This document shows, piece by piece, positions 1 through 50,845 of a DNA stretch of 50,845 nt. The notes beneath the pieces are model-generated. The model ran no database searches and was not told the origin of the DNA. It worked only from the letters and a program-made list of their open reading frames with translations. Numbering within the stretch: the first letter of the stretch is position 1; the number at the start of each line of letters is the position of its first letter. The DNA lies in contig JADGNU010000003.1 in NCBI GenBank assembly GCA_017883305.1, positions 1-50,845 of the forward strand, in the 5' to 3' direction. The position numbers and the translations under genes are program-made. This DNA is from Candidatus Aminicenantes bacterium. Lineage in GTDB: Bacteria > Acidobacteriota > Aminicenantia > Aminicenantales > Saccharicenantaceae.

Positions 1-615
1 GAAACGGGTACGGTCGCGGTGCTCAACCTCTTCGAGCGCGCCGGGGACCGGACCTACGATTCTTCGCCGGTCATCGATGCCGACGGGACGATCCTCGGCA
101 TCACACGCATGGTCCACATCATGGAAGGCCCCGGATTCCACGAACGCGGCTACTACGCGCCCGGCGACCGGGAGAGATTCGTCTTTTCCACGGCGGCCGG
201 CCGGATCGGTGTGGCCATCTGCTACGATCGTCATTTTCCGGAATATATGAGGGGGCTGCGCCTGGCCGGCGCTGAGCTCGTGGTCGTGCCCCAAGCCGGG
301 ACGGTGGGGGAGTGGACCGAAGGGATCTTCGAAGCCGAGCTCCAGGTGGCGGCTTTCCAGAACGGCTACTATGCCGCCCTCGTCAACCGGGTCGGGCGCG
401 AGGAAGGGCTCGAGTTCGCCGGCGAGTCCTTTGTCGTCGACCCCGACGGCCTGGTCATCGCCCGGGCGCCTGGCGGCCTGGATCGCATTCTCTATGCCGA
501 TTGCGATTTCGCCAGGAACGCGGCCTCGCACGCGGCCCGTCATTTCCTCGGGGACCGCAGGCCATCGGTCTACGGGGCGATGGGCCTCGCGGACTCCGGC
601 AAGGAGGACCGCTAA
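1..615 (+). CDS. Carbon-nitrogen hydrolase (nitrilase superfamily; N-carbamoylputrescine amidase/beta-ureidopropionase-like), 5'-truncated by the window edge
   Basis: Frame is open from base 1. Motifs GVAICYDRHFPE (nucleophile Cys), AFQNGYYAALVNRVG and FAGESFVVDPDG. The usual RKxHI reads RMVHI. Confidence 0.9.
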   Translation, partial: ETGTVAVLNLFERAGDRTYDSSPVIDADGTILGITRMVHIMEGPGFHERGYYAPGDRERFVFSTAAGRIGVAICYDRHFPEYMRGLRLAGAELVVVPQAGTVGEWTEGIFEAELQVAAFQNGYYAALVNRVGREEGLEFAGESFVVDPDGLVIARAPGGLDRILYADCDFARNAASHAARHFLGDRRPSVYGAMGLADSGKEDR

Positions 616-1091
616 TGCCTCGCTGGTACGTCATCAACACGAGGCCGAAGAAGGAGAGCCAGGTCGAGCGGCTCTTTATCGAGGGCGGATTCACGATCTA
701 TTGCCCGAAATACGTCCGGGAAAAGCGGGTCACGTCATTTTTCCCCGGATATGCGTTTCTCCAGTTCGAATTCCCGGACCAGTTCCAGATGGTCAAGTAT
801 ACCCGCGGCGTCAAACGCGTGGTCGGCAACGACGCCGGCCCCACGCCCATCCCGACCGAGATCGTCGAGGGCATCAAGTCCCGGGAGCGGGACGGGCTCA
901 TCGTCTTCGAGAGATACGGCCAGGAGCCGGCGGTCGGGGACGAGATCGAAGTCGTCGAGGGCCCGCTCAAGGGCCTCAAGGGCATCTTCCGCAAAGAGGT
1001 CGGCGACAGCGAGCGGGTGATGATCCTCCTGAACTACGTCTCCTACCAGGGCATGCTGCTCATCGAAAAGGACAAGCTCAAGAAAATCTAG
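615..1091 (+). CDS. NusG paralogue (RfaH/UpxY-like transcription antitermination factor)
   Basis: ATG at 615 overlaps the upstream TAA, with SD AGGAGG at 602-607. NGN domain (WYVINTRPKKE, FPGYAFLQF, KYTRGVKRVVG) and KOW domain (GDEIEVVEGPLKGLKG). 158 aa. Confidence 0.88.
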   Translation: MPRWYVINTRPKKESQVERLFIEGGFTIYCPKYVREKRVTSFFPGYAFLQFEFPDQFQMVKYTRGVKRVVGNDAGPTPIPTEIVEGIKSRERDGLIVFERYGQEPAVGDEIEVVEGPLKGLKGIFRKEVGDSERVMILLNYVSYQGMLLIEKDKLKKI

Positions 1092-1096
1092 GCGGC

Positions 1097-2206
1097 CTAT
1101 TTCCCGGCCTTCAGCGCGTCGAGGAAGGGCTGCTTGAGGCTGTTCGAAGAGAAATAAACCACCCCGTCGGCCCTAAGGGCCTTGCTCGTCCGCATCTGCT
1201 CGATCATCCCCTCGGGCGTGTTCTGGTTGTGCGACGTGCCGATGCCGATCCCCGGACAGACGAGCGTCTTCCCTTTGCCGAAGCCGACCGCTTCGCGCGT
1301 GAGCTTCTCGTAGAGCTTGCCATCGTTCGTGTAGATCATCGGATTGAGCATGTCGACGAGCCCTTCGCGGCCCCACTCGGCCCAATCCTGGCCGATCATG
1401 ACCCTGGCGTTCACGGCATCCGGGAAGACAGCGGCGCTGATCTTGACCTTGCGGCCCGTCGTCTTGAGCGCGTCCCTGAGCTCCCGGATGAAGACGGTCA
1501 CCCGGTCCGTGTTCCAGCGGAGCCACACGTTCCAGGCCGGGTTGCCCGTGTCCCGGGCCTTGACGGCGGCCATGTCGATGCCCGTGTCCGCGTTGAACAG
1601 CTTGAGGGTCTCCGCGTCGAAGCTGAAAAACGGCTCGGTCGGCTCACAGGGGTAGCGGATATAATCGAGGTGGACCCAGCCGACGTCATATTTAAGGACG
1701 ACTTCAAGCATCAGGCTGATCTCATAGGCCCGAGCAGCCGGAAGGGCGGGATTGACGGCGGCGACCATCTCCCGCTTGGGGGACGTGATCAGCCATTCGG
1801 GATGCTCGCGGACCTGGCCGAGGATGGCGGACTCGGGGAAGACGCAGAACCAGGGGTGGACCTCCATCTTTCTTTTTTTCGCCTCGGCGAGGAAGGTCCC
1901 GAAGAAGTCCCAATTGTAGGCCGCGTCGCGAACGCCGATCTCGCTCGCGTAGTAGACGTGTCCCGAGGTGTTTTTCACCAGCATGATCAGCGTATTGATG
2001 CCCGCCTTGGCATATTCATCAAGGGTCGTCCGCATCTTTTCGACGGCCGCGTCCTTATCGGGGCCGAAGAAGCCGGGATGCATCCAGACGCCTCGCACGG
2101 GCATCGCCAGTGACGATTCGGCCGCGCCGCCCGAGAAGGCGGGTGCGACGGCCAGAACGAGGGTCGCGAAAAAGAAGGACAGGACGGCGAGGGCTCGGGA
2201 TCTCAT
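1097..2206 (-). CDS. Secreted glycoside hydrolase family 10-like (DUF187/YddW-like) protein
   Basis: Start MRSRALAVLSFFF with a signal peptide and upstream SD AAGGAGG. Motifs RGVWM, EVHPWF, VHLDYIRY, GQDWAEW, PMIY. Confidence 0.8.
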   Translation of the reverse strand: MRSRALAVLSFFFATLVLAVAPAFSGGAAESSLAMPVRGVWMHPGFFGPDKDAAVEKMRTTLDEYAKAGINTLIMLVKNTSGHVYYASEIGVRDAAYNWDFFGTFLAEAKKRKMEVHPWFCVFPESAILGQVREHPEWLITSPKREMVAAVNPALPAARAYEISLMLEVVLKYDVGWVHLDYIRYPCEPTEPFFSFDAETLKLFNADTGIDMAAVKARDTGNPAWNVWLRWNTDRVTVFIRELRDALKTTGRKVKISAAVFPDAVNARVMIGQDWAEWGREGLVDMLNPMIYTNDGKLYEKLTREAVGFGKGKTLVCPGIGIGTSHNQNTPEGMIEQMRTSKALRADGVVYFSSNSLKQPFLDALKAGK

Positions 2207-2260
2207 CGAGGGCCTCCTTGGCGCGATTTTCCGGGTGGACCCGGGGAGACGGTCAGCTCT

Positions 2261-2290
2261 GATATAGCAAATGAATGCCGGTCGAGTCAA
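2261..2290 (-). promoter_or_regulatory. Putative sigma70 promoter for the GH10-like gene
   Basis: Minus strand TTGACT-N18-TATATC, with TG immediately upstream of the -10 (extended -10). Confidence 0.4.
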
Positions 2291-2312
2291 AGCCGTGAGG
2301 GGACCGAGGTCC

Positions 2313-3881
2313 TCAGCGGCGCGCCTTGCCGTGGCCGCCGCCGCCCGGCGTCTCGATCCTGAGACGATCGCCGGGCCCGAGCTTGACGTTGGCCTTCGAG
2401 CCGACGACCTTTGTCCGGCCCTGAGAAATGATCGTGTTCCGGCCCTTCGCTCCCGGGCCGCCGCCTTGCTGGCCATAAGGGGCGAAACGCCGTCTCTCGG
2501 AGATGACCGTCAAGTCGACCGGCACCCGGAACTCGTACTCGCGGACGATGCCCTCGCCGCCCCGCCGGGCCCCGCGGCCGCCCGATCCTTTTCTCAGACG
2601 GTAGGACCGGATCTTGAGCGGCAGGTTGTTCTCGAGGGCTTCGACCGGGGTGTTGAGCGAGTTGGTCATGTGGGTGTGGACGCCGTCGAGTCCCGCGGCG
2701 TCCGCGCCCGCGCCCATGCCGCCGCCGATCGTCTCGTAATAGGCGAAATGCCTTTTCTTTTCGGGGTCGTAGCCGCCGAAGGCGATGTTGTTCATCGTCC
2801 CCTGGCTGGCGGCGGGAATGCGGCCGGGGAGGGCCTTGGCCAGGGCGCCCAGCAGAACGTCGACGATGCGCTGGGAGGTCTCGACGTTGCCTCCGGCGCA
2901 GGCGGCCGGGAATTCGGCGTTGACGATGGACCCCTTGGGCGCGCGGATCTCGAGCGGCCGCATCAGGCCGGTATTGAAGGGGATGTCCTCCTCGACGAGA
3001 GAGTGGAAGACGTAGAGCACGGCCGAGCACGTGACGGCGAAATTGGCGTTAACCCCGCCCGACGTCTGCGGCGCGGAGCCGGCGAAGTCGACGACCGCCC
3101 GATCGCCCCGGACCGTGATCCGGACCGCGATCCGGATCGGGCGGTCCGAGATGCCGTCATCGTCGAGCTGGTCGGCGAACGCATATTCGCCGTCGGGGAC
3201 CTCGCGGAGCGTCTGGCGCAAGAACTTTTCCGAATAGTCCTGGATGAGGCCGGCGTAGAGGCGGACTTTTCCGGCGCCGAAGCGGCCGACCGCCTCCTCG
3301 AGCCTGGCCCGGCCGATCTCGTTGGCCGCGACCTGGGCCAGGAGGTCGCCGCGTCGCTCGTCCGGCGTCCTGACATTGGCCAGAAGGAGGTCAAAGACGT
3401 CCTGGTTCAGCCGGCCGCGCGAATAGAGCTTAAGAGGCGGGATGATCAGGCCTTCCTGGAAGAGCTCGGTCGCCAGAGGCATGGATCCCGGGGTCATGCC
3501 GCCGACATCGGAATGATGGGCCCGGTTGGCCACGAAAAAGGCCAGCCGGCCGCCAAGGAAGATGGGCGAGATGCAGGTGATGTCGGGCAGGTGAGTCCCG
3601 CCCCGATAAGGGTCGTTGAGGATGACCAGGTCGCCCTTTTCGAAGGTGACGGAGTCGAGCGCGGCCCGGACGGAGAGGGGCATGGCCCCCAGGTGGACGG
3701 GGATGTGCGAGCCCTGGGCCAATGTCCCGCCGTCCCGGTTGAAGAGGGCGCAGGAAAAGTCCTTGCGCTCCTTGATGTTGGGCGAAAGGGCGGTCCGGCC
3801 GAGGACGGCGGCCATCTCCTCGGAAATGGCCACGAAGACGTTCTTGAAGAGCTCGAGCTCGATCGGGTCGACCCTCTTCAT
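2313..3881 (-). CDS. Hydantoinase B / 5-oxoprolinase subunit
   Basis: Motifs SPNIKERKDFSCALF, IPVHLGAM, NDPYRGGTHLPD, AHHSDVGG, HTHMTN, ETPGGGG. Confidence 0.93.
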   Translation of the reverse strand: MKRVDPIELELFKNVFVAISEEMAAVLGRTALSPNIKERKDFSCALFNRDGGTLAQGSHIPVHLGAMPLSVRAALDSVTFEKGDLVILNDPYRGGTHLPDITCISPIFLGGRLAFFVANRAHHSDVGGMTPGSMPLATELFQEGLIIPPLKLYSRGRLNQDVFDLLLANVRTPDERRGDLLAQVAANEIGRARLEEAVGRFGAGKVRLYAGLIQDYSEKFLRQTLREVPDGEYAFADQLDDDGISDRPIRIAVRITVRGDRAVVDFAGSAPQTSGGVNANFAVTCSAVLYVFHSLVEEDIPFNTGLMRPLEIRAPKGSIVNAEFPAACAGGNVETSQRIVDVLLGALAKALPGRIPAASQGTMNNIAFGGYDPEKKRHFAYYETIGGGMGAGADAAGLDGVHTHMTNSLNTPVEALENNLPLKIRSYRLRKGSGGRGARRGGEGIVREYEFRVPVDLTVISERRRFAPYGQQGGGPGAKGRNTIISQGRTKVVGSKANVKLGPGDRLRIETPGGGGHGKARR

Positions 3882-5896
3882 TGAGAGCCCGCCTTGCGGA
3901 TAACGAGATTGAGATAGGGGTCGACGGCGGCTCTGTAGCCAGGAGGCAGGAAGGCCGTCGATTCCGGGTCGATGATGAGGGCCGGCCCCGGGAGGACATT
4001 GCCTGGCCTAAGCTTTGACCTGTCGTAGACCGACCCTTCGCGGACGGCCCGACCGGAGTGGATCGCCTGTGTCTTGACGAGCGCCTGGGGGTCCAACGAT
4101 GCGGCCCTCGGCTCGCGCCTGAGAGGGATCTTCGGGGTCATAGCCACGGCCTTGATCCGGAGATTGACGATCTCGACCGGCCGGCGGTCGTGCCGGTAAG
4201 AATAGAAGCGCTTGTGGAGCCGGTGGAAGCTTTCGAGGAAGGCCTGCCCGAGAGTCCGTGCTTTCCGGTATGGGACATCGATCTCGTAGGACTGCCCGGC
4301 GTAGCGGCAATCGAGCGAACGTTCGAGAACGATATCTGATGCCAGGCCGTCTTCGGCCATGTCCCGGCGCGCTTTCTCTTCGAGCTTCCGGAATTCGGAT
4401 TCGAGCTGGAATAAGCCGATCTGGGCGTCCGTTCTCATGAGGGACTTGGCGTAATCCTTGACCGGGTCCGACACGAGCAGGCCGAAGGCCGAAAGCACTC
4501 CCGCGTTGCGCGGCACGAGAACCGTGGGCATGCCCAGATGGGCGGCCATCTCGATCGCGTGCATGCCGCCCGCCCCTCCGAAGGAGAAGAGCGCGAAAGC
4601 GCGGGGATCGATGCCGCGCTCGACGGATATGACGCGGATGGCTTTCTCCATGTTGGCGTTGGCGATGGCCACGATGCCGAGGGCCGTCTCGATCGCCGAT
4701 TTCCCGATCGCCCGGCCCAGCCGGGATACGGCATCAAGGCTGCGTTCAGGGAAGATCCTCATTTTGCCGCCCAGGAAGAAACCCGGGTCCAGGCGGCCGA
4801 GGCAGAGGTTGGCGTCGGTCACGGTCGGAAGCTCGCCTTTGCCGTAGCAGGCCGGCCCGGGATCGGCGCCCGCGCTCTGAGGTCCGACCCGAAGCGAGCC
4901 GCCGCGATCGGTATAGGCGATGGAGCCGCCGCCCGCTCCGACCGAGTGGATGTCGATGATGGGCAGCCGAATAGGGAAGTCGCCGACCCGGCTCTCGTGC
5001 GTCCGCCGAATGCCCCCTTCGATGAGGGACACGTCGGTCGAAGTGCCGCCCATGTCGAAGCTGACCACGTTGGGGAAACCGGCCGCCTTGGCTAGGATGC
5101 GAGCCCCGACGACTCCTCCGGCCGGTCCCGAAAGGGCCGTTCGGATGGGCTCAACCCGCGCCCGGAGCGGAGAGATGTAGCCTTCGTTCGATTGCATGAT
5201 GCGCAGGTCGGCCCGGCCGAGGCGGCGGTCAAGCTCGCCGAGATAACGGTCCATAACCGGCATGAGATAAGCGTTGACGGCCGTCGTCGAAGTCCGCTCG
5301 AACTCTCGATGCTCGGGCAGGAGACGGCTCGAGATGGTGAAAAGGAGGCCCGACCGCTCGAGCTCCCGCGCCACGATCTCCTCGTTCTTGGGATTGGCAT
5401 AGGAATGGAGGAGACAAACGGCAACCGCCTCGGCCCCCGTCTTTTTTATCTTCTGGACGATCCGGCGGACCTCGGCCCGGCTGACCGGCTGCTCCACGCG
5501 CCCGGAGGCGAGGGTCCTTTCCTTCAGCCCAAATCTGAGAGCGGCCGGGATAAGTTCGAACCGGCTTTCGGGTTGAAGGGCATAAAGATTCCGACGGGTC
5601 TGCCGGCCGATGGCCAGGACGTCCTCGAATCCCGCTGTCGTGATCAGGGCGATGTGGCCGCCTTTGCGCTGGAGGAGGGCATTGGTGGCCACGGTCGTGC
5701 CGTGGACGATGAATGCGGCGGGGGAGTCCTTCAGGATATCGCGGACGCCTTCGAAGATCGCCAGCGACGGGTCCTGCGGGGTCGAGAGGACTTTCCGATT
5801 GGAGAGCCGGCCGTTCCGCCAGATGACAAAGTCCGTGAACGTTCCGCCGGTATCCACCCCGATGCGGATTGAGCCGGAATCCTTTTGGCGTCCCAT
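3878..5896 (-). CDS. Hydantoinase A / 5-oxoprolinase ATP-binding subunit
   Basis: Motifs GVDTGGTFTD, HGTTVATNA, SGPAGGV, DMGGTSTD, GAGGGS, SAGADPGPACY. 4-bp overlap with the B-subunit gene. Confidence 0.93.
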   Translation of the reverse strand: MGRQKDSGSIRIGVDTGGTFTDFVIWRNGRLSNRKVLSTPQDPSLAIFEGVRDILKDSPAAFIVHGTTVATNALLQRKGGHIALITTAGFEDVLAIGRQTRRNLYALQPESRFELIPAALRFGLKERTLASGRVEQPVSRAEVRRIVQKIKKTGAEAVAVCLLHSYANPKNEEIVARELERSGLLFTISSRLLPEHREFERTSTTAVNAYLMPVMDRYLGELDRRLGRADLRIMQSNEGYISPLRARVEPIRTALSGPAGGVVGARILAKAAGFPNVVSFDMGGTSTDVSLIEGGIRRTHESRVGDFPIRLPIIDIHSVGAGGGSIAYTDRGGSLRVGPQSAGADPGPACYGKGELPTVTDANLCLGRLDPGFFLGGKMRIFPERSLDAVSRLGRAIGKSAIETALGIVAIANANMEKAIRVISVERGIDPRAFALFSFGGAGGMHAIEMAAHLGMPTVLVPRNAGVLSAFGLLVSDPVKDYAKSLMRTDAQIGLFQLESEFRKLEEKARRDMAEDGLASDIVLERSLDCRYAGQSYEIDVPYRKARTLGQAFLESFHRLHKRFYSYRHDRRPVEIVNLRIKAVAMTPKIPLRREPRAASLDPQALVKTQAIHSGRAVREGSVYDRSKLRPGNVLPGPALIIDPESTAFLPPGYRAAVDPYLNLVIRKAGSQ

Positions 5897-5967
5897 GGTC
5901 GAGGAGGTATTAGACCGTTAACACGGGAGCCAAGTCAAGCTGGCGAAGTCCGGGAAGCAAGGGCCTC

Positions 5968-6186
5968 TTAGTGACAGGTGCTGCAGGACTTGCTCGAGCA
6001 GCTGCGGCAGCTCGAAGAGGAGGCTTTGATGCGGCTGGAGCCGCCGCCGATGCCGAAACACGAGATCATCTTCTGGACGTCGCCCGACCCGCACTCGGCG
6101 CAGACAACGTCCCTTTCTTTGCCTGAGGTCACGAGGCTTTCGAACCTCTTGCCGCACTTCTTGCACGCGTATTCATAGAGGGGCAT
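5968..6186 (-). CDS. FmdB-family zinc-ribbon protein
   Basis: MPLYEYACKKCG...CAECGS, then a Cys-rich tail CRSCSSKSCSTCH. Confidence 0.88.
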   Translation of the reverse strand: MPLYEYACKKCGKRFESLVTSGKERDVVCAECGSGDVQKMISCFGIGGGSSRIKASSSSCRSCSSKSCSTCH

Positions 6187-6221
6187 AACAGACCCATTTT
6201 ACAGGAACCGGACCTAAGCGT

Positions 6222-6689
6222 CTATTTGACGAGCGCGATCGCCTCGATCTCCACCTTGACGTCTCGCGGCAGCCGGGCCACCTGGACCGCGGCGCGGGCA
6301 GGGTTCGGGACCTTGAAGAACTCGGCGTAGACCGCGTTCATCTTGGCGAAATCGTTCATGTCGTTCAGGAAGACGGTCGTCTTGACGACGTCGTCGTAAG
6401 ACGAGCCGGCCGCCTCGAGGACGGCCCCGACGTTCTTGAGGACCTGGCGGGTCTGGTCCTCGATCGTGCCCGTGTTCAGATTGCCTGTGGCCGGGTCGAT
6501 GGGGATCTGACCCGAGCAGAAAACGAAGCCGTTGGCGATGATGCCTTGGGAATAGGGGCCGATAGCCTTCGGCGCCTTGTCGGTCTGGACCTGTTTCTTC
6601 ATAATCTTGCTCCTTCCGATGCCGGCGAAGGCCCCCGACGCGAACGCGCCGGCGAGCCCCAGTGCGGCAAGAAATCTTCGTCTGTTCAC
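6222..6689 (-). CDS. ridA: RidA/YjgF enamine-imine deaminase. Core starts at ATG 6602; an upstream in-frame GTG at 6689 adds a Tat-like signal peptide
   Basis: Motifs [29 protein letters not shown] (catalytic Arg), [13 protein letters not shown]. Both possible starts have an SD sequence. Confidence 0.9.
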
Positions 6690-6725
6690 GTTCGCTGCTC
6701 CAACAATAAGATGAGGATGCTCCTG

Positions 6726-6785
6726 TTTCCGGGGGACACGCACAAAGAATACATGTCCCCGAAAAGCAGAAACGTCCCCATTTCC
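6726..6785. repeat. GGGACA/TGTCCC inverted repeat (REP-like), copy 1
   Basis: TTTCCGGGGGACAC(6726-6739)...ATGTCCCCGAAA(6753-6764), plus a further GTCCCC. The same core occurs at 47939-48038. Confidence 0.55.
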
Positions 6786-8240
6786 TCAGGCTGATAGGCC
6801 GTCGATGACCGCCGTCAGGAACTTCCAGAACTTGTCGACCGACCCGATGTGGACGTGCTCTTCGGGCGAGTGCGGATTCTTCATGGTTGGCCCGAACGAG
6901 ATCATATCCATGCCGGGGAACTTCTCGCCGATGATGCCGCACTCGAGGCCGGCGTGGATGGCCACGACCTCGGCTTCCTTGCCGAAGGTCTTGACGTAGA
7001 GCTCTTTCAGCTTCTTGAGGAGAGGGGAGTCGAGGTTGGGCATCCAGCCGGGGTAGCCGTTGTCGAACTCGGCCTTCGCGCCGGCCAGGGCGCAAACGGA
7101 CTTGATGACATCGCGGGTGGCCTCGAGGGCCGAGGCGACCGAGCTCCGCGTGCTGCAAAGGACGGTGAACTCCTTCTTGCCGGTCTTAACGATGGCCAGG
7201 TTGGTCGAAGTCTCGACCAGGCCGGCGATCTCGGGGTGCATGGCGATGACGCCGTGCGGGATGGTCATGAGGAAATCGATCAGCGTGTGCTGGCAGTCCT
7301 GGGTCAGGGCGAAATCCTTGCCGGCCGCCGCTCCCATGGTGAAGGCCACGCCGGGCTCAACAGCTTTGTACTCGATCTTGATCTTATCGAACGCCTTCGT
7401 GATCGCCGTGGTCAGCGACCGGACCTGGACGGGCGGGCAAGCCAGCACAGCGACGGCCTCTCGGGGAATGGCGTTATGTTTGCTGCCGCCCTCGATGCTG
7501 ACGACCTCGAACTTGGCTGTCGCCTGCGCCTGATCGAGTGCGCGGGCCAGGAGCTTGATGGCGTTGCCGCGGCCCTGGTTGATGTCGATACCGGAATGGC
7601 CACCGCGGAGACCGTGGACGTGGAGCTTGGTGAGGTTCTTCGAGGCCGCCTTTTTCCGTGCGAGCGGCAGGACCAGGGTCGAATCGGCCCCGCCGGCGCA
7701 GCCGATGGTGAAGATGCCCTCGTCCTCGCTGTCAAGGTTGAGCAGCATCTTGCCCTTAAGGAAGCCCTTCTGGATCTTGTTGGCCCCGGTCAGACCGGTC
7801 TCTTCGTCGACCGTGAAAAGGAACTCGAGAGGGCCGTGGACAAGGGTCTTGTCCTCCATGACGGCCAAGGCCGAAGCCAGGCCGATGCCGTTGTCGGCCC
7901 CGAGCGTCGTGCCCTGGGCATAGACCCAGTCGCCCTTGATCTCGGGCTGGATCGGGTCCTTGCAGAAATCATGGACCTTATCGGAGTTCTTCTCGCAGAC
8001 CATGTCCAGATGGCCCTGAAGAATGGCGCCGACGGCCTCTTGGCGTCCGGCGGTAGCCGGCTTGCTGACGAGGACGTTGCCGACCTTGTCGCGCTTGCCG
8101 GGGAGGCCGAGCGAAGCGGCCACCGAAAGGACATAGTCCCCAAGGGCCTTTTCGCTGCCCGAGCAGTGGGGAATGGTCAGGATCTTGGCGAAATGCTTCC
8201 AGAGAAGCCGGGGATTGAGCTCGTTGAGAGACGAAGCCAT
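6786..8240 (-). CDS. pepD: Aminoacyl-histidine (Xaa-His) dipeptidase, M20C
   Basis: Motifs LQGHLDMVCEK, TTLGADNGIG, TVDEETGLTGA, NLDSED, GGHSG, IHAGLECG, HSPEE. Start at ATG 8240 after SD AGGAG. Confidence 0.93.
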   Translation of the reverse strand: MASSLNELNPRLLWKHFAKILTIPHCSGSEKALGDYVLSVAASLGLPGKRDKVGNVLVSKPATAGRQEAVGAILQGHLDMVCEKNSDKVHDFCKDPIQPEIKGDWVYAQGTTLGADNGIGLASALAVMEDKTLVHGPLEFLFTVDEETGLTGANKIQKGFLKGKMLLNLDSEDEGIFTIGCAGGADSTLVLPLARKKAASKNLTKLHVHGLRGGHSGIDINQGRGNAIKLLARALDQAQATAKFEVVSIEGGSKHNAIPREAVAVLACPPVQVRSLTTAITKAFDKIKIEYKAVEPGVAFTMGAAAGKDFALTQDCQHTLIDFLMTIPHGVIAMHPEIAGLVETSTNLAIVKTGKKEFTVLCSTRSSVASALEATRDVIKSVCALAGAKAEFDNGYPGWMPNLDSPLLKKLKELYVKTFGKEAEVVAIHAGLECGIIGEKFPGMDMISFGPTMKNPHSPEEHVHIGSVDKFWKFLTAVIDGLSA

Positions 8241-8332
8241 GTTGTTCTCCTTTGGGATGGGTTGCCGAGACCCGCATGATGCCACAAATTACCGATGGAT
8301 TCAAGCCGTCCTCCAGGGGTATAATCGAGGCG

Positions 8333-9250
8333 ATGAGAGTCCTGGCACGATCCCTTATCACGCTCTGCCTGGCCGCCGGGGCCCTTGGTGCAGCCTCGGG
8401 GCCGGGGAAGATCCGCATCATGGCCACGGTCTTTCCGCTCCGGGAATTCGCCGCAGCAGTGGCCGGAGAGCGGGGAGAGACGACGCTGCTGCTCCCGCCA
8501 GGTGCCGGGGTCCACACCTGGCAGCCCCGGCCCGAAGACATCGTCCGGCTTTCTGCATGCGATCTCCTCGTTTACATCGGCTCCGGCCTCGAGCCGTGGC
8601 TCCCCGACATGCTCAAGGCTTTTCCCCCGGGACGCATCCGGACGCTCGAGGCGGCGGCGGGCCTGGCCATCGCTGGCGCCGATGAAGACGAGGAACCCGG
8701 CCGGGAACACGCTCATGGCACACTCGATCCCCACGTCTGGCTCGATTTCGCCCTCGACCAGCACATCGTCGACCGGATCGCGGCCGAGCTCACCCGGCTC
8801 GATCCCGCCGGCGGTCCCGAGTTCACTGCGAACGCCGGACGGTTGAATGACCGCCTGAAGAAGCTGGACGACGAGTTCCGGGCCGGCCTCGCCGGCTGTC
8901 GCGGCAGGGATATCGTCCTGGCCGGCCATGACGCTTTCGGGTATCTGGCCCACCGATACGGCCTCGTCCAGACCGCCCTTTATGGGCTCAGCCCGGACGC
9001 CCAGCCGAAGCCGAGAGACCTCATGAAGGCCGTCGACTTCTGCCGGCGCAAAGGCATCAAGACGATCTTTTTCGAGAATTCCGTCCCGCCCGACCTCTCA
9101 AGAACCCTGGCCCGGGAGATCGGGGGCCGCATCCTGGTCCTTCAGGCCGGCCATAATCTCACTCGCGATCAGCAGGCCAAAGGAATCGGCTTCTTCGAGC
9201 TCATGGAAGGGAACTTGGCCGCCCTCAAAGACGGGCTGGGGTGCCGGTGA
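8333..9250 (+). CDS. znuA: Zn/Mn ABC transporter substrate-binding protein
   Basis: Signal peptide, metal ligands in GVHTWQP, DPHVWLD and GHDAFGY, and a short His/acidic loop (EDEEPGREHAHG). Confidence 0.88.
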   Translation: MRVLARSLITLCLAAGALGAASGPGKIRIMATVFPLREFAAAVAGERGETTLLLPPGAGVHTWQPRPEDIVRLSACDLLVYIGSGLEPWLPDMLKAFPPGRIRTLEAAAGLAIAGADEDEEPGREHAHGTLDPHVWLDFALDQHIVDRIAAELTRLDPAGGPEFTANAGRLNDRLKKLDDEFRAGLAGCRGRDIVLAGHDAFGYLAHRYGLVQTALYGLSPDAQPKPRDLMKAVDFCRRKGIKTIFFENSVPPDLSRTLAREIGGRILVLQAGHNLTRDQQAKGIGFFELMEGNLAALKDGLGCR

Positions 9251-9254
9251 GACC

Positions 9255-9998
9255 ATGAGCCTTGTCGTTCTCCGGGATGTCTCCTTTGCTTATGACGGAA
9301 CGCCCGTCCTGGTCGACATCGATCTCGTCATCGAAGAAGGCGATTTCCTGGCCATCATCGGGCCCAACGGGTCGGGCAAGACAACTCTGGTCAAGATCAT
9401 CCTTGGCCTCCTCCGCCCCACGGCGGGCCAGGTCGAGATCTTCGGCAAGCCCCCGGCGCAATTTTCGAATTGGGACAAGATCGGGTATGTCCCCCAGAAA
9501 GCGACCCACATCGACCCGTTCTTCCCGGCCTCGGTCGACGAGGTCGTCGGCATGGCCCTCATATCCAGCCGGCGGCAGGGGAGCGCCAAGGGCCGGGAGG
9601 CCCGGGCCAAAGTGCGCCGGGCTCTCGAGGTCGTCGGCATGGCCGAGTTCGGCCGGGAGCCGATCGGCCGGCTTTCGGGCGGCCAGCAGCAGCGCGTCTT
9701 CATCGCCCGGGCCCTCGTCACGTCCCCCCGGGTCCTTTTCCTCGACGAGCCGACGACCGGGGTCGACGCCGAGACGCAGACCGCTTTCTACGACATGCTC
9801 GACCGCTTGAACCGGAGCGAGGGCTTGACCATCGTCCTCGTCACCCACGACATCGGCATCGTCAATAAGCACGTCAACCGCGTCGCCTGCCTCAACCAGA
9901 AGCTGATCTATCACGGCGACCATGCGGGCTTCTGCCGGTCGGACGCGTTCCGGGACATGATCGGCCACGGCGACCATCTCATCTCCCACGAGCACTAG
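9255..9998 (+). CDS. znuC: Zn/Mn ABC transporter ATPase
   Basis: Walker A GPNGSGKT, signature LSGGQQQR, Walker B FLDEP, H-loop VTHD, His-rich C-terminus. Confidence 0.92.
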
Positions 9999-10005
9999 CA
10001 CGCCG

Positions 10006-10827
10006 ATGAACGCGCTCTTCGCCTACGGCTTTCTCCAACGGGCTTTTCTCGCGGGCATCCTCATCGCCGTCGCGTGCGCCGTTTTGGGCGTCTTCCTCAT
10101 CCTGCGCAAGGATGCGATGATCGGTCACGGCCTGTCCCACATCGCCTTTGCCGGCGTCGCGCTGGGGCTCTTCCTGAACGTCCTGCCGCTCGCCGCGGCC
10201 CTCGCCGTGGCCGTCGCGAGCGCTTTGGCGATCGTCAAGCTCAAAGGCCGGGCCGGCCTCCACGGCGATACGGCCATCGGCATCTTCAGCAGCCTGGGCA
10301 TGGCCGTCGGCATCCTCCTGGCCTCCCTGGCCCGGAGCTTCAACGTCGAGCTGATGTCCTATCTTTTCGGGGACATCCTGGCCATCGAGCCGCTCGAGGT
10401 CTGGTTGTCGACCGGATTGGCCGTCGCCGTCCTCGTGACAGTCTGGCTGAACTACGACAAGCTCCTGTTCATGACCTTCGACCGCGAATCGGCGCGGGCG
10501 GCCGGGATCAAGATCGGGCGCTTGGATACCCTGTTGATGGTGCTCACGGCCGTCACCATCGTCCTGGGGATGAAGGTCGCGGGGATCCTGCTTGTGGCCG
10601 CCCTGATCGTCATTCCGGCGGCCGCCGGGCTGCAGGTCGCACGGAACTTCCGGACGGCCGTGCTGGCCTCGGCCGTCATCGCCGTCGCCGCGGTGGCGGG
10701 CGGTCTGGCCCTTTCGATCGCCGTCAACATCCCCGCTTCGGCGGCGATCGTCATCCTGTGTTTCGTCGCCTTCGGGGCGCTCTTCGTGCTGAAGAGAGGA
10801 CGGGGCCTTCCCCCGGCCTCGGACTGA
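10006..10827 (+). CDS. znuB: Zn/Mn ABC transporter permease
   Basis: Hydrophobic multi-TM protein with GLSHIAFAG, YLFGDILA, TFDRESARAAG, LIVIPAAA. Confidence 0.9.
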   Translation: MNALFAYGFLQRAFLAGILIAVACAVLGVFLILRKDAMIGHGLSHIAFAGVALGLFLNVLPLAAALAVAVASALAIVKLKGRAGLHGDTAIGIFSSLGMAVGILLASLARSFNVELMSYLFGDILAIEPLEVWLSTGLAVAVLVTVWLNYDKLLFMTFDRESARAAGIKIGRLDTLLMVLTAVTIVLGMKVAGILLVAALIVIPAAAGLQVARNFRTAVLASAVIAVAAVAGGLALSIAVNIPASAAIVILCFVAFGALFVLKRGRGLPPASD

Positions 10828-10829
10828 TC

Positions 10830-12515
10830 TCAGTCCGTTTTCGGCCCGGCCAAGACGTTAGCGACGATTTCGCGGACGGACTTCCCTTCCTTGTCGAGGG
10901 TCTTCCTGGCCGCCGACGCGCGGCGCTTCACCTGGTCCACGAATTTCGCGTCTTTGATCCCGCCGATGTTGATGAGGACGTTATCATAAGCCCCTTCGCC
11001 CGCCGCCTGGGCCGCAAGGCCGGCGACTCCGGCGTCGCTCAGGGAATTCTTGTTCCCCTTGGCCGCCGCGATCCGGGCCAGGCCGACCGCGTCGACGGCC
11101 TTTTCGAGGACTTCGAGAGGCACGAGGGTCGCCTCCTTGTTCGCCTCCTCGATGGCCCGGTCCTTTTCCTGGGCCTGTTCGGGAGTCGTCTTGGGCAGGC
11201 GGAAGGCCTCCATGACCTTGTTGAAGGCATTGGTGTCGCGGTCGACCGCGTCAAGGAGAAAGTCCTTGAGCGCCTGCGCCTCGACGGCCGTGGCGACCAT
11301 CTCGCCGCAGACGGCCTCGTAGCCCTTCTTGCCGACGGTCAGGTTGGCAACCATGGCCGACAGGCCCGCCGATAGGGCGCCGCAGAGTGCCGCGACGCTC
11401 CCGCCGCCCGGAGCCGGGGAATCCATCGACAGCTCATCGGTGAAGCCGCGGAGGGTCATGCCGACCAGAGCGGGCCCGGGCTCGCGGACCTGGTTCTCGA
11501 TGATCTTCTTTTCCGGCTCGAACGGCACGACGTCGGAGAGCCCGAGGGACCGGACGGCCATCCGGATGAGCTCCGCCTCGGGGACGCCGGGGCTCTTGCC
11601 CTGCTTTTCGAGGTAGTAGCGGCCGGCCATGAGGAGCGCCTCTTTGGGGATAAGGCCGACGAGCTCGCTCCCGGTGACGCGCAGGCCGAGCTTTCCGGCG
11701 AGCCGGACGGCCTCGTCGAAAACGACATGGACCGGCGTCTTCTTATAGTCGGTGAAATTGACCGAGATCTGCGCCACTCCGTAATCCTCGACGTACCAGC
11801 CGACAGACTTGACCTCTTTGAATTTCCCAGGGACCTTGACCGTGCTGCCCCGGACGTCCTTGACCACGTCGCCGTTCTTATCGCGCTTGGCCCGGCCGCT
11901 CTCCCGGAGGCTCAGGGCGATCTCGTGGGCGAGCTTGCGGTCGCGGGTGTTGAGGTTGATGTTGTAGGCGATGAGGAATTCGCGGGCCCCGATGATCGTC
12001 GCTCCGGACTTGGGGTTGAAAACGGCCTCGCCGAAATCGGGCGCCCAGCGCGGGTTCTTGAGCTTCTCAGGAAGGCCTTCGTATTCGCCGGCCCTCACGG
12101 TGGCCAGGTTCCGCCGCTCGGGGCGGCGGGCCGCGGCCTCGTAGAGATAGACGGGGATCGCGAGCTCGCCGGCCACCCTCCGGCCGAGGTCGGCGGCCAG
12201 CCGGACGCAGTCCTCCATGGTCACCCCCGAGACGGGGACGAAGGGGCAGACGTCCGTCGCGCCCATGCGGGGATGGGCGCCTTTGTGCGCGCGCATGTCG
12301 ATGACCTCGGCGGCCTTGGCGATGGCCCGGAAGGCCGCCTCCACCGCCGCCTCGGGCGGGCCCACAAAGGTCACGACGGTCCGGTTCGTCGAGGCCCCGG
12401 GGTCGACGTCCAGGAGCTTGACGCCCGGCACGGCTTCGATCTCACGGGTGATGGACCGGATCTTGTCCAGATCCCGGCCTTCGCTGAAATTCGGCACGCA
12501 TTCGACGAGCTTCAT
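10830..12515 (-). CDS. ftcD: Bifunctional glutamate formimidoyltransferase / formimidoyltetrahydrofolate cyclodeaminase
   Basis: MKLVECVPNFSEGR, HPRMGATDVCPFVP, GEYEGL, GSELVGL. C-terminal cyclodeaminase domain with PAPGGGSVAAL and SDAGVA. Confidence 0.94.
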   Translation of the reverse strand: MKLVECVPNFSEGRDLDKIRSITREIEAVPGVKLLDVDPGASTNRTVVTFVGPPEAAVEAAFRAIAKAAEVIDMRAHKGAHPRMGATDVCPFVPVSGVTMEDCVRLAADLGRRVAGELAIPVYLYEAAARRPERRNLATVRAGEYEGLPEKLKNPRWAPDFGEAVFNPKSGATIIGAREFLIAYNINLNTRDRKLAHEIALSLRESGRAKRDKNGDVVKDVRGSTVKVPGKFKEVKSVGWYVEDYGVAQISVNFTDYKKTPVHVVFDEAVRLAGKLGLRVTGSELVGLIPKEALLMAGRYYLEKQGKSPGVPEAELIRMAVRSLGLSDVVPFEPEKKIIENQVREPGPALVGMTLRGFTDELSMDSPAPGGGSVAALCGALSAGLSAMVANLTVGKKGYEAVCGEMVATAVEAQALKDFLLDAVDRDTNAFNKVMEAFRLPKTTPEQAQEKDRAIEEANKEATLVPLEVLEKAVDAVGLARIAAAKGNKNSLSDAGVAGLAAQAAGEGAYDNVLINIGGIKDAKFVDQVKRRASAARKTLDKEGKSVREIVANVLAGPKTD

Positions 12516-14005
12516 CTGCCTTCTCCTTTGATGTGCTTGAGCTGCCCGCCGCTGTCATAGACCTCGACCGCGCCGAGATCGTTGAGGTACTGGCTGAGCC
12601 ACTCCGGCCGCCCGACGACGACCACGACCGGCCTTGCCAAAAGGTATCTTCGGGCGGCTTCCCGGACCCGTTCGGCGTTGACAAGCTTGATCTCTTCCGG
12701 CCCCTTGTCCCATTGGCCCGGGTCGAGGCGGAGCGCGACGTAGCGCGCCATCCACTCGGCGAATCCCGCAGACGACTCGAACCGGAGAGGCAGGCTCCCG
12801 ACGAGGTACGATTTGGCCTCCTCGATCTCGGAGGGGACCGCCGGACCGGAGGCCAGGGCGCCGATCTCGCCGACGATCTCGTGGATGGCCGGGACGATGG
12901 ACGCGGGCTCGACCAGGGCCCGGGCCCAATAGATCCCGCAGGATCCGAAGACCTCCATCTCGGTGAAGGCGTACGTGGCATAGCCCTTGGTCTCGCGCAG
13001 GTTCATGAACAGGCGGCTGCGGGTCGTCCCGCCCAGGATCTGCTTGAGCACCAGGAAGGGGTAGAAGTCCTGGCCGGAAGAGCCCATGATCACATTCCCG
13101 GCGAAGACCGTGGCGGCCGCGGATTCGGGAGCTTCGACGAAGCAAACCCGTTCCTTGCCGTTCGGCGGGGGGGGCGGAAGGGGCGCCCGCTCCGGGGCCG
13201 GACCGGTCCAGGCGCCGAAGAGGCTGCCGACCTTCTGAGCGATGGCCGCCCCGTCGATGTTTCCCGAGACAAGGACGGCCGCGTTCCCCGGCCGGTAGTA
13301 ACGGCCGTAGAATTCGGAGACGTCCCGGGTGGTGATGAACTTGACGACGTCCTCGCTGTAGGTCGCGACCCGATAGGGATGGTCCGCAAACAGGACGCTG
13401 AGGAGCTGCCGCCACCCGAGGACTTCGGGATCCTTCTTGCTCTCATAGAGCTGCCAGTAGGCCGTGCGCCGGACCGCGGCGAGCTCGCGCTCGCTGAACG
13501 TGGCTTCGATGGCCATGAGCCTGAGGATGTAGATGGCCCGATCGACGAGGTCCTTGTCGCCGAGCACGTTCATGGTCATGACCGTGTAATCCATAAAAAC
13601 GGTCACCGAGAACTGGGCCCCGAGAGATTCGATCATGTTCTCGAAGTAGTCCGCCGAGAGCATCTTTGTGCCTTTGCCGATCATCTGGGCCGTCACCGAG
13701 GCCAGCCCCGGCCGGTTCGGCGGCGAGTCCGCCTCCCCGGCACGGATGACGAGCTGGAGCGTGACCACTGAGGATTCGGGCCGCCGGGCCGTCGCGACCG
13801 TGAGACCGTTCGGCAAGGCGAAGGTCAGGACGGGGGGCAGCTTGAGCTCCAGGCGCTGCGCGTCGGGAAGGGGAGGCGTCCTCCGGAACCTTTCCTGCGC
13901 CCCGGCGGGAAGAGACAGGGATAAAAGGACGGCCAGACCCATGGCCGGCACGGTCTGAGAGGCCGGGGGGCCGGCGCGGCGGCGCGAGGAAACCTGGTGC
14001 CTCAT
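12512..14005 (-). CDS. M16B peptidase-like subunit (non-catalytic, R/Y-bearing type), exported
   Basis: LPNGLTV; GLASVTAQMIGKGT in place of HxxEH; HPY; YYRPGNA; SRLFMNLRETKGY. ATG 14005 overlaps the upstream stop (ATGA). Signal-like GLAVLLSLSLPAGAQ. Confidence 0.85.
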   Translation of the reverse strand: MRHQVSSRRRAGPPASQTVPAMGLAVLLSLSLPAGAQERFRRTPPLPDAQRLELKLPPVLTFALPNGLTVATARRPESSVVTLQLVIRAGEADSPPNRPGLASVTAQMIGKGTKMLSADYFENMIESLGAQFSVTVFMDYTVMTMNVLGDKDLVDRAIYILRLMAIEATFSERELAAVRRTAYWQLYESKKDPEVLGWRQLLSVLFADHPYRVATYSEDVVKFITTRDVSEFYGRYYRPGNAAVLVSGNIDGAAIAQKVGSLFGAWTGPAPERAPLPPPPPNGKERVCFVEAPESAAATVFAGNVIMGSSGQDFYPFLVLKQILGGTTRSRLFMNLRETKGYATYAFTEMEVFGSCGIYWARALVEPASIVPAIHEIVGEIGALASGPAVPSEIEEAKSYLVGSLPLRFESSAGFAEWMARYVALRLDPGQWDKGPEEIKLVNAERVREAARRYLLARPVVVVVGRPEWLSQYLNDLGAVEVYDSGGQLKHIKGEGR

Positions 14006-15336
14006 TGCGGTCCGAACTCCAGGACGACACGGTTTTGGGGCGTGAAATACTTGCCGGCGAAGGCTTCCAGGGTCTGAGGGCTGACGCTCACGACGGCGTC
14101 GAGCTCCCCGCCGAGCGTATCGAGCCGCTTTCCAGCGAAAACGGCGTCGACAAGGAACCGCGCTTTTCCGAGGTTCGTCGACAGGCGGTCGAAGTAATCC
14201 TTTTTGAACCGGCGCCTGGCTTTGATGAGCTCGTCCTGGGAGATAGCGTTGGATCGGAGCCTGTCGATCTCCGCCAGAATGCCTTTCTCGGAGCGAGCCA
14301 CCATAACGGCGTTCGTCGCGAGGCAGAACAGCTTCAGGGTGGCAATGCTCGGCTTTTCGTCCAGCGCCCCCGTGAGATAGCGGGCCGTCAGGTCGTGCCG
14401 GAGCAGACGAGACCTCATCCGGGACGTCTCGCCCTCGAGGAGGACGTATTGGAGGATACGCAAGCAATCCGTGTCGCCCGCCTGGAGAGGGAAGAACCGG
14501 AACCCCATGTGAAAGCCGGCGCTCCCCACAGGGATCTTGACGGAGCGCACGACGGCGTCGTTTTCCCGCCTGATCTCGGGACGGGGAGGGGAGGGGCTAT
14601 CGAGGCCCGGCGGGATCGAGTCGAAATACCTCGCAACGAGCTCGCGCGTCCGGCCGGCGTCGATATTGCCGACGATGCAAAGAACGGCGTTGTTCGGGAC
14701 GTAGTAGGTCTTATGGAACTCGAGGATCTCGGCCTCGGCCAGGTCGCTCATGCGGGGCCCGATCAGCGGATGCCCGTAGAGGTGATCGGGGAAAAGGAGC
14801 GAGTCGAATTCCGAGAACGTCCCGAGGTAGGGGTCGGCGGCCACCCTCTCCGCGTGTTCCTTGAGCAGGTCCTCGCGCGTCCGGTCGATGGCGGCCGGGG
14901 TGATGACCAGGGACTTCATCCGGTCGGACTCGAGCCACAGGGCCAAGGCGAGCTGGTTCGAGGGGAGCGTTTCGTAGAATAGGGCCTTATCCAAGGTCGT
15001 GGTCGCGTTGAGCTCCCCGCCGACCTTCTGGACGAAGGCGATGTGCTGAAGGGGGCTGACATTGTCCGACCCCTGGAACATCAGGTTCTCCAGCAAATAA
15101 GCCAGCCCCTCCTGGCCGGGCTTTTCCCGGAGGGTTCCGGCGCCGTAACCGATGGCCACCGTCACCAGAGGAAGGCGGGCATCTTCGGACAGGATGACAT
15201 GGAGTCCGTTCCTCAGCCTGTATTCCTGAAAGGCGAAAGGCAGGCTGCCGGGAGCGGCGGCTTCCTGGGATCCGGATGCCTGGAGGGAGGGAAGGACGAC
15301 GGCCAAGATGATGAGCGCCCGGGCCGTTCTGTTCAT
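14002..15336 (-). CDS. M16B peptidase-like subunit with a degenerate zinc motif, exported
   Basis: Signal peptide, LRNGLHVIL, GLAYLLENLMFQGS (HxxEH position), GGELNATT, LWLESDRM, HPLIG, YYVPNNAVL. Confidence 0.87.
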   Translation of the reverse strand: MNRTARALIILAVVLPSLQASGSQEAAAPGSLPFAFQEYRLRNGLHVILSEDARLPLVTVAIGYGAGTLREKPGQEGLAYLLENLMFQGSDNVSPLQHIAFVQKVGGELNATTTLDKALFYETLPSNQLALALWLESDRMKSLVITPAAIDRTREDLLKEHAERVAADPYLGTFSEFDSLLFPDHLYGHPLIGPRMSDLAEAEILEFHKTYYVPNNAVLCIVGNIDAGRTRELVARYFDSIPPGLDSPSPPRPEIRRENDAVVRSVKIPVGSAGFHMGFRFFPLQAGDTDCLRILQYVLLEGETSRMRSRLLRHDLTARYLTGALDEKPSIATLKLFCLATNAVMVARSEKGILAEIDRLRSNAISQDELIKARRRFKKDYFDRLSTNLGKARFLVDAVFAGKRLDTLGGELDAVVSVSPQTLEAFAGKYFTPQNRVVLEFGPQ

Positions 15337-15379
15337 TTCTCTTGAGAAAGCCTTGGAACTAAACAATATTCAACAATAG

Positions 15380-16726
<1,347 letters not shown>

Positions 16727-16751
16727 GCGGCGGCCGGGCTCTCCGGAAGCG

Positions 16752-17519
16752 CTATCTTTGTTCGCCGATCAACCGCAAGTAACGGGCGATCGTGTCCCGA
16801 GTCGCCGCATCCGTGACTTTTCCCTGGATCTTGAGGAAGACCTGCTTGGATTGGGCGTAATCCCCGTTCTTGAAATAGGCCACGGCCAGATTGTAGTTGA
16901 AGAGGACCTCTTCGGGCACGATCTTGACGGCTGCTTCGTAGGAGGAAACGGCCTCGCCGAGGTTATTCTGTTTTTCGAAGATCTGGGCTCGGAGGTTGTA
17001 GGCCATGGCCAGACGGGGCTTGATCTGGATGGCCTTCTGGACGTTATCCAGGGCGTCATCGAGCCTGTTCTGGAGGACGTAGAGCCGGGCGAGGTTGAAA
17101 TAGGGCAGCTCCCGGTTCTGGTAGGTAAGGTCGGCCAGGGCCTTGAGGAATTCTCCCTCGGCCTTGTCGAGCTGGTTCATCTCCTGGTAGACCGTGCCCA
17201 GGTTGTTGCGGGCCTCGGTGAACTGGGGATTGGCTTCCAGGCATTTCTGGTAAGCCTTGACCGATTCGTCCAGGCGGCCCCTCATCGAATGGGCCAGCCC
17301 CAGGCCGTTCCAGGCGAGATAATATTTCGTGTCGAGGGATAGGGCCTTGACGAAGTATTTTGTCGCGTTCTCGACGTCGCTCTGGTTGAGATAGAACAAG
17401 CCGAGGTTGTACTGATACTTGGGGTCGTTCTCCCGCGCCCTCTGGACCTTGGCCTGCGAGGACGCGCAGAAGGCGAGGCTGGCACAGATCGTTACGACAG
17501 CAAGGGCTTTGGCTCTCAT
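16752..17519 (-). CDS. TPR-repeat lipoprotein (PilF/PilW-like)
   Basis: Start MRAKALAVVTICASLAFC with lipobox LAFC. Tandem TPRs (YQYNLG, AWNGLG, ARNNLG, PYFNLA, AYNLRA, FNYNLA) and a YQNRELPYFNL segment reminiscent of PilF/PilW. Confidence 0.8.
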   Translation of the reverse strand: MRAKALAVVTICASLAFCASSQAKVQRARENDPKYQYNLGLFYLNQSDVENATKYFVKALSLDTKYYLAWNGLGLAHSMRGRLDESVKAYQKCLEANPQFTEARNNLGTVYQEMNQLDKAEGEFLKALADLTYQNRELPYFNLARLYVLQNRLDDALDNVQKAIQIKPRLAMAYNLRAQIFEKQNNLGEAVSSYEAAVKIVPEEVLFNYNLAVAYFKNGDYAQSKQVFLKIQGKVTDAATRDTIARYLRLIGEQR

Positions 17520-17551
17520 CCGTCTCCTCCTTGACTCGGGATCCCCGGCCA

Positions 17552-18547
17552 TCACTCCGCCTTGAGCGCCCGGGACATCAGCTGTTCCACGGCTTTCTTG
17601 GCAGACTTGCCGCGGTAAAGGACCTGGTAGATCTCTTCGGATATGGGCATCTCCACGCCGAGGGCCCGGGAGATGCGGCGGGCGGCGACCGTCGTGTGGA
17701 CGCCCTCGGCCACCATCCTCATCCCGGCCAGGATCTCGCGGAGCGTCCGGCCTTTGCCCAGCTCGTGGCCGACACGGTGGTTGCGGCTCAGCTCGCCGGT
17801 GCACGTCAGCACGAGATCGCCGAACCCGGCCAGTCCGGAGAAGGTTTCCTTCCGCGCGCCGAGCGCCAACCCCAGGTTGGTGATCTCGACGTTGCCGCGG
17901 GTGATGAGCGCGGCCCGCGTGTTCAGGCCGAACTTCAAGGCGTCGGCGATGCCGGCCGCGATGGCCACGACGTTCTTCAGCGCGCCGGCCACCTCGACGC
18001 CGGTCACGTCGGTCGAGGTGTAGGCGCGGAGGGACAGGCTTGAAATGAGGTGCTGGACGTCCCGGGCTGCGGAGGTTTCGCGCGACGCGACGACCAGGGC
18101 CGTGGGGTGGCCGGCGGCGACCTCCTTGGCAAAGCTCGGCCCGGACAGGACGGCCAGCCGGGGCCGGGCGTGAGGCCGGAAGACCTCCTCCATGACCTGG
18201 CTCATGCGCATGAGCGTCTTCTTGTCGAAGCCCTTGGTCAGGCTGACGACGACCTGATCCCGCCGCAGAACGGGGGCGATCCGGGTATAGACGGACCGGC
18301 AGAACTGGGACGGAACGGCGATGAAGACGGCGTCGCCGAAGGTCGCCGATTCCCTCAGGTCGTCCGTGAACCCCACGGTATCCGGAAAGCGGAAGCCGGG
18401 GAGGAAGGCCGCGTTTTCCCGGGTCTCGAGGGCCTCGCGCAGGATGTCTTTTTCGCGGATCCAGAGCAGGGTGGGCAGGCCGATCGATCCGAGATGCCTG
18501 GCGAAAGCAGAACCCCAGCTTCCGCCGCCTATGACGCACGTGTTCAT
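17552..18547 (-). CDS. gpsA: NAD(P)H-dependent glycerol-3-phosphate dehydrogenase
   Basis: Motifs GGGSWG, TKG, LSGPSFAKEV, GALKNVVAI, GLAGFGDLVLTC, SRN, AEGV. Confidence 0.95.
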   Translation of the reverse strand: MNTCVIGGGSWGSAFARHLGSIGLPTLLWIREKDILREALETRENAAFLPGFRFPDTVGFTDDLRESATFGDAVFIAVPSQFCRSVYTRIAPVLRRDQVVVSLTKGFDKKTLMRMSQVMEEVFRPHARPRLAVLSGPSFAKEVAAGHPTALVVASRETSAARDVQHLISSLSLRAYTSTDVTGVEVAGALKNVVAIAAGIADALKFGLNTRAALITRGNVEITNLGLALGARKETFSGLAGFGDLVLTCTGELSRNHRVGHELGKGRTLREILAGMRMVAEGVHTTVAARRISRALGVEMPISEEIYQVLYRGKSAKKAVEQLMSRALKAE

Positions 18548-19134
18548 GTCGCTCTCTCCCCGAGCTTTCTTTCAGCGCCCTGGAGCAACCTTCTGATATT
18601 GCCGCCGTGGCGGAAGACGACCAAAGCGGCGATGACCAGGGCGACCGCCGCCACGGCCGCGGATCCGCCCCCGGCGAGAACGATCACCGGAAAGGCGAGG
18701 GCGCCCACGATCGATCCAAGAGACACGAAGCGCGTTAGTCCGACGACGATCAAGAATAGGCCCATGCTCGCGAGGCAGGGGACCCAGGCGATGGCCGCGA
18801 AAGCACCGAGGGAGGTGGCCACCCCTTTCCCGCCGCGGAAGCCGATCGAGAACGGGAAGCAGTGCCCGACGACGGCCAGAAGCCCGCAGAAGGCCGCGAA
18901 CACCGGGTCCTCGAACCATTTCGAGGCCAGAAAGACGGGCAAGAAGCCCTTCAGGAGGTCGAAAACGACCACCGGGAGGGCGACTTTCCAGCCTTTGACC
19001 CGCAGGACGTTGGTCGCCCCCGTGCTGCCGCTCCCGAATTGACGGACGTCCCTTGTCCCGGACCAGCGGGCCATCAGGTAACCGGTCGGGATGGAGCCGG
19101 CGAGATAAGACGCGACGGCGACGAGGATCTTCAT
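18544..19134 (-). CDS. plsY: Glycerol-3-phosphate acyltransferase
   Basis: Motifs YLAGSIP, GSGSTGATNVLR, DLLKG, GHCFP, FRGGKGVAT, HGGNIRRL. Confidence 0.94.
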   Translation of the reverse strand: MKILVAVASYLAGSIPTGYLMARWSGTRDVRQFGSGSTGATNVLRVKGWKVALPVVVFDLLKGFLPVFLASKWFEDPVFAAFCGLLAVVGHCFPFSIGFRGGKGVATSLGAFAAIAWVPCLASMGLFLIVVGLTRFVSLGSIVGALAFPVIVLAGGGSAAVAAVALVIAALVVFRHGGNIRRLLQGAERKLGERAT

Positions 19135-19685
19135 GGGAGAACAGCCTCGAAGACGATCCGGTACTCCGCGCCCTCCGGATGGAGAAGGCTCTCGAAGAGG
19201 GCGACCTTGCGGACGGTCATGGCCCCGAAGGACTTCTCGCGGTGCTTGACCAGCTCGCTCATCGCCTTGGCGACCCGTTCCGGGCCCTTGACCCGGCCGA
19301 GAGTCAGGTGAGGCGTGAAGGCCCGCTTCTCTTTCTCGAAGCCCTTGGCCTCGAGCGCGGTGTCGATATCTTCCTGAATGGCCAGCAGTTCTGGCTCGGC
19401 GGCGAACCCGACCCAAAGGACGCGCGGGCTCATCTCGCTTGGAAAGGCGCCCGTGCCCTTGACGAGGAGAGGGAAGGCGTGGTGAAGGGCGGCGATGTCT
19501 TTAAGGATCTCCTTCAACCAGAGCGTCTGAGTCTCGTCGATCGGACCGAGGAACTTGAGCGTCAAATGCATCCCCTCGTCGCTCACCCAGCGAATGTCGG
19601 CCCGCGTGGCCCGGAGGTCCCGGACGAGGGAGCGCAGGGACTCCTTGATCTCGGGTTCGAGGTCGATGGCGATGAAGGCTCTCAC
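19131..19685 (-). CDS. thpR: RNA 2',3'-cyclic phosphodiesterase (2'-5' RNA ligase family)
   Basis: GTG start VRAFIAIDL; two 2H motifs, HLTLKFLG and FTPHLTLGR. Confidence 0.92.
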   Translation of the reverse strand: MRAFIAIDLEPEIKESLRSLVRDLRATRADIRWVSDEGMHLTLKFLGPIDETQTLWLKEILKDIAALHHAFPLLVKGTGAFPSEMSPRVLWVGFAAEPELLAIQEDIDTALEAKGFEKEKRAFTPHLTLGRVKGPERVAKAMSELVKHREKSFGAMTVRKVALFESLLHPEGAEYRIVFEAVLP

Positions 19686-19702
19686 GGAATGTCTCGCCCC
19701 TA

Positions 19703-20959
19703 TTATAGGACCTTTCCCGGCGTCGGGGCGAGCGTTTTTCTCACCAGGTCGAGCGCCTTTTGCGAGGACTGGAACTTGACTTGGGCCCGGCCGCCGAAAA
19801 AGAGGTTGCGCAGAACCTTCGTTCCGCGGCCGCGGGCAATGGCGGCATAGACGAGCCCGACCGGCTTGCGGGGAGTCCCGCCCCCGGGGCCGGCGATGCC
19901 GGTGACGGCGATGCCGATGTCGGCTCCAGAAGTCTTGCGGATGCCGAGGGCCATGGCCCTCGCGACTTGGGCGCTGACGGCGCCATGCTTTTCGATGAGC
20001 GCCGCCGGGACGCCCAGCCGCCGGGTCTTGGCCCGGTTGCTGTAGACGACCGCGGATTCCAGAAAATAGTCCGAGCTCCCCGGCACGTCGGTCAGACGGT
20101 GCCCGAGGAGGCCGCCGCTGCAGGATTCGGCGCAGGCGATGGTCATCGATCGGTCCCTGAGCAGCGCCCCGACGATCTCTTCGAGACTCTCGCCGTTGCG
20201 GGAGTAGATCCACGGTCCAAGCGCCTTGCCGATCATCCCCTCGAGCCCGTCGAGGAGCGCCACGGCCGCCAAGCGGGAGATCTTGCCGGACATGGTCAGT
20301 CGGATCGAGAGGTCTCCGGGGCTGGCCAGGGTCGTTATCGTCACGCCGGCGGGCGCGGCGGCGTAGACGTCCTTGAGCCGCGTCTCCATCGCCGATTCTC
20401 CGAGCCCGGTCAACCGGATGATCCGCCGGACCGTCAGCCCCCGCCCGGACCCGGTCAGCCGGGGCAGGACCTGGCTCTCGAACATGGGCAGGATCTCCTG
20501 GGGAGGGCCCGGGAGAAGCACGATCGTGTATCGCTTGGTCTCCAACCACAGGCCGGGCGCGGTGCCGTTTGGGTTGTCCAGGATCTCGGCCCCTTCGGGG
20601 ACATAACACTGCTTGAGGTTCGAGGCGGACATGGGCAGGCCGCGGCGCTTGAACCTTTCCCGGACGCGGGCCCGGATCTCTTTATGGAAGACGAGCTTCC
20701 GCCGCAGGATTTTAGCCAGCGTCTCGCGCGTCCGATCGTCCTCGGTGGGACCGAGTCCGCCCATGCAGAGGACAAGGCGGGAGCGGCCGAGGGCGGTCCG
20801 GAGGACGCGGGTCAGGTCTCGCTCGTCATCACCGACGATCGTTTTAAAGGAGACTTTGAGACCTATCGAATTCAGGCCGGCGGTCAGGCGCAGCGAATTG
20901 GTGTCCTGGAAATCCGGCGTCAGGAGCTCCGTGCCGACGGCGATGATCTCGACCTTCAT
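19703..20959 (-). CDS. cinA: Competence/damage-inducible protein A (MocF-like domain plus NMN deamidase)
   Basis: Motifs VGTELL, DTNS, GGLGPTEDDRT, GTAPG, LPGPP, AESCSGG, HGAVS, TGIAGPGG, KPVG. Confidence 0.94.
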   Translation of the reverse strand: MKVEIIAVGTELLTPDFQDTNSLRLTAGLNSIGLKVSFKTIVGDDERDLTRVLRTALGRSRLVLCMGGLGPTEDDRTRETLAKILRRKLVFHKEIRARVRERFKRRGLPMSASNLKQCYVPEGAEILDNPNGTAPGLWLETKRYTIVLLPGPPQEILPMFESQVLPRLTGSGRGLTVRRIIRLTGLGESAMETRLKDVYAAAPAGVTITTLASPGDLSIRLTMSGKISRLAAVALLDGLEGMIGKALGPWIYSRNGESLEEIVGALLRDRSMTIACAESCSGGLLGHRLTDVPGSSDYFLESAVVYSNRAKTRRLGVPAALIEKHGAVSAQVARAMALGIRKTSGADIGIAVTGIAGPGGGTPRKPVGLVYAAIARGRGTKVLRNLFFGGRAQVKFQSSQKALDLVRKTLAPTPGKVL

Positions 20960-20972
20960 GGTCCTCCGGGCC

Positions 20973-21422
20973 TCAGAAGAAAAGTAGGGCCAGGCGTGTT
21001 AGGGCGGCCGCGACGAGCCCGGCGGCGACGTCGTCGGCCATGATGCCCCACCCGCCCGGCAGGCTTTCGAGCCTGCGGATCGGCCAGGGCTTGATGATAT
21101 CAAAAAAACGGAAGAGGGCGAAAGAGATGCCGACGGGGACCCAGCCGCCCGGCAGGAAAGCGAGGGCGATGAGTTGCCCGCAGATCTCGTCGACGACGAT
21201 GCGGCCGGGGTCGGGACGCCCGAGATCCGAAGCGTAGCGGCCGGCGGCCGCCGTCCCGGCGAAGAAGAGAAGGCCAACCAGCACCACATAGAGCGGCCAG
21301 GCCAATCGGTGAAGGCCGAGCAGGTATCCGATCGCCGCCGCGGCGCTGGCCGCGGTCCCGGGCGCAAGCGGAACGAGGCCGAGGCCGAAGAACGTGGCCA
21401 GGACGCGAGAAAGGGACTTCAT
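20973..21422 (-). CDS. pgpA: Phosphatidylglycerophosphatase A
   Basis: Motifs APGT, DPGRIVVDEICG, FRFFDIIKPWPI, GIMADDVAAG. Confidence 0.93.
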   Translation of the reverse strand: MKSLSRVLATFFGLGLVPLAPGTAASAAAAIGYLLGLHRLAWPLYVVLVGLLFFAGTAAAGRYASDLGRPDPGRIVVDEICGQLIALAFLPGGWVPVGISFALFRFFDIIKPWPIRRLESLPGGWGIMADDVAAGLVAAALTRLALLFF

Positions 21423-22780
21423 GGGACAAGTCTCCCCGCGAGATCGTAGGCGTCGGCCGATTCGATGCGGACCGTGACGAGGGGCGACGGCGGTTCCATC
21501 AGGCCGGGGGGGAGCGTGAAATGAACGACCCCGTCGACCTCGGGGGCCTGAAAACGGCCCCGGCCGGTCCAGAACCCAAGCGTGCCGGGTTCGGGCCCCT
21601 CGATAATGACGTCGATCGCCTGTCCTACGCGGCTCCGGTTATGGGCGAGGGAGATCTCCGCCTGGAGGATCATGATCTCGCGTCTCCGGTCTTCCTTCTC
21701 TTCGCCGGAAACCGTCTCCGGGAGGGCGCACGCGGCTGTGTCTTTCTCCGGCGAATAGGCGAAGACGCCCAGGTGGTCGAACCGCGCCTCTTGGATGAAG
21801 CGCTTCAAGGCGGCGAATTCCTTCTTCCCCTCGCCCGGGAAGCCGACGATAAGCGAGGTCCGGATGGCCGCGCCCGGCAGTCGGCTCCGGATGCGATCGA
21901 CGAGACGGATGGCCCGGGGGGCGTCGAGGCCCCGTTTCATGGCCCTGAGGAGGACCGGGTCGGCGTGCTGAAAGGGGATATCGAAGTAGCGGCAGATCTT
22001 CGGACCGGCCATGACGTCGAGGAGGGGCCCCGTGATCTCCTCAGGGTAGCCGTAGAGGAATCGTATCCATTCGAGGCCCGGGACCTGGGCCAGCCGCTCG
22101 AGCAAACCGGCCAGCCCTTCGCGCAGGCCGCGATCGCGGCCGAACCAGGTCGTGTCGTGCGAGATAAGGTCGATCTCCTTGACGCCCAGCCCGGCGAGCG
22201 TGCGGGCCTCGCGGAAGATAGAGGCGGCGCTCCGGGAGATATAAGGCCCTTTGATCGAGGGAATGGCGCAGAAACCGCAGCGGTGGGAGCAGCCCTCCGA
22301 GATCTTGACGTAAGCCCAGGTCCCCGGCGTGGAGACGAGGCGCGGCGACGCATCTGAATACAGGAACGTCCTGTCGGCGCCGCTCTTGGGGCGGCCCTCA
22401 ACGATCGCGGCGATCTCGTCAAAGCTCCGGACCCCGGTCCAGGCGTCGACCTCGGGGAACTTGGCCCGAAGCCCGGCGCTGTCTCTCTCGACGTAGCAGC
22501 CGGCGGCGACGACCGTCTTGCCCGGGTCCGCCCGCTTGAGCCCAAGGACGGACACGATCGCTTCCTCGGCCTCGTCCCGGGCCGGCCCGATGAAACCGCA
22601 GGTGTTGATGATGATGATATCCGCCTCTTCGGGCCTCGGGACGAACCCGTAGCCGGCCTTCTTGAGCACGCCGAGCATGACTTCGCTGTCGACGAGGTTC
22701 TTGGCGCAGCCGAGGCTGACGAGAGCGACTTTCTTTTTGGCCCGCCGGACGCCCGGGGCGCCGCGCGTCGGCCGGGTCAA
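21419..22780 (-). CDS. rimO: Ribosomal protein S12 methylthiotransferase (start uncertain; TTG 22780 overlaps the asnS stop)
   Basis: Motifs [19 protein letters not shown], radical [23 protein letters not shown], and TRAM-region APEVDG. Confidence 0.93.
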
Positions 22781-24069
22781 GGATAGATCCTGTAGAGGAG
22801 CCGGGGGAAGGGGATCGTCTCGCGGATGTGCTTGATGCCGCAGATCCAGGAAACCATGCGCTCGAGGCCCATGCCGAAGCCCGAGTGGGGCACGCTCCCG
22901 TACTTGCGGAGATCGAGATACCACTCGTAGGCCTCGCGCGGCAGCTTCTGCTCTTCGAGCCGCTTTTCGAGCAGGGCCAGGTCGTGGATGCGCTGGCCCC
23001 CGCCGATGACCTCGCCGTAGCCTTCCGAGGCCAGGAAATCGACGCCGAGGACGACGTCGGGATTCTCCGGGGCCGGCTGCATGTAAAAGGCCTTGATGAC
23101 CGTCGGGAAGTGCGTAACGCAGACCGGGGAGGTGTAGAGCTCGGAGATGATCGTCTCTTCGGGCGCGCCGAAATCGCCGCCCCACTCGATCGTCGATCCC
23201 TTCCCGCGGAGGATCGGCACGGCTTCGTCGTAGGTCAGGCGGGGGAAGGGCTTCTTAATGGCCTCGAGGGGCTTGGGGTCGCGCTCGAGGGTCTCGAGCT
23301 CGATCCGCCGCTTGGTCAGGACCCGCTCCATGATGAACAGGATGAGGTCCTCGCCGAGCCCGATGATGTCCTGGAGGGTGGCGAAGGCGACCTCGGGTTC
23401 GACCATCCAGAACTCGATGAGATGGCGGCGCGTCTTCGATTTCTCGGCCCGGAACGTCGGCCCGAAACAGTAGACCTTGCCGAAAGCCATGGCCGTCGCC
23501 TCGTTGTAGAGCTGGCCGCTCTGGCTGAGGTAGGCCTTCTGGTCGAAGTACTGGGTTTCGAAGAGCGTCGTCGTGCCCTCGCAGGCGCTCGGCGTCAGGA
23601 TCGGCGTGTCCATCAGCCGGAAGCCCCGGCCGTCGAAGAAGTCTCGGATGGCCTTGACGACCTCGGCCCGGACGCGCAGGATGGCGTGCTGCTTCGAGGA
23701 TCGCAGCCAGAGGTGGCGATGCTCCATCAGGAACGGGGTGCTGTGCTCCTTGAGGGTGATGGGATATTCCTCGGCCACTTGGATGACCTCGAGCTCGGCC
23801 ATGGACAGCTCGTAGCCGCCCGGGGCGCGCGTGTCGGCGCGGACCCGGCCCCGAACGATAAGGGAAGATTCCTGGGTCAGGCGGTCGAACTGCTGGAAGA
23901 GAAGAGAGTCCTTCTCGGCGCTAAAGGCCGTCGCTTGGATGATGCCCGTACCGTCGCGGACGAGGAGGAAGCGGACCTTGCCCGAAGAGCGCTTGTTGTA
24001 GACCCAGCCGCGGATCTCGACGTCCTGCCCATCGTGGGCGGCGATGTCTTCGATATAAACCCAATCCAT
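22777..24069 (-). CDS. asnS: Asparagine-tRNA ligase
   Basis: OB-fold GWV..KRSSGK; HRHLWLR; ACEG; YLSQSGQLY; [17 protein letters not shown]; KAFYM; GGGQR; [11 protein letters not shown]. Confidence 0.95.
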
Positions 24070-24078
24070 AATGCGCTC

Positions 24079-24107
24079 ATTATAAGCAAATTCGAATTCA
24101 GGCGCAA
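24079..24107 (-). promoter_or_regulatory. Sigma70 promoter for the asnS operon
   Basis: Minus strand TTGCGC-N17-TATAAT, ending 9 nt before the asnS ATG. Confidence 0.65.
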
Positions 24108-24127
24108 TCGCCTTGCATGGTTTCCGC

Positions 24128-24155
24128 TTGTACATCGCATACAGTGCGATATACT
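24128..24155 (+). promoter_or_regulatory. Sigma70 promoter for the DUF4416 gene (divergent from asnS)
   Basis: TTGTAC-N16-TATACT, ending 11 nt before ATG 24167. Confidence 0.55.
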
Positions 24156-24166
24156 TATTGGACGAA

Positions 24167-24709
24167 ATGGCTCAGCCGAAAGAGTTCGCACCGGTCAAGC
24201 TGATTTGCGGCCTGATCTATAAAGAGGATGCGCTTTACGGCGAGGTCCGGCGGCGGCTCGAGGCGGAGTGGGGGAGGGTCGACAGCGAGAGCGCGCCCTT
24301 CCCGTTCGACCTGACCGACTATTATGAAGCCGAGATGGGTCCGGGGCTCGTTCGGCGATTCATGAGCTTCGAGACCCTCATCGCGCCGGAGTCGCTGCCG
24401 GAGAGAAAGATCCGGGCGATCGAGATCGAGGAAGCGCTCCGGCGGGAGCACGGGGCCCGGGGCCGTCCGGTCAACATCGACCCCGGCTACCTCTCCGCTT
24501 CGGCGCTCGTCATGGCCACGGCCAAGGATTTCGCCCACCGCATCCCCCTGGGGAGGGGCATCTTCGCCCATCTCGAATTCCTGTTCACTAAGACAAGCGT
24601 CAAGGCGCTCGAGTGGACTTATCCCGATCTGAGGCGAGAGCCTCCGCAGGCGTATTTCCGGTCGGTCAGGGAGATCTTTCTTCGGGGGATCCGCGAACGG
24701 CCGGATTAA
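24167..24709 (+). CDS. DUF4416-family protein
   Basis: Motifs [39 protein letters not shown]. Confidence 0.85.
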
Positions 24710-24718
24710 CCCCCGGGC

Positions 24719-25873
<1,155 letters not shown>

Positions 25874-25900
25874 GCCGGTATTCTAACAGAACCCGGGCAT

Positions 25901-25936
25901 AAAAAAAGAGGGCAGCCCCGGTCGGGGACGGCCCTC
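25901..25936 (-). terminator. Rho-independent terminator after serA
   Basis: Minus strand GAGGGCCGTCCCCGACCGGGGCTGCCCTC hairpin followed by T7. Confidence 0.8.
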
Positions 25937-25950
25937 ATGAATTTCAAAAA

Positions 25951-26850
25951 TCAGGCGAGCTTCTCTTTGAGGATGCGAACGACCTCCAGACCGGCCCGTT
26001 GCTGGCCCTCGGCGGCCGCGGCGCCGAGATGCGGGATGGGGATGACGTTCGGATGGTCGACGAGCGAGAAGTCCTCAGGGGGCTCCTTGTCGAAGACGTC
26101 GAGCGCCGCCGCCCGGACCTTGCCGGAGTTGAGGGCGCCGAGCAGGGCCTTCTCGTCGACGACGCCGCCGCGGGCGACATTGATGATGATGACGCCGGTC
26201 TTCATCTTGGCGAACTCGGCCTCGCCCAGGATGGGCTTGGCCTGTTTGGGAACGTGGAGGGTGATGAGGTCGGCTGCCGCCAGGAGCTCGTCGAGTGGAA
26301 CTTGCTTGATCGCCAGGTCGGTCTTGACCACGATGGGGTCGTAGCAGACGACGGTCATGCCGAAAGCCAGGGCCCGTTTCGCGACTTCGAGCCCGATCCG
26401 GCCGCAGCCGATGATGCCCAGGGTCTTGCCGAAGAGCTCCGTGCCCTCGAGCGATTTCTTGTCCCATTTGTGGGCCTTCATCGAAAGGACCGCCTTGGCG
26501 TGATTGCGGACCGCGCCGAGCATGAGCCCGAAGGTGTGCTCGGCGACGGTGATCGACGTGGCCGCGGGGGTGTTGGCGACGAAGATGCCCTTTTCCTTGG
26601 CCGCGTCGCGATCGATGTTATCGAGGCCGATGCCGGCCCGGACGAGGACCTTGAGGTCCTTGCCCGCCTCGATCACCGGGCGGGTGATCCGCGAGGCGCT
26701 GCGCACGACGACGGCGCTGGTGCCGGGGACGGCCTGGATGAGCTCGGCCTCGCTCATGCCTTTATTGACGGTGACTTCGAATCCGGGGATGGACTTGAGC
26801 AGCTCGAGGGCGGCCTTGTCCATCCCGTCGGCGATGAGGATCTTGGTCAT
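25951..26850 (-). CDS. serA: D-3-phosphoglycerate dehydrogenase-like 2-hydroxyacid dehydrogenase (short form, no ACT domain)
   Basis: Motifs VRSAS, RAGIGLDNID, VAEH, GCGRIG, NVARGG, DVFDKEP, PHLGA. 299 aa; ATGA overlap with the upstream aminotransferase. Confidence 0.82.
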   Translation of the reverse strand: MTKILIADGMDKAALELLKSIPGFEVTVNKGMSEAELIQAVPGTSAVVVRSASRITRPVIEAGKDLKVLVRAGIGLDNIDRDAAKEKGIFVANTPAATSITVAEHTFGLMLGAVRNHAKAVLSMKAHKWDKKSLEGTELFGKTLGIIGCGRIGLEVAKRALAFGMTVVCYDPIVVKTDLAIKQVPLDELLAAADLITLHVPKQAKPILGEAEFAKMKTGVIIINVARGGVVDEKALLGALNSGKVRAAALDVFDKEPPEDFSLVDHPNVIPIPHLGAAAAEGQQRAGLEVVRILKEKLA

Positions 26851-27995
26851 TGCCAGTTCTCCTTGAGGATGGCCTGGGCCGCCGTGATCCCGGCGCCGGC
26901 CTGGAACTTGTAGCCGAGGTCCATGAGGGTCATTTCGAGGGCCGACAAGGCGGTGATGATGTCGAAGCCGCCCATGTAGCCGAGGTGAGCGATGCGGAAG
27001 ATCTTCCCCTTGTAGGGGTCCTGCCCGCCGGCGATGTAGGCCATGTACTTGCCTTGCATCGTCTTGACCAGCTTGCCGCCCTCGATGCCTTCGGGGACCT
27101 TGCAACAGGTCAGGACGTTGCCGGGCCGCTTCGCCAGCAGCTCGAGACCGAGGGCCTTGACCCCGGCCCGGGTGGCTTCGGCCAGGACGCGATGGTGGGT
27201 GAAGAAGGCCTCCATGCCCATCTTCTTGATGATGTCCAGGGCATGCTTCTGCTGGATGATGAGCGAGACGCCGGGGGTCCAGGGGGTCGTCTTGTCGGCC
27301 AGGTTCTTCTTGGCCTTCTTGAGATCGAAATAGAACTTCGGCAGCTTGGCGTTGGCCGCGGCCGCCCAGGCCTTTTGGCTCAGGGCGATGTAGGCCAGAC
27401 CCGGCGGGATCATGAACGACTTTTGCGAGCCGGACAGAAAGACGTCGAGCTTCCAGTCGTCCATGGGGCAAGGCGTGACGCCGGCCCCGGAGATGCCGTC
27501 GACGATGAGCAGGGCCGGGGTCTTGGCCACGACCTCGCCGAAGCCCTGGATGTCGAACATGGCCCCGGAAGAGGTTTCCGATAATGTGGCGAATACGGCC
27601 TTGCAGTCGGGCATGGCCTTGAGCTCGGCCTCGAGCTCCTCCTTGGAGAAGTCCTTGCCCCACGGGTCGAGGATGATCTCCTTGTAGGTGATGCCGTAGG
27701 CCTTGCAGATGTTGCCCCAGCGTTCGCCGAACTTGCCACCGTTGATCGTCAGGACTTTGTCGCCGGGGCTGAGGAGGTTGACCACGGCGGTTTCCATGGC
27801 CCCCGTCCCGGAGGACGTCAGGACATAGGCGTCTTCCTTGGTGCCGAAGACCTGCTTGATGCCTTCGGTGACCTCCATGAAGATGGCCGAGAACTCGGCG
27901 GTCCGGTGATGGATGATGGGTTCGGCCGCCGACGACAGGGCCCGCTCGGGGACCGGCGTCGGGCCGGGGGAAAGAAGGTAGTACTTTTTGATCAT
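26847..27995 (-). CDS. Class V PLP aminotransferase (alanine-glyoxylate/serine-pyruvate family; probable phosphoserine aminotransferase)
   Basis: Motifs LSPGPTPVP, HHR, SGTGAME, GKFGERW, SETSSG, VDGIS, SGSQKS (PLP Lys), FRIAHLG. Confidence 0.9.
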   Translation of the reverse strand: MIKKYYLLSPGPTPVPERALSSAAEPIIHHRTAEFSAIFMEVTEGIKQVFGTKEDAYVLTSSGTGAMETAVVNLLSPGDKVLTINGGKFGERWGNICKAYGITYKEIILDPWGKDFSKEELEAELKAMPDCKAVFATLSETSSGAMFDIQGFGEVVAKTPALLIVDGISGAGVTPCPMDDWKLDVFLSGSQKSFMIPPGLAYIALSQKAWAAAANAKLPKFYFDLKKAKKNLADKTTPWTPGVSLIIQQKHALDIIKKMGMEAFFTHHRVLAEATRAGVKALGLELLAKRPGNVLTCCKVPEGIEGGKLVKTMQGKYMAYIAGGQDPYKGKIFRIAHLGYMGGFDIITALSALEMTLMDLGYKFQAGAGITAAQAILKENWQ

Positions 27996-28035
27996 GAAGC
28001 GCTCCTTTGGGTTTTTTTTATAATGGAGAGTCGAG

Positions 28036-29166
28036 TCATAGCGTTTTGAGGAGTTCGGTCAGAAGGGCCGTCCGTTCGATGAGCGACGGGACGAGCAGAT
28101 GCTCGTTTTCGGCATGCAGGCCGTCCCCGTCCGGACCGAGGCCGTCGAGGGTCGGGATGCCCATGCCGGCCGCGATCGAGGCGTCCGAGCCGCCGCCGGT
28201 CTTGCCGGCCTTGAGGGTCAGGCCCATCCCGGCCGCGATCTCCTGGGCTTGGGCAAAGACCTTTCCGGAGGCCTTGGTCTTTTCCATCGGCGGCGTCGTG
28301 CTTTCGACCGTGATCCTGATCCGGGCGCCGCGCAGCGCCGGGGCGGACTCCCGCAGGATCTTGAGGACCCGGTCGCGATCGGCGGCCTTCCAGAACCGGA
28401 TGTCCAGAACGGCCCAGGCGCTCTCGGCCACGACGTTCGCTTTCTCGCCGCCCCCCATGAGGCCGACGTTGACGGTGGTCTCTCCCGTCCGCAGACGCCT
28501 GAACCGGGCGATCTGGGCCACCAGCTCCTCGACCGCGCTGACGCCCTTTTCGGGCGTGCCGCCGTGGGCCGACCGCCCGTGGACGTCCATGCGGACGACG
28601 AGCCGGCCCTTGCGCTCGAGCTTCAGGGCCCCGCCGGGAAGCGCCGGTTCAAGACAGAGGACGAGGGAAGCCCTGCGGGCCAGCTTGCGGATGAGATCGG
28701 TCGAGGCCGCACTCCCGGTCTCTTCGGCCGAGTTGACGAAGACCGTGATCTTCTTTTGCGGCTTGACATTGAGACCGTCGAGGGCCCGGAGCGACGCCAG
28801 AAGCATGATCAAGCCGGCCTTCATATCCAGGACGCCGGGTCCATAGAGCCGGTTGCCCTGGACATAGAAGGGCATCTTGGCGATCTTGCCGACGGGCCAG
28901 ACGGTGTCGAGGTGGGTCAGGACGAGGATCTCGTCATCGGCCTCCTTGACATGGCCCGGCGCGAACTCCGCCACGACGAGGTCGCCGGTGTCTTTCTGGG
29001 GATAGGTCGTGACCTTGCAGCCGACCTTCTTGAGCTCTTTCACGGTGAAGGACACGCAGGCATCGACCGCTTTCTTATCATCGGTCGGGGATTCGAGGGC
29101 CACGATCTGCTTTAGCAGATGGACCAGTTCGCCTTGGCGGGAGCGAAAATAGAGACGAAAATCCAT
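28036..29166 (-). CDS. M20 metallopeptidase (glutamate carboxypeptidase/ArgE-like)
   Basis: Motifs HLDTVW, GVLDMKAG, AEETGS, CLEP, GRSAHGG, GGGSD, GLHAENE. SD GGAGG before ATG 29166. Confidence 0.9.
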   Translation of the reverse strand: MDFRLYFRSRQGELVHLLKQIVALESPTDDKKAVDACVSFTVKELKKVGCKVTTYPQKDTGDLVVAEFAPGHVKEADDEILVLTHLDTVWPVGKIAKMPFYVQGNRLYGPGVLDMKAGLIMLLASLRALDGLNVKPQKKITVFVNSAEETGSAASTDLIRKLARRASLVLCLEPALPGGALKLERKGRLVVRMDVHGRSAHGGTPEKGVSAVEELVAQIARFRRLRTGETTVNVGLMGGGEKANVVAESAWAVLDIRFWKAADRDRVLKILRESAPALRGARIRITVESTTPPMEKTKASGKVFAQAQEIAAGMGLTLKAGKTGGGSDASIAAGMGIPTLDGLGPDGDGLHAENEHLLVPSLIERTALLTELLKTL

Positions 29167-29234
29167 TGGTCCCTCCACCCGGATTGGGAACCGTTACTCT
29201 ATCACAATAGGGGGGGAAAAGCACTCCCTTTATC

Positions 29235-29263
29235 TTGATTTGGGGGGTTTTTTACCCTAGAGT
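29235..29263 (+). promoter_or_regulatory. Putative sigma70 promoter for the GH63 gene
   Basis: TTGATT-N17-TAGAGT. Confidence 0.5.
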
Positions 29264-29297
29264 AGACGCGAGGAGGCCGCTTGCGGGATTCCCCGGC

Positions 29298-31682
29298 ATG
29301 ACGAAGAGAACGGTTCTTGTCTGCGGCCTTCTCGTCGCCCTCGCGCTTCCGATGTCCCCGGAGATTTTCTATCCCTGGAAGGAAACCTACGTCGGGGCCC
29401 TGGACGCGTCCGGATGGCCCGGCCTGGTCATCGCGCCGACGGCGGATTCCGCCTTCGCGTTCGTCCTGAGGGTCGAGCGGGAAGGGGAGGCGGCCGAAGG
29501 CGGGGATTTCTATTACCTCGTTTCGGAGGTCGGCGCCCATTCTCCCGACGGGCTCTACGCTCGTATGCGCTTCGACCTCGGGCTGCCGTTCAAGATGGGC
29601 CGGGCGACGCCCATCCTGATGAAACCCTCGCCGCGGCGGCAAGCCCTGACCGTCGAATGGTCCCGCCGGGACGAAAGGACGGTCATCGGCCGCATCGTCA
29701 GCCCCGAGGGAGTCCGCGTCACCTTCGTCCATTATTTTCCCTGGGGCGGCAAGGGCGAGTTCAAGCTCCTGCCGGGCGGCGAGGTCCGCGGCCGTTCCGC
29801 GGCCCGGGCCGGCCAGGCCTACCTCATCTGGACCAGCCGCCCCGCCGAAGCCGCGGCCGCGCCGGCGGAAAGCCTCGCCCGGGCCTACGTTCCGGGCGAT
29901 GACCACACCCTCGCCTTCGCGGCCGGGGTCGGCGACAACGACGAACTCGTGGCCGCCCACCTTTATCGTTATCGGAATGCCGATACGATCGGCGCGCTCA
30001 TCGACGAAGAAGCCCAAGTCTACGAAGAGAAGAGGGTCAAGGTCCGGGGCCTCTTCTCCGGCGTTCCCGAAGCGATCACGAACAGCCTTCACTGGACCGT
30101 CCTCTACCAGCCAGGAAGCCACCGCCTCTACCTCCCCGCGGGACGGAGCTGGATTTTCCCCCGGTCCGACGGCCGGAAGGAGGATTGGACGGTCTTCTCC
30201 GGCAGCGAGTTTCTGACGCCGCTCGAGCTCGCGCTCGAAAGCCAGAAGTTCGCCGTCGACGCCCTCCGGGCCGTCCTGGAAACCCAGTATCCCAACGGCA
30301 ACATCCCCAACTGGCGCGGCGCTTCCAGCGGATCCGCCGACCGGTCCCAACCCCCGATCGGGGCGTTCGTCGTCCTGAAGCTCTTCGAGCGGCTGGGAGA
30401 CAGGGAGATGCTGCGGCACGCCTACCCCTATCTCCAGCGCTGGCACGATTTCTGGACGGCCCGCCGCCCGAACGGCCCTCCCCGGCGCGACGGCAACGCC
30501 GATGGACTCCTCGAGTGGGGGTCGGACACGGCCCTCGTCGGCAAGGACGTTCCGTCGTGGGAGAAAAACGCCTCCGGGAGGATGAGGGCCGGCTGGGAGT
30601 CCGGCCAGGACGACCTGCCGGACTGGGACGACGTCCCCTTCAACGAGGAAACCGGGACGCTGGCCATGAACTGCGTCGATCTGAACTCGCTCTACGCCCT
30701 GGACGCGTGGTGCCTGGGGGAGATCGCCTCCGTGCTCGGCCGGCCCGTCGACGTCGAGCGCTACCGGGGCGAATACGAGACCATGAAGTCGCTCGTCAAC
30801 GCGAAGCTCTGGAACGAGACGGAGGGCTTCTATTGCGACCGCTATTGGGATGGCCGGTTCTCGGCCCACAAGCCCGCATCGGGGTTCTTTCCGCTCCTCG
30901 CCCGGATCCCCGACGACGCCCGGGCCCAGAGGATGCTCAAGCACCTGCTCGATCCCAAGCAGTTCTGGGGCGACTTCATCGTGCCCTCGATCTCCCGGGA
31001 CGACCCGGCCTTCCGGCCCGAAAGCCAGCAGTCCTGGCGGGGCGCGGTCCGGCCAGCGACGAACTACCTCCTCTACCAAGGGCTCAAGGCCTACGGCTTC
31101 GACGCCGTCGCCTCCGAGTTCGCGCGGAAGAGCACCGAGATGTTCATGAATAGCTGGCGGAGCTTCGGCCTCTCTCCGGAGAATTTCGATTCCCTCACCG
31201 GCGAGGCCGGGGGGGAACGGTACCAGAGCGGGGGACCGCTGGCCGCCCTCATCGCCGTCGAGGAGTACCTGGACTTCACGCCGCACGAAGGTTTCCGCTT
31301 CGGCATGCTCAAGCCGGACGCCAAAGGCAGGCTGTCGCGGGTCCTCGTCCAGGGCCGTCATTACGAGGTCGAGGTCTCGAACTCGTCGACCGTCCTGCGC
31401 GAAGAGGGCGAGACGATCCTCTCCGTCGATGGCGGCGCGGTCGTCCGCCGCTTCTTGTACAACGAATCGGAAGTGTCGTTCATCATCAAGACCTTGAAGC
31501 GGCGCGAGGTCCGGCTGCGCCTCCTGAAAAAGGGCAAATACCAACTGCTAATCGACGGCCGCGAGGTGGACGTGTTCTCCGCCAACTCGCGCAAGTTCGA
31601 GGTGCCGGAGGGCGATCACACGGTCCTCGTCCAGCTCCTCGAGGATCTCGAGAAGCAGAACGAGAACGCGACGTCCGATTGA
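29298..31682 (+). CDS. Secreted (alpha/alpha)6 glycoside hydrolase, GH63/MGH1-like
   Basis: Signal peptide MTKRTVLVCGLLVALALP. Motifs DRSQPP, ESGQDD, VDLNS, LWNETEG, WRGAV..NYL, ENFDSLTG. Confidence 0.8.
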   Translation: MTKRTVLVCGLLVALALPMSPEIFYPWKETYVGALDASGWPGLVIAPTADSAFAFVLRVEREGEAAEGGDFYYLVSEVGAHSPDGLYARMRFDLGLPFKMGRATPILMKPSPRRQALTVEWSRRDERTVIGRIVSPEGVRVTFVHYFPWGGKGEFKLLPGGEVRGRSAARAGQAYLIWTSRPAEAAAAPAESLARAYVPGDDHTLAFAAGVGDNDELVAAHLYRYRNADTIGALIDEEAQVYEEKRVKVRGLFSGVPEAITNSLHWTVLYQPGSHRLYLPAGRSWIFPRSDGRKEDWTVFSGSEFLTPLELALESQKFAVDALRAVLETQYPNGNIPNWRGASSGSADRSQPPIGAFVVLKLFERLGDREMLRHAYPYLQRWHDFWTARRPNGPPRRDGNADGLLEWGSDTALVGKDVPSWEKNASGRMRAGWESGQDDLPDWDDVPFNEETGTLAMNCVDLNSLYALDAWCLGEIASVLGRPVDVERYRGEYETMKSLVNAKLWNETEGFYCDRYWDGRFSAHKPASGFFPLLARIPDDARAQRMLKHLLDPKQFWGDFIVPSISRDDPAFRPESQQSWRGAVRPATNYLLYQGLKAYGFDAVASEFARKSTEMFMNSWRSFGLSPENFDSLTGEAGGERYQSGGPLAALIAVEEYLDFTPHEGFRFGMLKPDAKGRLSRVLVQGRHYEVEVSNSSTVLREEGETILSVDGGAVVRRFLYNESEVSFIIKTLKRREVRLRLLKKGKYQLLIDGREVDVFSANSRKFEVPEGDHTVLVQLLEDLEKQNENATSD

Positions 31683-31698
31683 CCAAGGAGGGTTCACC

Positions 31699-32778
31699 AT
31701 GACGCGCTATTCGAGAAGGAATTTCCTGAAAACGGGCGCCGGGGCCGGCGCGGCGGCGCTCTTCGCCGGCGGGCTGACGCCGCGGTCCGCCGCATCTGCT
31801 GGGTCGCCGGCCGCGGCTCCGGGGACGCCCCGGGTCGTATCGAGCGGCAACGGGATCCGGGCCACGGCCAAAGCCATGGACGTGCTCCGGGCGGGAGGCG
31901 ACCCGCTCGACGCCGTCATTGCCGGGGTCAATATCGTCGAAGACGATCCAGAGGATATGTCCGTCGGCTACGGCGGCCTGCCCAATGAGGACGGCGTCGT
32001 CGAGCTCGATTCGTCGGTCATGTACGGTCCGACCCATTCCGCCGGAGCCGTGGCCGCGCTGCGCAACATCAAGAACCCGTCCCAGGTGGCCCGGTTGGTC
32101 ATGGAGAGGACGGACCACGTCCTCATCGTCGGCGAAGGGGCGCTCAAATTCGCCAAAGCCCACGGCTTCAAGGAGGAGGATCTTCTGACCGAGAAATCGC
32201 GGGCGGCCTGGCTGCGATGGAAAGAGACGATGTCGGACCGGGACAATTGGTTCCCGCCGAAGACCGAGAGCCTGCCCGAAGACCTCCGATCGGTGATGAG
32301 CACCCACGGCACGATCAACTGCATCGCCATCGACGCCGCCGGGCGTCTGGCCGGCGTGACGACGACGAGCGGCCTGTCCTGGAAGATCGCCGGCCGCGTC
32401 GGCGACTCGCCCATCATCGGAGCGGGGCTCTACGTCGACAACGAGATCGGCGCGGCCGGCTCGACGGGGCGGGGAGAGGCCAACCTCCTGACCTGCGCCA
32501 GTTATCGCATCGTCGACGCCATGGGACGGGGGAAGAGCCCGGAGCAGGCCTGCCTCGAGGCTTGCGAGGCGGTCGTCGCCAAGACCAAGCTCGTGCCCCG
32601 GCTCTGCGACGACCAGGGCCGTCCGAACTTCGGGCTTGATTTTTATGCCCTCAATAAAAAAGGCGAATTCGGCTCGGCCGGCTTCTACCAGGGCGGGAAG
32701 TATGCCGTCCACGACGGCGTCGAGAACAAGCTCCGCGATGTCGCCTACCTTTTCAAGCGGCGGGAGGGAGACCGCTAA
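31699..32778 (+). CDS. N4-(beta-N-acetylglucosaminyl)-L-asparaginase / isoaspartyl peptidase (Ntn hydrolase), Tat-exported
   Basis: Tat motif SRRNFLK; SVGYGGLP; VELD; HGTIN (nucleophile Thr); TTSG; GRVGDSPIIGAG; STGRGE. Confidence 0.9.
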   Translation: MTRYSRRNFLKTGAGAGAAALFAGGLTPRSAASAGSPAAAPGTPRVVSSGNGIRATAKAMDVLRAGGDPLDAVIAGVNIVEDDPEDMSVGYGGLPNEDGVVELDSSVMYGPTHSAGAVAALRNIKNPSQVARLVMERTDHVLIVGEGALKFAKAHGFKEEDLLTEKSRAAWLRWKETMSDRDNWFPPKTESLPEDLRSVMSTHGTINCIAIDAAGRLAGVTTTSGLSWKIAGRVGDSPIIGAGLYVDNEIGAAGSTGRGEANLLTCASYRIVDAMGRGKSPEQACLEACEAVVAKTKLVPRLCDDQGRPNFGLDFYALNKKGEFGSAGFYQGGKYAVHDGVENKLRDVAYLFKRREGDR

Positions 32779-32796
32779 GGCTTCCCGGAACGGGCG

Positions 32797-33468
32797 TCAC
32801 TCGCGGACGATGATAACGGAAAAGCCCTCGCCCGCCAGGCGGTGGGCCAGACTCTCCACCTCGCCTTGGTCCGCCCTGACCCGGACCCGGAAGTACGTGC
32901 CGCGGTCCGTCTTCAGGCGCGACACCACGACGTTCCTGTAGCTGCCGTCGAGGCGGCGCTTGATCGCATAGGCGTTCTCCTGGACGGAGAAGGCGCCGAC
33001 CTGAATCCAGACCGTCAATTGGCCGGGGTCGGCGGGAGCCTTGAAGCCACTCAGGGTTTCCAGCCGGACGCGGGCCGTGCCCGGACCGACCATCCCCAGC
33101 ACCCGCGCCGCCGCATAGGATAGGTCGATCGTCCGGCCCCGGACAAAAGGGCCCCGGTCGTTGATCCGGACGACCGCCGAACGATCGTTCTCGAGGTTCG
33201 TGACCATGAGGTAGGTCCCAAACGGCAGGGTCTTGTGGGCGGCGGTCAGGTCGTTCATGTCGAAGACTTCCCGGCTCGAGGTCGGGCGGCCGTGGAATTC
33301 CTGTCCGTACCACGAGGCCAGCCCGATCTCGACGCCGGGACCAGGCCCCCGCGGCAAACGGGAACAGCCGGTGACACCCAGGGCGAGGGCGGCCGAGATC
33401 AAAGCCGCGGAGAGCCTCAGCGCGGGCCTCTTCGGCCCCGCCGGTCCCGGACCGAGACGGTCAGGCAA
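32797..33468 (-). CDS. rlpA: RlpA-family lytic transglycosylase lipoprotein with SPOR domain (start approximate)
   Basis: Lipobox VTGC; GLASWYG; TAAHKTLP; RINDRGPF; IDLS; SPOR motif IQVGAF. Confidence 0.9.
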   Translation of the reverse strand: MPDRLGPGPAGPKRPALRLSAALISAALALGVTGCSRLPRGPGPGVEIGLASWYGQEFHGRPTSSREVFDMNDLTAAHKTLPFGTYLMVTNLENDRSAVVRINDRGPFVRGRTIDLSYAAARVLGMVGPGTARVRLETLSGFKAPADPGQLTVWIQVGAFSVQENAYAIKRRLDGSYRNVVVSRLKTDRGTYFRVRVRADQGEVESLAHRLAGEGFSVIIVRE

Positions 33469-34198
33469 GAGACTCCGAAAGCCTTTTCTTGAGATAGGTG
33501 AAGGCCTCGCGCGGCGTCGAAATGATGCGGAAGAGGCTCAGGTCATCGGCGCAGATGGCGCCTTTCTTGACCATGGAATCGAACTTGATCAGATCCCGCC
33601 AATAATCGCCGCCGTAGAGGACGAGGGCCAGCTCCTTCTTCGAGATCTTGCTCGTCTGAAGCAGGGTGAGGATCTCGAAGAACTCATCGAGAGTGCCATA
33701 GCCCCCGGGAAAAGCGATGACCGCCTTGGCCTTGTAGGCCAGCCAGAACTTCCGCATGAAGAAATAATGGAAGGAGAAGGACAGCTCGGGCGTGATGTAA
33801 GAGTTCGAGTCCTGCGGTTGGTTGAGCGAGATGTTCATGCCGATCGTCTGGCCGCCGGCGCGCATCGCGCCCCTGTTGGCCGCTTCCATGATGCCCGGGC
33901 CGGCCCCGGTGCAGACGACAAAATCCTTGCCCTTCGGCGTCTTGATGCCGATGGCCCATTTGGCCAGAAGGTAGGCCAGCTCTTCGGCCTCCCAATAATA
34001 GCGGTGGAAGGCGGAGTCGGCATTGGTCGGATCGGCCTTGGCCGATCCCAGGAAGAGGATGGTGCTGTTGATCTTGGCCTTGTCCAGCCGGGTCATGGGG
34101 CTGAGATACTCGCTGAGGATGCGGAGGGTCCGGCCCTCCAAGGACTCCAGGAACTCGGGATCGCGGAAGGATTGCTCGGGGCGCTCGATTTTCTTCAT
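33461..34198 (-). CDS. LOG family nucleotide monophosphate nucleosidase (TIGR00730-like)
   Basis: Motifs GSA, TGAGPGIMEAANRGA, FHYFFMRK, FPGGYGTLDE. Confidence 0.9.
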   Translation of the reverse strand: MKKIERPEQSFRDPEFLESLEGRTLRILSEYLSPMTRLDKAKINSTILFLGSAKADPTNADSAFHRYYWEAEELAYLLAKWAIGIKTPKGKDFVVCTGAGPGIMEAANRGAMRAGGQTIGMNISLNQPQDSNSYITPELSFSFHYFFMRKFWLAYKAKAVIAFPGGYGTLDEFFEILTLLQTSKISKKELALVLYGGDYWRDLIKFDSMVKKGAICADDLSLFRIISTPREAFTYLKKRLSESLA

Positions 34199-34340
34199 GG
34201 TCGGATCGGCCTCCTTGGCATGGGCTCAGGGGGATTCTAACAGATTCCCGCGCCAACCCTCAATAGTGCAGCCGACCCCGCGGCCACGTTTTGACTTGGA
34301 GAAAGGCGTATGTTATCAATAAGCCCGAAAGGACGGCCTG

Positions 34341-35075
34341 ATGGACAGCATGCGGACAAAGCTCGCGTCACTCGAATACCCCGGACGGCTCATCGTCATC
34401 GGCGCGGCGCCCGACGGCGGCCGGGCCGTGATCATCTACGCCATCACCGGACGCTCTCCCTCGAGCCAGGCCCGGCGCCTTGTCCTGCGCGACGGCGGGA
34501 TCTGGGTCGAGCCGACCGACGAAGCCACCCTGAAGCAAGGTCACGTCGACCTCCTCGTTTATCCGGCCGTCCTGTTCACCCGGGCGGGCCTTGCCGTCTC
34601 TAACGGCAAGCAGACGACCGACGTTCGCGACCGGCTCACGCCCGGCGCCGGCCCCGTCCCGGCGCTCGCTGCGGCCCTGGCCTCCTGGGACTTCGAGCCC
34701 GATGCGCCGATCTTCACGCCCCGGATCAGCGGTTGTCTCGCCGGCGGCGCCGCCGGCCTGAGCGTCGTCAGGCGCGGGCCCTCGGGCGAAACCCTGCGCA
34801 ACTATTTCGAGGCCGTGTTGCGCCCGGGAGAGGGGCGGCTCGTGTCCACCTATGAGGGACCGAACGCCGATCCTTTGCCCGTCTTCCGCGGCGAGCCTCG
34901 ATTCGTCGACCTGGCCGGTTCCACGGCCGCCGAGACAGCGGAGGACGCCTATCGGAGCCTCGGCCCCGAGCCGTCGGCCAAAGACTTCCGGGTTGCCGTG
35001 GCCTGCGTCTTCGTCTCACCCGGGGAGCCGGACAAGGTCGACGTCCGCATCATCAACAGGCACGAAAGGACATGA
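34341..35075 (+). CDS. Stand-alone IMP cyclohydrolase-like protein (PurO-type Ntn fold)
   Basis: Motifs YPGRLIVIG, YAITGRS, VSNGKQT, FEPDAPIFTPRISG resemble the archaeal/Firmicute PurO-type family. Directly upstream of an AICAR transformylase. Confidence 0.78.
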   Translation: MDSMRTKLASLEYPGRLIVIGAAPDGGRAVIIYAITGRSPSSQARRLVLRDGGIWVEPTDEATLKQGHVDLLVYPAVLFTRAGLAVSNGKQTTDVRDRLTPGAGPVPALAAALASWDFEPDAPIFTPRISGCLAGGAAGLSVVRRGPSGETLRNYFEAVLRPGEGRLVSTYEGPNADPLPVFRGEPRFVDLAGSTAAETAEDAYRSLGPEPSAKDFRVAVACVFVSPGEPDKVDVRIINRHERT

Positions 35076-35079
35076 CGCC

Positions 35080-36159
35080 ATGAGCAAACCCGAGCGCACC
35101 GCGCGCAGTCAGTATCTGACCAAGGTCGGGGAGGATTTCCCGGACACCCTCCAAGTCGGCGAGGACACCTTCGTCAAGAAGTTCCCCATGCGCTACGGCG
35201 AGAACCCCGGCTACCCGGCGGCCTTTTATCAGGAGGACGGCGCGTCGGGACCGAACATGGGCCACCTCGAGATCCTTCAAGAAGGGACCAAGGGCCTGAG
35301 CTACATCAACGTCGGGGACATGGACCTCGGCCAGCGCCTGGCCCGCAAGCTCACCCAGGTCTTCCCGGGCCGCCACGTCTGCGTCATCATCAAGCACGAG
35401 ATGCCGAGCGGCGTCGCCCTCGGCGACGACCCGGTCGGGACGTTCGAAAAAGCCTGGAAGTGCGACTCGCTCTCCAACTTCGGCGGCGTCGACGTCTTCA
35501 GCTACCGCGTCACGGCGCCCCTGGCCCGCCTGCTCGTCGAAAGCCCGCGCAACGTGGAGGTCGTCTACGCTCCCGATTTCGAGCCCGAGGCCCTCCAGGT
35601 GCTGGCCGCGCGCAAGGTCCTTCGGGTGGTCAAGATGGGCGCCCCGCTCGACACGCCGTCCGTCGACAACGGGCTCGAGGTCAAGCGGGTGGCCGGGGGG
35701 CTGCTCCTGCAGAAGCGCTTCGACTCCAAGATCGTCTCGCCGGATTCGGTGGATGTCGTTTCGGTGCGCAAGCCAGCGCCGGAGGAGGTCCGGGCGGCCC
35801 TGTTCACCTGGACGGTGGCCTGTTTCACCCGGTCCAACGCCGTCATCATCGGCACCGCCGACAAGACCCACGGCATCGGCTCCGGCCAGCGGAGCCGGAT
35901 CGATTCCGCCGAGGATGCCATCCGGCTCTCGCGCCGCGGCTATGGCCCGGAAGGCTGCGTCATGGCCTCCGACGCGTTCATGCCGTTCCCCGACGTCGTC
36001 GAGCTCGCCGGGAAGCACGGCATCACGGCCATCATCTATCCCCTTGGCTCGGTCAAGGACCAGGAGGTCATCGACAAGGCCAACGAGCTCGGGCTGGCCA
36101 TGATCATCACCCGGAAGCCGGGCGAGCTCGATTCGGAGCGCTGCTTCCTCCACCGCTGA
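35080..36159 (+). CDS. purH: AICAR transformylase domain only (PurH lacking the N-terminal IMP cyclohydrolase domain)
   Basis: Motifs MRYGENP, LSYIN, IIKH (catalytic Lys-His), FGG, SNAV, GIGSGQRSRIDS, ASDAF.PF.D, GSVKD, C-terminal RCFLH. 359 aa. Confidence 0.85.
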   Translation: MSKPERTARSQYLTKVGEDFPDTLQVGEDTFVKKFPMRYGENPGYPAAFYQEDGASGPNMGHLEILQEGTKGLSYINVGDMDLGQRLARKLTQVFPGRHVCVIIKHEMPSGVALGDDPVGTFEKAWKCDSLSNFGGVDVFSYRVTAPLARLLVESPRNVEVVYAPDFEPEALQVLAARKVLRVVKMGAPLDTPSVDNGLEVKRVAGGLLLQKRFDSKIVSPDSVDVVSVRKPAPEEVRAALFTWTVACFTRSNAVIIGTADKTHGIGSGQRSRIDSAEDAIRLSRRGYGPEGCVMASDAFMPFPDVVELAGKHGITAIIYPLGSVKDQEVIDKANELGLAMIITRKPGELDSERCFLHR

Positions 36160-36218
36160 GGAGAAGCGGCCCCGGATGCCGCCGCGGGTCCGGTTCAAGG
36201 GCCCCGATACGTGATGCC

Positions 36219-37616
36219 ATGAGAAAACCAATCGTTCGGAACCTATGCGTCCTGGCCCTCATTGTCCTCGCCGTCCGGACCGTCTTGTCCGGCAGCGGAA
36301 AGCCCGAAGACTATCGGGCGCTCGTCGACAAGGTCCGCGAGACCGGCCTGTCCGGTGAGCGGGCTTTCGCCCTTCTCGAAAGGATCACCTCGGTCGGTCC
36401 GCGGCTGACCGGCTCCCCCCAAGCCGCCGCCGCGGTCGATCTCACGCGGGACCTCATGGCGGAGCTTGGCCTGGCTCGCGTCCATACCGAACCTGTCGAG
36501 GTCGGACATTGGACGCGGGGGCAGGTCGCCGAGGCGTCCGTGGCGGCATCGCCTTCCCGCGCCGCCATCCCCCTCGCCGTCTGCGCCCTCGGCGGGAGTG
36601 TCGGCACGCCCGAGCGGGGAATAACGGCCCGGGTCGTCGAGGTCCGCTCCCTTGAAGAAGCGGCCTCGCTCGGAAAGTCGGCCGAGGGCAAGATCGTTTT
36701 CTTCAACAGGGCCATGGACAGGGGCCTGACGGATTCGTTCGCCGCCTACGGCGCGGCCGCTGACCAGCGCGTCAGCGGGGCTTCCGCCGCGGCTCGCGTC
36801 GGCGCGGCCGCCGTCCTCGTCCGGTCGCTCACGTTCCGCGACGACCGCAACCCTCATACAGGCATGCTGCGCTACGACCCTGACGCCCCCGCCATTCCCG
36901 CCGCGGCGATCGGCACCGCGGACGCCGATCGGCTGAACGCGCTGCTCAAGAAGGGCAAGGACGTCTCCGTATCGCTGCGGATGGACTGCCGCGACCGGGG
37001 AAAGGTCGTCTCGGCCAACGTCGTCGGCGAGATCACGGGCTCCGAGCTTCCCTCCGAGATCATCCTCCTCGGCGGCCACCTCGACAGCTGGGATCTCGGC
37101 GTCGGCGCCCACGACGACGCCGCGGGCTGCGCCGCGGCGCTGGAGGCAGTCGCGCTCCTCCACGATCTCGGCCTGCGGCCGCGCCGGACCATCCGGGCCG
37201 TGATGTTCATGGACGAGGAGTTCGGCGGCACGGGCGGCCGGGCCTACGCTGTGGCGCCGCAGAGGAAGGGCGAGCGACATCTGGTCGCCGCCGAATCCGA
37301 CCGGGGCGGCTTCGTCCCTGTCGGCTTGGCGATCGGAAGCGGCGACCGCAAGGCCATCGAGCGCGTCTTGCCGTACGCCGACCTCATCAGACCGTTCGGG
37401 ATCTGGTTCATCGTCCCGGGAGGGGGAGGCGTCGACGTCGCTCCCCTCATCGCCAACGGAGCGGTCCCGGCGGCCGTCCTGGTCAATGCGCAAACCTATT
37501 TCGACGTCCACCATTCCGCTCTCGACGTCGTGGCGAGGGTCGCGCCGCGGGAGCTCGAGCTCCAGGCCGTCGTCCTCGCCATCCTCGCCTATATCCTGGC
37601 CGAGGAAGGCGTTTGA
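36219..37616 (+). CDS. Secreted M28 peptidase with PA domain (carboxypeptidase Q-like)
   Basis: Signal peptide; GPRLTGS; GGHLDSWD; GAHDDAAG; DEEFG; ESDRG; HHSALD. Confidence 0.9.
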   Translation: MRKPIVRNLCVLALIVLAVRTVLSGSGKPEDYRALVDKVRETGLSGERAFALLERITSVGPRLTGSPQAAAAVDLTRDLMAELGLARVHTEPVEVGHWTRGQVAEASVAASPSRAAIPLAVCALGGSVGTPERGITARVVEVRSLEEAASLGKSAEGKIVFFNRAMDRGLTDSFAAYGAAADQRVSGASAAARVGAAAVLVRSLTFRDDRNPHTGMLRYDPDAPAIPAAAIGTADADRLNALLKKGKDVSVSLRMDCRDRGKVVSANVVGEITGSELPSEIILLGGHLDSWDLGVGAHDDAAGCAAALEAVALLHDLGLRPRRTIRAVMFMDEEFGGTGGRAYAVAPQRKGERHLVAAESDRGGFVPVGLAIGSGDRKAIERVLPYADLIRPFGIWFIVPGGGGVDVAPLIANGAVPAAVLVNAQTYFDVHHSALDVVARVAPRELELQAVVLAILAYILAEEGV

Positions 37617-37632
37617 GCGCGCAGGAGACCGC

Positions 37633-39603
37633 ATGAACGATCTCGCGTTTCTCTTTGCCGTCCACAACCACCAGCCCGTCGGGAACTTCCCCGAAATCTT
37701 CAAGGCGGCGTTCAACGACTGCTACCGGCCTCTCCTCGAAGCGCTGGCCGGCCATCCGGGTTTCCGCTTCGCCCTTCACTTCTCCGGACCCCTCTGGGAG
37801 TACATGGAGAAGAAAGAGCGGGGCTGCTGGGACCTCGTCCGGGAGCTTTCCATCCGGGGCCAGGTCGAGCTCCTGGGCGGCGGATTCTACGAGCCCGTCC
37901 TGTCCATCATCCCGGAAGAGGACCGCCTGGGCCAGATCCGCATGATGAACGATTTTCTGGCTGAAAATTTCGGTCAGCGGCCGCGCGGGCTGTGGCTGAC
38001 GGAGCGGGTCTGGGAACCCGACCTGCCTCGAACCCTGGCGACGGCGGGGATCGAGTTCACGCTCCTCGACGAAGAGCATTTTCACTACGCCGGCGTCCGC
38101 GACCTTCACACGACCTACATCACCGAAAGCGAAGGCCGGAGCCTGCGCGTTTTCCCAATTGACAAGACCCTGCGCTACGACATTCCGTTCCATTGCCTCG
38201 AGGACGTCGAGTCCTATCTCGGGACGATCCGCGAGGCGGGCGGGACGGCCATTCTCGGCGACGACGGGGAGAAGTTCGGGGTCTGGCCCGGAACGCACAA
38301 GCTGGTTTACGAGGACGGCTGGCTCGAGAGGTTCCTGGCCTTCGTCGAAGATAGGAAGATCCGGATGATGTCCTTCGCGGAATATCTGGACGGTCATCCT
38401 CCGTCGGGCCGGGTGTATCTTCCTCCCGCTTCCTACGAAGAAATGATGGAGTGGGTCCTCGAACCGGACGAGCAGGCGGCCTTTCAAAGGCTCAAGGCGG
38501 GCGCCGGCCCGGAAGCCCGCCGCTTCCTCCGCGGCGGCTTCTTCCGCGACTTCTGCCGCAAGTACCCGGAGGCGAATCACCTCCATAAGCGGATGATCAT
38601 GGTCTCCCGCGAGGTGCGCGCCGCCGGCAATCCGGGCGACGGTCTCCGCCAGGTCTACAAAGGTCAGTGCAACGACCCCTATTGGCATGGCGTCTTCGGG
38701 GGCCTTTACCTGCCGCATCTCCGCGAGGCCGCCTACGGCCACCTCCTCGAGGCCGAGAAGACGACTCCGGATCCACCGGGCTGGAAGGTCCTCGATTACG
38801 ATTGCGACGGCCGGGACGAGCTCGCGTACCGGGACCCGACCTTCGGCCTCATAGCCAAGCCGGCGGCCGGCGGGACGCTCGTCGAGATCGACTACCGCCC
38901 CTGGTCGAGGAACCTCACCGACGTCCTCAGCCGGAGGCGGGAGGCCTATCACCGCGCCGCCGAATCCGCGGGGCAGGGATCGGAGAGCGGCAAGAGCATT
39001 CACGAGCTCGACAAGAAGCTGCCGCCGGACGCGGCCGAGCTCATGCGCTACGACCGTCATCCGCGTTTCTCGATGATCGACCATTTTTTCCGCGCCGGGA
39101 CGACGCCCGATGATTTCCGCCGGGTCGATTTCGGCGAGCAGGGCGACTTCGTCGACGGCGCGTTCTCGTTCGAGGCCTCCGGGGGAGAGCTCCGGTTGGA
39201 GCGGCGAGGGATGGTGCGGGCAGGGGAGGAGAGGGTCCCGCTGGTCATCCGCAAGACCGTCGCCACCTCCGACGGCTCTCTCCGCATCGATATCGAGGTC
39301 GAGAATCTCTCCGGCAGGCCGCTCGACGTGACCTACGGGTCCGAGTGGAACTTCCTCGCCTTTCCTCACGAGATCGAGCTCCTCGGCGCGGACGGCGCCG
39401 CGCTCTACGGCCGGGCCCTTCGTTTCGAACCGTCGGCGGCCGACGCGGTCTGGACGTTCGCCCTGCGCACGCTCTCCCAATCCGAAGAGGGATTTGATAT
39501 AATCCACCAAGGGTATTGTCTATGCCCGGTTTGGTCGTTAGGATGGGCGGGGAACGGGACGAAGCGCCTCTCCGTAGTCTTGAAGGAGCATAATGGCCGA
39601 TAA
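37633..39603 (+). CDS. GH57 4-alpha-glucanotransferase/alpha-amylase (DUF1925/DUF1926 type)
   Basis: Motifs HNHQPVGN, GGFYEP, GLWLTERVWEP (nucleophile Glu), GDDGEKFG (acid/base Asp), ASYEEMMEW, QCNDPYWHG. Confidence 0.92.
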   Translation: MNDLAFLFAVHNHQPVGNFPEIFKAAFNDCYRPLLEALAGHPGFRFALHFSGPLWEYMEKKERGCWDLVRELSIRGQVELLGGGFYEPVLSIIPEEDRLGQIRMMNDFLAENFGQRPRGLWLTERVWEPDLPRTLATAGIEFTLLDEEHFHYAGVRDLHTTYITESEGRSLRVFPIDKTLRYDIPFHCLEDVESYLGTIREAGGTAILGDDGEKFGVWPGTHKLVYEDGWLERFLAFVEDRKIRMMSFAEYLDGHPPSGRVYLPPASYEEMMEWVLEPDEQAAFQRLKAGAGPEARRFLRGGFFRDFCRKYPEANHLHKRMIMVSREVRAAGNPGDGLRQVYKGQCNDPYWHGVFGGLYLPHLREAAYGHLLEAEKTTPDPPGWKVLDYDCDGRDELAYRDPTFGLIAKPAAGGTLVEIDYRPWSRNLTDVLSRRREAYHRAAESAGQGSESGKSIHELDKKLPPDAAELMRYDRHPRFSMIDHFFRAGTTPDDFRRVDFGEQGDFVDGAFSFEASGGELRLERRGMVRAGEERVPLVIRKTVATSDGSLRIDIEVENLSGRPLDVTYGSEWNFLAFPHEIELLGADGAALYGRALRFEPSAADAVWTFALRTLSQSEEGFDIIHQGYCLCPVWSLGWAGNGTKRLSVVLKEHNGR

Positions 39604-41245
39604 GTACTTCTCCCTCGTGCTCCATAGCCACATCCCTTATGTCCTCGCCCACGGCAGCTGGCCGCACGGCATGGACTGGCTGTACGAGGCGGCGGCCGAA
39701 ACCTACCTGCCGATCCTGGACGTCTTCGAGCGCCTGGCCGGCGAGGGCATTCCGGCCCGGACCAATGTCAGCTTCACTCCCGTGCTGATGGAACAGCTCA
39801 AGGACGGAAGCTTCGTCCGCGGCTTCGACGAATATCTCAGGATGAAGATCGAGATCGCCGCTCGCGACCGGTCCTACTTCCGCAAGACCGGGAACGCGGC
39901 CCTCCTCCCCCTGACCGACTTCTGGGAGGCCTGGTACCGCAGGCTCCTCGAGGGCTTCTACGTCCGCTACAATGGCGACATCATCGACGGCTTCCGCTCC
40001 CTCCAGGACCGCGGCCTGATCGAGGTCCTGACGTCGGGCGCCACCCACGGCTACTTCCCGCTTCTCTCGCGCGACGAGAGCATCCGCCAACAGGTCGGCC
40101 AGGGGCGCCATACGTATTGCAAGCATTTCGGTCGCGAGCCGCGGGGCTTCTGGATCCCCGAGTGCGCCTACCGGCCGGGCTACAGCTGGAAGAACCCTTT
40201 CGGAGACGGCGAGCCGTACGCCCGGCTCGGGGTGGACGAGATCCTGGGGCAGGAGGGGCTCGGATGTTTCTTCGTCGACGCCCACCTCCTCAAGGGCGGC
40301 GAGGCCAAGGGCGTCTACATCGACCGTTTCCCGGGCCTGAACCTCCTTTGGGAGAAGTCCCGGGAGGTCTACAAGCCGGCCGACGACAGGCCGAACGACC
40401 CTTATTCGGCCTACTTCGCCCATCCCTCGGGTCTCCCGTTCTTCGCCCGCGACGACGTCTCCGGCTCTCAGGTCTGGAGCCGCTCCATGGGCTACCCCGG
40501 CGACGGCCAATACCTCGAATTCCATAAAAAGCACTTCCCAGGCGGCCTGCGCTACTGGCGGATCACGTCGAGCGACGCGGACCTGGGCCTCAAGGAGCCT
40601 TACGATCCGGCCCCGATCCGGGCCCGGCTCGAGGAGCATGCCGGGCACTTCGCTTCGGTCCTCGAATCGACACTCGCCGACCGCCCCTCGGGCGCGGTCG
40701 TGGCCCTCTATGACACGGAGCTCTTCGGCCATTGGTGGTTCGAAGGGCCGGAGTGGCTCTATCACGTCATCAAGAAGCTTTCGTCCGGACAGGTCCGTCC
40801 CGCGACGGCCGGCGACGTGCTCGACCGCCTGCCGCCCCTGAAGGCCATCTCCCTGCCCGAAGGCTCGTGGGGCAAAGGCGGCTTCCACTGGATCTGGCTC
40901 AACGACGACACGGCCTGGATCTGGAGGAAGATCTATCGTATCGAGGAGGCCGCCGCGGCGCTCACGCCTCGCCTGACCCGCCTCGATCGGCGCCTGCTCA
41001 AGCAGTTCTTCCGCGAGAAGTTCCTGCTCGAGAGCTCCGATTGGCCCTTCCTCATTTCGACCTGGTCGGCCCGGGACTATGCGGAGCACCGGGCCGCCGA
41101 GCACTTCGAGCGGGCCCTGACCCTGGCCGGCTGGCTCGACGAGGGCCGGGTCCTCAGCGCCGCGGAAGAGGCGCTCCTCCGCACCTTCGAATCCGAAGAT
41201 CATCTCTTTGAAGAGGTCGTGCTGCCCGATGGAACTGTCATCTGA
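39593..41245 (+). CDS. GH57 1,4-alpha-glucan branching enzyme (DUF1957 type)
   Basis: Motifs LHSHIPYV, ETYLP, ATHGYFP, GFWIPECAY, YDTELFGHWWFEG, SWGKGG, SSDWPF. Confidence 0.92.
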   Translation: MADKYFSLVLHSHIPYVLAHGSWPHGMDWLYEAAAETYLPILDVFERLAGEGIPARTNVSFTPVLMEQLKDGSFVRGFDEYLRMKIEIAARDRSYFRKTGNAALLPLTDFWEAWYRRLLEGFYVRYNGDIIDGFRSLQDRGLIEVLTSGATHGYFPLLSRDESIRQQVGQGRHTYCKHFGREPRGFWIPECAYRPGYSWKNPFGDGEPYARLGVDEILGQEGLGCFFVDAHLLKGGEAKGVYIDRFPGLNLLWEKSREVYKPADDRPNDPYSAYFAHPSGLPFFARDDVSGSQVWSRSMGYPGDGQYLEFHKKHFPGGLRYWRITSSDADLGLKEPYDPAPIRARLEEHAGHFASVLESTLADRPSGAVVALYDTELFGHWWFEGPEWLYHVIKKLSSGQVRPATAGDVLDRLPPLKAISLPEGSWGKGGFHWIWLNDDTAWIWRKIYRIEEAAAALTPRLTRLDRRLLKQFFREKFLLESSDWPFLISTWSARDYAEHRAAEHFERALTLAGWLDEGRVLSAAEEALLRTFESEDHLFEEVVLPDGTVI

Positions 41246-42407
41246 GAAGACCCTGACCATGGTCCTCTGCGGGGGCAAAGGGGAGAGGCTCTACCCCCTG
41301 ACCCGTGACCGGGCCAAGCCGTCCGTGCCCTTTCTCGGCGCCTACCGGATCATCGACTTCAGCCTGTCCAACGCCCTCAACTCCGGCCTGCGCCGGATCG
41401 CCCTGCTGACCCAGTATAAATCCCTGTCCCTCGAGCGCCACATCCTCAACGGCTGGAACATCTTCCACGCCGAGAGCGGCGACTTCATCATCTCCCTGCC
41501 CGCGCAGGGCCGGGTCGGCGACCACTGGTACGAGGGCACGGCCGACGCGGTGTTCCAGAACATCTACACCATCCAGCAGGAGAACCCGGAAGCCGTTCTC
41601 ATTCTTTCGGGCGACCACATCTACAACGCGGATTATCGCAAGCTCCTGCTCTTCTTCAATCAGACCGGGGCCGACGCCCTGATCATGACCCGTACGATCC
41701 CCATCGAGGAGGCCTCGCGCTTCGGCGTTATCGGCGTCGACGGCGAGAGCCGCATCATCGAGTTCATGGAGAAGCCGAAGAAGCCGTTCGCGACACCCTG
41801 GGATCCGACGAAGAGCCTGATCTCCATGGGGGTCTATCTGTTCAAGACGCCCGTCCTGATCAAGGCCCTGATGCGCGACGCCCGCAAGACGCACAGCACC
41901 CACGATTTCGGCCGGGACATCATCCCCTCGCTCATCGACAGCCAGCGGGTCTTCGCTTACACCTTCGACGATTACTGGGAGGACATCGGGACGATCGACG
42001 CCTACTGGGAGGCGAATATGGCCTTCGTGTCGCCGTCCCCGCCGCCCATCCTCAAGGACCCGGCCTGGCCGGTCCGCTCCTACAGGCCCCAATATCCGCC
42101 GACGTTCGTCTCCGGGTGCGACCTGCGCGCCTCGATCATCGGCCCCGGCTGCTCGTTCATCGACTGCCGCATCGTCAACTCGATCATCGCTCCGCGGGTC
42201 CGCGTCGAGCCTGGCGCCGAGGTCATCGACTCGATCCTGTTCGAGAACATCACGATCTGCCGCGGGGCCCGCCTGCGCAAGGTCATCATCGACAAATCCT
42301 CGGCGATCCCCGAAGGTTTCGAGATCGGCTTCGACGCCGACAAGGACGGCCGGGAATTCAAGATCAGCCGGACCGGGATCCGGGTCGTGCCCAAGGGTTG
42401 GACCTGA
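41229..42407 (+). CDS. glgC: Glucose-1-phosphate adenylyltransferase
   Basis: Motifs GGKGERLYPLTRDRAKPSVPF, YRIIDF, TQYKS, GTADAVFQN, SGDHIY, EKP, SMGVY, DFGRDIIP, YWEDIGT. Confidence 0.94.
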   Translation: MELSSEKTLTMVLCGGKGERLYPLTRDRAKPSVPFLGAYRIIDFSLSNALNSGLRRIALLTQYKSLSLERHILNGWNIFHAESGDFIISLPAQGRVGDHWYEGTADAVFQNIYTIQQENPEAVLILSGDHIYNADYRKLLLFFNQTGADALIMTRTIPIEEASRFGVIGVDGESRIIEFMEKPKKPFATPWDPTKSLISMGVYLFKTPVLIKALMRDARKTHSTHDFGRDIIPSLIDSQRVFAYTFDDYWEDIGTIDAYWEANMAFVSPSPPPILKDPAWPVRSYRPQYPPTFVSGCDLRASIIGPGCSFIDCRIVNSIIAPRVRVEPGAEVIDSILFENITICRGARLRKVIIDKSSAIPEGFEIGFDADKDGREFKISRTGIRVVPKGWT

Positions 42408-42408
42408 G

Positions 42409-43758
42409 ATGATCGAGAAGTACAGCATCCTGTCCCCGGATTTCGAGCGCGACGCGCCCCGCGAGCTGATGCTGCTGTCGATCATCTCGCAGAGCTTTTT
42501 CCAGCCGTTCTCCCTCGAAGATAACCTCCTCGTCATCCTGACGGCCCTGACCTCCGGGTCGGGCGTCGGCTTCAACCGGGCCATGCTCTTCCTCAAGCAG
42601 GGAGACCGGCTGCGGGGGGAAATGTGGCTCGGCCCCCGGTCGGCCGAGGAGGCCGGGCTGATCTGGGAGGTCCTTTCGACGCCCGGCATCGGCTATGTCG
42701 AGATCGTCGAGCACAACCGGGCCCTGGTCAGCAAGAACGAGGACACCTTGAGCGCGCGCCTCAAGGGGCTCGTGTACGCCGCCGACGACGAGAACGCCCT
42801 CATCCCGGCCTACGCCGCCTGCCGCAAGGAGATCCTCCTCGTCTCCCAGGCTTCGACCGAGCCGCTCGTCGACCGGCGCTTCCTCAACGTCATCGGGGTC
42901 GAGCAGTTTCTCTGCATCCCCCTGCTCGCCCGCGACGACGTCGTCGGCGAGATCATCCTCGACAACGCCATCACCCGGACCCCGATCACCCCGTCCGACA
43001 TCAAGCTGGCCGGGATCTGCGGCCTGATGGCCGGCAACTACATCTATTCGGCGACGCTCCACCGCAAGCTCCTCGACGTCGAGAAGATGGCCGCCATGGG
43101 CGAGATGGCCATGTTCGTCACCCATCAGCTGCGCAACCCCATCGTCGCCATCGGCGGCTTCACCGAGCAGCTCCTCAAGCCCGATGTCCCCGAGGAGAAG
43201 AAGCTCCGCAATCTGACCATCATTCGCGACGAGATCCGCCGCCTCGAGGGCATCATCTACCAGATGGGCCACTTCCTCAAGGTCAGCCTCAAGGAACCGA
43301 TCTACTTCGATCCCGGCCCGGGCATCGCCGCCGTGATCGACAGCCCGGAAGTCCAGACCAAAGCCCGGGGATACGACTTGAACGTCAAGCTGGAGCCCTG
43401 CCTGCCCGAGATCCTCTGCGACCCGACCTCCTTCGGCGAGGTCGTCCGCAACCTTCTCGACAACGCCTTCGACGCGACGCCCGCCGGCGGAACGATCTCC
43501 GTCCGCGGCTACCGCAAGAATCCGACGTCCTTCGTCCTCTCCATCCGCGACACCGGACGGGGCCTGACGAATCCGGACAAGGAGAACCTCTTCAGGCCAT
43601 TCTTCACGACCAAGGAGAAGGGGATGGGTCTGGGCCTGCCCTTCATCAAACGGGTCATGGACACCTGCGGCGGCAAGGTCGAGGTCCAGAGCCGGTTCGG
43701 GAAGGGGGCCCTCTTCAAACTTATTTTTATCTGCCGCGAAAGGGAGCTGACGCCATGA
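42409..43758 (+). CDS. Cytoplasmic GAF-domain sensor histidine kinase
   Basis: N-terminal GAF-like region (GFNRAMLFL, FLCIPLL..VGEIILDN); H-box THQLRNP; N-box NLLDNA; G1 DTGRG; F-box FRPFFTTK; G2 GMGLGL. No clear TM helices. Confidence 0.9.
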   Translation: MIEKYSILSPDFERDAPRELMLLSIISQSFFQPFSLEDNLLVILTALTSGSGVGFNRAMLFLKQGDRLRGEMWLGPRSAEEAGLIWEVLSTPGIGYVEIVEHNRALVSKNEDTLSARLKGLVYAADDENALIPAYAACRKEILLVSQASTEPLVDRRFLNVIGVEQFLCIPLLARDDVVGEIILDNAITRTPITPSDIKLAGICGLMAGNYIYSATLHRKLLDVEKMAAMGEMAMFVTHQLRNPIVAIGGFTEQLLKPDVPEEKKLRNLTIIRDEIRRLEGIIYQMGHFLKVSLKEPIYFDPGPGIAAVIDSPEVQTKARGYDLNVKLEPCLPEILCDPTSFGEVVRNLLDNAFDATPAGGTISVRGYRKNPTSFVLSIRDTGRGLTNPDKENLFRPFFTTKEKGMGLGLPFIKRVMDTCGGKVEVQSRFGKGALFKLIFICRERELTP

Positions 43759-44111
43759 AAAAGAAGATCCTGATCGTCGAGGACGAGAAGACCCTCTGCC
43801 TCCTCTACGAAGAGGAGCTGAGCAACGAGGGCTACGACATCACCGCGGTGATGGATGCCGAGGCCGCGCTGGCCAAGCTGGGCGAGCAGAGCTTCGACCT
43901 CATCATCACCGACATCCGCATGCCGGGCAAGAACGGGATCGAGCTCATCACCCAGATCATGGGCCTGCGCAAGGATATCCCGATCATCATCAACTCGGCC
44001 TACCAGAGCTACAAGGAGGACTTCATGACCTGGGCGGCCGACGCCTATGTCGTCAAGTCCTCCTCGCTCGACGACCTCAAGTCCAAGATCAAGCAGCTGT
44101 TGGGGGACTGA
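43755..44111 (+). CDS. Single-domain response regulator (receiver only)
   Basis: ILIVEDE, DLIITDIRMPGKNG (phospho-Asp), IINSAY, YVVK. 118 aa, no output domain. ATGA overlap with the kinase gene. Confidence 0.92.
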   Translation: MKKKILIVEDEKTLCLLYEEELSNEGYDITAVMDAEAALAKLGEQSFDLIITDIRMPGKNGIELITQIMGLRKDIPIIINSAYQSYKEDFMTWAADAYVVKSSSLDDLKSKIKQLLGD

Positions 44112-45136
44112 TGTCAGAACTGAGAAAGGACCTCATCAGCGGGCGCTGGGTCATCATCGCCACGGAACGGAGCAAGCGGCCTGACGACTTCCGGCCCCAC
44201 GGCGCGGTCGCGCCGGCGCCTGAAGCCGCGGGGTTCTGCCCGTTCTGCGAAGGCAACGAAGGGAAGACCCCGCCGGAAGTCTTTGCCCTGCGGGCCGCCG
44301 GCACGGCCCCGGACTCGCCGGGCTGGACGGTCCGGGTCGTCCCGAACAAGTTCCCGGCCCTCAACCCGGGGCCCCCGCCGCCGCGGGCCACGCGCGGGGT
44401 CTTCCAGTCCATGGAAGGGCGGGGTATCCACGAGGTCGTCATCGAGAACCCCGACCATGCCTTCGAGCTGGCCGACCTGCCCGTCACCCATGTCCGCGAC
44501 GTGCTCGGAGTTTTCCAGAAAAGGATCCTGGCCATCGAGAGGGACTTCCATTACCAGTACGTCCAGGTCTTCAAGAACAAGGGCAAGGAGGCCGGTGCCT
44601 CGTTGAGCCATCCGCACTCCCAGATCGTGGCGACGCCCATCATCCCCAAGCGGGTCAAGGAAGAGATGTACGGCGCGGACCGGTTGTTCCGGACCTTCAA
44701 GGAATGCGCCTTCTGTCGCATCCTGCGGGAGGAGGAGGCGGCGGGGTCGCGCCTGATCGCCCGAAACGCGCAATTCACCGCTTTCGCGCCCTACGCGTCG
44801 CGGTTCCCCTTCGAAATGACGATCTACCCGAAGCGCCACTCGGCCTTCTTCACCGAAGTCCGGGAGGACGAGCTGCTGACGCTGGCCGAGATCCTGAAGC
44901 ACGTCCTGACCCGGCTGAAGGAAACGGTCGGCGACCCGCCGTTCAACCTGGTCCTCCACCAGGCCCCGAACCCGTCATCGTCGCTCAAGAAATGGCCGGA
45001 CATCGAGCTCCGGTCGCACTGGCACTTGGAGATCATTCCCATCCTGACCAAGGTCGCGGGTTTCGAGTGGGGGACGGGGTTCTACATCAACCCGGTCCCT
45101 CCGGAGACCGGGGCCCAATTTCTGCGTCAGTCTTGA
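44111..45136 (+). CDS. galT: GalT-family hexose-1-phosphate nucleotidyltransferase
   Basis: Motifs RSKRP, CPFCEGNE, VVPNKFPAL, HEVVIE, FKNKGKEAGASLSHPHSQ, CAFC, HWHLEI, AGFEWGTG. Confidence 0.88.
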   Translation: MSELRKDLISGRWVIIATERSKRPDDFRPHGAVAPAPEAAGFCPFCEGNEGKTPPEVFALRAAGTAPDSPGWTVRVVPNKFPALNPGPPPPRATRGVFQSMEGRGIHEVVIENPDHAFELADLPVTHVRDVLGVFQKRILAIERDFHYQYVQVFKNKGKEAGASLSHPHSQIVATPIIPKRVKEEMYGADRLFRTFKECAFCRILREEEAAGSRLIARNAQFTAFAPYASRFPFEMTIYPKRHSAFFTEVREDELLTLAEILKHVLTRLKETVGDPPFNLVLHQAPNPSSSLKKWPDIELRSHWHLEIIPILTKVAGFEWGTGFYINPVPPETGAQFLRQS

Positions 45137-45137
45137 T

Positions 45138-46583
45138 TCAGGACGCGGCCAGCTTCTTGTAGAGATCGAGGTAGGCGGACGCGGATCGCTCCCAGGAGAA
45201 GTCCGCGGCCATCGCGTTGCGGACAAGCTTCCGCCAATCGATGGGTTTCTTGAAGAGGGCCCCCGCGCGCCCCGCCGCTTCGACAAGCGGCTCGGGTTCG
45301 GCTTCGACGAACTTGAACCCGTTGCCGTTCCCGACCTGCGGATCGAACTCCTGGACGCTGTCGTCGAGACCGCCCGTGGCTCTGACGACAGGGATCGTGC
45401 CATACTTCATGGCGTACATCTGGGTCAGCCCGCAAGGCTCATAGCGCGAGGGGATGAGGAAGATATCGCTCCCGGCGTAGATCGTGTGGGCGATCCGCTC
45501 GTCGAAGGCGATCTTGAGGCCGATCCGGGTCGGGTTCTTCTCTTGGGCCTCCAGCAGGAAATCCTGGATCTTCTGGTCGCCTGTGCCGAGAATGACCAGC
45601 GTCAATCCGAGGCCGAGAAGATCTTGGAGGGCTTCGCAAACGATGTCGAGGCCCTTCTGCCCGGCCAGGCGGGTGACCATGCCCGCGACGGGAAGAGTCG
45701 TCGGCGCGGCCAGGCCGAAGAGGGCCGCGAGCTCCTTGCGGCAGGTTATTTTCCCCGTCAAGTCCTCGGGCACATAGTTGCGAGGAATGAGATGGTCGGT
45801 GGCGGGATTCCAATCGCGGTAATCGACGCCGTTGAGGATGCCGTAAAGGACCGCGGACCGGGAACGAAGGAGGCCGTCGAGGCCGCAGCCGAACGCCGGC
45901 GTCTGGATCTCGCGGCTGTAGCGAGGGCTGACCGTCGTCACGGCGGTCGCATAGAGGATGCCGGCCTTGAGGGCATTGACCTTGCCGTAGAACTCGAGCT
46001 CGTTCATGTTGAAGAGCGAGGCGGGGAGCCCGATGCGGTCGAGAAGTTCGTCGTCGAACAGGCCCTGGTAGGCCAGGTTGTGGATGGTGAAGAGCGTCCG
46101 CGTCCGCGCGAAAAAGGCATCCCCCGCATAGACATAGCGGAGATAGGCAAAGACCAGGGCCGACTGCCAGTCGTGGCCGTGAACGATGTCGGGCGAGTAG
46201 CGCATCGCCCTCATGGTCTCGATGGAGGCCCGGCTAAAGAAGGCGAAACGCTCGCCGTTGTCCGGATAATCCCCGGCCGCGGTCCCGTAAAGGCAGTCCC
46301 GGTCGAAATACTCCGGCCGGTCGATGAAATAGACTGTGACGCCGTCGGCCCGGTGGGAGAAGACGGCGTAGGCGAGCTTCTCGCCGCCCATCTCGAGCTC
46401 GGCCCGCTCGATGACCGGCGTGAGCGGGATCTTCTTTTTCCGCACCTCCCGGTAGAGAGGCATGAACGCCCGGACTTCGGCGCCGAGCCCGGCGAGGACC
46501 TTGGGCAGGGCCCCGGCCACGTCGGCCAGGCCGCCCGTCTTGGCATAGGGGATGACTTCGGAGGCAAGGAATGCGACTTTCAT
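45138..46583 (-). CDS. glgA: Glycogen synthase (ADP-glucose)
   Basis: Motifs AKTGGLADV, HGHDWQ, TIHNLAYQG, TVSPRY, GILNGVD, RLAGQKG, PSRYEPCGLTQM, TGGLDD. Confidence 0.96.
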   Translation of the reverse strand: MKVAFLASEVIPYAKTGGLADVAGALPKVLAGLGAEVRAFMPLYREVRKKKIPLTPVIERAELEMGGEKLAYAVFSHRADGVTVYFIDRPEYFDRDCLYGTAAGDYPDNGERFAFFSRASIETMRAMRYSPDIVHGHDWQSALVFAYLRYVYAGDAFFARTRTLFTIHNLAYQGLFDDELLDRIGLPASLFNMNELEFYGKVNALKAGILYATAVTTVSPRYSREIQTPAFGCGLDGLLRSRSAVLYGILNGVDYRDWNPATDHLIPRNYVPEDLTGKITCRKELAALFGLAAPTTLPVAGMVTRLAGQKGLDIVCEALQDLLGLGLTLVILGTGDQKIQDFLLEAQEKNPTRIGLKIAFDERIAHTIYAGSDIFLIPSRYEPCGLTQMYAMKYGTIPVVRATGGLDDSVQEFDPQVGNGNGFKFVEAEPEPLVEAAGRAGALFKKPIDWRKLVRNAMAADFSWERSASAYLDLYKKLAAS

Positions 46584-46649
46584 GGTCCGCCTATTCTAGC
46601 ATAAGTACGCATGGCGGTCATCCGGACGCCCTTTCTCCTCGCTCATCAT

Positions 46650-47127
46650 GCCGCGGCGATTCTTCACGCCCCTCTGAGTCAGGCCCTCTGGCAGATCTCG
46701 CTGCATGGACTTCTCGGCTCGGGGCGTGCCGCTCCGTCGGGTCGCGGGTTTGGCCCGGCGCGCCAAACCCGCTCGGATCCGGGCCTCGCTCTCCTCTGGA
46801 TCCGTGCCCGCTTCGGCCCTCCCACGCCCTCCTCCGGGCATCGCCCCTGCGCCACCTTCCTTAACGCTCGATCTGCCCATCAAGTCCGGAATGTCGAGCG
46901 ACTCCACTAGAGACAAGACGACCGCTGAAACTGGGGTCGAGGGGGTCATCTGAGCGAGCATAAGCGGTGATTTAGCCGGTCCGGAGTCGGATGAGGGCAG
47001 TTTCAGAGGAAACCGCCAAAACGTGTTTGAGCGAGGCGTAGCGCACGCCGAGCGAGTTGTTTTGGCGCCGAGTCCGACGAACGGACCGGCGTGAAGAATC
47101 ACCGCAGCGAACGAAGATGATCCCCGA
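46650..47127. other. Structured non-coding element (MITE-like repeat or ncRNA) made of two folded modules
   Basis: Multiple nested perfect stems, plus a 21-bp inverted repeat (19/21) at 46650-46670 and 47088-47108. No credible ORF. Confidence 0.6.
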
Positions 47128-47130
47128 GGG

Positions 47131-47832
47131 CTAATTGATGATGCGGAGCATGCGGCTCCAGCGGGCCTTGGGGACGAAGCTGACCAGCTTCTTGAGGCGG
47201 TCGCGGATCCCGGTCTTCTGCCAGGCATCCCGCTCGGCCTTGTAGGAGAAATAGATGACCCAGGGCCGGCCCTTGATGGACGCCAGCGGCACGAAACCCC
47301 AGTAGCGGCTATCCATGCTGTTGTCGCGGTTGTCGCCCATGACGAACAGGTTCCCGGGCGGCACGGTCACGGGGCCATAGTTGTCGCGGATGACGTCGTC
47401 GTAGTTGTAGAAATCGTTCTTGGAGTTGACGTGGCTGTCGATGTGGACCTTATAGGGCTCGTCCAGCGGCTTGTCGTCGACGTAGACCTGCTTGTCCTTG
47501 ACCTCGACCTTCTGTCCCTCGAGCGCGATGACGCGCTTGACGAAGTCCTTGGTCAGGTCCTTCGGGTACTTGAAGACGACGATATCGCCCCGCGCGATCG
47601 GCTTATGGGGCAGGATCGTGCCCTCGAGCGGCAGGAGGGGCCTGGTGTAGGCGAGCTTGTTGACGAGCAGAAAGTCGCCGACGAGGAGGGTCGGCTCCAT
47701 GGAGCCGGTCGGGATCTGAAAGGCCTGGACGACGAAGGTCATGACGAAAAAGACGAAAACCGCCGTCTCGGCGATCAGCTCGAAGTATTCCCTGAAGAGG
47801 CTCTTGTCTCTTTTCTTCTTGTCCTTGTCCAT
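47131..47832 (-). CDS. lepB: Signal peptidase I
   Basis: Single TM; IPTGSMEPTL (Ser), FVKRVI (Lys), MGDNRDNSMDSRYWG. Confidence 0.95.
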   Translation of the reverse strand: MDKDKKKRDKSLFREYFELIAETAVFVFFVMTFVVQAFQIPTGSMEPTLLVGDFLLVNKLAYTRPLLPLEGTILPHKPIARGDIVVFKYPKDLTKDFVKRVIALEGQKVEVKDKQVYVDDKPLDEPYKVHIDSHVNSKNDFYNYDDVIRDNYGPVTVPPGNLFVMGDNRDNSMDSRYWGFVPLASIKGRPWVIYFSYKAERDAWQKTGIRDRLKKLVSFVPKARWSRMLRIIN

Positions 47833-47856
47833 GTCTCTCCCGGCTATAAAAATAAT

Positions 47857-47885
47857 ATTATAAAGGAAAACTCGAGGAAGGGCAA
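47857..47885 (-). promoter_or_regulatory. Sigma70 promoter for lepB
   Basis: Minus strand TTGCCC-N17-TATAAT. Confidence 0.65.
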
Positions 47886-47938
47886 GACGGATTCGCCCTG
47901 ATCGCCGGCCTAACCTATCCGCAGGTCCGTCCCGAACC

Positions 47939-48038
47939 GGAATTCCTGGGACACAATCCTGGAAAATTCCCGGGACACAATCCCATTTCCATAGAAATGG
48001 GTTATGTCCCGAATTTTACGGTCATGTCCCGGAATTCC
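47939..48038. repeat. Nested GGGACA/TGTCCC inverted repeats (REP/REPIN-like), copy 2
   Basis: AATTCC(T/C)GGGACACAATCC twice in tandem, a central hairpin CCCATTTC-CATA-GAAATGGG, then ATGTCCCG(G)AATT twice. Confidence 0.7.
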
Positions 48039-48086
48039 TCCCCTGTCGGGCCGTCGATCCCGGCCGTGCCGCCGCACGTCCGCACC

Positions 48087-48115
48087 TTGACACCCCCGGT
48101 CAATCCGGCTTTACT
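48087..48115 (+). promoter_or_regulatory. Putative sigma70 promoter for the mini-ORF-tgt-yajC-secD operon
   Basis: Perfect TTGACA(48087-48092)-N17-TTTACT, ending 6 nt before GTG 48122. Confidence 0.55.
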
Positions 48116-48121
48116 AGTCCC

Positions 48122-49661
<1,540 letters not shown>

Positions 49662-49723
49662 GGCCCCGGAGGGAGGGGCGGCTCCCCTCCCCAGCCCCGA
49701 ATCCCTCACGAGAGTGATATCCC

Positions 49724-50845
49724 ATGAAAAAGAACCTGCAATGGAAGGTCGCCCTGGCCCTGATCGTCATCGCCGGGGCCATCTTCCTCGCCTACCCCTT
49801 CGACGACACGAAGATCAAGCTCGGTCTCGACCTCAAGGGCGGCATCCACCTGACCCTTGGGGTCATCACGGACGATGCCATCAACATGGAAACGGACCAG
49901 GAGATCTCCCGGCTCGAGGAACTTCTCAAGAAGAACAGCATCACCTTCCAAAAGGTCACCAAAGAGGGCCTCGGGCGGATCGCCGTTCAGGGCGCCCTGG
50001 CCGACCAGGAAGCCAAGACCCGCGATCTCTTCGACGAATACTCCCGGGATTGGGCGTACACCTTCACCGCCGACCGGGCCAACCTGACCCTCAAGCCGCT
50101 CGTCATGCAGGCCCTCCGCGACGAATCGGTCAACCAGGCCAAGACGACGATCGAGAACCGCGTCAACGGCTTGGGCGTTTCCGAGCCCCTCATCCAGAGA
50201 CAGGGCACCGACAAGATCATCGTCGAGCTGCCGGGCGTCGACGACCCCGACCGCGTCAAGGAGCTCATCAAGGTCACCGCCGTCCTCGAATGGAAGCTGG
50301 TCAAGGCCGGGCCGGCCGCCGACGAGGCGACCCTCCTTCAAGCCACGAACGGGCAGGTCCCCGACGATGCCGAGGTCCTCAAGGGAGATCCCAAGCGGGG
50401 CCAGGGCGGCTTCTACCTCGTCAACAAGGTCTCCGTGGTCACGGGCAAGGACCTGAGGACCATCCGCCGGACCCAGGACGAGTGGAACAACCCGGCCGTC
50501 TCCTTTTCCCTCAACTCCGACGGCGGCGCCCGCTTCGAGGAGATGACAGGGGCGAACATCGGCAAACAGATCGCCATCATCCTCGACAAGAAGATCCAGT
50601 CGGCCCCGGTCGTCGAGAGCCGCATCTCCCGGGCCCAAGGCGGCGTCATCCGCGGCCGGTTCACTCCCGAAGAGGCGGACGACCTGGTCGTCGTGCTCAA
50701 GGCGGGCGCGCTGCCGGCCGGCATCAAGTACCTCGAGGAGCGGACGATCGGCCCGGCGCTGGGCGCTGACTCGATCCGCCAGGGACTCATGGCCGGACTG
50801 GTGGCCATCGTGGGCGTCATGACCTTCATGATCGTCTTCTACAAG
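49724..50845 (+). CDS. secD: Protein translocase subunit SecD, 3'-truncated by the window edge (absent from the ORF track)
   Basis: Read by hand from ATG 49724: MKKNLQWKVALAL...KLGLDLKGG...RVNGLGVSEP...IVELPG...IAIILD...LKAGALPA...TIGPALG. Frame is open to the end of the window. Confidence 0.94.
   Translation, partial: MKKNLQWKVALALIVIAGAIFLAYPFDDTKIKLGLDLKGGIHLTLGVITDDAINMETDQEISRLEELLKKNSITFQKVTKEGLGRIAVQGALADQEAKTRDLFDEYSRDWAYTFTADRANLTLKPLVMQALRDESVNQAKTTIENRVNGLGVSEPLIQRQGTDKIIVELPGVDDPDRVKELIKVTAVLEWKLVKAGPAADEATLLQATNGQVPDDAEVLKGDPKRGQGGFYLVNKVSVVTGKDLRTIRRTQDEWNNPAVSFSLNSDGGARFEEMTGANIGKQIAIILDKKIQSAPVVESRISRAQGGVIRGRFTPEEADDLVVVLKAGALPAGIKYLEERTIGPALGADSIRQGLMAGLVAIVGVMTFMIVFYK

Follow-up and report, generated by a model that had tools for sequence, protein, structure and literature searches.

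A soluble histidine kinase and a receiver-only regulator within a glycogen gene cluster of Aminicenantes as candidate controllers of ADP-glucose metabolism

In bacteria, the classical control of glucose-1-phosphate adenylyltransferase (GlgC) is exerted by small-molecule allostery, and glycogen synthesis is also subject to global transcription regulators. Some response regulators that consist of a single domain work through contact with other proteins, among them CheY (with FliM), CpdR (with ClpXP) and DivK; none of these is known to target a metabolic enzyme of glycogen synthesis, and a full-text literature search found no report of a single-domain regulator directed at such an enzyme. Likewise, a full-text search that covered papers outside subscription-only access found none describing two-component signaling genes within a glycogen operon. 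The two-component pair ThkA/TrrA of Thermotoga maritima (PDB entries 3A0R, 3A10 and 3A0U) has no known biological output, and a full-text search found no paper on its function. The names ThkA (TM1359) and TrrA (TM1360) are those used in a data citation in PMC4034769. Moreover, the Arabidopsis protein At5g18200 (PDB 1Z84, 1ZWJ and 2H39) is presented as an ADP-glucose phosphorylase in PMC6329318, which cites McCoy et al. 2006, and the same description is given in the preprint 10.64898/2026.09.13.751320.

The locus analyzed here belongs to an uncultured Aminicenantes bacterium and forms a seven-gene glycogen cluster at positions 37633–46583 of the window, that is, of the whole stretch of 50,845 nucleotides under analysis (Table 1). 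Pfam and NCBIfam assignments, together with the junction sequences, bear out the tight packing described in a previous sequence-only reading of this DNA: from the GH57 glucanotransferase gene through the HIT enzyme gene, neighboring genes overlap or stand 1 nt apart, and glgA converges on them, with one base separating its stop codon from that of the HIT enzyme gene. The ATG of the GH57 glucanotransferase gene is preceded by AGGAG, and a TTG at 41208 is another possible start of glgC. An ORF on the minus strand (46596–47228) matches no family, its translation is rich in Arg, Ser, Gly and Ala, and it is probably not a gene. Between positions 35000 and 48500, three promoter-like sites were counted versus 1.3 ± 1.3 in shuffled sequences, and 12 terminator-like sites versus 8.6 ± 3.1, neither count being informative. 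Short, near-identical contigs cover most of the cluster genes in two metatranscriptome runs, and a metatranscriptome contig (43566–43840) spans the kinase–receiver junction; DNA carry-over is possible in both cases and transcripts are not shown by these contigs, which hint at most at expression of the cluster.

Table 1. Genes of the glycogen cluster and the peptidase gene that precedes it (positions in the window).
Feature	Positions	Strand	Basis and junction
M28/PA-domain peptidase	35460..37616	+	Pfam Peptidase_M28 + PA; ends 16 nt before the operon
GH57 AmyA/4-alpha-glucanotransferase type, 656 aa	37633..39603	+	Pfam Glyco_hydro_57, AmyA-A_glucT_m, AmyA-gluTrfs_C
GH57 glycogen branching enzyme, 550 aa	39593..41245	+	Pfam Glyco_hydro_57 + BE_C; 11-nt overlap with preceding gene
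GlgC, glucose-1-phosphate adenylyltransferase, 392 aa	41229..42407	+	TIGR02091; 17-nt overlap from in-frame ATG
GAF-HisKA-HATPase kinase, 449 aa	42409..43758	+	Pfam; 1-nt gap after glgC
Receiver-only regulator, 118 aa	43755..44111	+	Pfam Response_reg only; ATGA overlap with kinase gene
GalT-family HIT enzyme (nucleotidyltransferase), 341 aa	44111..45136	+	TGATG overlap with receiver gene
GlgA, ADP-glucose-type glycogen synthase, 481 aa	45138..46583	-	TIGR02095; convergent on the operon

As in the classical GlgC–GlgA pathway, both enzymes are present and pass their NCBIfam cut-offs, narrowly in the case of GlgC (428.6 bits versus 424.9) and with 568 bits versus 328.45 in that of GlgA. The branching enzyme resembles Thermus/Thermococcus-type GH57 branching enzymes in that both the GH57 catalytic domain and the C-terminal BE_C domain are found, and it is assigned at the family level only, since its scores against the NCBIfam Thermus-type and Thermococcales-type models (485.6 with a cut-off of 920 and 472.1 with a cut-off of 1000, respectively) do not reach the equivalog cut-offs. 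In contrast to the classical pathway, the operon includes signaling genes (kinase and receiver) and the gene of a HIT enzyme, and a GT35 phosphorylase was not found in the metagenome-assembled genome (89.8% complete), nor in three of the four relatives searched. The earlier statement that GH13 genes and glgP are missing holds for the window, where none of the ORFs scanned is a GH13 or GT35 gene, but at the level of the genome the pathway is not exclusively GH57-based, because contig C357 carries a GH13 GlgB-type gene (CBM48, alpha-amylase and C-domain, 641 aa), which is adjoined by a GH57-DUF3536 gene.

The gene previously taken for galT encodes an enzyme that shares with At5g18200 the class I GalT-type HIT fold and the HXHXQ motif, with H167, H169 and Q171 invariant in 55 sequences, and that is the only full-length homologue in the genome. 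The alignment with At5g18200 covers residues 3–340 of 341, and the scores decrease from 1Z84 (235 bits; E-value of 1.5e-68 for 1Z84/2H39) to the characterized archaeal GalT 6K5Z (174 bits, 3.5e-50), E. coli GalT (94 bits, 7.5e-26) and human GalT (87 bits). A true Leloir uridylyltransferase, which would feed galactose-derived glucose-1-phosphate into glycogen while the kinase sensed a metabolite of the galactose pathway, would be in line with the good match to 6K5Z, with a score above the cut-off of TIGR00209 galT_1 (111.3 bits versus 102.1) and with the gene content of the genome, which carries galK and no other GalT homologue. However, At5g18200, described as an ADP-glucose phosphorylase in the two sources mentioned above, is far closer to it than the E. 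coli and human enzymes are, and galK sits alone on a different contig (C86), whereas, in the loci examined, the genes of HIT homologues have glgA, glgC or GH57 genes as neighbors. Furthermore, among 398 published Acidobacteriota genomes, galK is absent from 64 of the 112 with a close HIT homologue and present in 99 that have no close homologue; the occurrence of the enzyme across the phylum is unrelated to galK, and the co-occurrence and clustering expected of a Leloir GalT are not observed. The Leloir reading is thus ranked low and seems unlikely, and the enzyme is, judging from these comparisons, more likely ADP-glucose-phosphorylase-like. Annotations as 'galT' in such operons are probably wrong, with consequences for the metabolic models drawn up for Acidobacteriota and for other groups without cultures. 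The plant enzyme has no known operon context, whereas the bacterial gene shares its cluster with those of GlgC, GlgA and the signaling pair.

The kinase comprises an N-terminal GAF domain (residues ~20–215) followed by HisKA and HATPase_c domains, and Pfam together with the alignment recovers the phospho-accepting His and the ATP-binding boxes of a HisKA-type histidine kinase. H239 (in a THQLRNP box), N348 and G405/G407/G409 vary little or not at all among 12 orthologues, with the N and G boxes conserved; the catalytic motifs are therefore kept, and the GAF sensor is itself strongly conserved. In agreement with the earlier reading, no transmembrane segment was found (the highest 19-residue Kyte–Doolittle mean is 1.25), and the kinase is soluble and cytoplasmic. 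The AlphaFold model of the GAF domain (pLDDT 78.8) resembles GAF folds and is about equally close to those of PDE10A, the cAMP-bound Lcd1 GAF, PtsP and NifA (TM ~0.55–0.6), and its matches in the ESM Atlas are generic GAF clusters only; since so many GAF domains match about equally, a ligand cannot be inferred from the model. The alignment with ThkA (3A0R_A), the third-best kinase match, is confined to the DHp and catalytic regions (residues 224–434). The sensor domain differs, being a GAF here and a PAS in the crystallized ThkA fragment, and distant relatives of the kinase have a PAS-PAS-GAF arrangement.

As in ThkA/TrrA, a soluble sensor kinase is accompanied by a receiver-only regulator of similar length (~116 residues in TrrA and 118 here), and TrrA is the nearest solved relative of the receiver (3A0R_B/3A10, E-value 3.5e-28; next best 1e-16), both having in the alignment the alpha4-beta5 signature AY..Y..D...WAAD.YVVKS. 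Only Response_reg was detected, which confirms that the regulator has no DNA-binding domain. As in CheY, CpdR and DivK, there is no output domain, and the positions typical of stand-alone CheY-like receivers are conserved, namely D10 and D53, S/T81, Y98, and K101 within YVVK. The phospho-acceptor pocket is intact; 58 sequences all agree at D10, D53, A82, W93 and Y98, and the alpha4-beta5 stretch is nearly invariant. In 35 of 43 complete loci, no other protein of the cluster is as well conserved as the receiver, and no paralogue with the same signature was found in the genome.

Full-length kinase orthologues occur in 35 of the 41 genomes of the order Aminicenantales. When the contigs of named genomes were scanned, the 80 closest loci listed were all from Aminicenantes and, counting those with room on the contig, GlgC stands directly upstream of the kinase in 74/76, the receiver next to the kinase in 72/73, the HIT enzyme after the receiver in 69/70, and GlgA downstream of the kinase, at a distance of up to 9 kb, in 55/56; the GH57 glucanotransferase is found upstream in 64/70 and the GH57 branching enzyme is present in 54/71. 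Of the 12 loci examined at greater distance within the order, all have the receiver after the kinase, and 11 have the HIT enzyme next, the contig ending at that point in the twelfth. Five kinase-less genomes of the order have no HIT enzyme either, none of them has a GlgC above the cut-off, and two retain GlgA; four of the five belong to one family, and this may be a single loss.

Outside the order, a diverged GAF kinase (25–32% identity) occurs in 26 genomes of other Acidobacteriota, and kinase and receiver lie beside GlgC, GlgA and/or the HIT enzyme in 12 of the 14 loci taken from this set, glycogen genes being absent from the retrieved flanks of the other two. One of these loci (L120) is a self-contained operon with unrelated genes on either side, in the order HIT enzyme, GlgA, PAS-PAS-GAF kinase, receiver and GlgC. 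The HIT enzyme is present in 33 of 35 kinase-positive and 119 of 366 kinase-negative genomes when the unpublished genome G192 is included (32/34 and 119/364 without it), counts that are not independent because the genomes are related; the kinase–receiver pair is an accessory, as the enzyme occurs without it in those 119 genomes. In metagenomes, sampled solely by the beta5 motif of the receiver and without taxonomy, 80 loci were listed as matches, and 77 of them contain the receiver. In 50 of the listed loci, the receiver is less than 60% identical to the one studied here (locus G+C of 31–69%), and 34 of these have room downstream; the next gene encodes GlgC in 15/34 and the HIT enzyme in 2/34. 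Among the matches listed, at least 18 loci have the receiver followed by GlgC, falling into 10 clusters at 70% receiver identity, with an estimated gap of at most 20 nt or an overlap in 14 of 18. In L168, the receiver and GlgC genes overlap by 4 nt with no kinase nearby, and in L207 the order is receiver, GlgC, GH57, GH57 branching enzyme and HIT enzyme, again with no kinase nearby.

The sequence-only reading had proposed looking for the pair beside glycogen genes elsewhere, and the association holds across the order, in other Acidobacteriota (in rearranged order) and on metagenome contigs. The pair is, therefore, very probably tied in function to glycogen and ADP-glucose metabolism. A chance insertion of the two-component genes into a glycogen operon, for which no support was found, is refuted by the arrangement shared among 35/41 genomes of the order, 12/14 distant acidobacterial loci and diverse metagenome contigs, and its probability is practically nil.

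How the pair might act is a separate matter; conserved adjacency also fits co-expression without contact. The pair could drive transcription or some other cellular output by way of a partner encoded elsewhere, whether a transcription factor, a sigma or anti-sigma protein, an enzyme of second-messenger turnover or an additional step in a phosphorelay, the glycogen operon being its regulon or sharing its expression conditions. Receiver-only regulators such as Spo0F, DivK and CpdR often feed phosphorelays or bind non-enzyme partners and provide a precedent; unlinked partners must exist in this receiver family, since the kinase is not adjacent in L168 and L207. Moreover, in 17 of the 34 distant metagenome loci with room, among the matches listed, the gene after the receiver encodes neither GlgC nor the HIT enzyme (IleRS four times, a phosphate acetyl/butyryl transferase twice, the rest mixed), and the conserved alpha4-beta5 face may thus be a trait of the subfamily, used for instance in kinase contact, rather than a GlgC-binding surface. 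Nevertheless, no DNA-binding gene is found in the operons examined (the window, L120, L168 and L207), and the abutment or overlap of receiver and GlgC genes across at least 10 sequence clusters exceeds what a shared regulon needs, so an output through an unlinked partner appears unlikely, though far from negligible.

In the reading preferred here, the GAF domain would bind a cytoplasmic metabolite reporting carbon or energy state, the kinase would phosphorylate the receiver, and the phosphorylated receiver would influence, through direct contact, one of the enzymes at the ADP-glucose node, deciding whether glucose-1-phosphate enters ADP-glucose and glycogen. Action by contact is suggested by the lack of an output domain and is a tentative possibility, somewhat short of an even chance; the proposal as a whole, built from domain content and gene order, falls just below that mark. 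Gene order favors GlgC as the candidate target, followed by the HIT enzyme, with least support for GlgA; GlgC would be the likeliest because, in many distant lineages, its gene directly adjoins or overlaps that of the receiver. The narrower idea that the phosphorylated receiver binds GlgC and turns ADP-glucose synthesis on or off, perhaps acting reciprocally on the HIT enzyme, is doubtful; in this version, another phosphodonor would set the switch where no kinase is adjacent. More speculatively, in genomes without a detected glycogen phosphorylase, the HIT enzyme and GlgA working in reverse could free glucose-1-phosphate from glycogen, in which case the switch would choose between storage and mobilization.

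Alternatively, the receiver could be a phosphate sink or a kinase-feedback element that has no target; glycogen would then be affected by the kinase itself or not at all. Branched two-component pathways offer known examples of sink receivers, and the closest solved pair, ThkA/TrrA, has no known output. However, a sink requires that the kinase serve another receiver as well, and these operons (the window and L120) encode no such protein; receiver–GlgC pairs persist with no kinase nearby, and conservation within the cluster is highest for the receiver, all of which makes a sink highly improbable.

The tie between the pair and ADP-glucose enzymes in many distant bacteria points to an undescribed control of sugar storage. 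A kinase–receiver pair kept beside glgC and an ADP-glucose-phosphorylase-like gene would bring signaling to the step that commits bacteria to glycogen synthesis and, if the receiver does bind GlgC, this would be a protein-level phospho-switch at that step, set by a metabolite-sensing GAF kinase and coming on top of the small-molecule allostery of the classical pathway. TrrA-type receivers, so far studied structurally and with no assigned output, would then gain a possible biological role. Finally, homologues of the M28/PA peptidase encoded just upstream of the operon flank the cluster in four other loci (L021, L022, L024 and L032) and also in the distant metagenome locus L207; the peptidase is a recurrent neighbor, probably outside the mechanism.

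The seven genes that the sequence-only reading had grouped as a GH57-based glycogen operon were all found in place with Pfam and NCBIfam profiles, and reading of the sequence showed how tightly they are packed: the GH57 enzyme and branching enzyme genes overlap by 11 nt, those of the branching enzyme and GlgC by 17 nt, GlgC and the kinase lie 1 nt apart, the kinase and receiver genes share ATGA, the receiver and GalT-family HIT enzyme genes share TGATG, and the stops of the HIT enzyme and GlgA genes converge one base apart. The kinase is intact and cytoplasmic, with a strongly conserved GAF sensor and, as had been claimed, no transmembrane segment (no hydrophobic segment; maximum 19-residue Kyte–Doolittle mean 1.25), and the receiver is intact with no output domain. 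RNA-library contigs lie over most operon genes and one junction, which is not proof of transcription. A promoter-like site for glgA matches at 9/12 positions, and an ORF of 210 aa between glgA and lepB is probably no gene (no family match; Arg/Ser/Gly/Ala-rich translation).

Features of the operon, its flanks and related loci (window coordinates unless a locus is named)
Feature	Location	Strand	Basis or remark
MGH1-like/GH63-type glycoside hydrolase	29235-31682	+	upstream of operon
IMP cyclohydrolase-like (PurO)	34341-35075	+	upstream of operon
M28 peptidase	35460-37616	+	ends 16 nt upstream of operon
GH57 enzyme, AmyA/4-alpha-glucanotransferase type	37633-39603		Pfam, NCBIfam
GH57 branching enzyme with BE_C domain	39593-41245		Pfam, NCBIfam
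GlgC	41229-42407		TIGR02091, 428.6 bits (cut-off 424.9)
Kinase, GAF-HisKA-HATPase	42409-43758		Pfam, NCBIfam
Receiver-domain-only protein, 118 aa	43755-44111		Pfam, NCBIfam
GalT-family HIT enzyme	44111-45136		Pfam, NCBIfam
GlgA	45138-46583	opposite	TIGR02095, 568 bits
Promoter-like site for glgA	46621-46593
Rejected ORF	46596-47228	-
GH13 GlgB-type branching enzyme	L113:7888-9813		same genome (G000), contig C357
GH57-DUF3536 protein	L113:9162-12251		same genome, contig C357
Second GlgC paralogue	L115:196-1434	-	same genome, 2.9-kb contig C177
Two ORFs and PGAM-like gene	L168:5822-7607		metagenome locus
M28 peptidase	L207:882-2384		distant metagenome locus

Kinase, receiver and HIT enzyme form an invariant core in Aminicenantales. 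Searches of 41 genomes recovered a full-length orthologue of the kinase (E 1e-94 or better) from 35, comprising 24/25 of the genus and 11/16 of other families; at each of 12 loci from more distant genomes of the order the gene after the kinase encodes the receiver, with the HIT enzyme next in 11, the twelfth contig stopping at that point. The 80 closest named loci, all Aminicenantes, contain the kinase at coverage of at least 60% in 77 and, where the contig is long enough to show the neighbour, the receiver comes next in 72/73, the HIT enzyme is present in 69/70, GlgC lies directly upstream of the kinase in 74/76, and GlgA is found in 55/56, the GH57 glucanotransferase in 64/70 and the GH57 branching enzyme in 54/71, these locus and genome tallies being non-independent counts from related genomes. 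In L023, L026 and L027 no GlgC gene separates branching enzyme from kinase; these genomes encode GlgC elsewhere. One TGA lies inside the kinase match in seven same-genus genomes (G004, G009, G011, G014, G018, G020 and G024), representing either the overlap of the kinase stop with the receiver start or a true interruption.

Moreover, the pair is conserved over long range with ADP-glucose enzymes. A GAF-domain profile matches 35 of 401 Acidobacteriota genomes, with nine strong matches, every one in Aminicenantales, 26 weaker ones (E 1e-15 to 1e-29) in other families, and none in the other listed orders of the class. Loci were fetched from 14 of the 26 genomes, the unpublished G192 not among them, and in 12 a diverged kinase (25–32% identity) and receiver (32–50%) lie beside GlgC, GlgA and/or the HIT enzyme; L122 and L126 have none of these three within the fetched flanks. 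The L120 operon, whose flanking genes encode an unrelated TIM-barrel protein and aldehyde dehydrogenase, runs HIT enzyme, GlgA, kinase (737 aa, PAS-PAS-GAF-HisKA-HATPase), receiver (127 aa) and GlgC, an order unlike that of the window, yet with the same five genes together. The association with glycogen genes, first noticed in a single contig, is therefore kept both within the order and at these 12 distant loci.

The receiver is the most conserved cluster protein in 35 of 43 loci having all seven genes, with a mean identity of 82% (residues 1–100 only compared) versus 66–76% for the others. Residues D10, D53, A82, W93, A95 and Y98 are invariant, and the segment running from late beta4 to the end of beta5 almost so, in 58 sequences; no paralogue in the genome carries this signature, the next best being 35% identical. 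By a wide margin, the closest solved relative is 3A0R chain B (also 3A10 and 3A0U; E 3.5e-28), which has the same signature. These entries appear in a data citation (PMC4034769) as ThkA (TM1359) and TrrA (TM1360) of Thermotoga maritima, and a literature search found no report on the function of that pair.

Metagenomes were sampled with the receiver beta5 motif back-translated to a degenerate pattern, no glycogen gene being used in selection; the pattern matched once, in the receiver gene and nowhere else, in 104 of 129 loci checked. At least 120 stretches matched and 80 loci were fetched, which carry no taxonomy, so that phyla beyond Acidobacteriota are not nameable from them. Among the matches listed, 77 of the 80 have a receiver homologue at the motif. 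In 27 it is at least 60% identical to that of the window, and in the 23 of these with sufficient sequence the next gene encodes the HIT enzyme 19 times and GlgC twice. In 50 it is below 60% (locus G+C 31–69%), and for the 34 with at least 1.2 kb downstream the next gene is GlgC in 15, the HIT enzyme in two and neither in 17, these last being IleRS in four (L150, L173, L193 and L197), phosphate acetyl/butyryl transferase in two (L131 and L152) and otherwise mixed. The product of phosphate acetyl/butyryl transferase is an acyl phosphate, able to phosphorylate receivers. The receivers of these six IleRS-next and transferase-next loci carry the same beta5 signature and, since it thus occurs also away from glycogen genes, the conserved receiver face may serve kinase contact.

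Clustering at 70% receiver identity sorts the 18 listed receiver-then-GlgC loci into 10 groups, one of them holding nine loci, and the estimated gap is at most 20 nt, or an overlap, in 14. By ORF coordinates, the two genes overlap by 4 nt in L168, which has receiver and GlgC only, and are 7 nt apart in L207, which has receiver, GlgC, GH57, GH57 branching enzyme, HIT enzyme and M28 peptidase; neither has a kinase nearby. By these neighbour counts, the tie between receiver and GlgC persists best across distant lineages. Downstream of the translationally coupled genes of L168 lie two ORFs without family match and a histidine-phosphatase-superfamily (PGAM-like) gene.

The label galT is probably wrong. 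The HIT enzyme passes the galT_1 cut-off and its HXHXQ residues are invariant, but its best solved match is Arabidopsis At5g18200 (1Z84/2H39; E 1.5e-68, 235 bits), ahead of archaeal GalT (6K5Z, 3.5e-50), E. coli GalT (7.5e-26) and human GALT (2e-23). At5g18200 is described as an ADP-glucose phosphorylase, not a GalT, in PMC6329318, and its function is given likewise in a preprint (10.64898/2026.09.13.751320), both citing McCoy et al. 2006. HIT enzyme homologues (E 1e-30 or better) occur in 152 and galK in 149 of the 401 Acidobacteriota genomes. With three unpublished genomes left out, close homologues (E 1e-80 or better) are found in 112 genomes, 64 of which lack galK, and galK occurs without one in 99; among 32 genomes that encode the HIT enzyme as well as the kinase, galK is missing from 19. 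Thus, the HIT enzyme is not tied to the Leloir pathway, and its gene adjoins glycogen genes in the loci examined.

The leading proposal is that the GAF domain would bind a metabolite, that the kinase would phosphorylate the receiver and that the receiver would act on an enzyme by contact; comparison of a GAF structure model indicated no ligand. As the target, gene order puts GlgC ahead of the HIT enzyme. Gene losses agree weakly with this ranking: five kinase-less genomes of the order, four of them from one family, also lack the HIT enzyme and GlgC above the cut-off, and two keep GlgA. If the HIT enzyme were an ADP-glucose phosphorylase, it would form with GlgC an ATP-consuming cycle, which would be a reason for reciprocal control. 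No paper on a two-component pair in glycogen operons was found in a full-text search, whose coverage excludes subscription-only journals.

The pathway was read as GH57-based, which holds for the operon but not for the whole genome, a MAG 89.8% complete. A GH13 GlgB-type gene adjoins a GH57-DUF3536 gene on contig C357, the pair being a second alpha-glucan locus, and the organism is therefore not restricted to GH57 branching. A GT35 phosphorylase was not found in this MAG or in three of four searched relatives (three of the four being single-contig assemblies). The genome also holds one lone galK and a second paralogue of GlgC, which shares 35% identity with that of the operon. Upstream of the operon, the M28 peptidase combines a PA domain with an unexplained 400-aa N-terminal part; such a peptidase recurs at the cluster edge in the relatives L021, L022, L024 and L032, and in L207 is placed after the HIT enzyme.

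Follow-up and report, generated by a model that had tools for sequence, protein, structure and literature searches.

The ERIC or IRU elements are imperfect palindromes over their whole length of 100-200 nt, lie in intergenic DNA and exist in larger forms that carry extra sequence at fixed internal sites; their copies are old and largely immobile, and they are thought to act as transcribed RNA hairpins. The attC sites of integrons fold strand-specifically as single-stranded DNA, have conserved unpaired bases and a variable terminal structure, and stand in one-directional arrays between cassettes. In Bertels and Rainey (2011; PMC3116915), REPINs are REP doublets that form hairpins and go with RAYT transposases, BIMEs are mosaic combinations of REP types, and the ERIC or IRU elements of the Enterobacteriaceae are named putative MITEs. 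The hairpin described in the present study is one copy of an old, vertically inherited, dispersed, non-coding and modular palindromic repeat family that is restricted, among the genomes sampled, to a single order. The family is undescribed; literature searches on Aminicenantes palindromic repeats and MITEs, on REPIN, RAYT and hairpin, and on ERIC returned no description of it. Its kind, the palindromic repeat, is familiar, and its conservation goes beyond the ordinary.

The element lies between lepB and glgA in the window, the whole stretch of 50,845 nt that was analysed, and its genome (G000) is a metagenome-assembled genome of 358 contigs and 89.8% completeness. Both genes are on the minus strand, which bears out the antisense placement proposed in an initial sequence-only reading; only 4 nt separate the lepB stop codon from the element's right end, and the element is located about 350 nt upstream of glgA (Table 1). 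When folded as RNA with ViennaRNA, the + strand formed a single nested rod with a side hairpin, in which every pairing listed by that reading was present at its coordinates and was recovered. The minimum free energy was -100.9 kcal/mol against a mean of -63.4 kcal/mol (sd 4.0; z -9.4) for dinucleotide shuffles, none of 200 of which folded as well, and the minus strand of the same interval folded more weakly (-84.5 kcal/mol, z -7.1). The extent given in that reading was right for the rod itself, but the repeat unit reaches slightly further left, to about 46916. No match was obtained with Rfam 15 over the whole window at gathering thresholds, and a search of the region 46000-48000 at E up to 10 gave just three chance-level hits of 16-18 bits, so that the earlier failure to assign the element to a known RNA family stands. 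No terminator-like site (a G+C-rich stem followed by a T run) was found in 46550-47250. A hammerhead-like reading of CUGAGCGAG...GAAAC, made by eye only, was rejected for its wrong spacing and for want of a match to any Rfam ribozyme model.

Table 1. Coordinates of the features discussed (positions in the window unless a contig of G000 is named)
Feature	Position	Strand	Remarks
glgA (glycogen/starch synthase)	45138-46583	-	
Promoter-like site of glgA	46621-46593	-	
Degenerate composite of the same repeat system, inverted	46620-46900	-	shell-A arm remnant near 46640-46680 plus two other modules
Two further repeat modules	46692-46787 and 46829-46876		copies on contigs C154, C53, C247, C301, C285
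Left half of further outer helix layer	46916-46936	+	similarity to C242 and C94 copies begins at 46916-46918
Hairpin element (about 190 nt)	46937-47127	+	full-length match (positions 1-191) to covariance model R1: 228 bits, E 6.5e-60
Shell A of window copy	46937-46970 and 47093-47127	+	encloses core
Outer helix P1, 5' arm	46941-46951	+	pairs with 47115-47125
Conserved GA-rich internal loop, 5' side, GAGCGAGCAT motif	46952-46963	+	faces 47106-47114 (CAGCGAACG motif)
Helix P2, 5' arm	46964-46973	+	pairs with 47096-47105; GATTT part invariant
Inner core module, 123 nt	46971-47092	+	long stem, three-way junction, GAGCGA/GAGCGA loop, apical hairpin
Side hairpin of core	47000-47013	+	
Apical hairpin GGCGT-AGCGC-ACGCC	47035-47049	+	
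Outer helix P1, 3' arm	47115-47125	+	pairs with 46941-46951
lepB (signal peptidase I; Peptidase_S26)	47131-47832	-	PF10502, E 1.5e-52
Copies with about 170-nt element in apex	C94:1584-1897; C283:3578-3877; C214:17800-17976; C329:1-140		
Inverted repeats at RAYT-like genes	C185:7165-7197 and 8056-8088; C329:6116-6149 and 7180-7215; C308:3728-3798		

The copy-number check proposed with the sequence-only reading was performed by BLAST and showed a multi-copy element that is not unique to this locus, with 18 pieces at 14 loci in G000. The covariance model R1, built from an alignment of 66 full-length copies, gave 10 matches in the same genome; several copies lie at contig ends, and the copy number is low, at about 10-30 per genome. 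By BLAST, the family was detected in 24 of 24 genus genomes searched and in none of 16 genomes from other families of the order. The R1 search found it in 61 of 151 genomes, belonging to 24 of 60 genera and to six of the nine families of the order; the 150 genomes taken from elsewhere in the phylum, 11 belonging to the same class, yielded no match and doubled as a specificity control for the model. Exact-motif matches in public genomes amounted to at least 116 stretches with titles naming Candidatus Aminicenantes or Acidobacteriota MAGs, and among the matches listed a few were titled uncultured Eubacteriales, uncultured bacterium or Chloroflexia. Viral contigs searched with two conserved motifs gave no match. 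Distant genera carry elements of 90-240 nt with the same helix order and loop motifs and an apex that ranges from nothing to about 90 nt. A described family, or homologues lacking and a folding energy no better than that of shuffles, had been named beforehand as grounds for giving the claim up, and none of these was found.

The family is modular, the 123-nt core being set in either of two outer shells, A (as in the window copy) or B. Among 132 distinct cores with enough flanking sequence, shell A enclosed 75 and shell B 52, the remainder having variants of shell B (4) or shell A (1); a naked core was not found among these copies. Shell A is also found without the core, closing on a small inner hairpin (115-150 nt in all); in genome G004 this is its commonest form. 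Many copies have an extra helix layer outside the shell. The window copy keeps the left half only, and the region of the lepB stop stands in place of its right partner. The sequence of P1 differs among copies with compensatory changes (four of six pairs of helix 2 were changed on both sides), as did six of ten pairs in P2 (helix 4), a region with an asymmetric GTGAAG loop on its 3' side. The columns of the GA-rich loop between P1 and P2 are invariant or nearly so and are kept in other genera. Inspection of the sequence shows that the GA-rich internal loops consist of words that face themselves, CCGAGG opposite CCGAGG and GAGCGA opposite GAGCGA. In antiparallel orientation such words give G.A, A.G, G-C, C-G, G.A and A.G, i.e. 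tandem G.A pairs around Watson-Crick pairs, and the GAGCGA/GAGCGA loop of the core is of this tandem G.A type. Tandem G.A pairs are stable in RNA and in DNA alike; on the minus strand the same words turn into pyrimidine mismatches.

The variable site of the family is its apex, in which other repeats also land. In four G000 copies the core apex is replaced or split by another element, about 170 nt long, which in two of the four begins directly after the GTAGC of the apical loop; this position agrees with, although it does not prove, insertion into a loop exposed as a single strand. The apical TAGCG loop resembles what we take to be a plasmid single-strand-origin motif; this idea was dropped, the apical hairpin being missing in other genera.

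There is strong support for selection acting on the structure of the + strand. In the 66-copy alignment, standard pairs occupied 97.6% of the cells against 91.5% (sd 0.2) in 500 shuffles, and 32 of 59 pairs were changed on both sides, compared to 12.7 (sd 1.7) in the shuffles, none of which reached any of the observed measures. Related sequences can exceed shuffles without any structure, and a control in which partners were slid by 1-3 columns, together with counts of pair types, is therefore the safer guide: at most 13 pairs were changed on both sides in the slid control. The fourth pair of the apical hairpin (alignment pair 113-121) was G-C in 32 and U-A in 33 of the 66 copies, and one P1 pair was G-C in 24, A-U in 22, C-G in 8 and G-U in 8. 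The covariation that had been looked for is thus present, and the GA-rich loops are nearly invariant while the helices covary. Conserved loops span the full length of the element; the outer helix is its most variable part, and conservation is not confined to the ends. Conserved loops over covarying helices make the family more RNA-like than REPINs, ERIC-type elements or MITEs.

The preference for the + strand, which had been proposed from one copy, was found family-wide using an alignment of 71 copies. The + strand was the more stable in 71 of 71, by a mean of 15.8 kcal/mol with RNA parameters and 5.8 kcal/mol with DNA parameters, and the consensus fold had -73.7 kcal/mol and 59 pairs on the + strand against -37.4 kcal/mol and 39 pairs on the minus strand. 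In paired columns G:T was seen 200 times and A:C 22 times (110 and 20 without two near-fixed wobble positions); this count is biased towards G:T by the structure having been predicted on the + strand, and folding energy is the unbiased comparison.

The copies are old, and most have been inherited without a change of locus. Identity was 85.2% between paralogues within a genome (35 pairs), 85.7% between orthologous copies (51 pairs) and 82.8% between other pairs (1750), and the nearest neighbour of a copy was usually found at the same locus in another genome, lying in the same genome for just 2 of 61 labelled copies; neither a recent burst nor concerted evolution has therefore taken place. Copies at the same locus were compared in 6 locus groups (25 copies). 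Among 459 differing pair positions, 170 were changed on both sides and 148 on one side with pairing retained, so that 318 stayed paired, and 141 were unpaired in one copy. Divergence was 16% in loops versus 56% in the flanks, which were crudely aligned. Either each copy is kept foldable in place, or loci are occasionally overwritten from other copies. The lepB copy of the window is up to 93% identical to copies at other loci versus 84-88% to lepB-locus copies of other species, which indicates that overwriting of loci occurs too.

The region downstream of lepB was surveyed in 30 genomes of the genus. About 14 of them have the element at this position and 3 have single-arm remnants; in 4 the next gene follows the lepB stop, either at once or with a short promoter spacer in between. 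Several more, among them the two closest relatives, G051 (LepB 99.6% identical) and G005 (98%), have a spacer filled with other palindromic repeats. At two further G000 element loci G051 has a different short spacer, and at a third the element is present in both. The orthologous spacers of G051 and G005 were inspected for an empty site; they were wholly replaced and showed no clean empty site, footprint or boundary.

Orientation relative to the neighbouring genes was determined for the 71 copies from gene calls based on a simple codon-usage score. The flanking genes were arranged (-,-) in 14, (-,+) in 11, (+,+) in 9 and (+,-) in 3 copies, several of the (-,-) cases being lepB orthologues, and 34 copies lacked a call on at least one side; five other genera were likewise mixed. 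A scan for sites revealed no promoter-like or terminator-like site of the element's own, and its flanks are not conserved. The right end often abuts a TTGAC box that resembles the -35 of the downstream promoter (e.g. L003, L004, L032, L046 and L155), and the element may be a marker of the border that separates the end of one gene from the promoter of the next, or may be tolerated nowhere else.

These arrangements bear on whether the selected molecule is RNA. A multi-copy structured non-coding RNA transcribed from the + strand, with the GA-rich loops as protein-binding or tertiary-contact motifs and the helices as scaffolds, would act in cis on the stability or processing of neighbouring transcripts or in trans; we regard this as possible, if rather unlikely. 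It would account for an architecture and loop motifs kept over the entire order with covarying helices, for G.U and tandem G.A pairs being possible on the + strand only, and for copies that stay intact over long periods, with paired positions and loops retained beside diverged flanks. Contigs from three metatranscriptome runs in two studies (X15, X17 and X18) also cover the element, but they are strandless, give neither ends nor level, may derive from DNA carry-over and have a summed depth that pools many copies and organisms; those that start near the apex reflect the usual behaviour of assemblers at palindromes. Transcription from the neighbours is a poor match to a + strand RNA. The right neighbour reads into the element in 22 of 51 called cases, which would give the minus strand, a + strand product of read-through from the left neighbour is expected in only 13 of 38, and 11 copies lie between divergent genes. 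Conserved promoters and terminators, conserved flanks and an Rfam family are likewise wanting, and 10-30 copies per genome, swapped shells and arm remnants at loci would be unusual for an RNA gene. Since the strand preference is kept whatever the direction of the neighbours and there is no promoter of its own, the form under selection would be the + strand single-stranded hairpin, more likely as DNA than as RNA.

A host DNA signal, either a folded single strand or a protein-bound site, was also considered, for example a priming or fork-related signal, a BIME-like site for nucleoid proteins, or an insulator that separates the end of a gene from the promoter after it. Such a role would agree with the many copies in which the right end abuts a stop codon or a -35-like TTGAC box, with long persistence at orthologous loci and with a strand preference that is independent of the direction of transcription. 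A duplex protein site, however, would not favour G:T over A:C, and closely related genomes are without the element at the same loci. In G020, the well-assembled relative used for comparison, strand counts were 10:2 and 6:3 on the two large contigs, but GC skew in twenty 20-kb samples tracked local gene direction and gave neither a replichore pattern nor a readable replication polarity with which these counts could be compared. We consider this role improbable.

Compared with the known systems, the element has the REPIN traits of being extragenic, multi-copy and a long single-stranded hairpin with compensatory changes, of long vertical inheritance, and of repeats that insert into or beside existing repeats (PMC3116915), and its host genomes carry RAYT-like genes with flanking repeats of their own. 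It does not, however, appear to be built as a pair of short conserved REPs with a free spacer between them. Its arms pair, yet conservation is spread over internal loops along 190 nt while the outer helix varies; it has a three-way junction, two alternative outer shells and a low copy number, and it was beside none of the 32 RAYT-like genes examined, although adjacency to a RAYT gene defines REPINs. Like ERIC, it is an intergenic imperfect palindrome over its whole length with internally enlarged forms and old, largely immobile copies, but its orientation to transcription is not fixed; the likeness is one of description, and a relation in sequence is not expected. As in BIMEs, few palindromic modules are combined, but those of BIMEs form tandem or alternating arrays whereas the present ones are nested, one inside the apex of another. 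Strand-specific folding of single-stranded DNA, conserved unpaired bases and a variable terminal structure are shared with attC sites, from which the element differs in that its copies are single and scattered over many contigs among housekeeping genes (lepB, glgA, thrS, efp).

Inverted-repeat structure, multiple copies, intergenic placement and presence or absence between genomes would also suit a classical MITE, i.e. an insertion sequence that has lost internal sequence but has terminal inverted repeats and is flanked by a target-site duplication. The sole flanking direct repeat, CCGAGG, is constant; it is seen at both ends, as a target duplication would be, because it is part of the rod, where it is self-paired by tandem G.A. 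Conservation is lowest at the ends of the element. No arms far enough apart to hold a gene were found in five well-assembled genomes (G004, G020, G050, G051 and G044; widest span about 280 nt), which leaves the element without an autonomous relative there, and no transposase-like ORF recurred beside 73 loci, where just orthologous housekeeping genes were seen. A MITE of this kind is accordingly highly improbable.

A partner enzyme was sought among the RAYT-like genes of the genus, in which 37 of 42 genomes have PF01797 (1-6 hits each; about 100 loci listed). Of the four G000 proteins, all but that of C185 were scanned against NCBIfam, and the best hit of these three was REP-associated tyrosine transposase at 56-62 bits (below the cut-off of 80). 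Short inverted repeats of their own flank the G000 genes on C185, C329 and C308, and for the remaining G000 gene they flank eight orthologues. These repeats are multi-copy, distinct from the hairpin and different for each RAYT type examined, and those at C185, C329 and C308 had 8 to 30 other hits in G000; the three G000 genes with flanking repeats show the REP-RAYT layout in textbook form, here in Aminicenantes. One RAYT-associated repeat family occupies the lepB spacer in G051 and G005, and the 170-nt apex module holds a small palindrome that also adjoins a RAYT-like gene in G004 (L222:1279-1314). The hairpin itself was present at none of 32 RAYT-like or IS200-like loci taken from the roughly 100 listed (about 1.5 kb on each side; BLAST, and R1 at E up to 1). 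Y1_Tnp occurs in 127 of the 151 genomes of the order, including an element-free genus (g15: Y1_Tnp in 17 of 17 genomes, element in 0 of 17), so that its presence is uninformative at the family level, and eight element-bearing genomes had no Y1_Tnp hit.

A gene for a small GIY-YIG protein (103 aa) is located at C215:5715-6023 of G000 and is found in 17 of 42 genomes of the genus and patchily over the order. The small nuclease was rejected as a partner because it is neither adjoining nor co-distributed over the order. By BLAST, modules of the element were at none of 30 GIY-YIG loci (17 of them small genes), and R1 found none at the 17 small-gene loci; gene and element were present in 8 of 8 versus 2 of 8 genomes of g3, 3 of 3 versus 0 of 3 of g4, and 0 of 5 versus 5 of 5 of g9.

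The account towards which we lean is that of a non-autonomous structured DNA repeat of REPIN/ERIC-like kind, acting as a single-stranded hairpin. The sequence-only reading had offered a novel non-coding RNA or a non-autonomous mobile element selected for structure; novelty and selection for structure hold, and the repeat element, with putative mobility, is favoured because of its multiple copies, modularity and presence/absence behaviour. Single-stranded DNA would be supplied by replication, or by a copy-out/copy-in step as with HUH/Y1 enzymes of the IS200 and RAYT types. The element would duplicate rarely, persist very long at its loci and be kept foldable by selection, and its exposed apex would serve as a landing pad for the true RAYT-associated repeats of the genome. 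Several observations do not sit easily with a REPIN/ERIC-like repeat: no partner was found at the RAYT-like loci, the distribution of Y1_Tnp does not match that of the element, and target duplications, clean empty sites and a recent burst are lacking. The outer helix is most variable, whereas the ends are usually best conserved in elements recognised by a transposase; conserved loops and covarying helices over the full length have the look of a functional RNA, and the metatranscriptome contigs, although strandless and open to DNA carry-over, cover the element. A bolder proposal, which we regard as doubtful, is that the family, instead of being a passive repeat, is a new class of functional structured nucleic acid peculiar to one order, every copy being preserved by selection where it sits. 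It would be either a multi-copy non-coding RNA of about 170-240 nt, with tandem-G.A loops that are conserved and a three-way junction, or a single-stranded DNA element for an enzyme other than a neighbouring RAYT.

For most families of palindromic intergenic repeats it is not known whether DNA or RNA, and which strand, is selected. Here the signal is unusually clean: in every copy wobble and G.A pairing point to the same strand, the whole order shares the architecture and loop motifs, and the copies are old enough for compensatory change to be followed at orthologous loci. The system is suited to asking how repeats persist without an obvious transposase, whether as parasites, domesticated signals or RNAs. 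In practical terms, the family breaks Aminicenantes MAG assemblies, as seen from the copies at contig ends, and should be masked or modelled in annotation.

The family also marks places where rearrangement has occurred, the lepB-glgA junction being one. In the closest relatives (L164, L165, L193 and L194) a helicase-like gene comes after lepB and a divergent NUDIX-like gene before glgA, both labels being our own reading of the sequences. G000 joins the lepB and glgA contexts, and the junction (46620-47130) is filled by the hairpin and the degenerate inverted composite; the adjacency of the two genes is, judging from this gene order, a rearrangement. In G005 the same two modules as in the composite are enclosed by a shell-A hairpin, also upstream of glgA. 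The lepB spacer of several species (L169, L172, L173, L179, L183 and L188) repeatedly contains short GGGGAC...GTCCCC-type palindromes, which are similar to the flanking repeats of RAYT-like genes of the C308 and C305 types.
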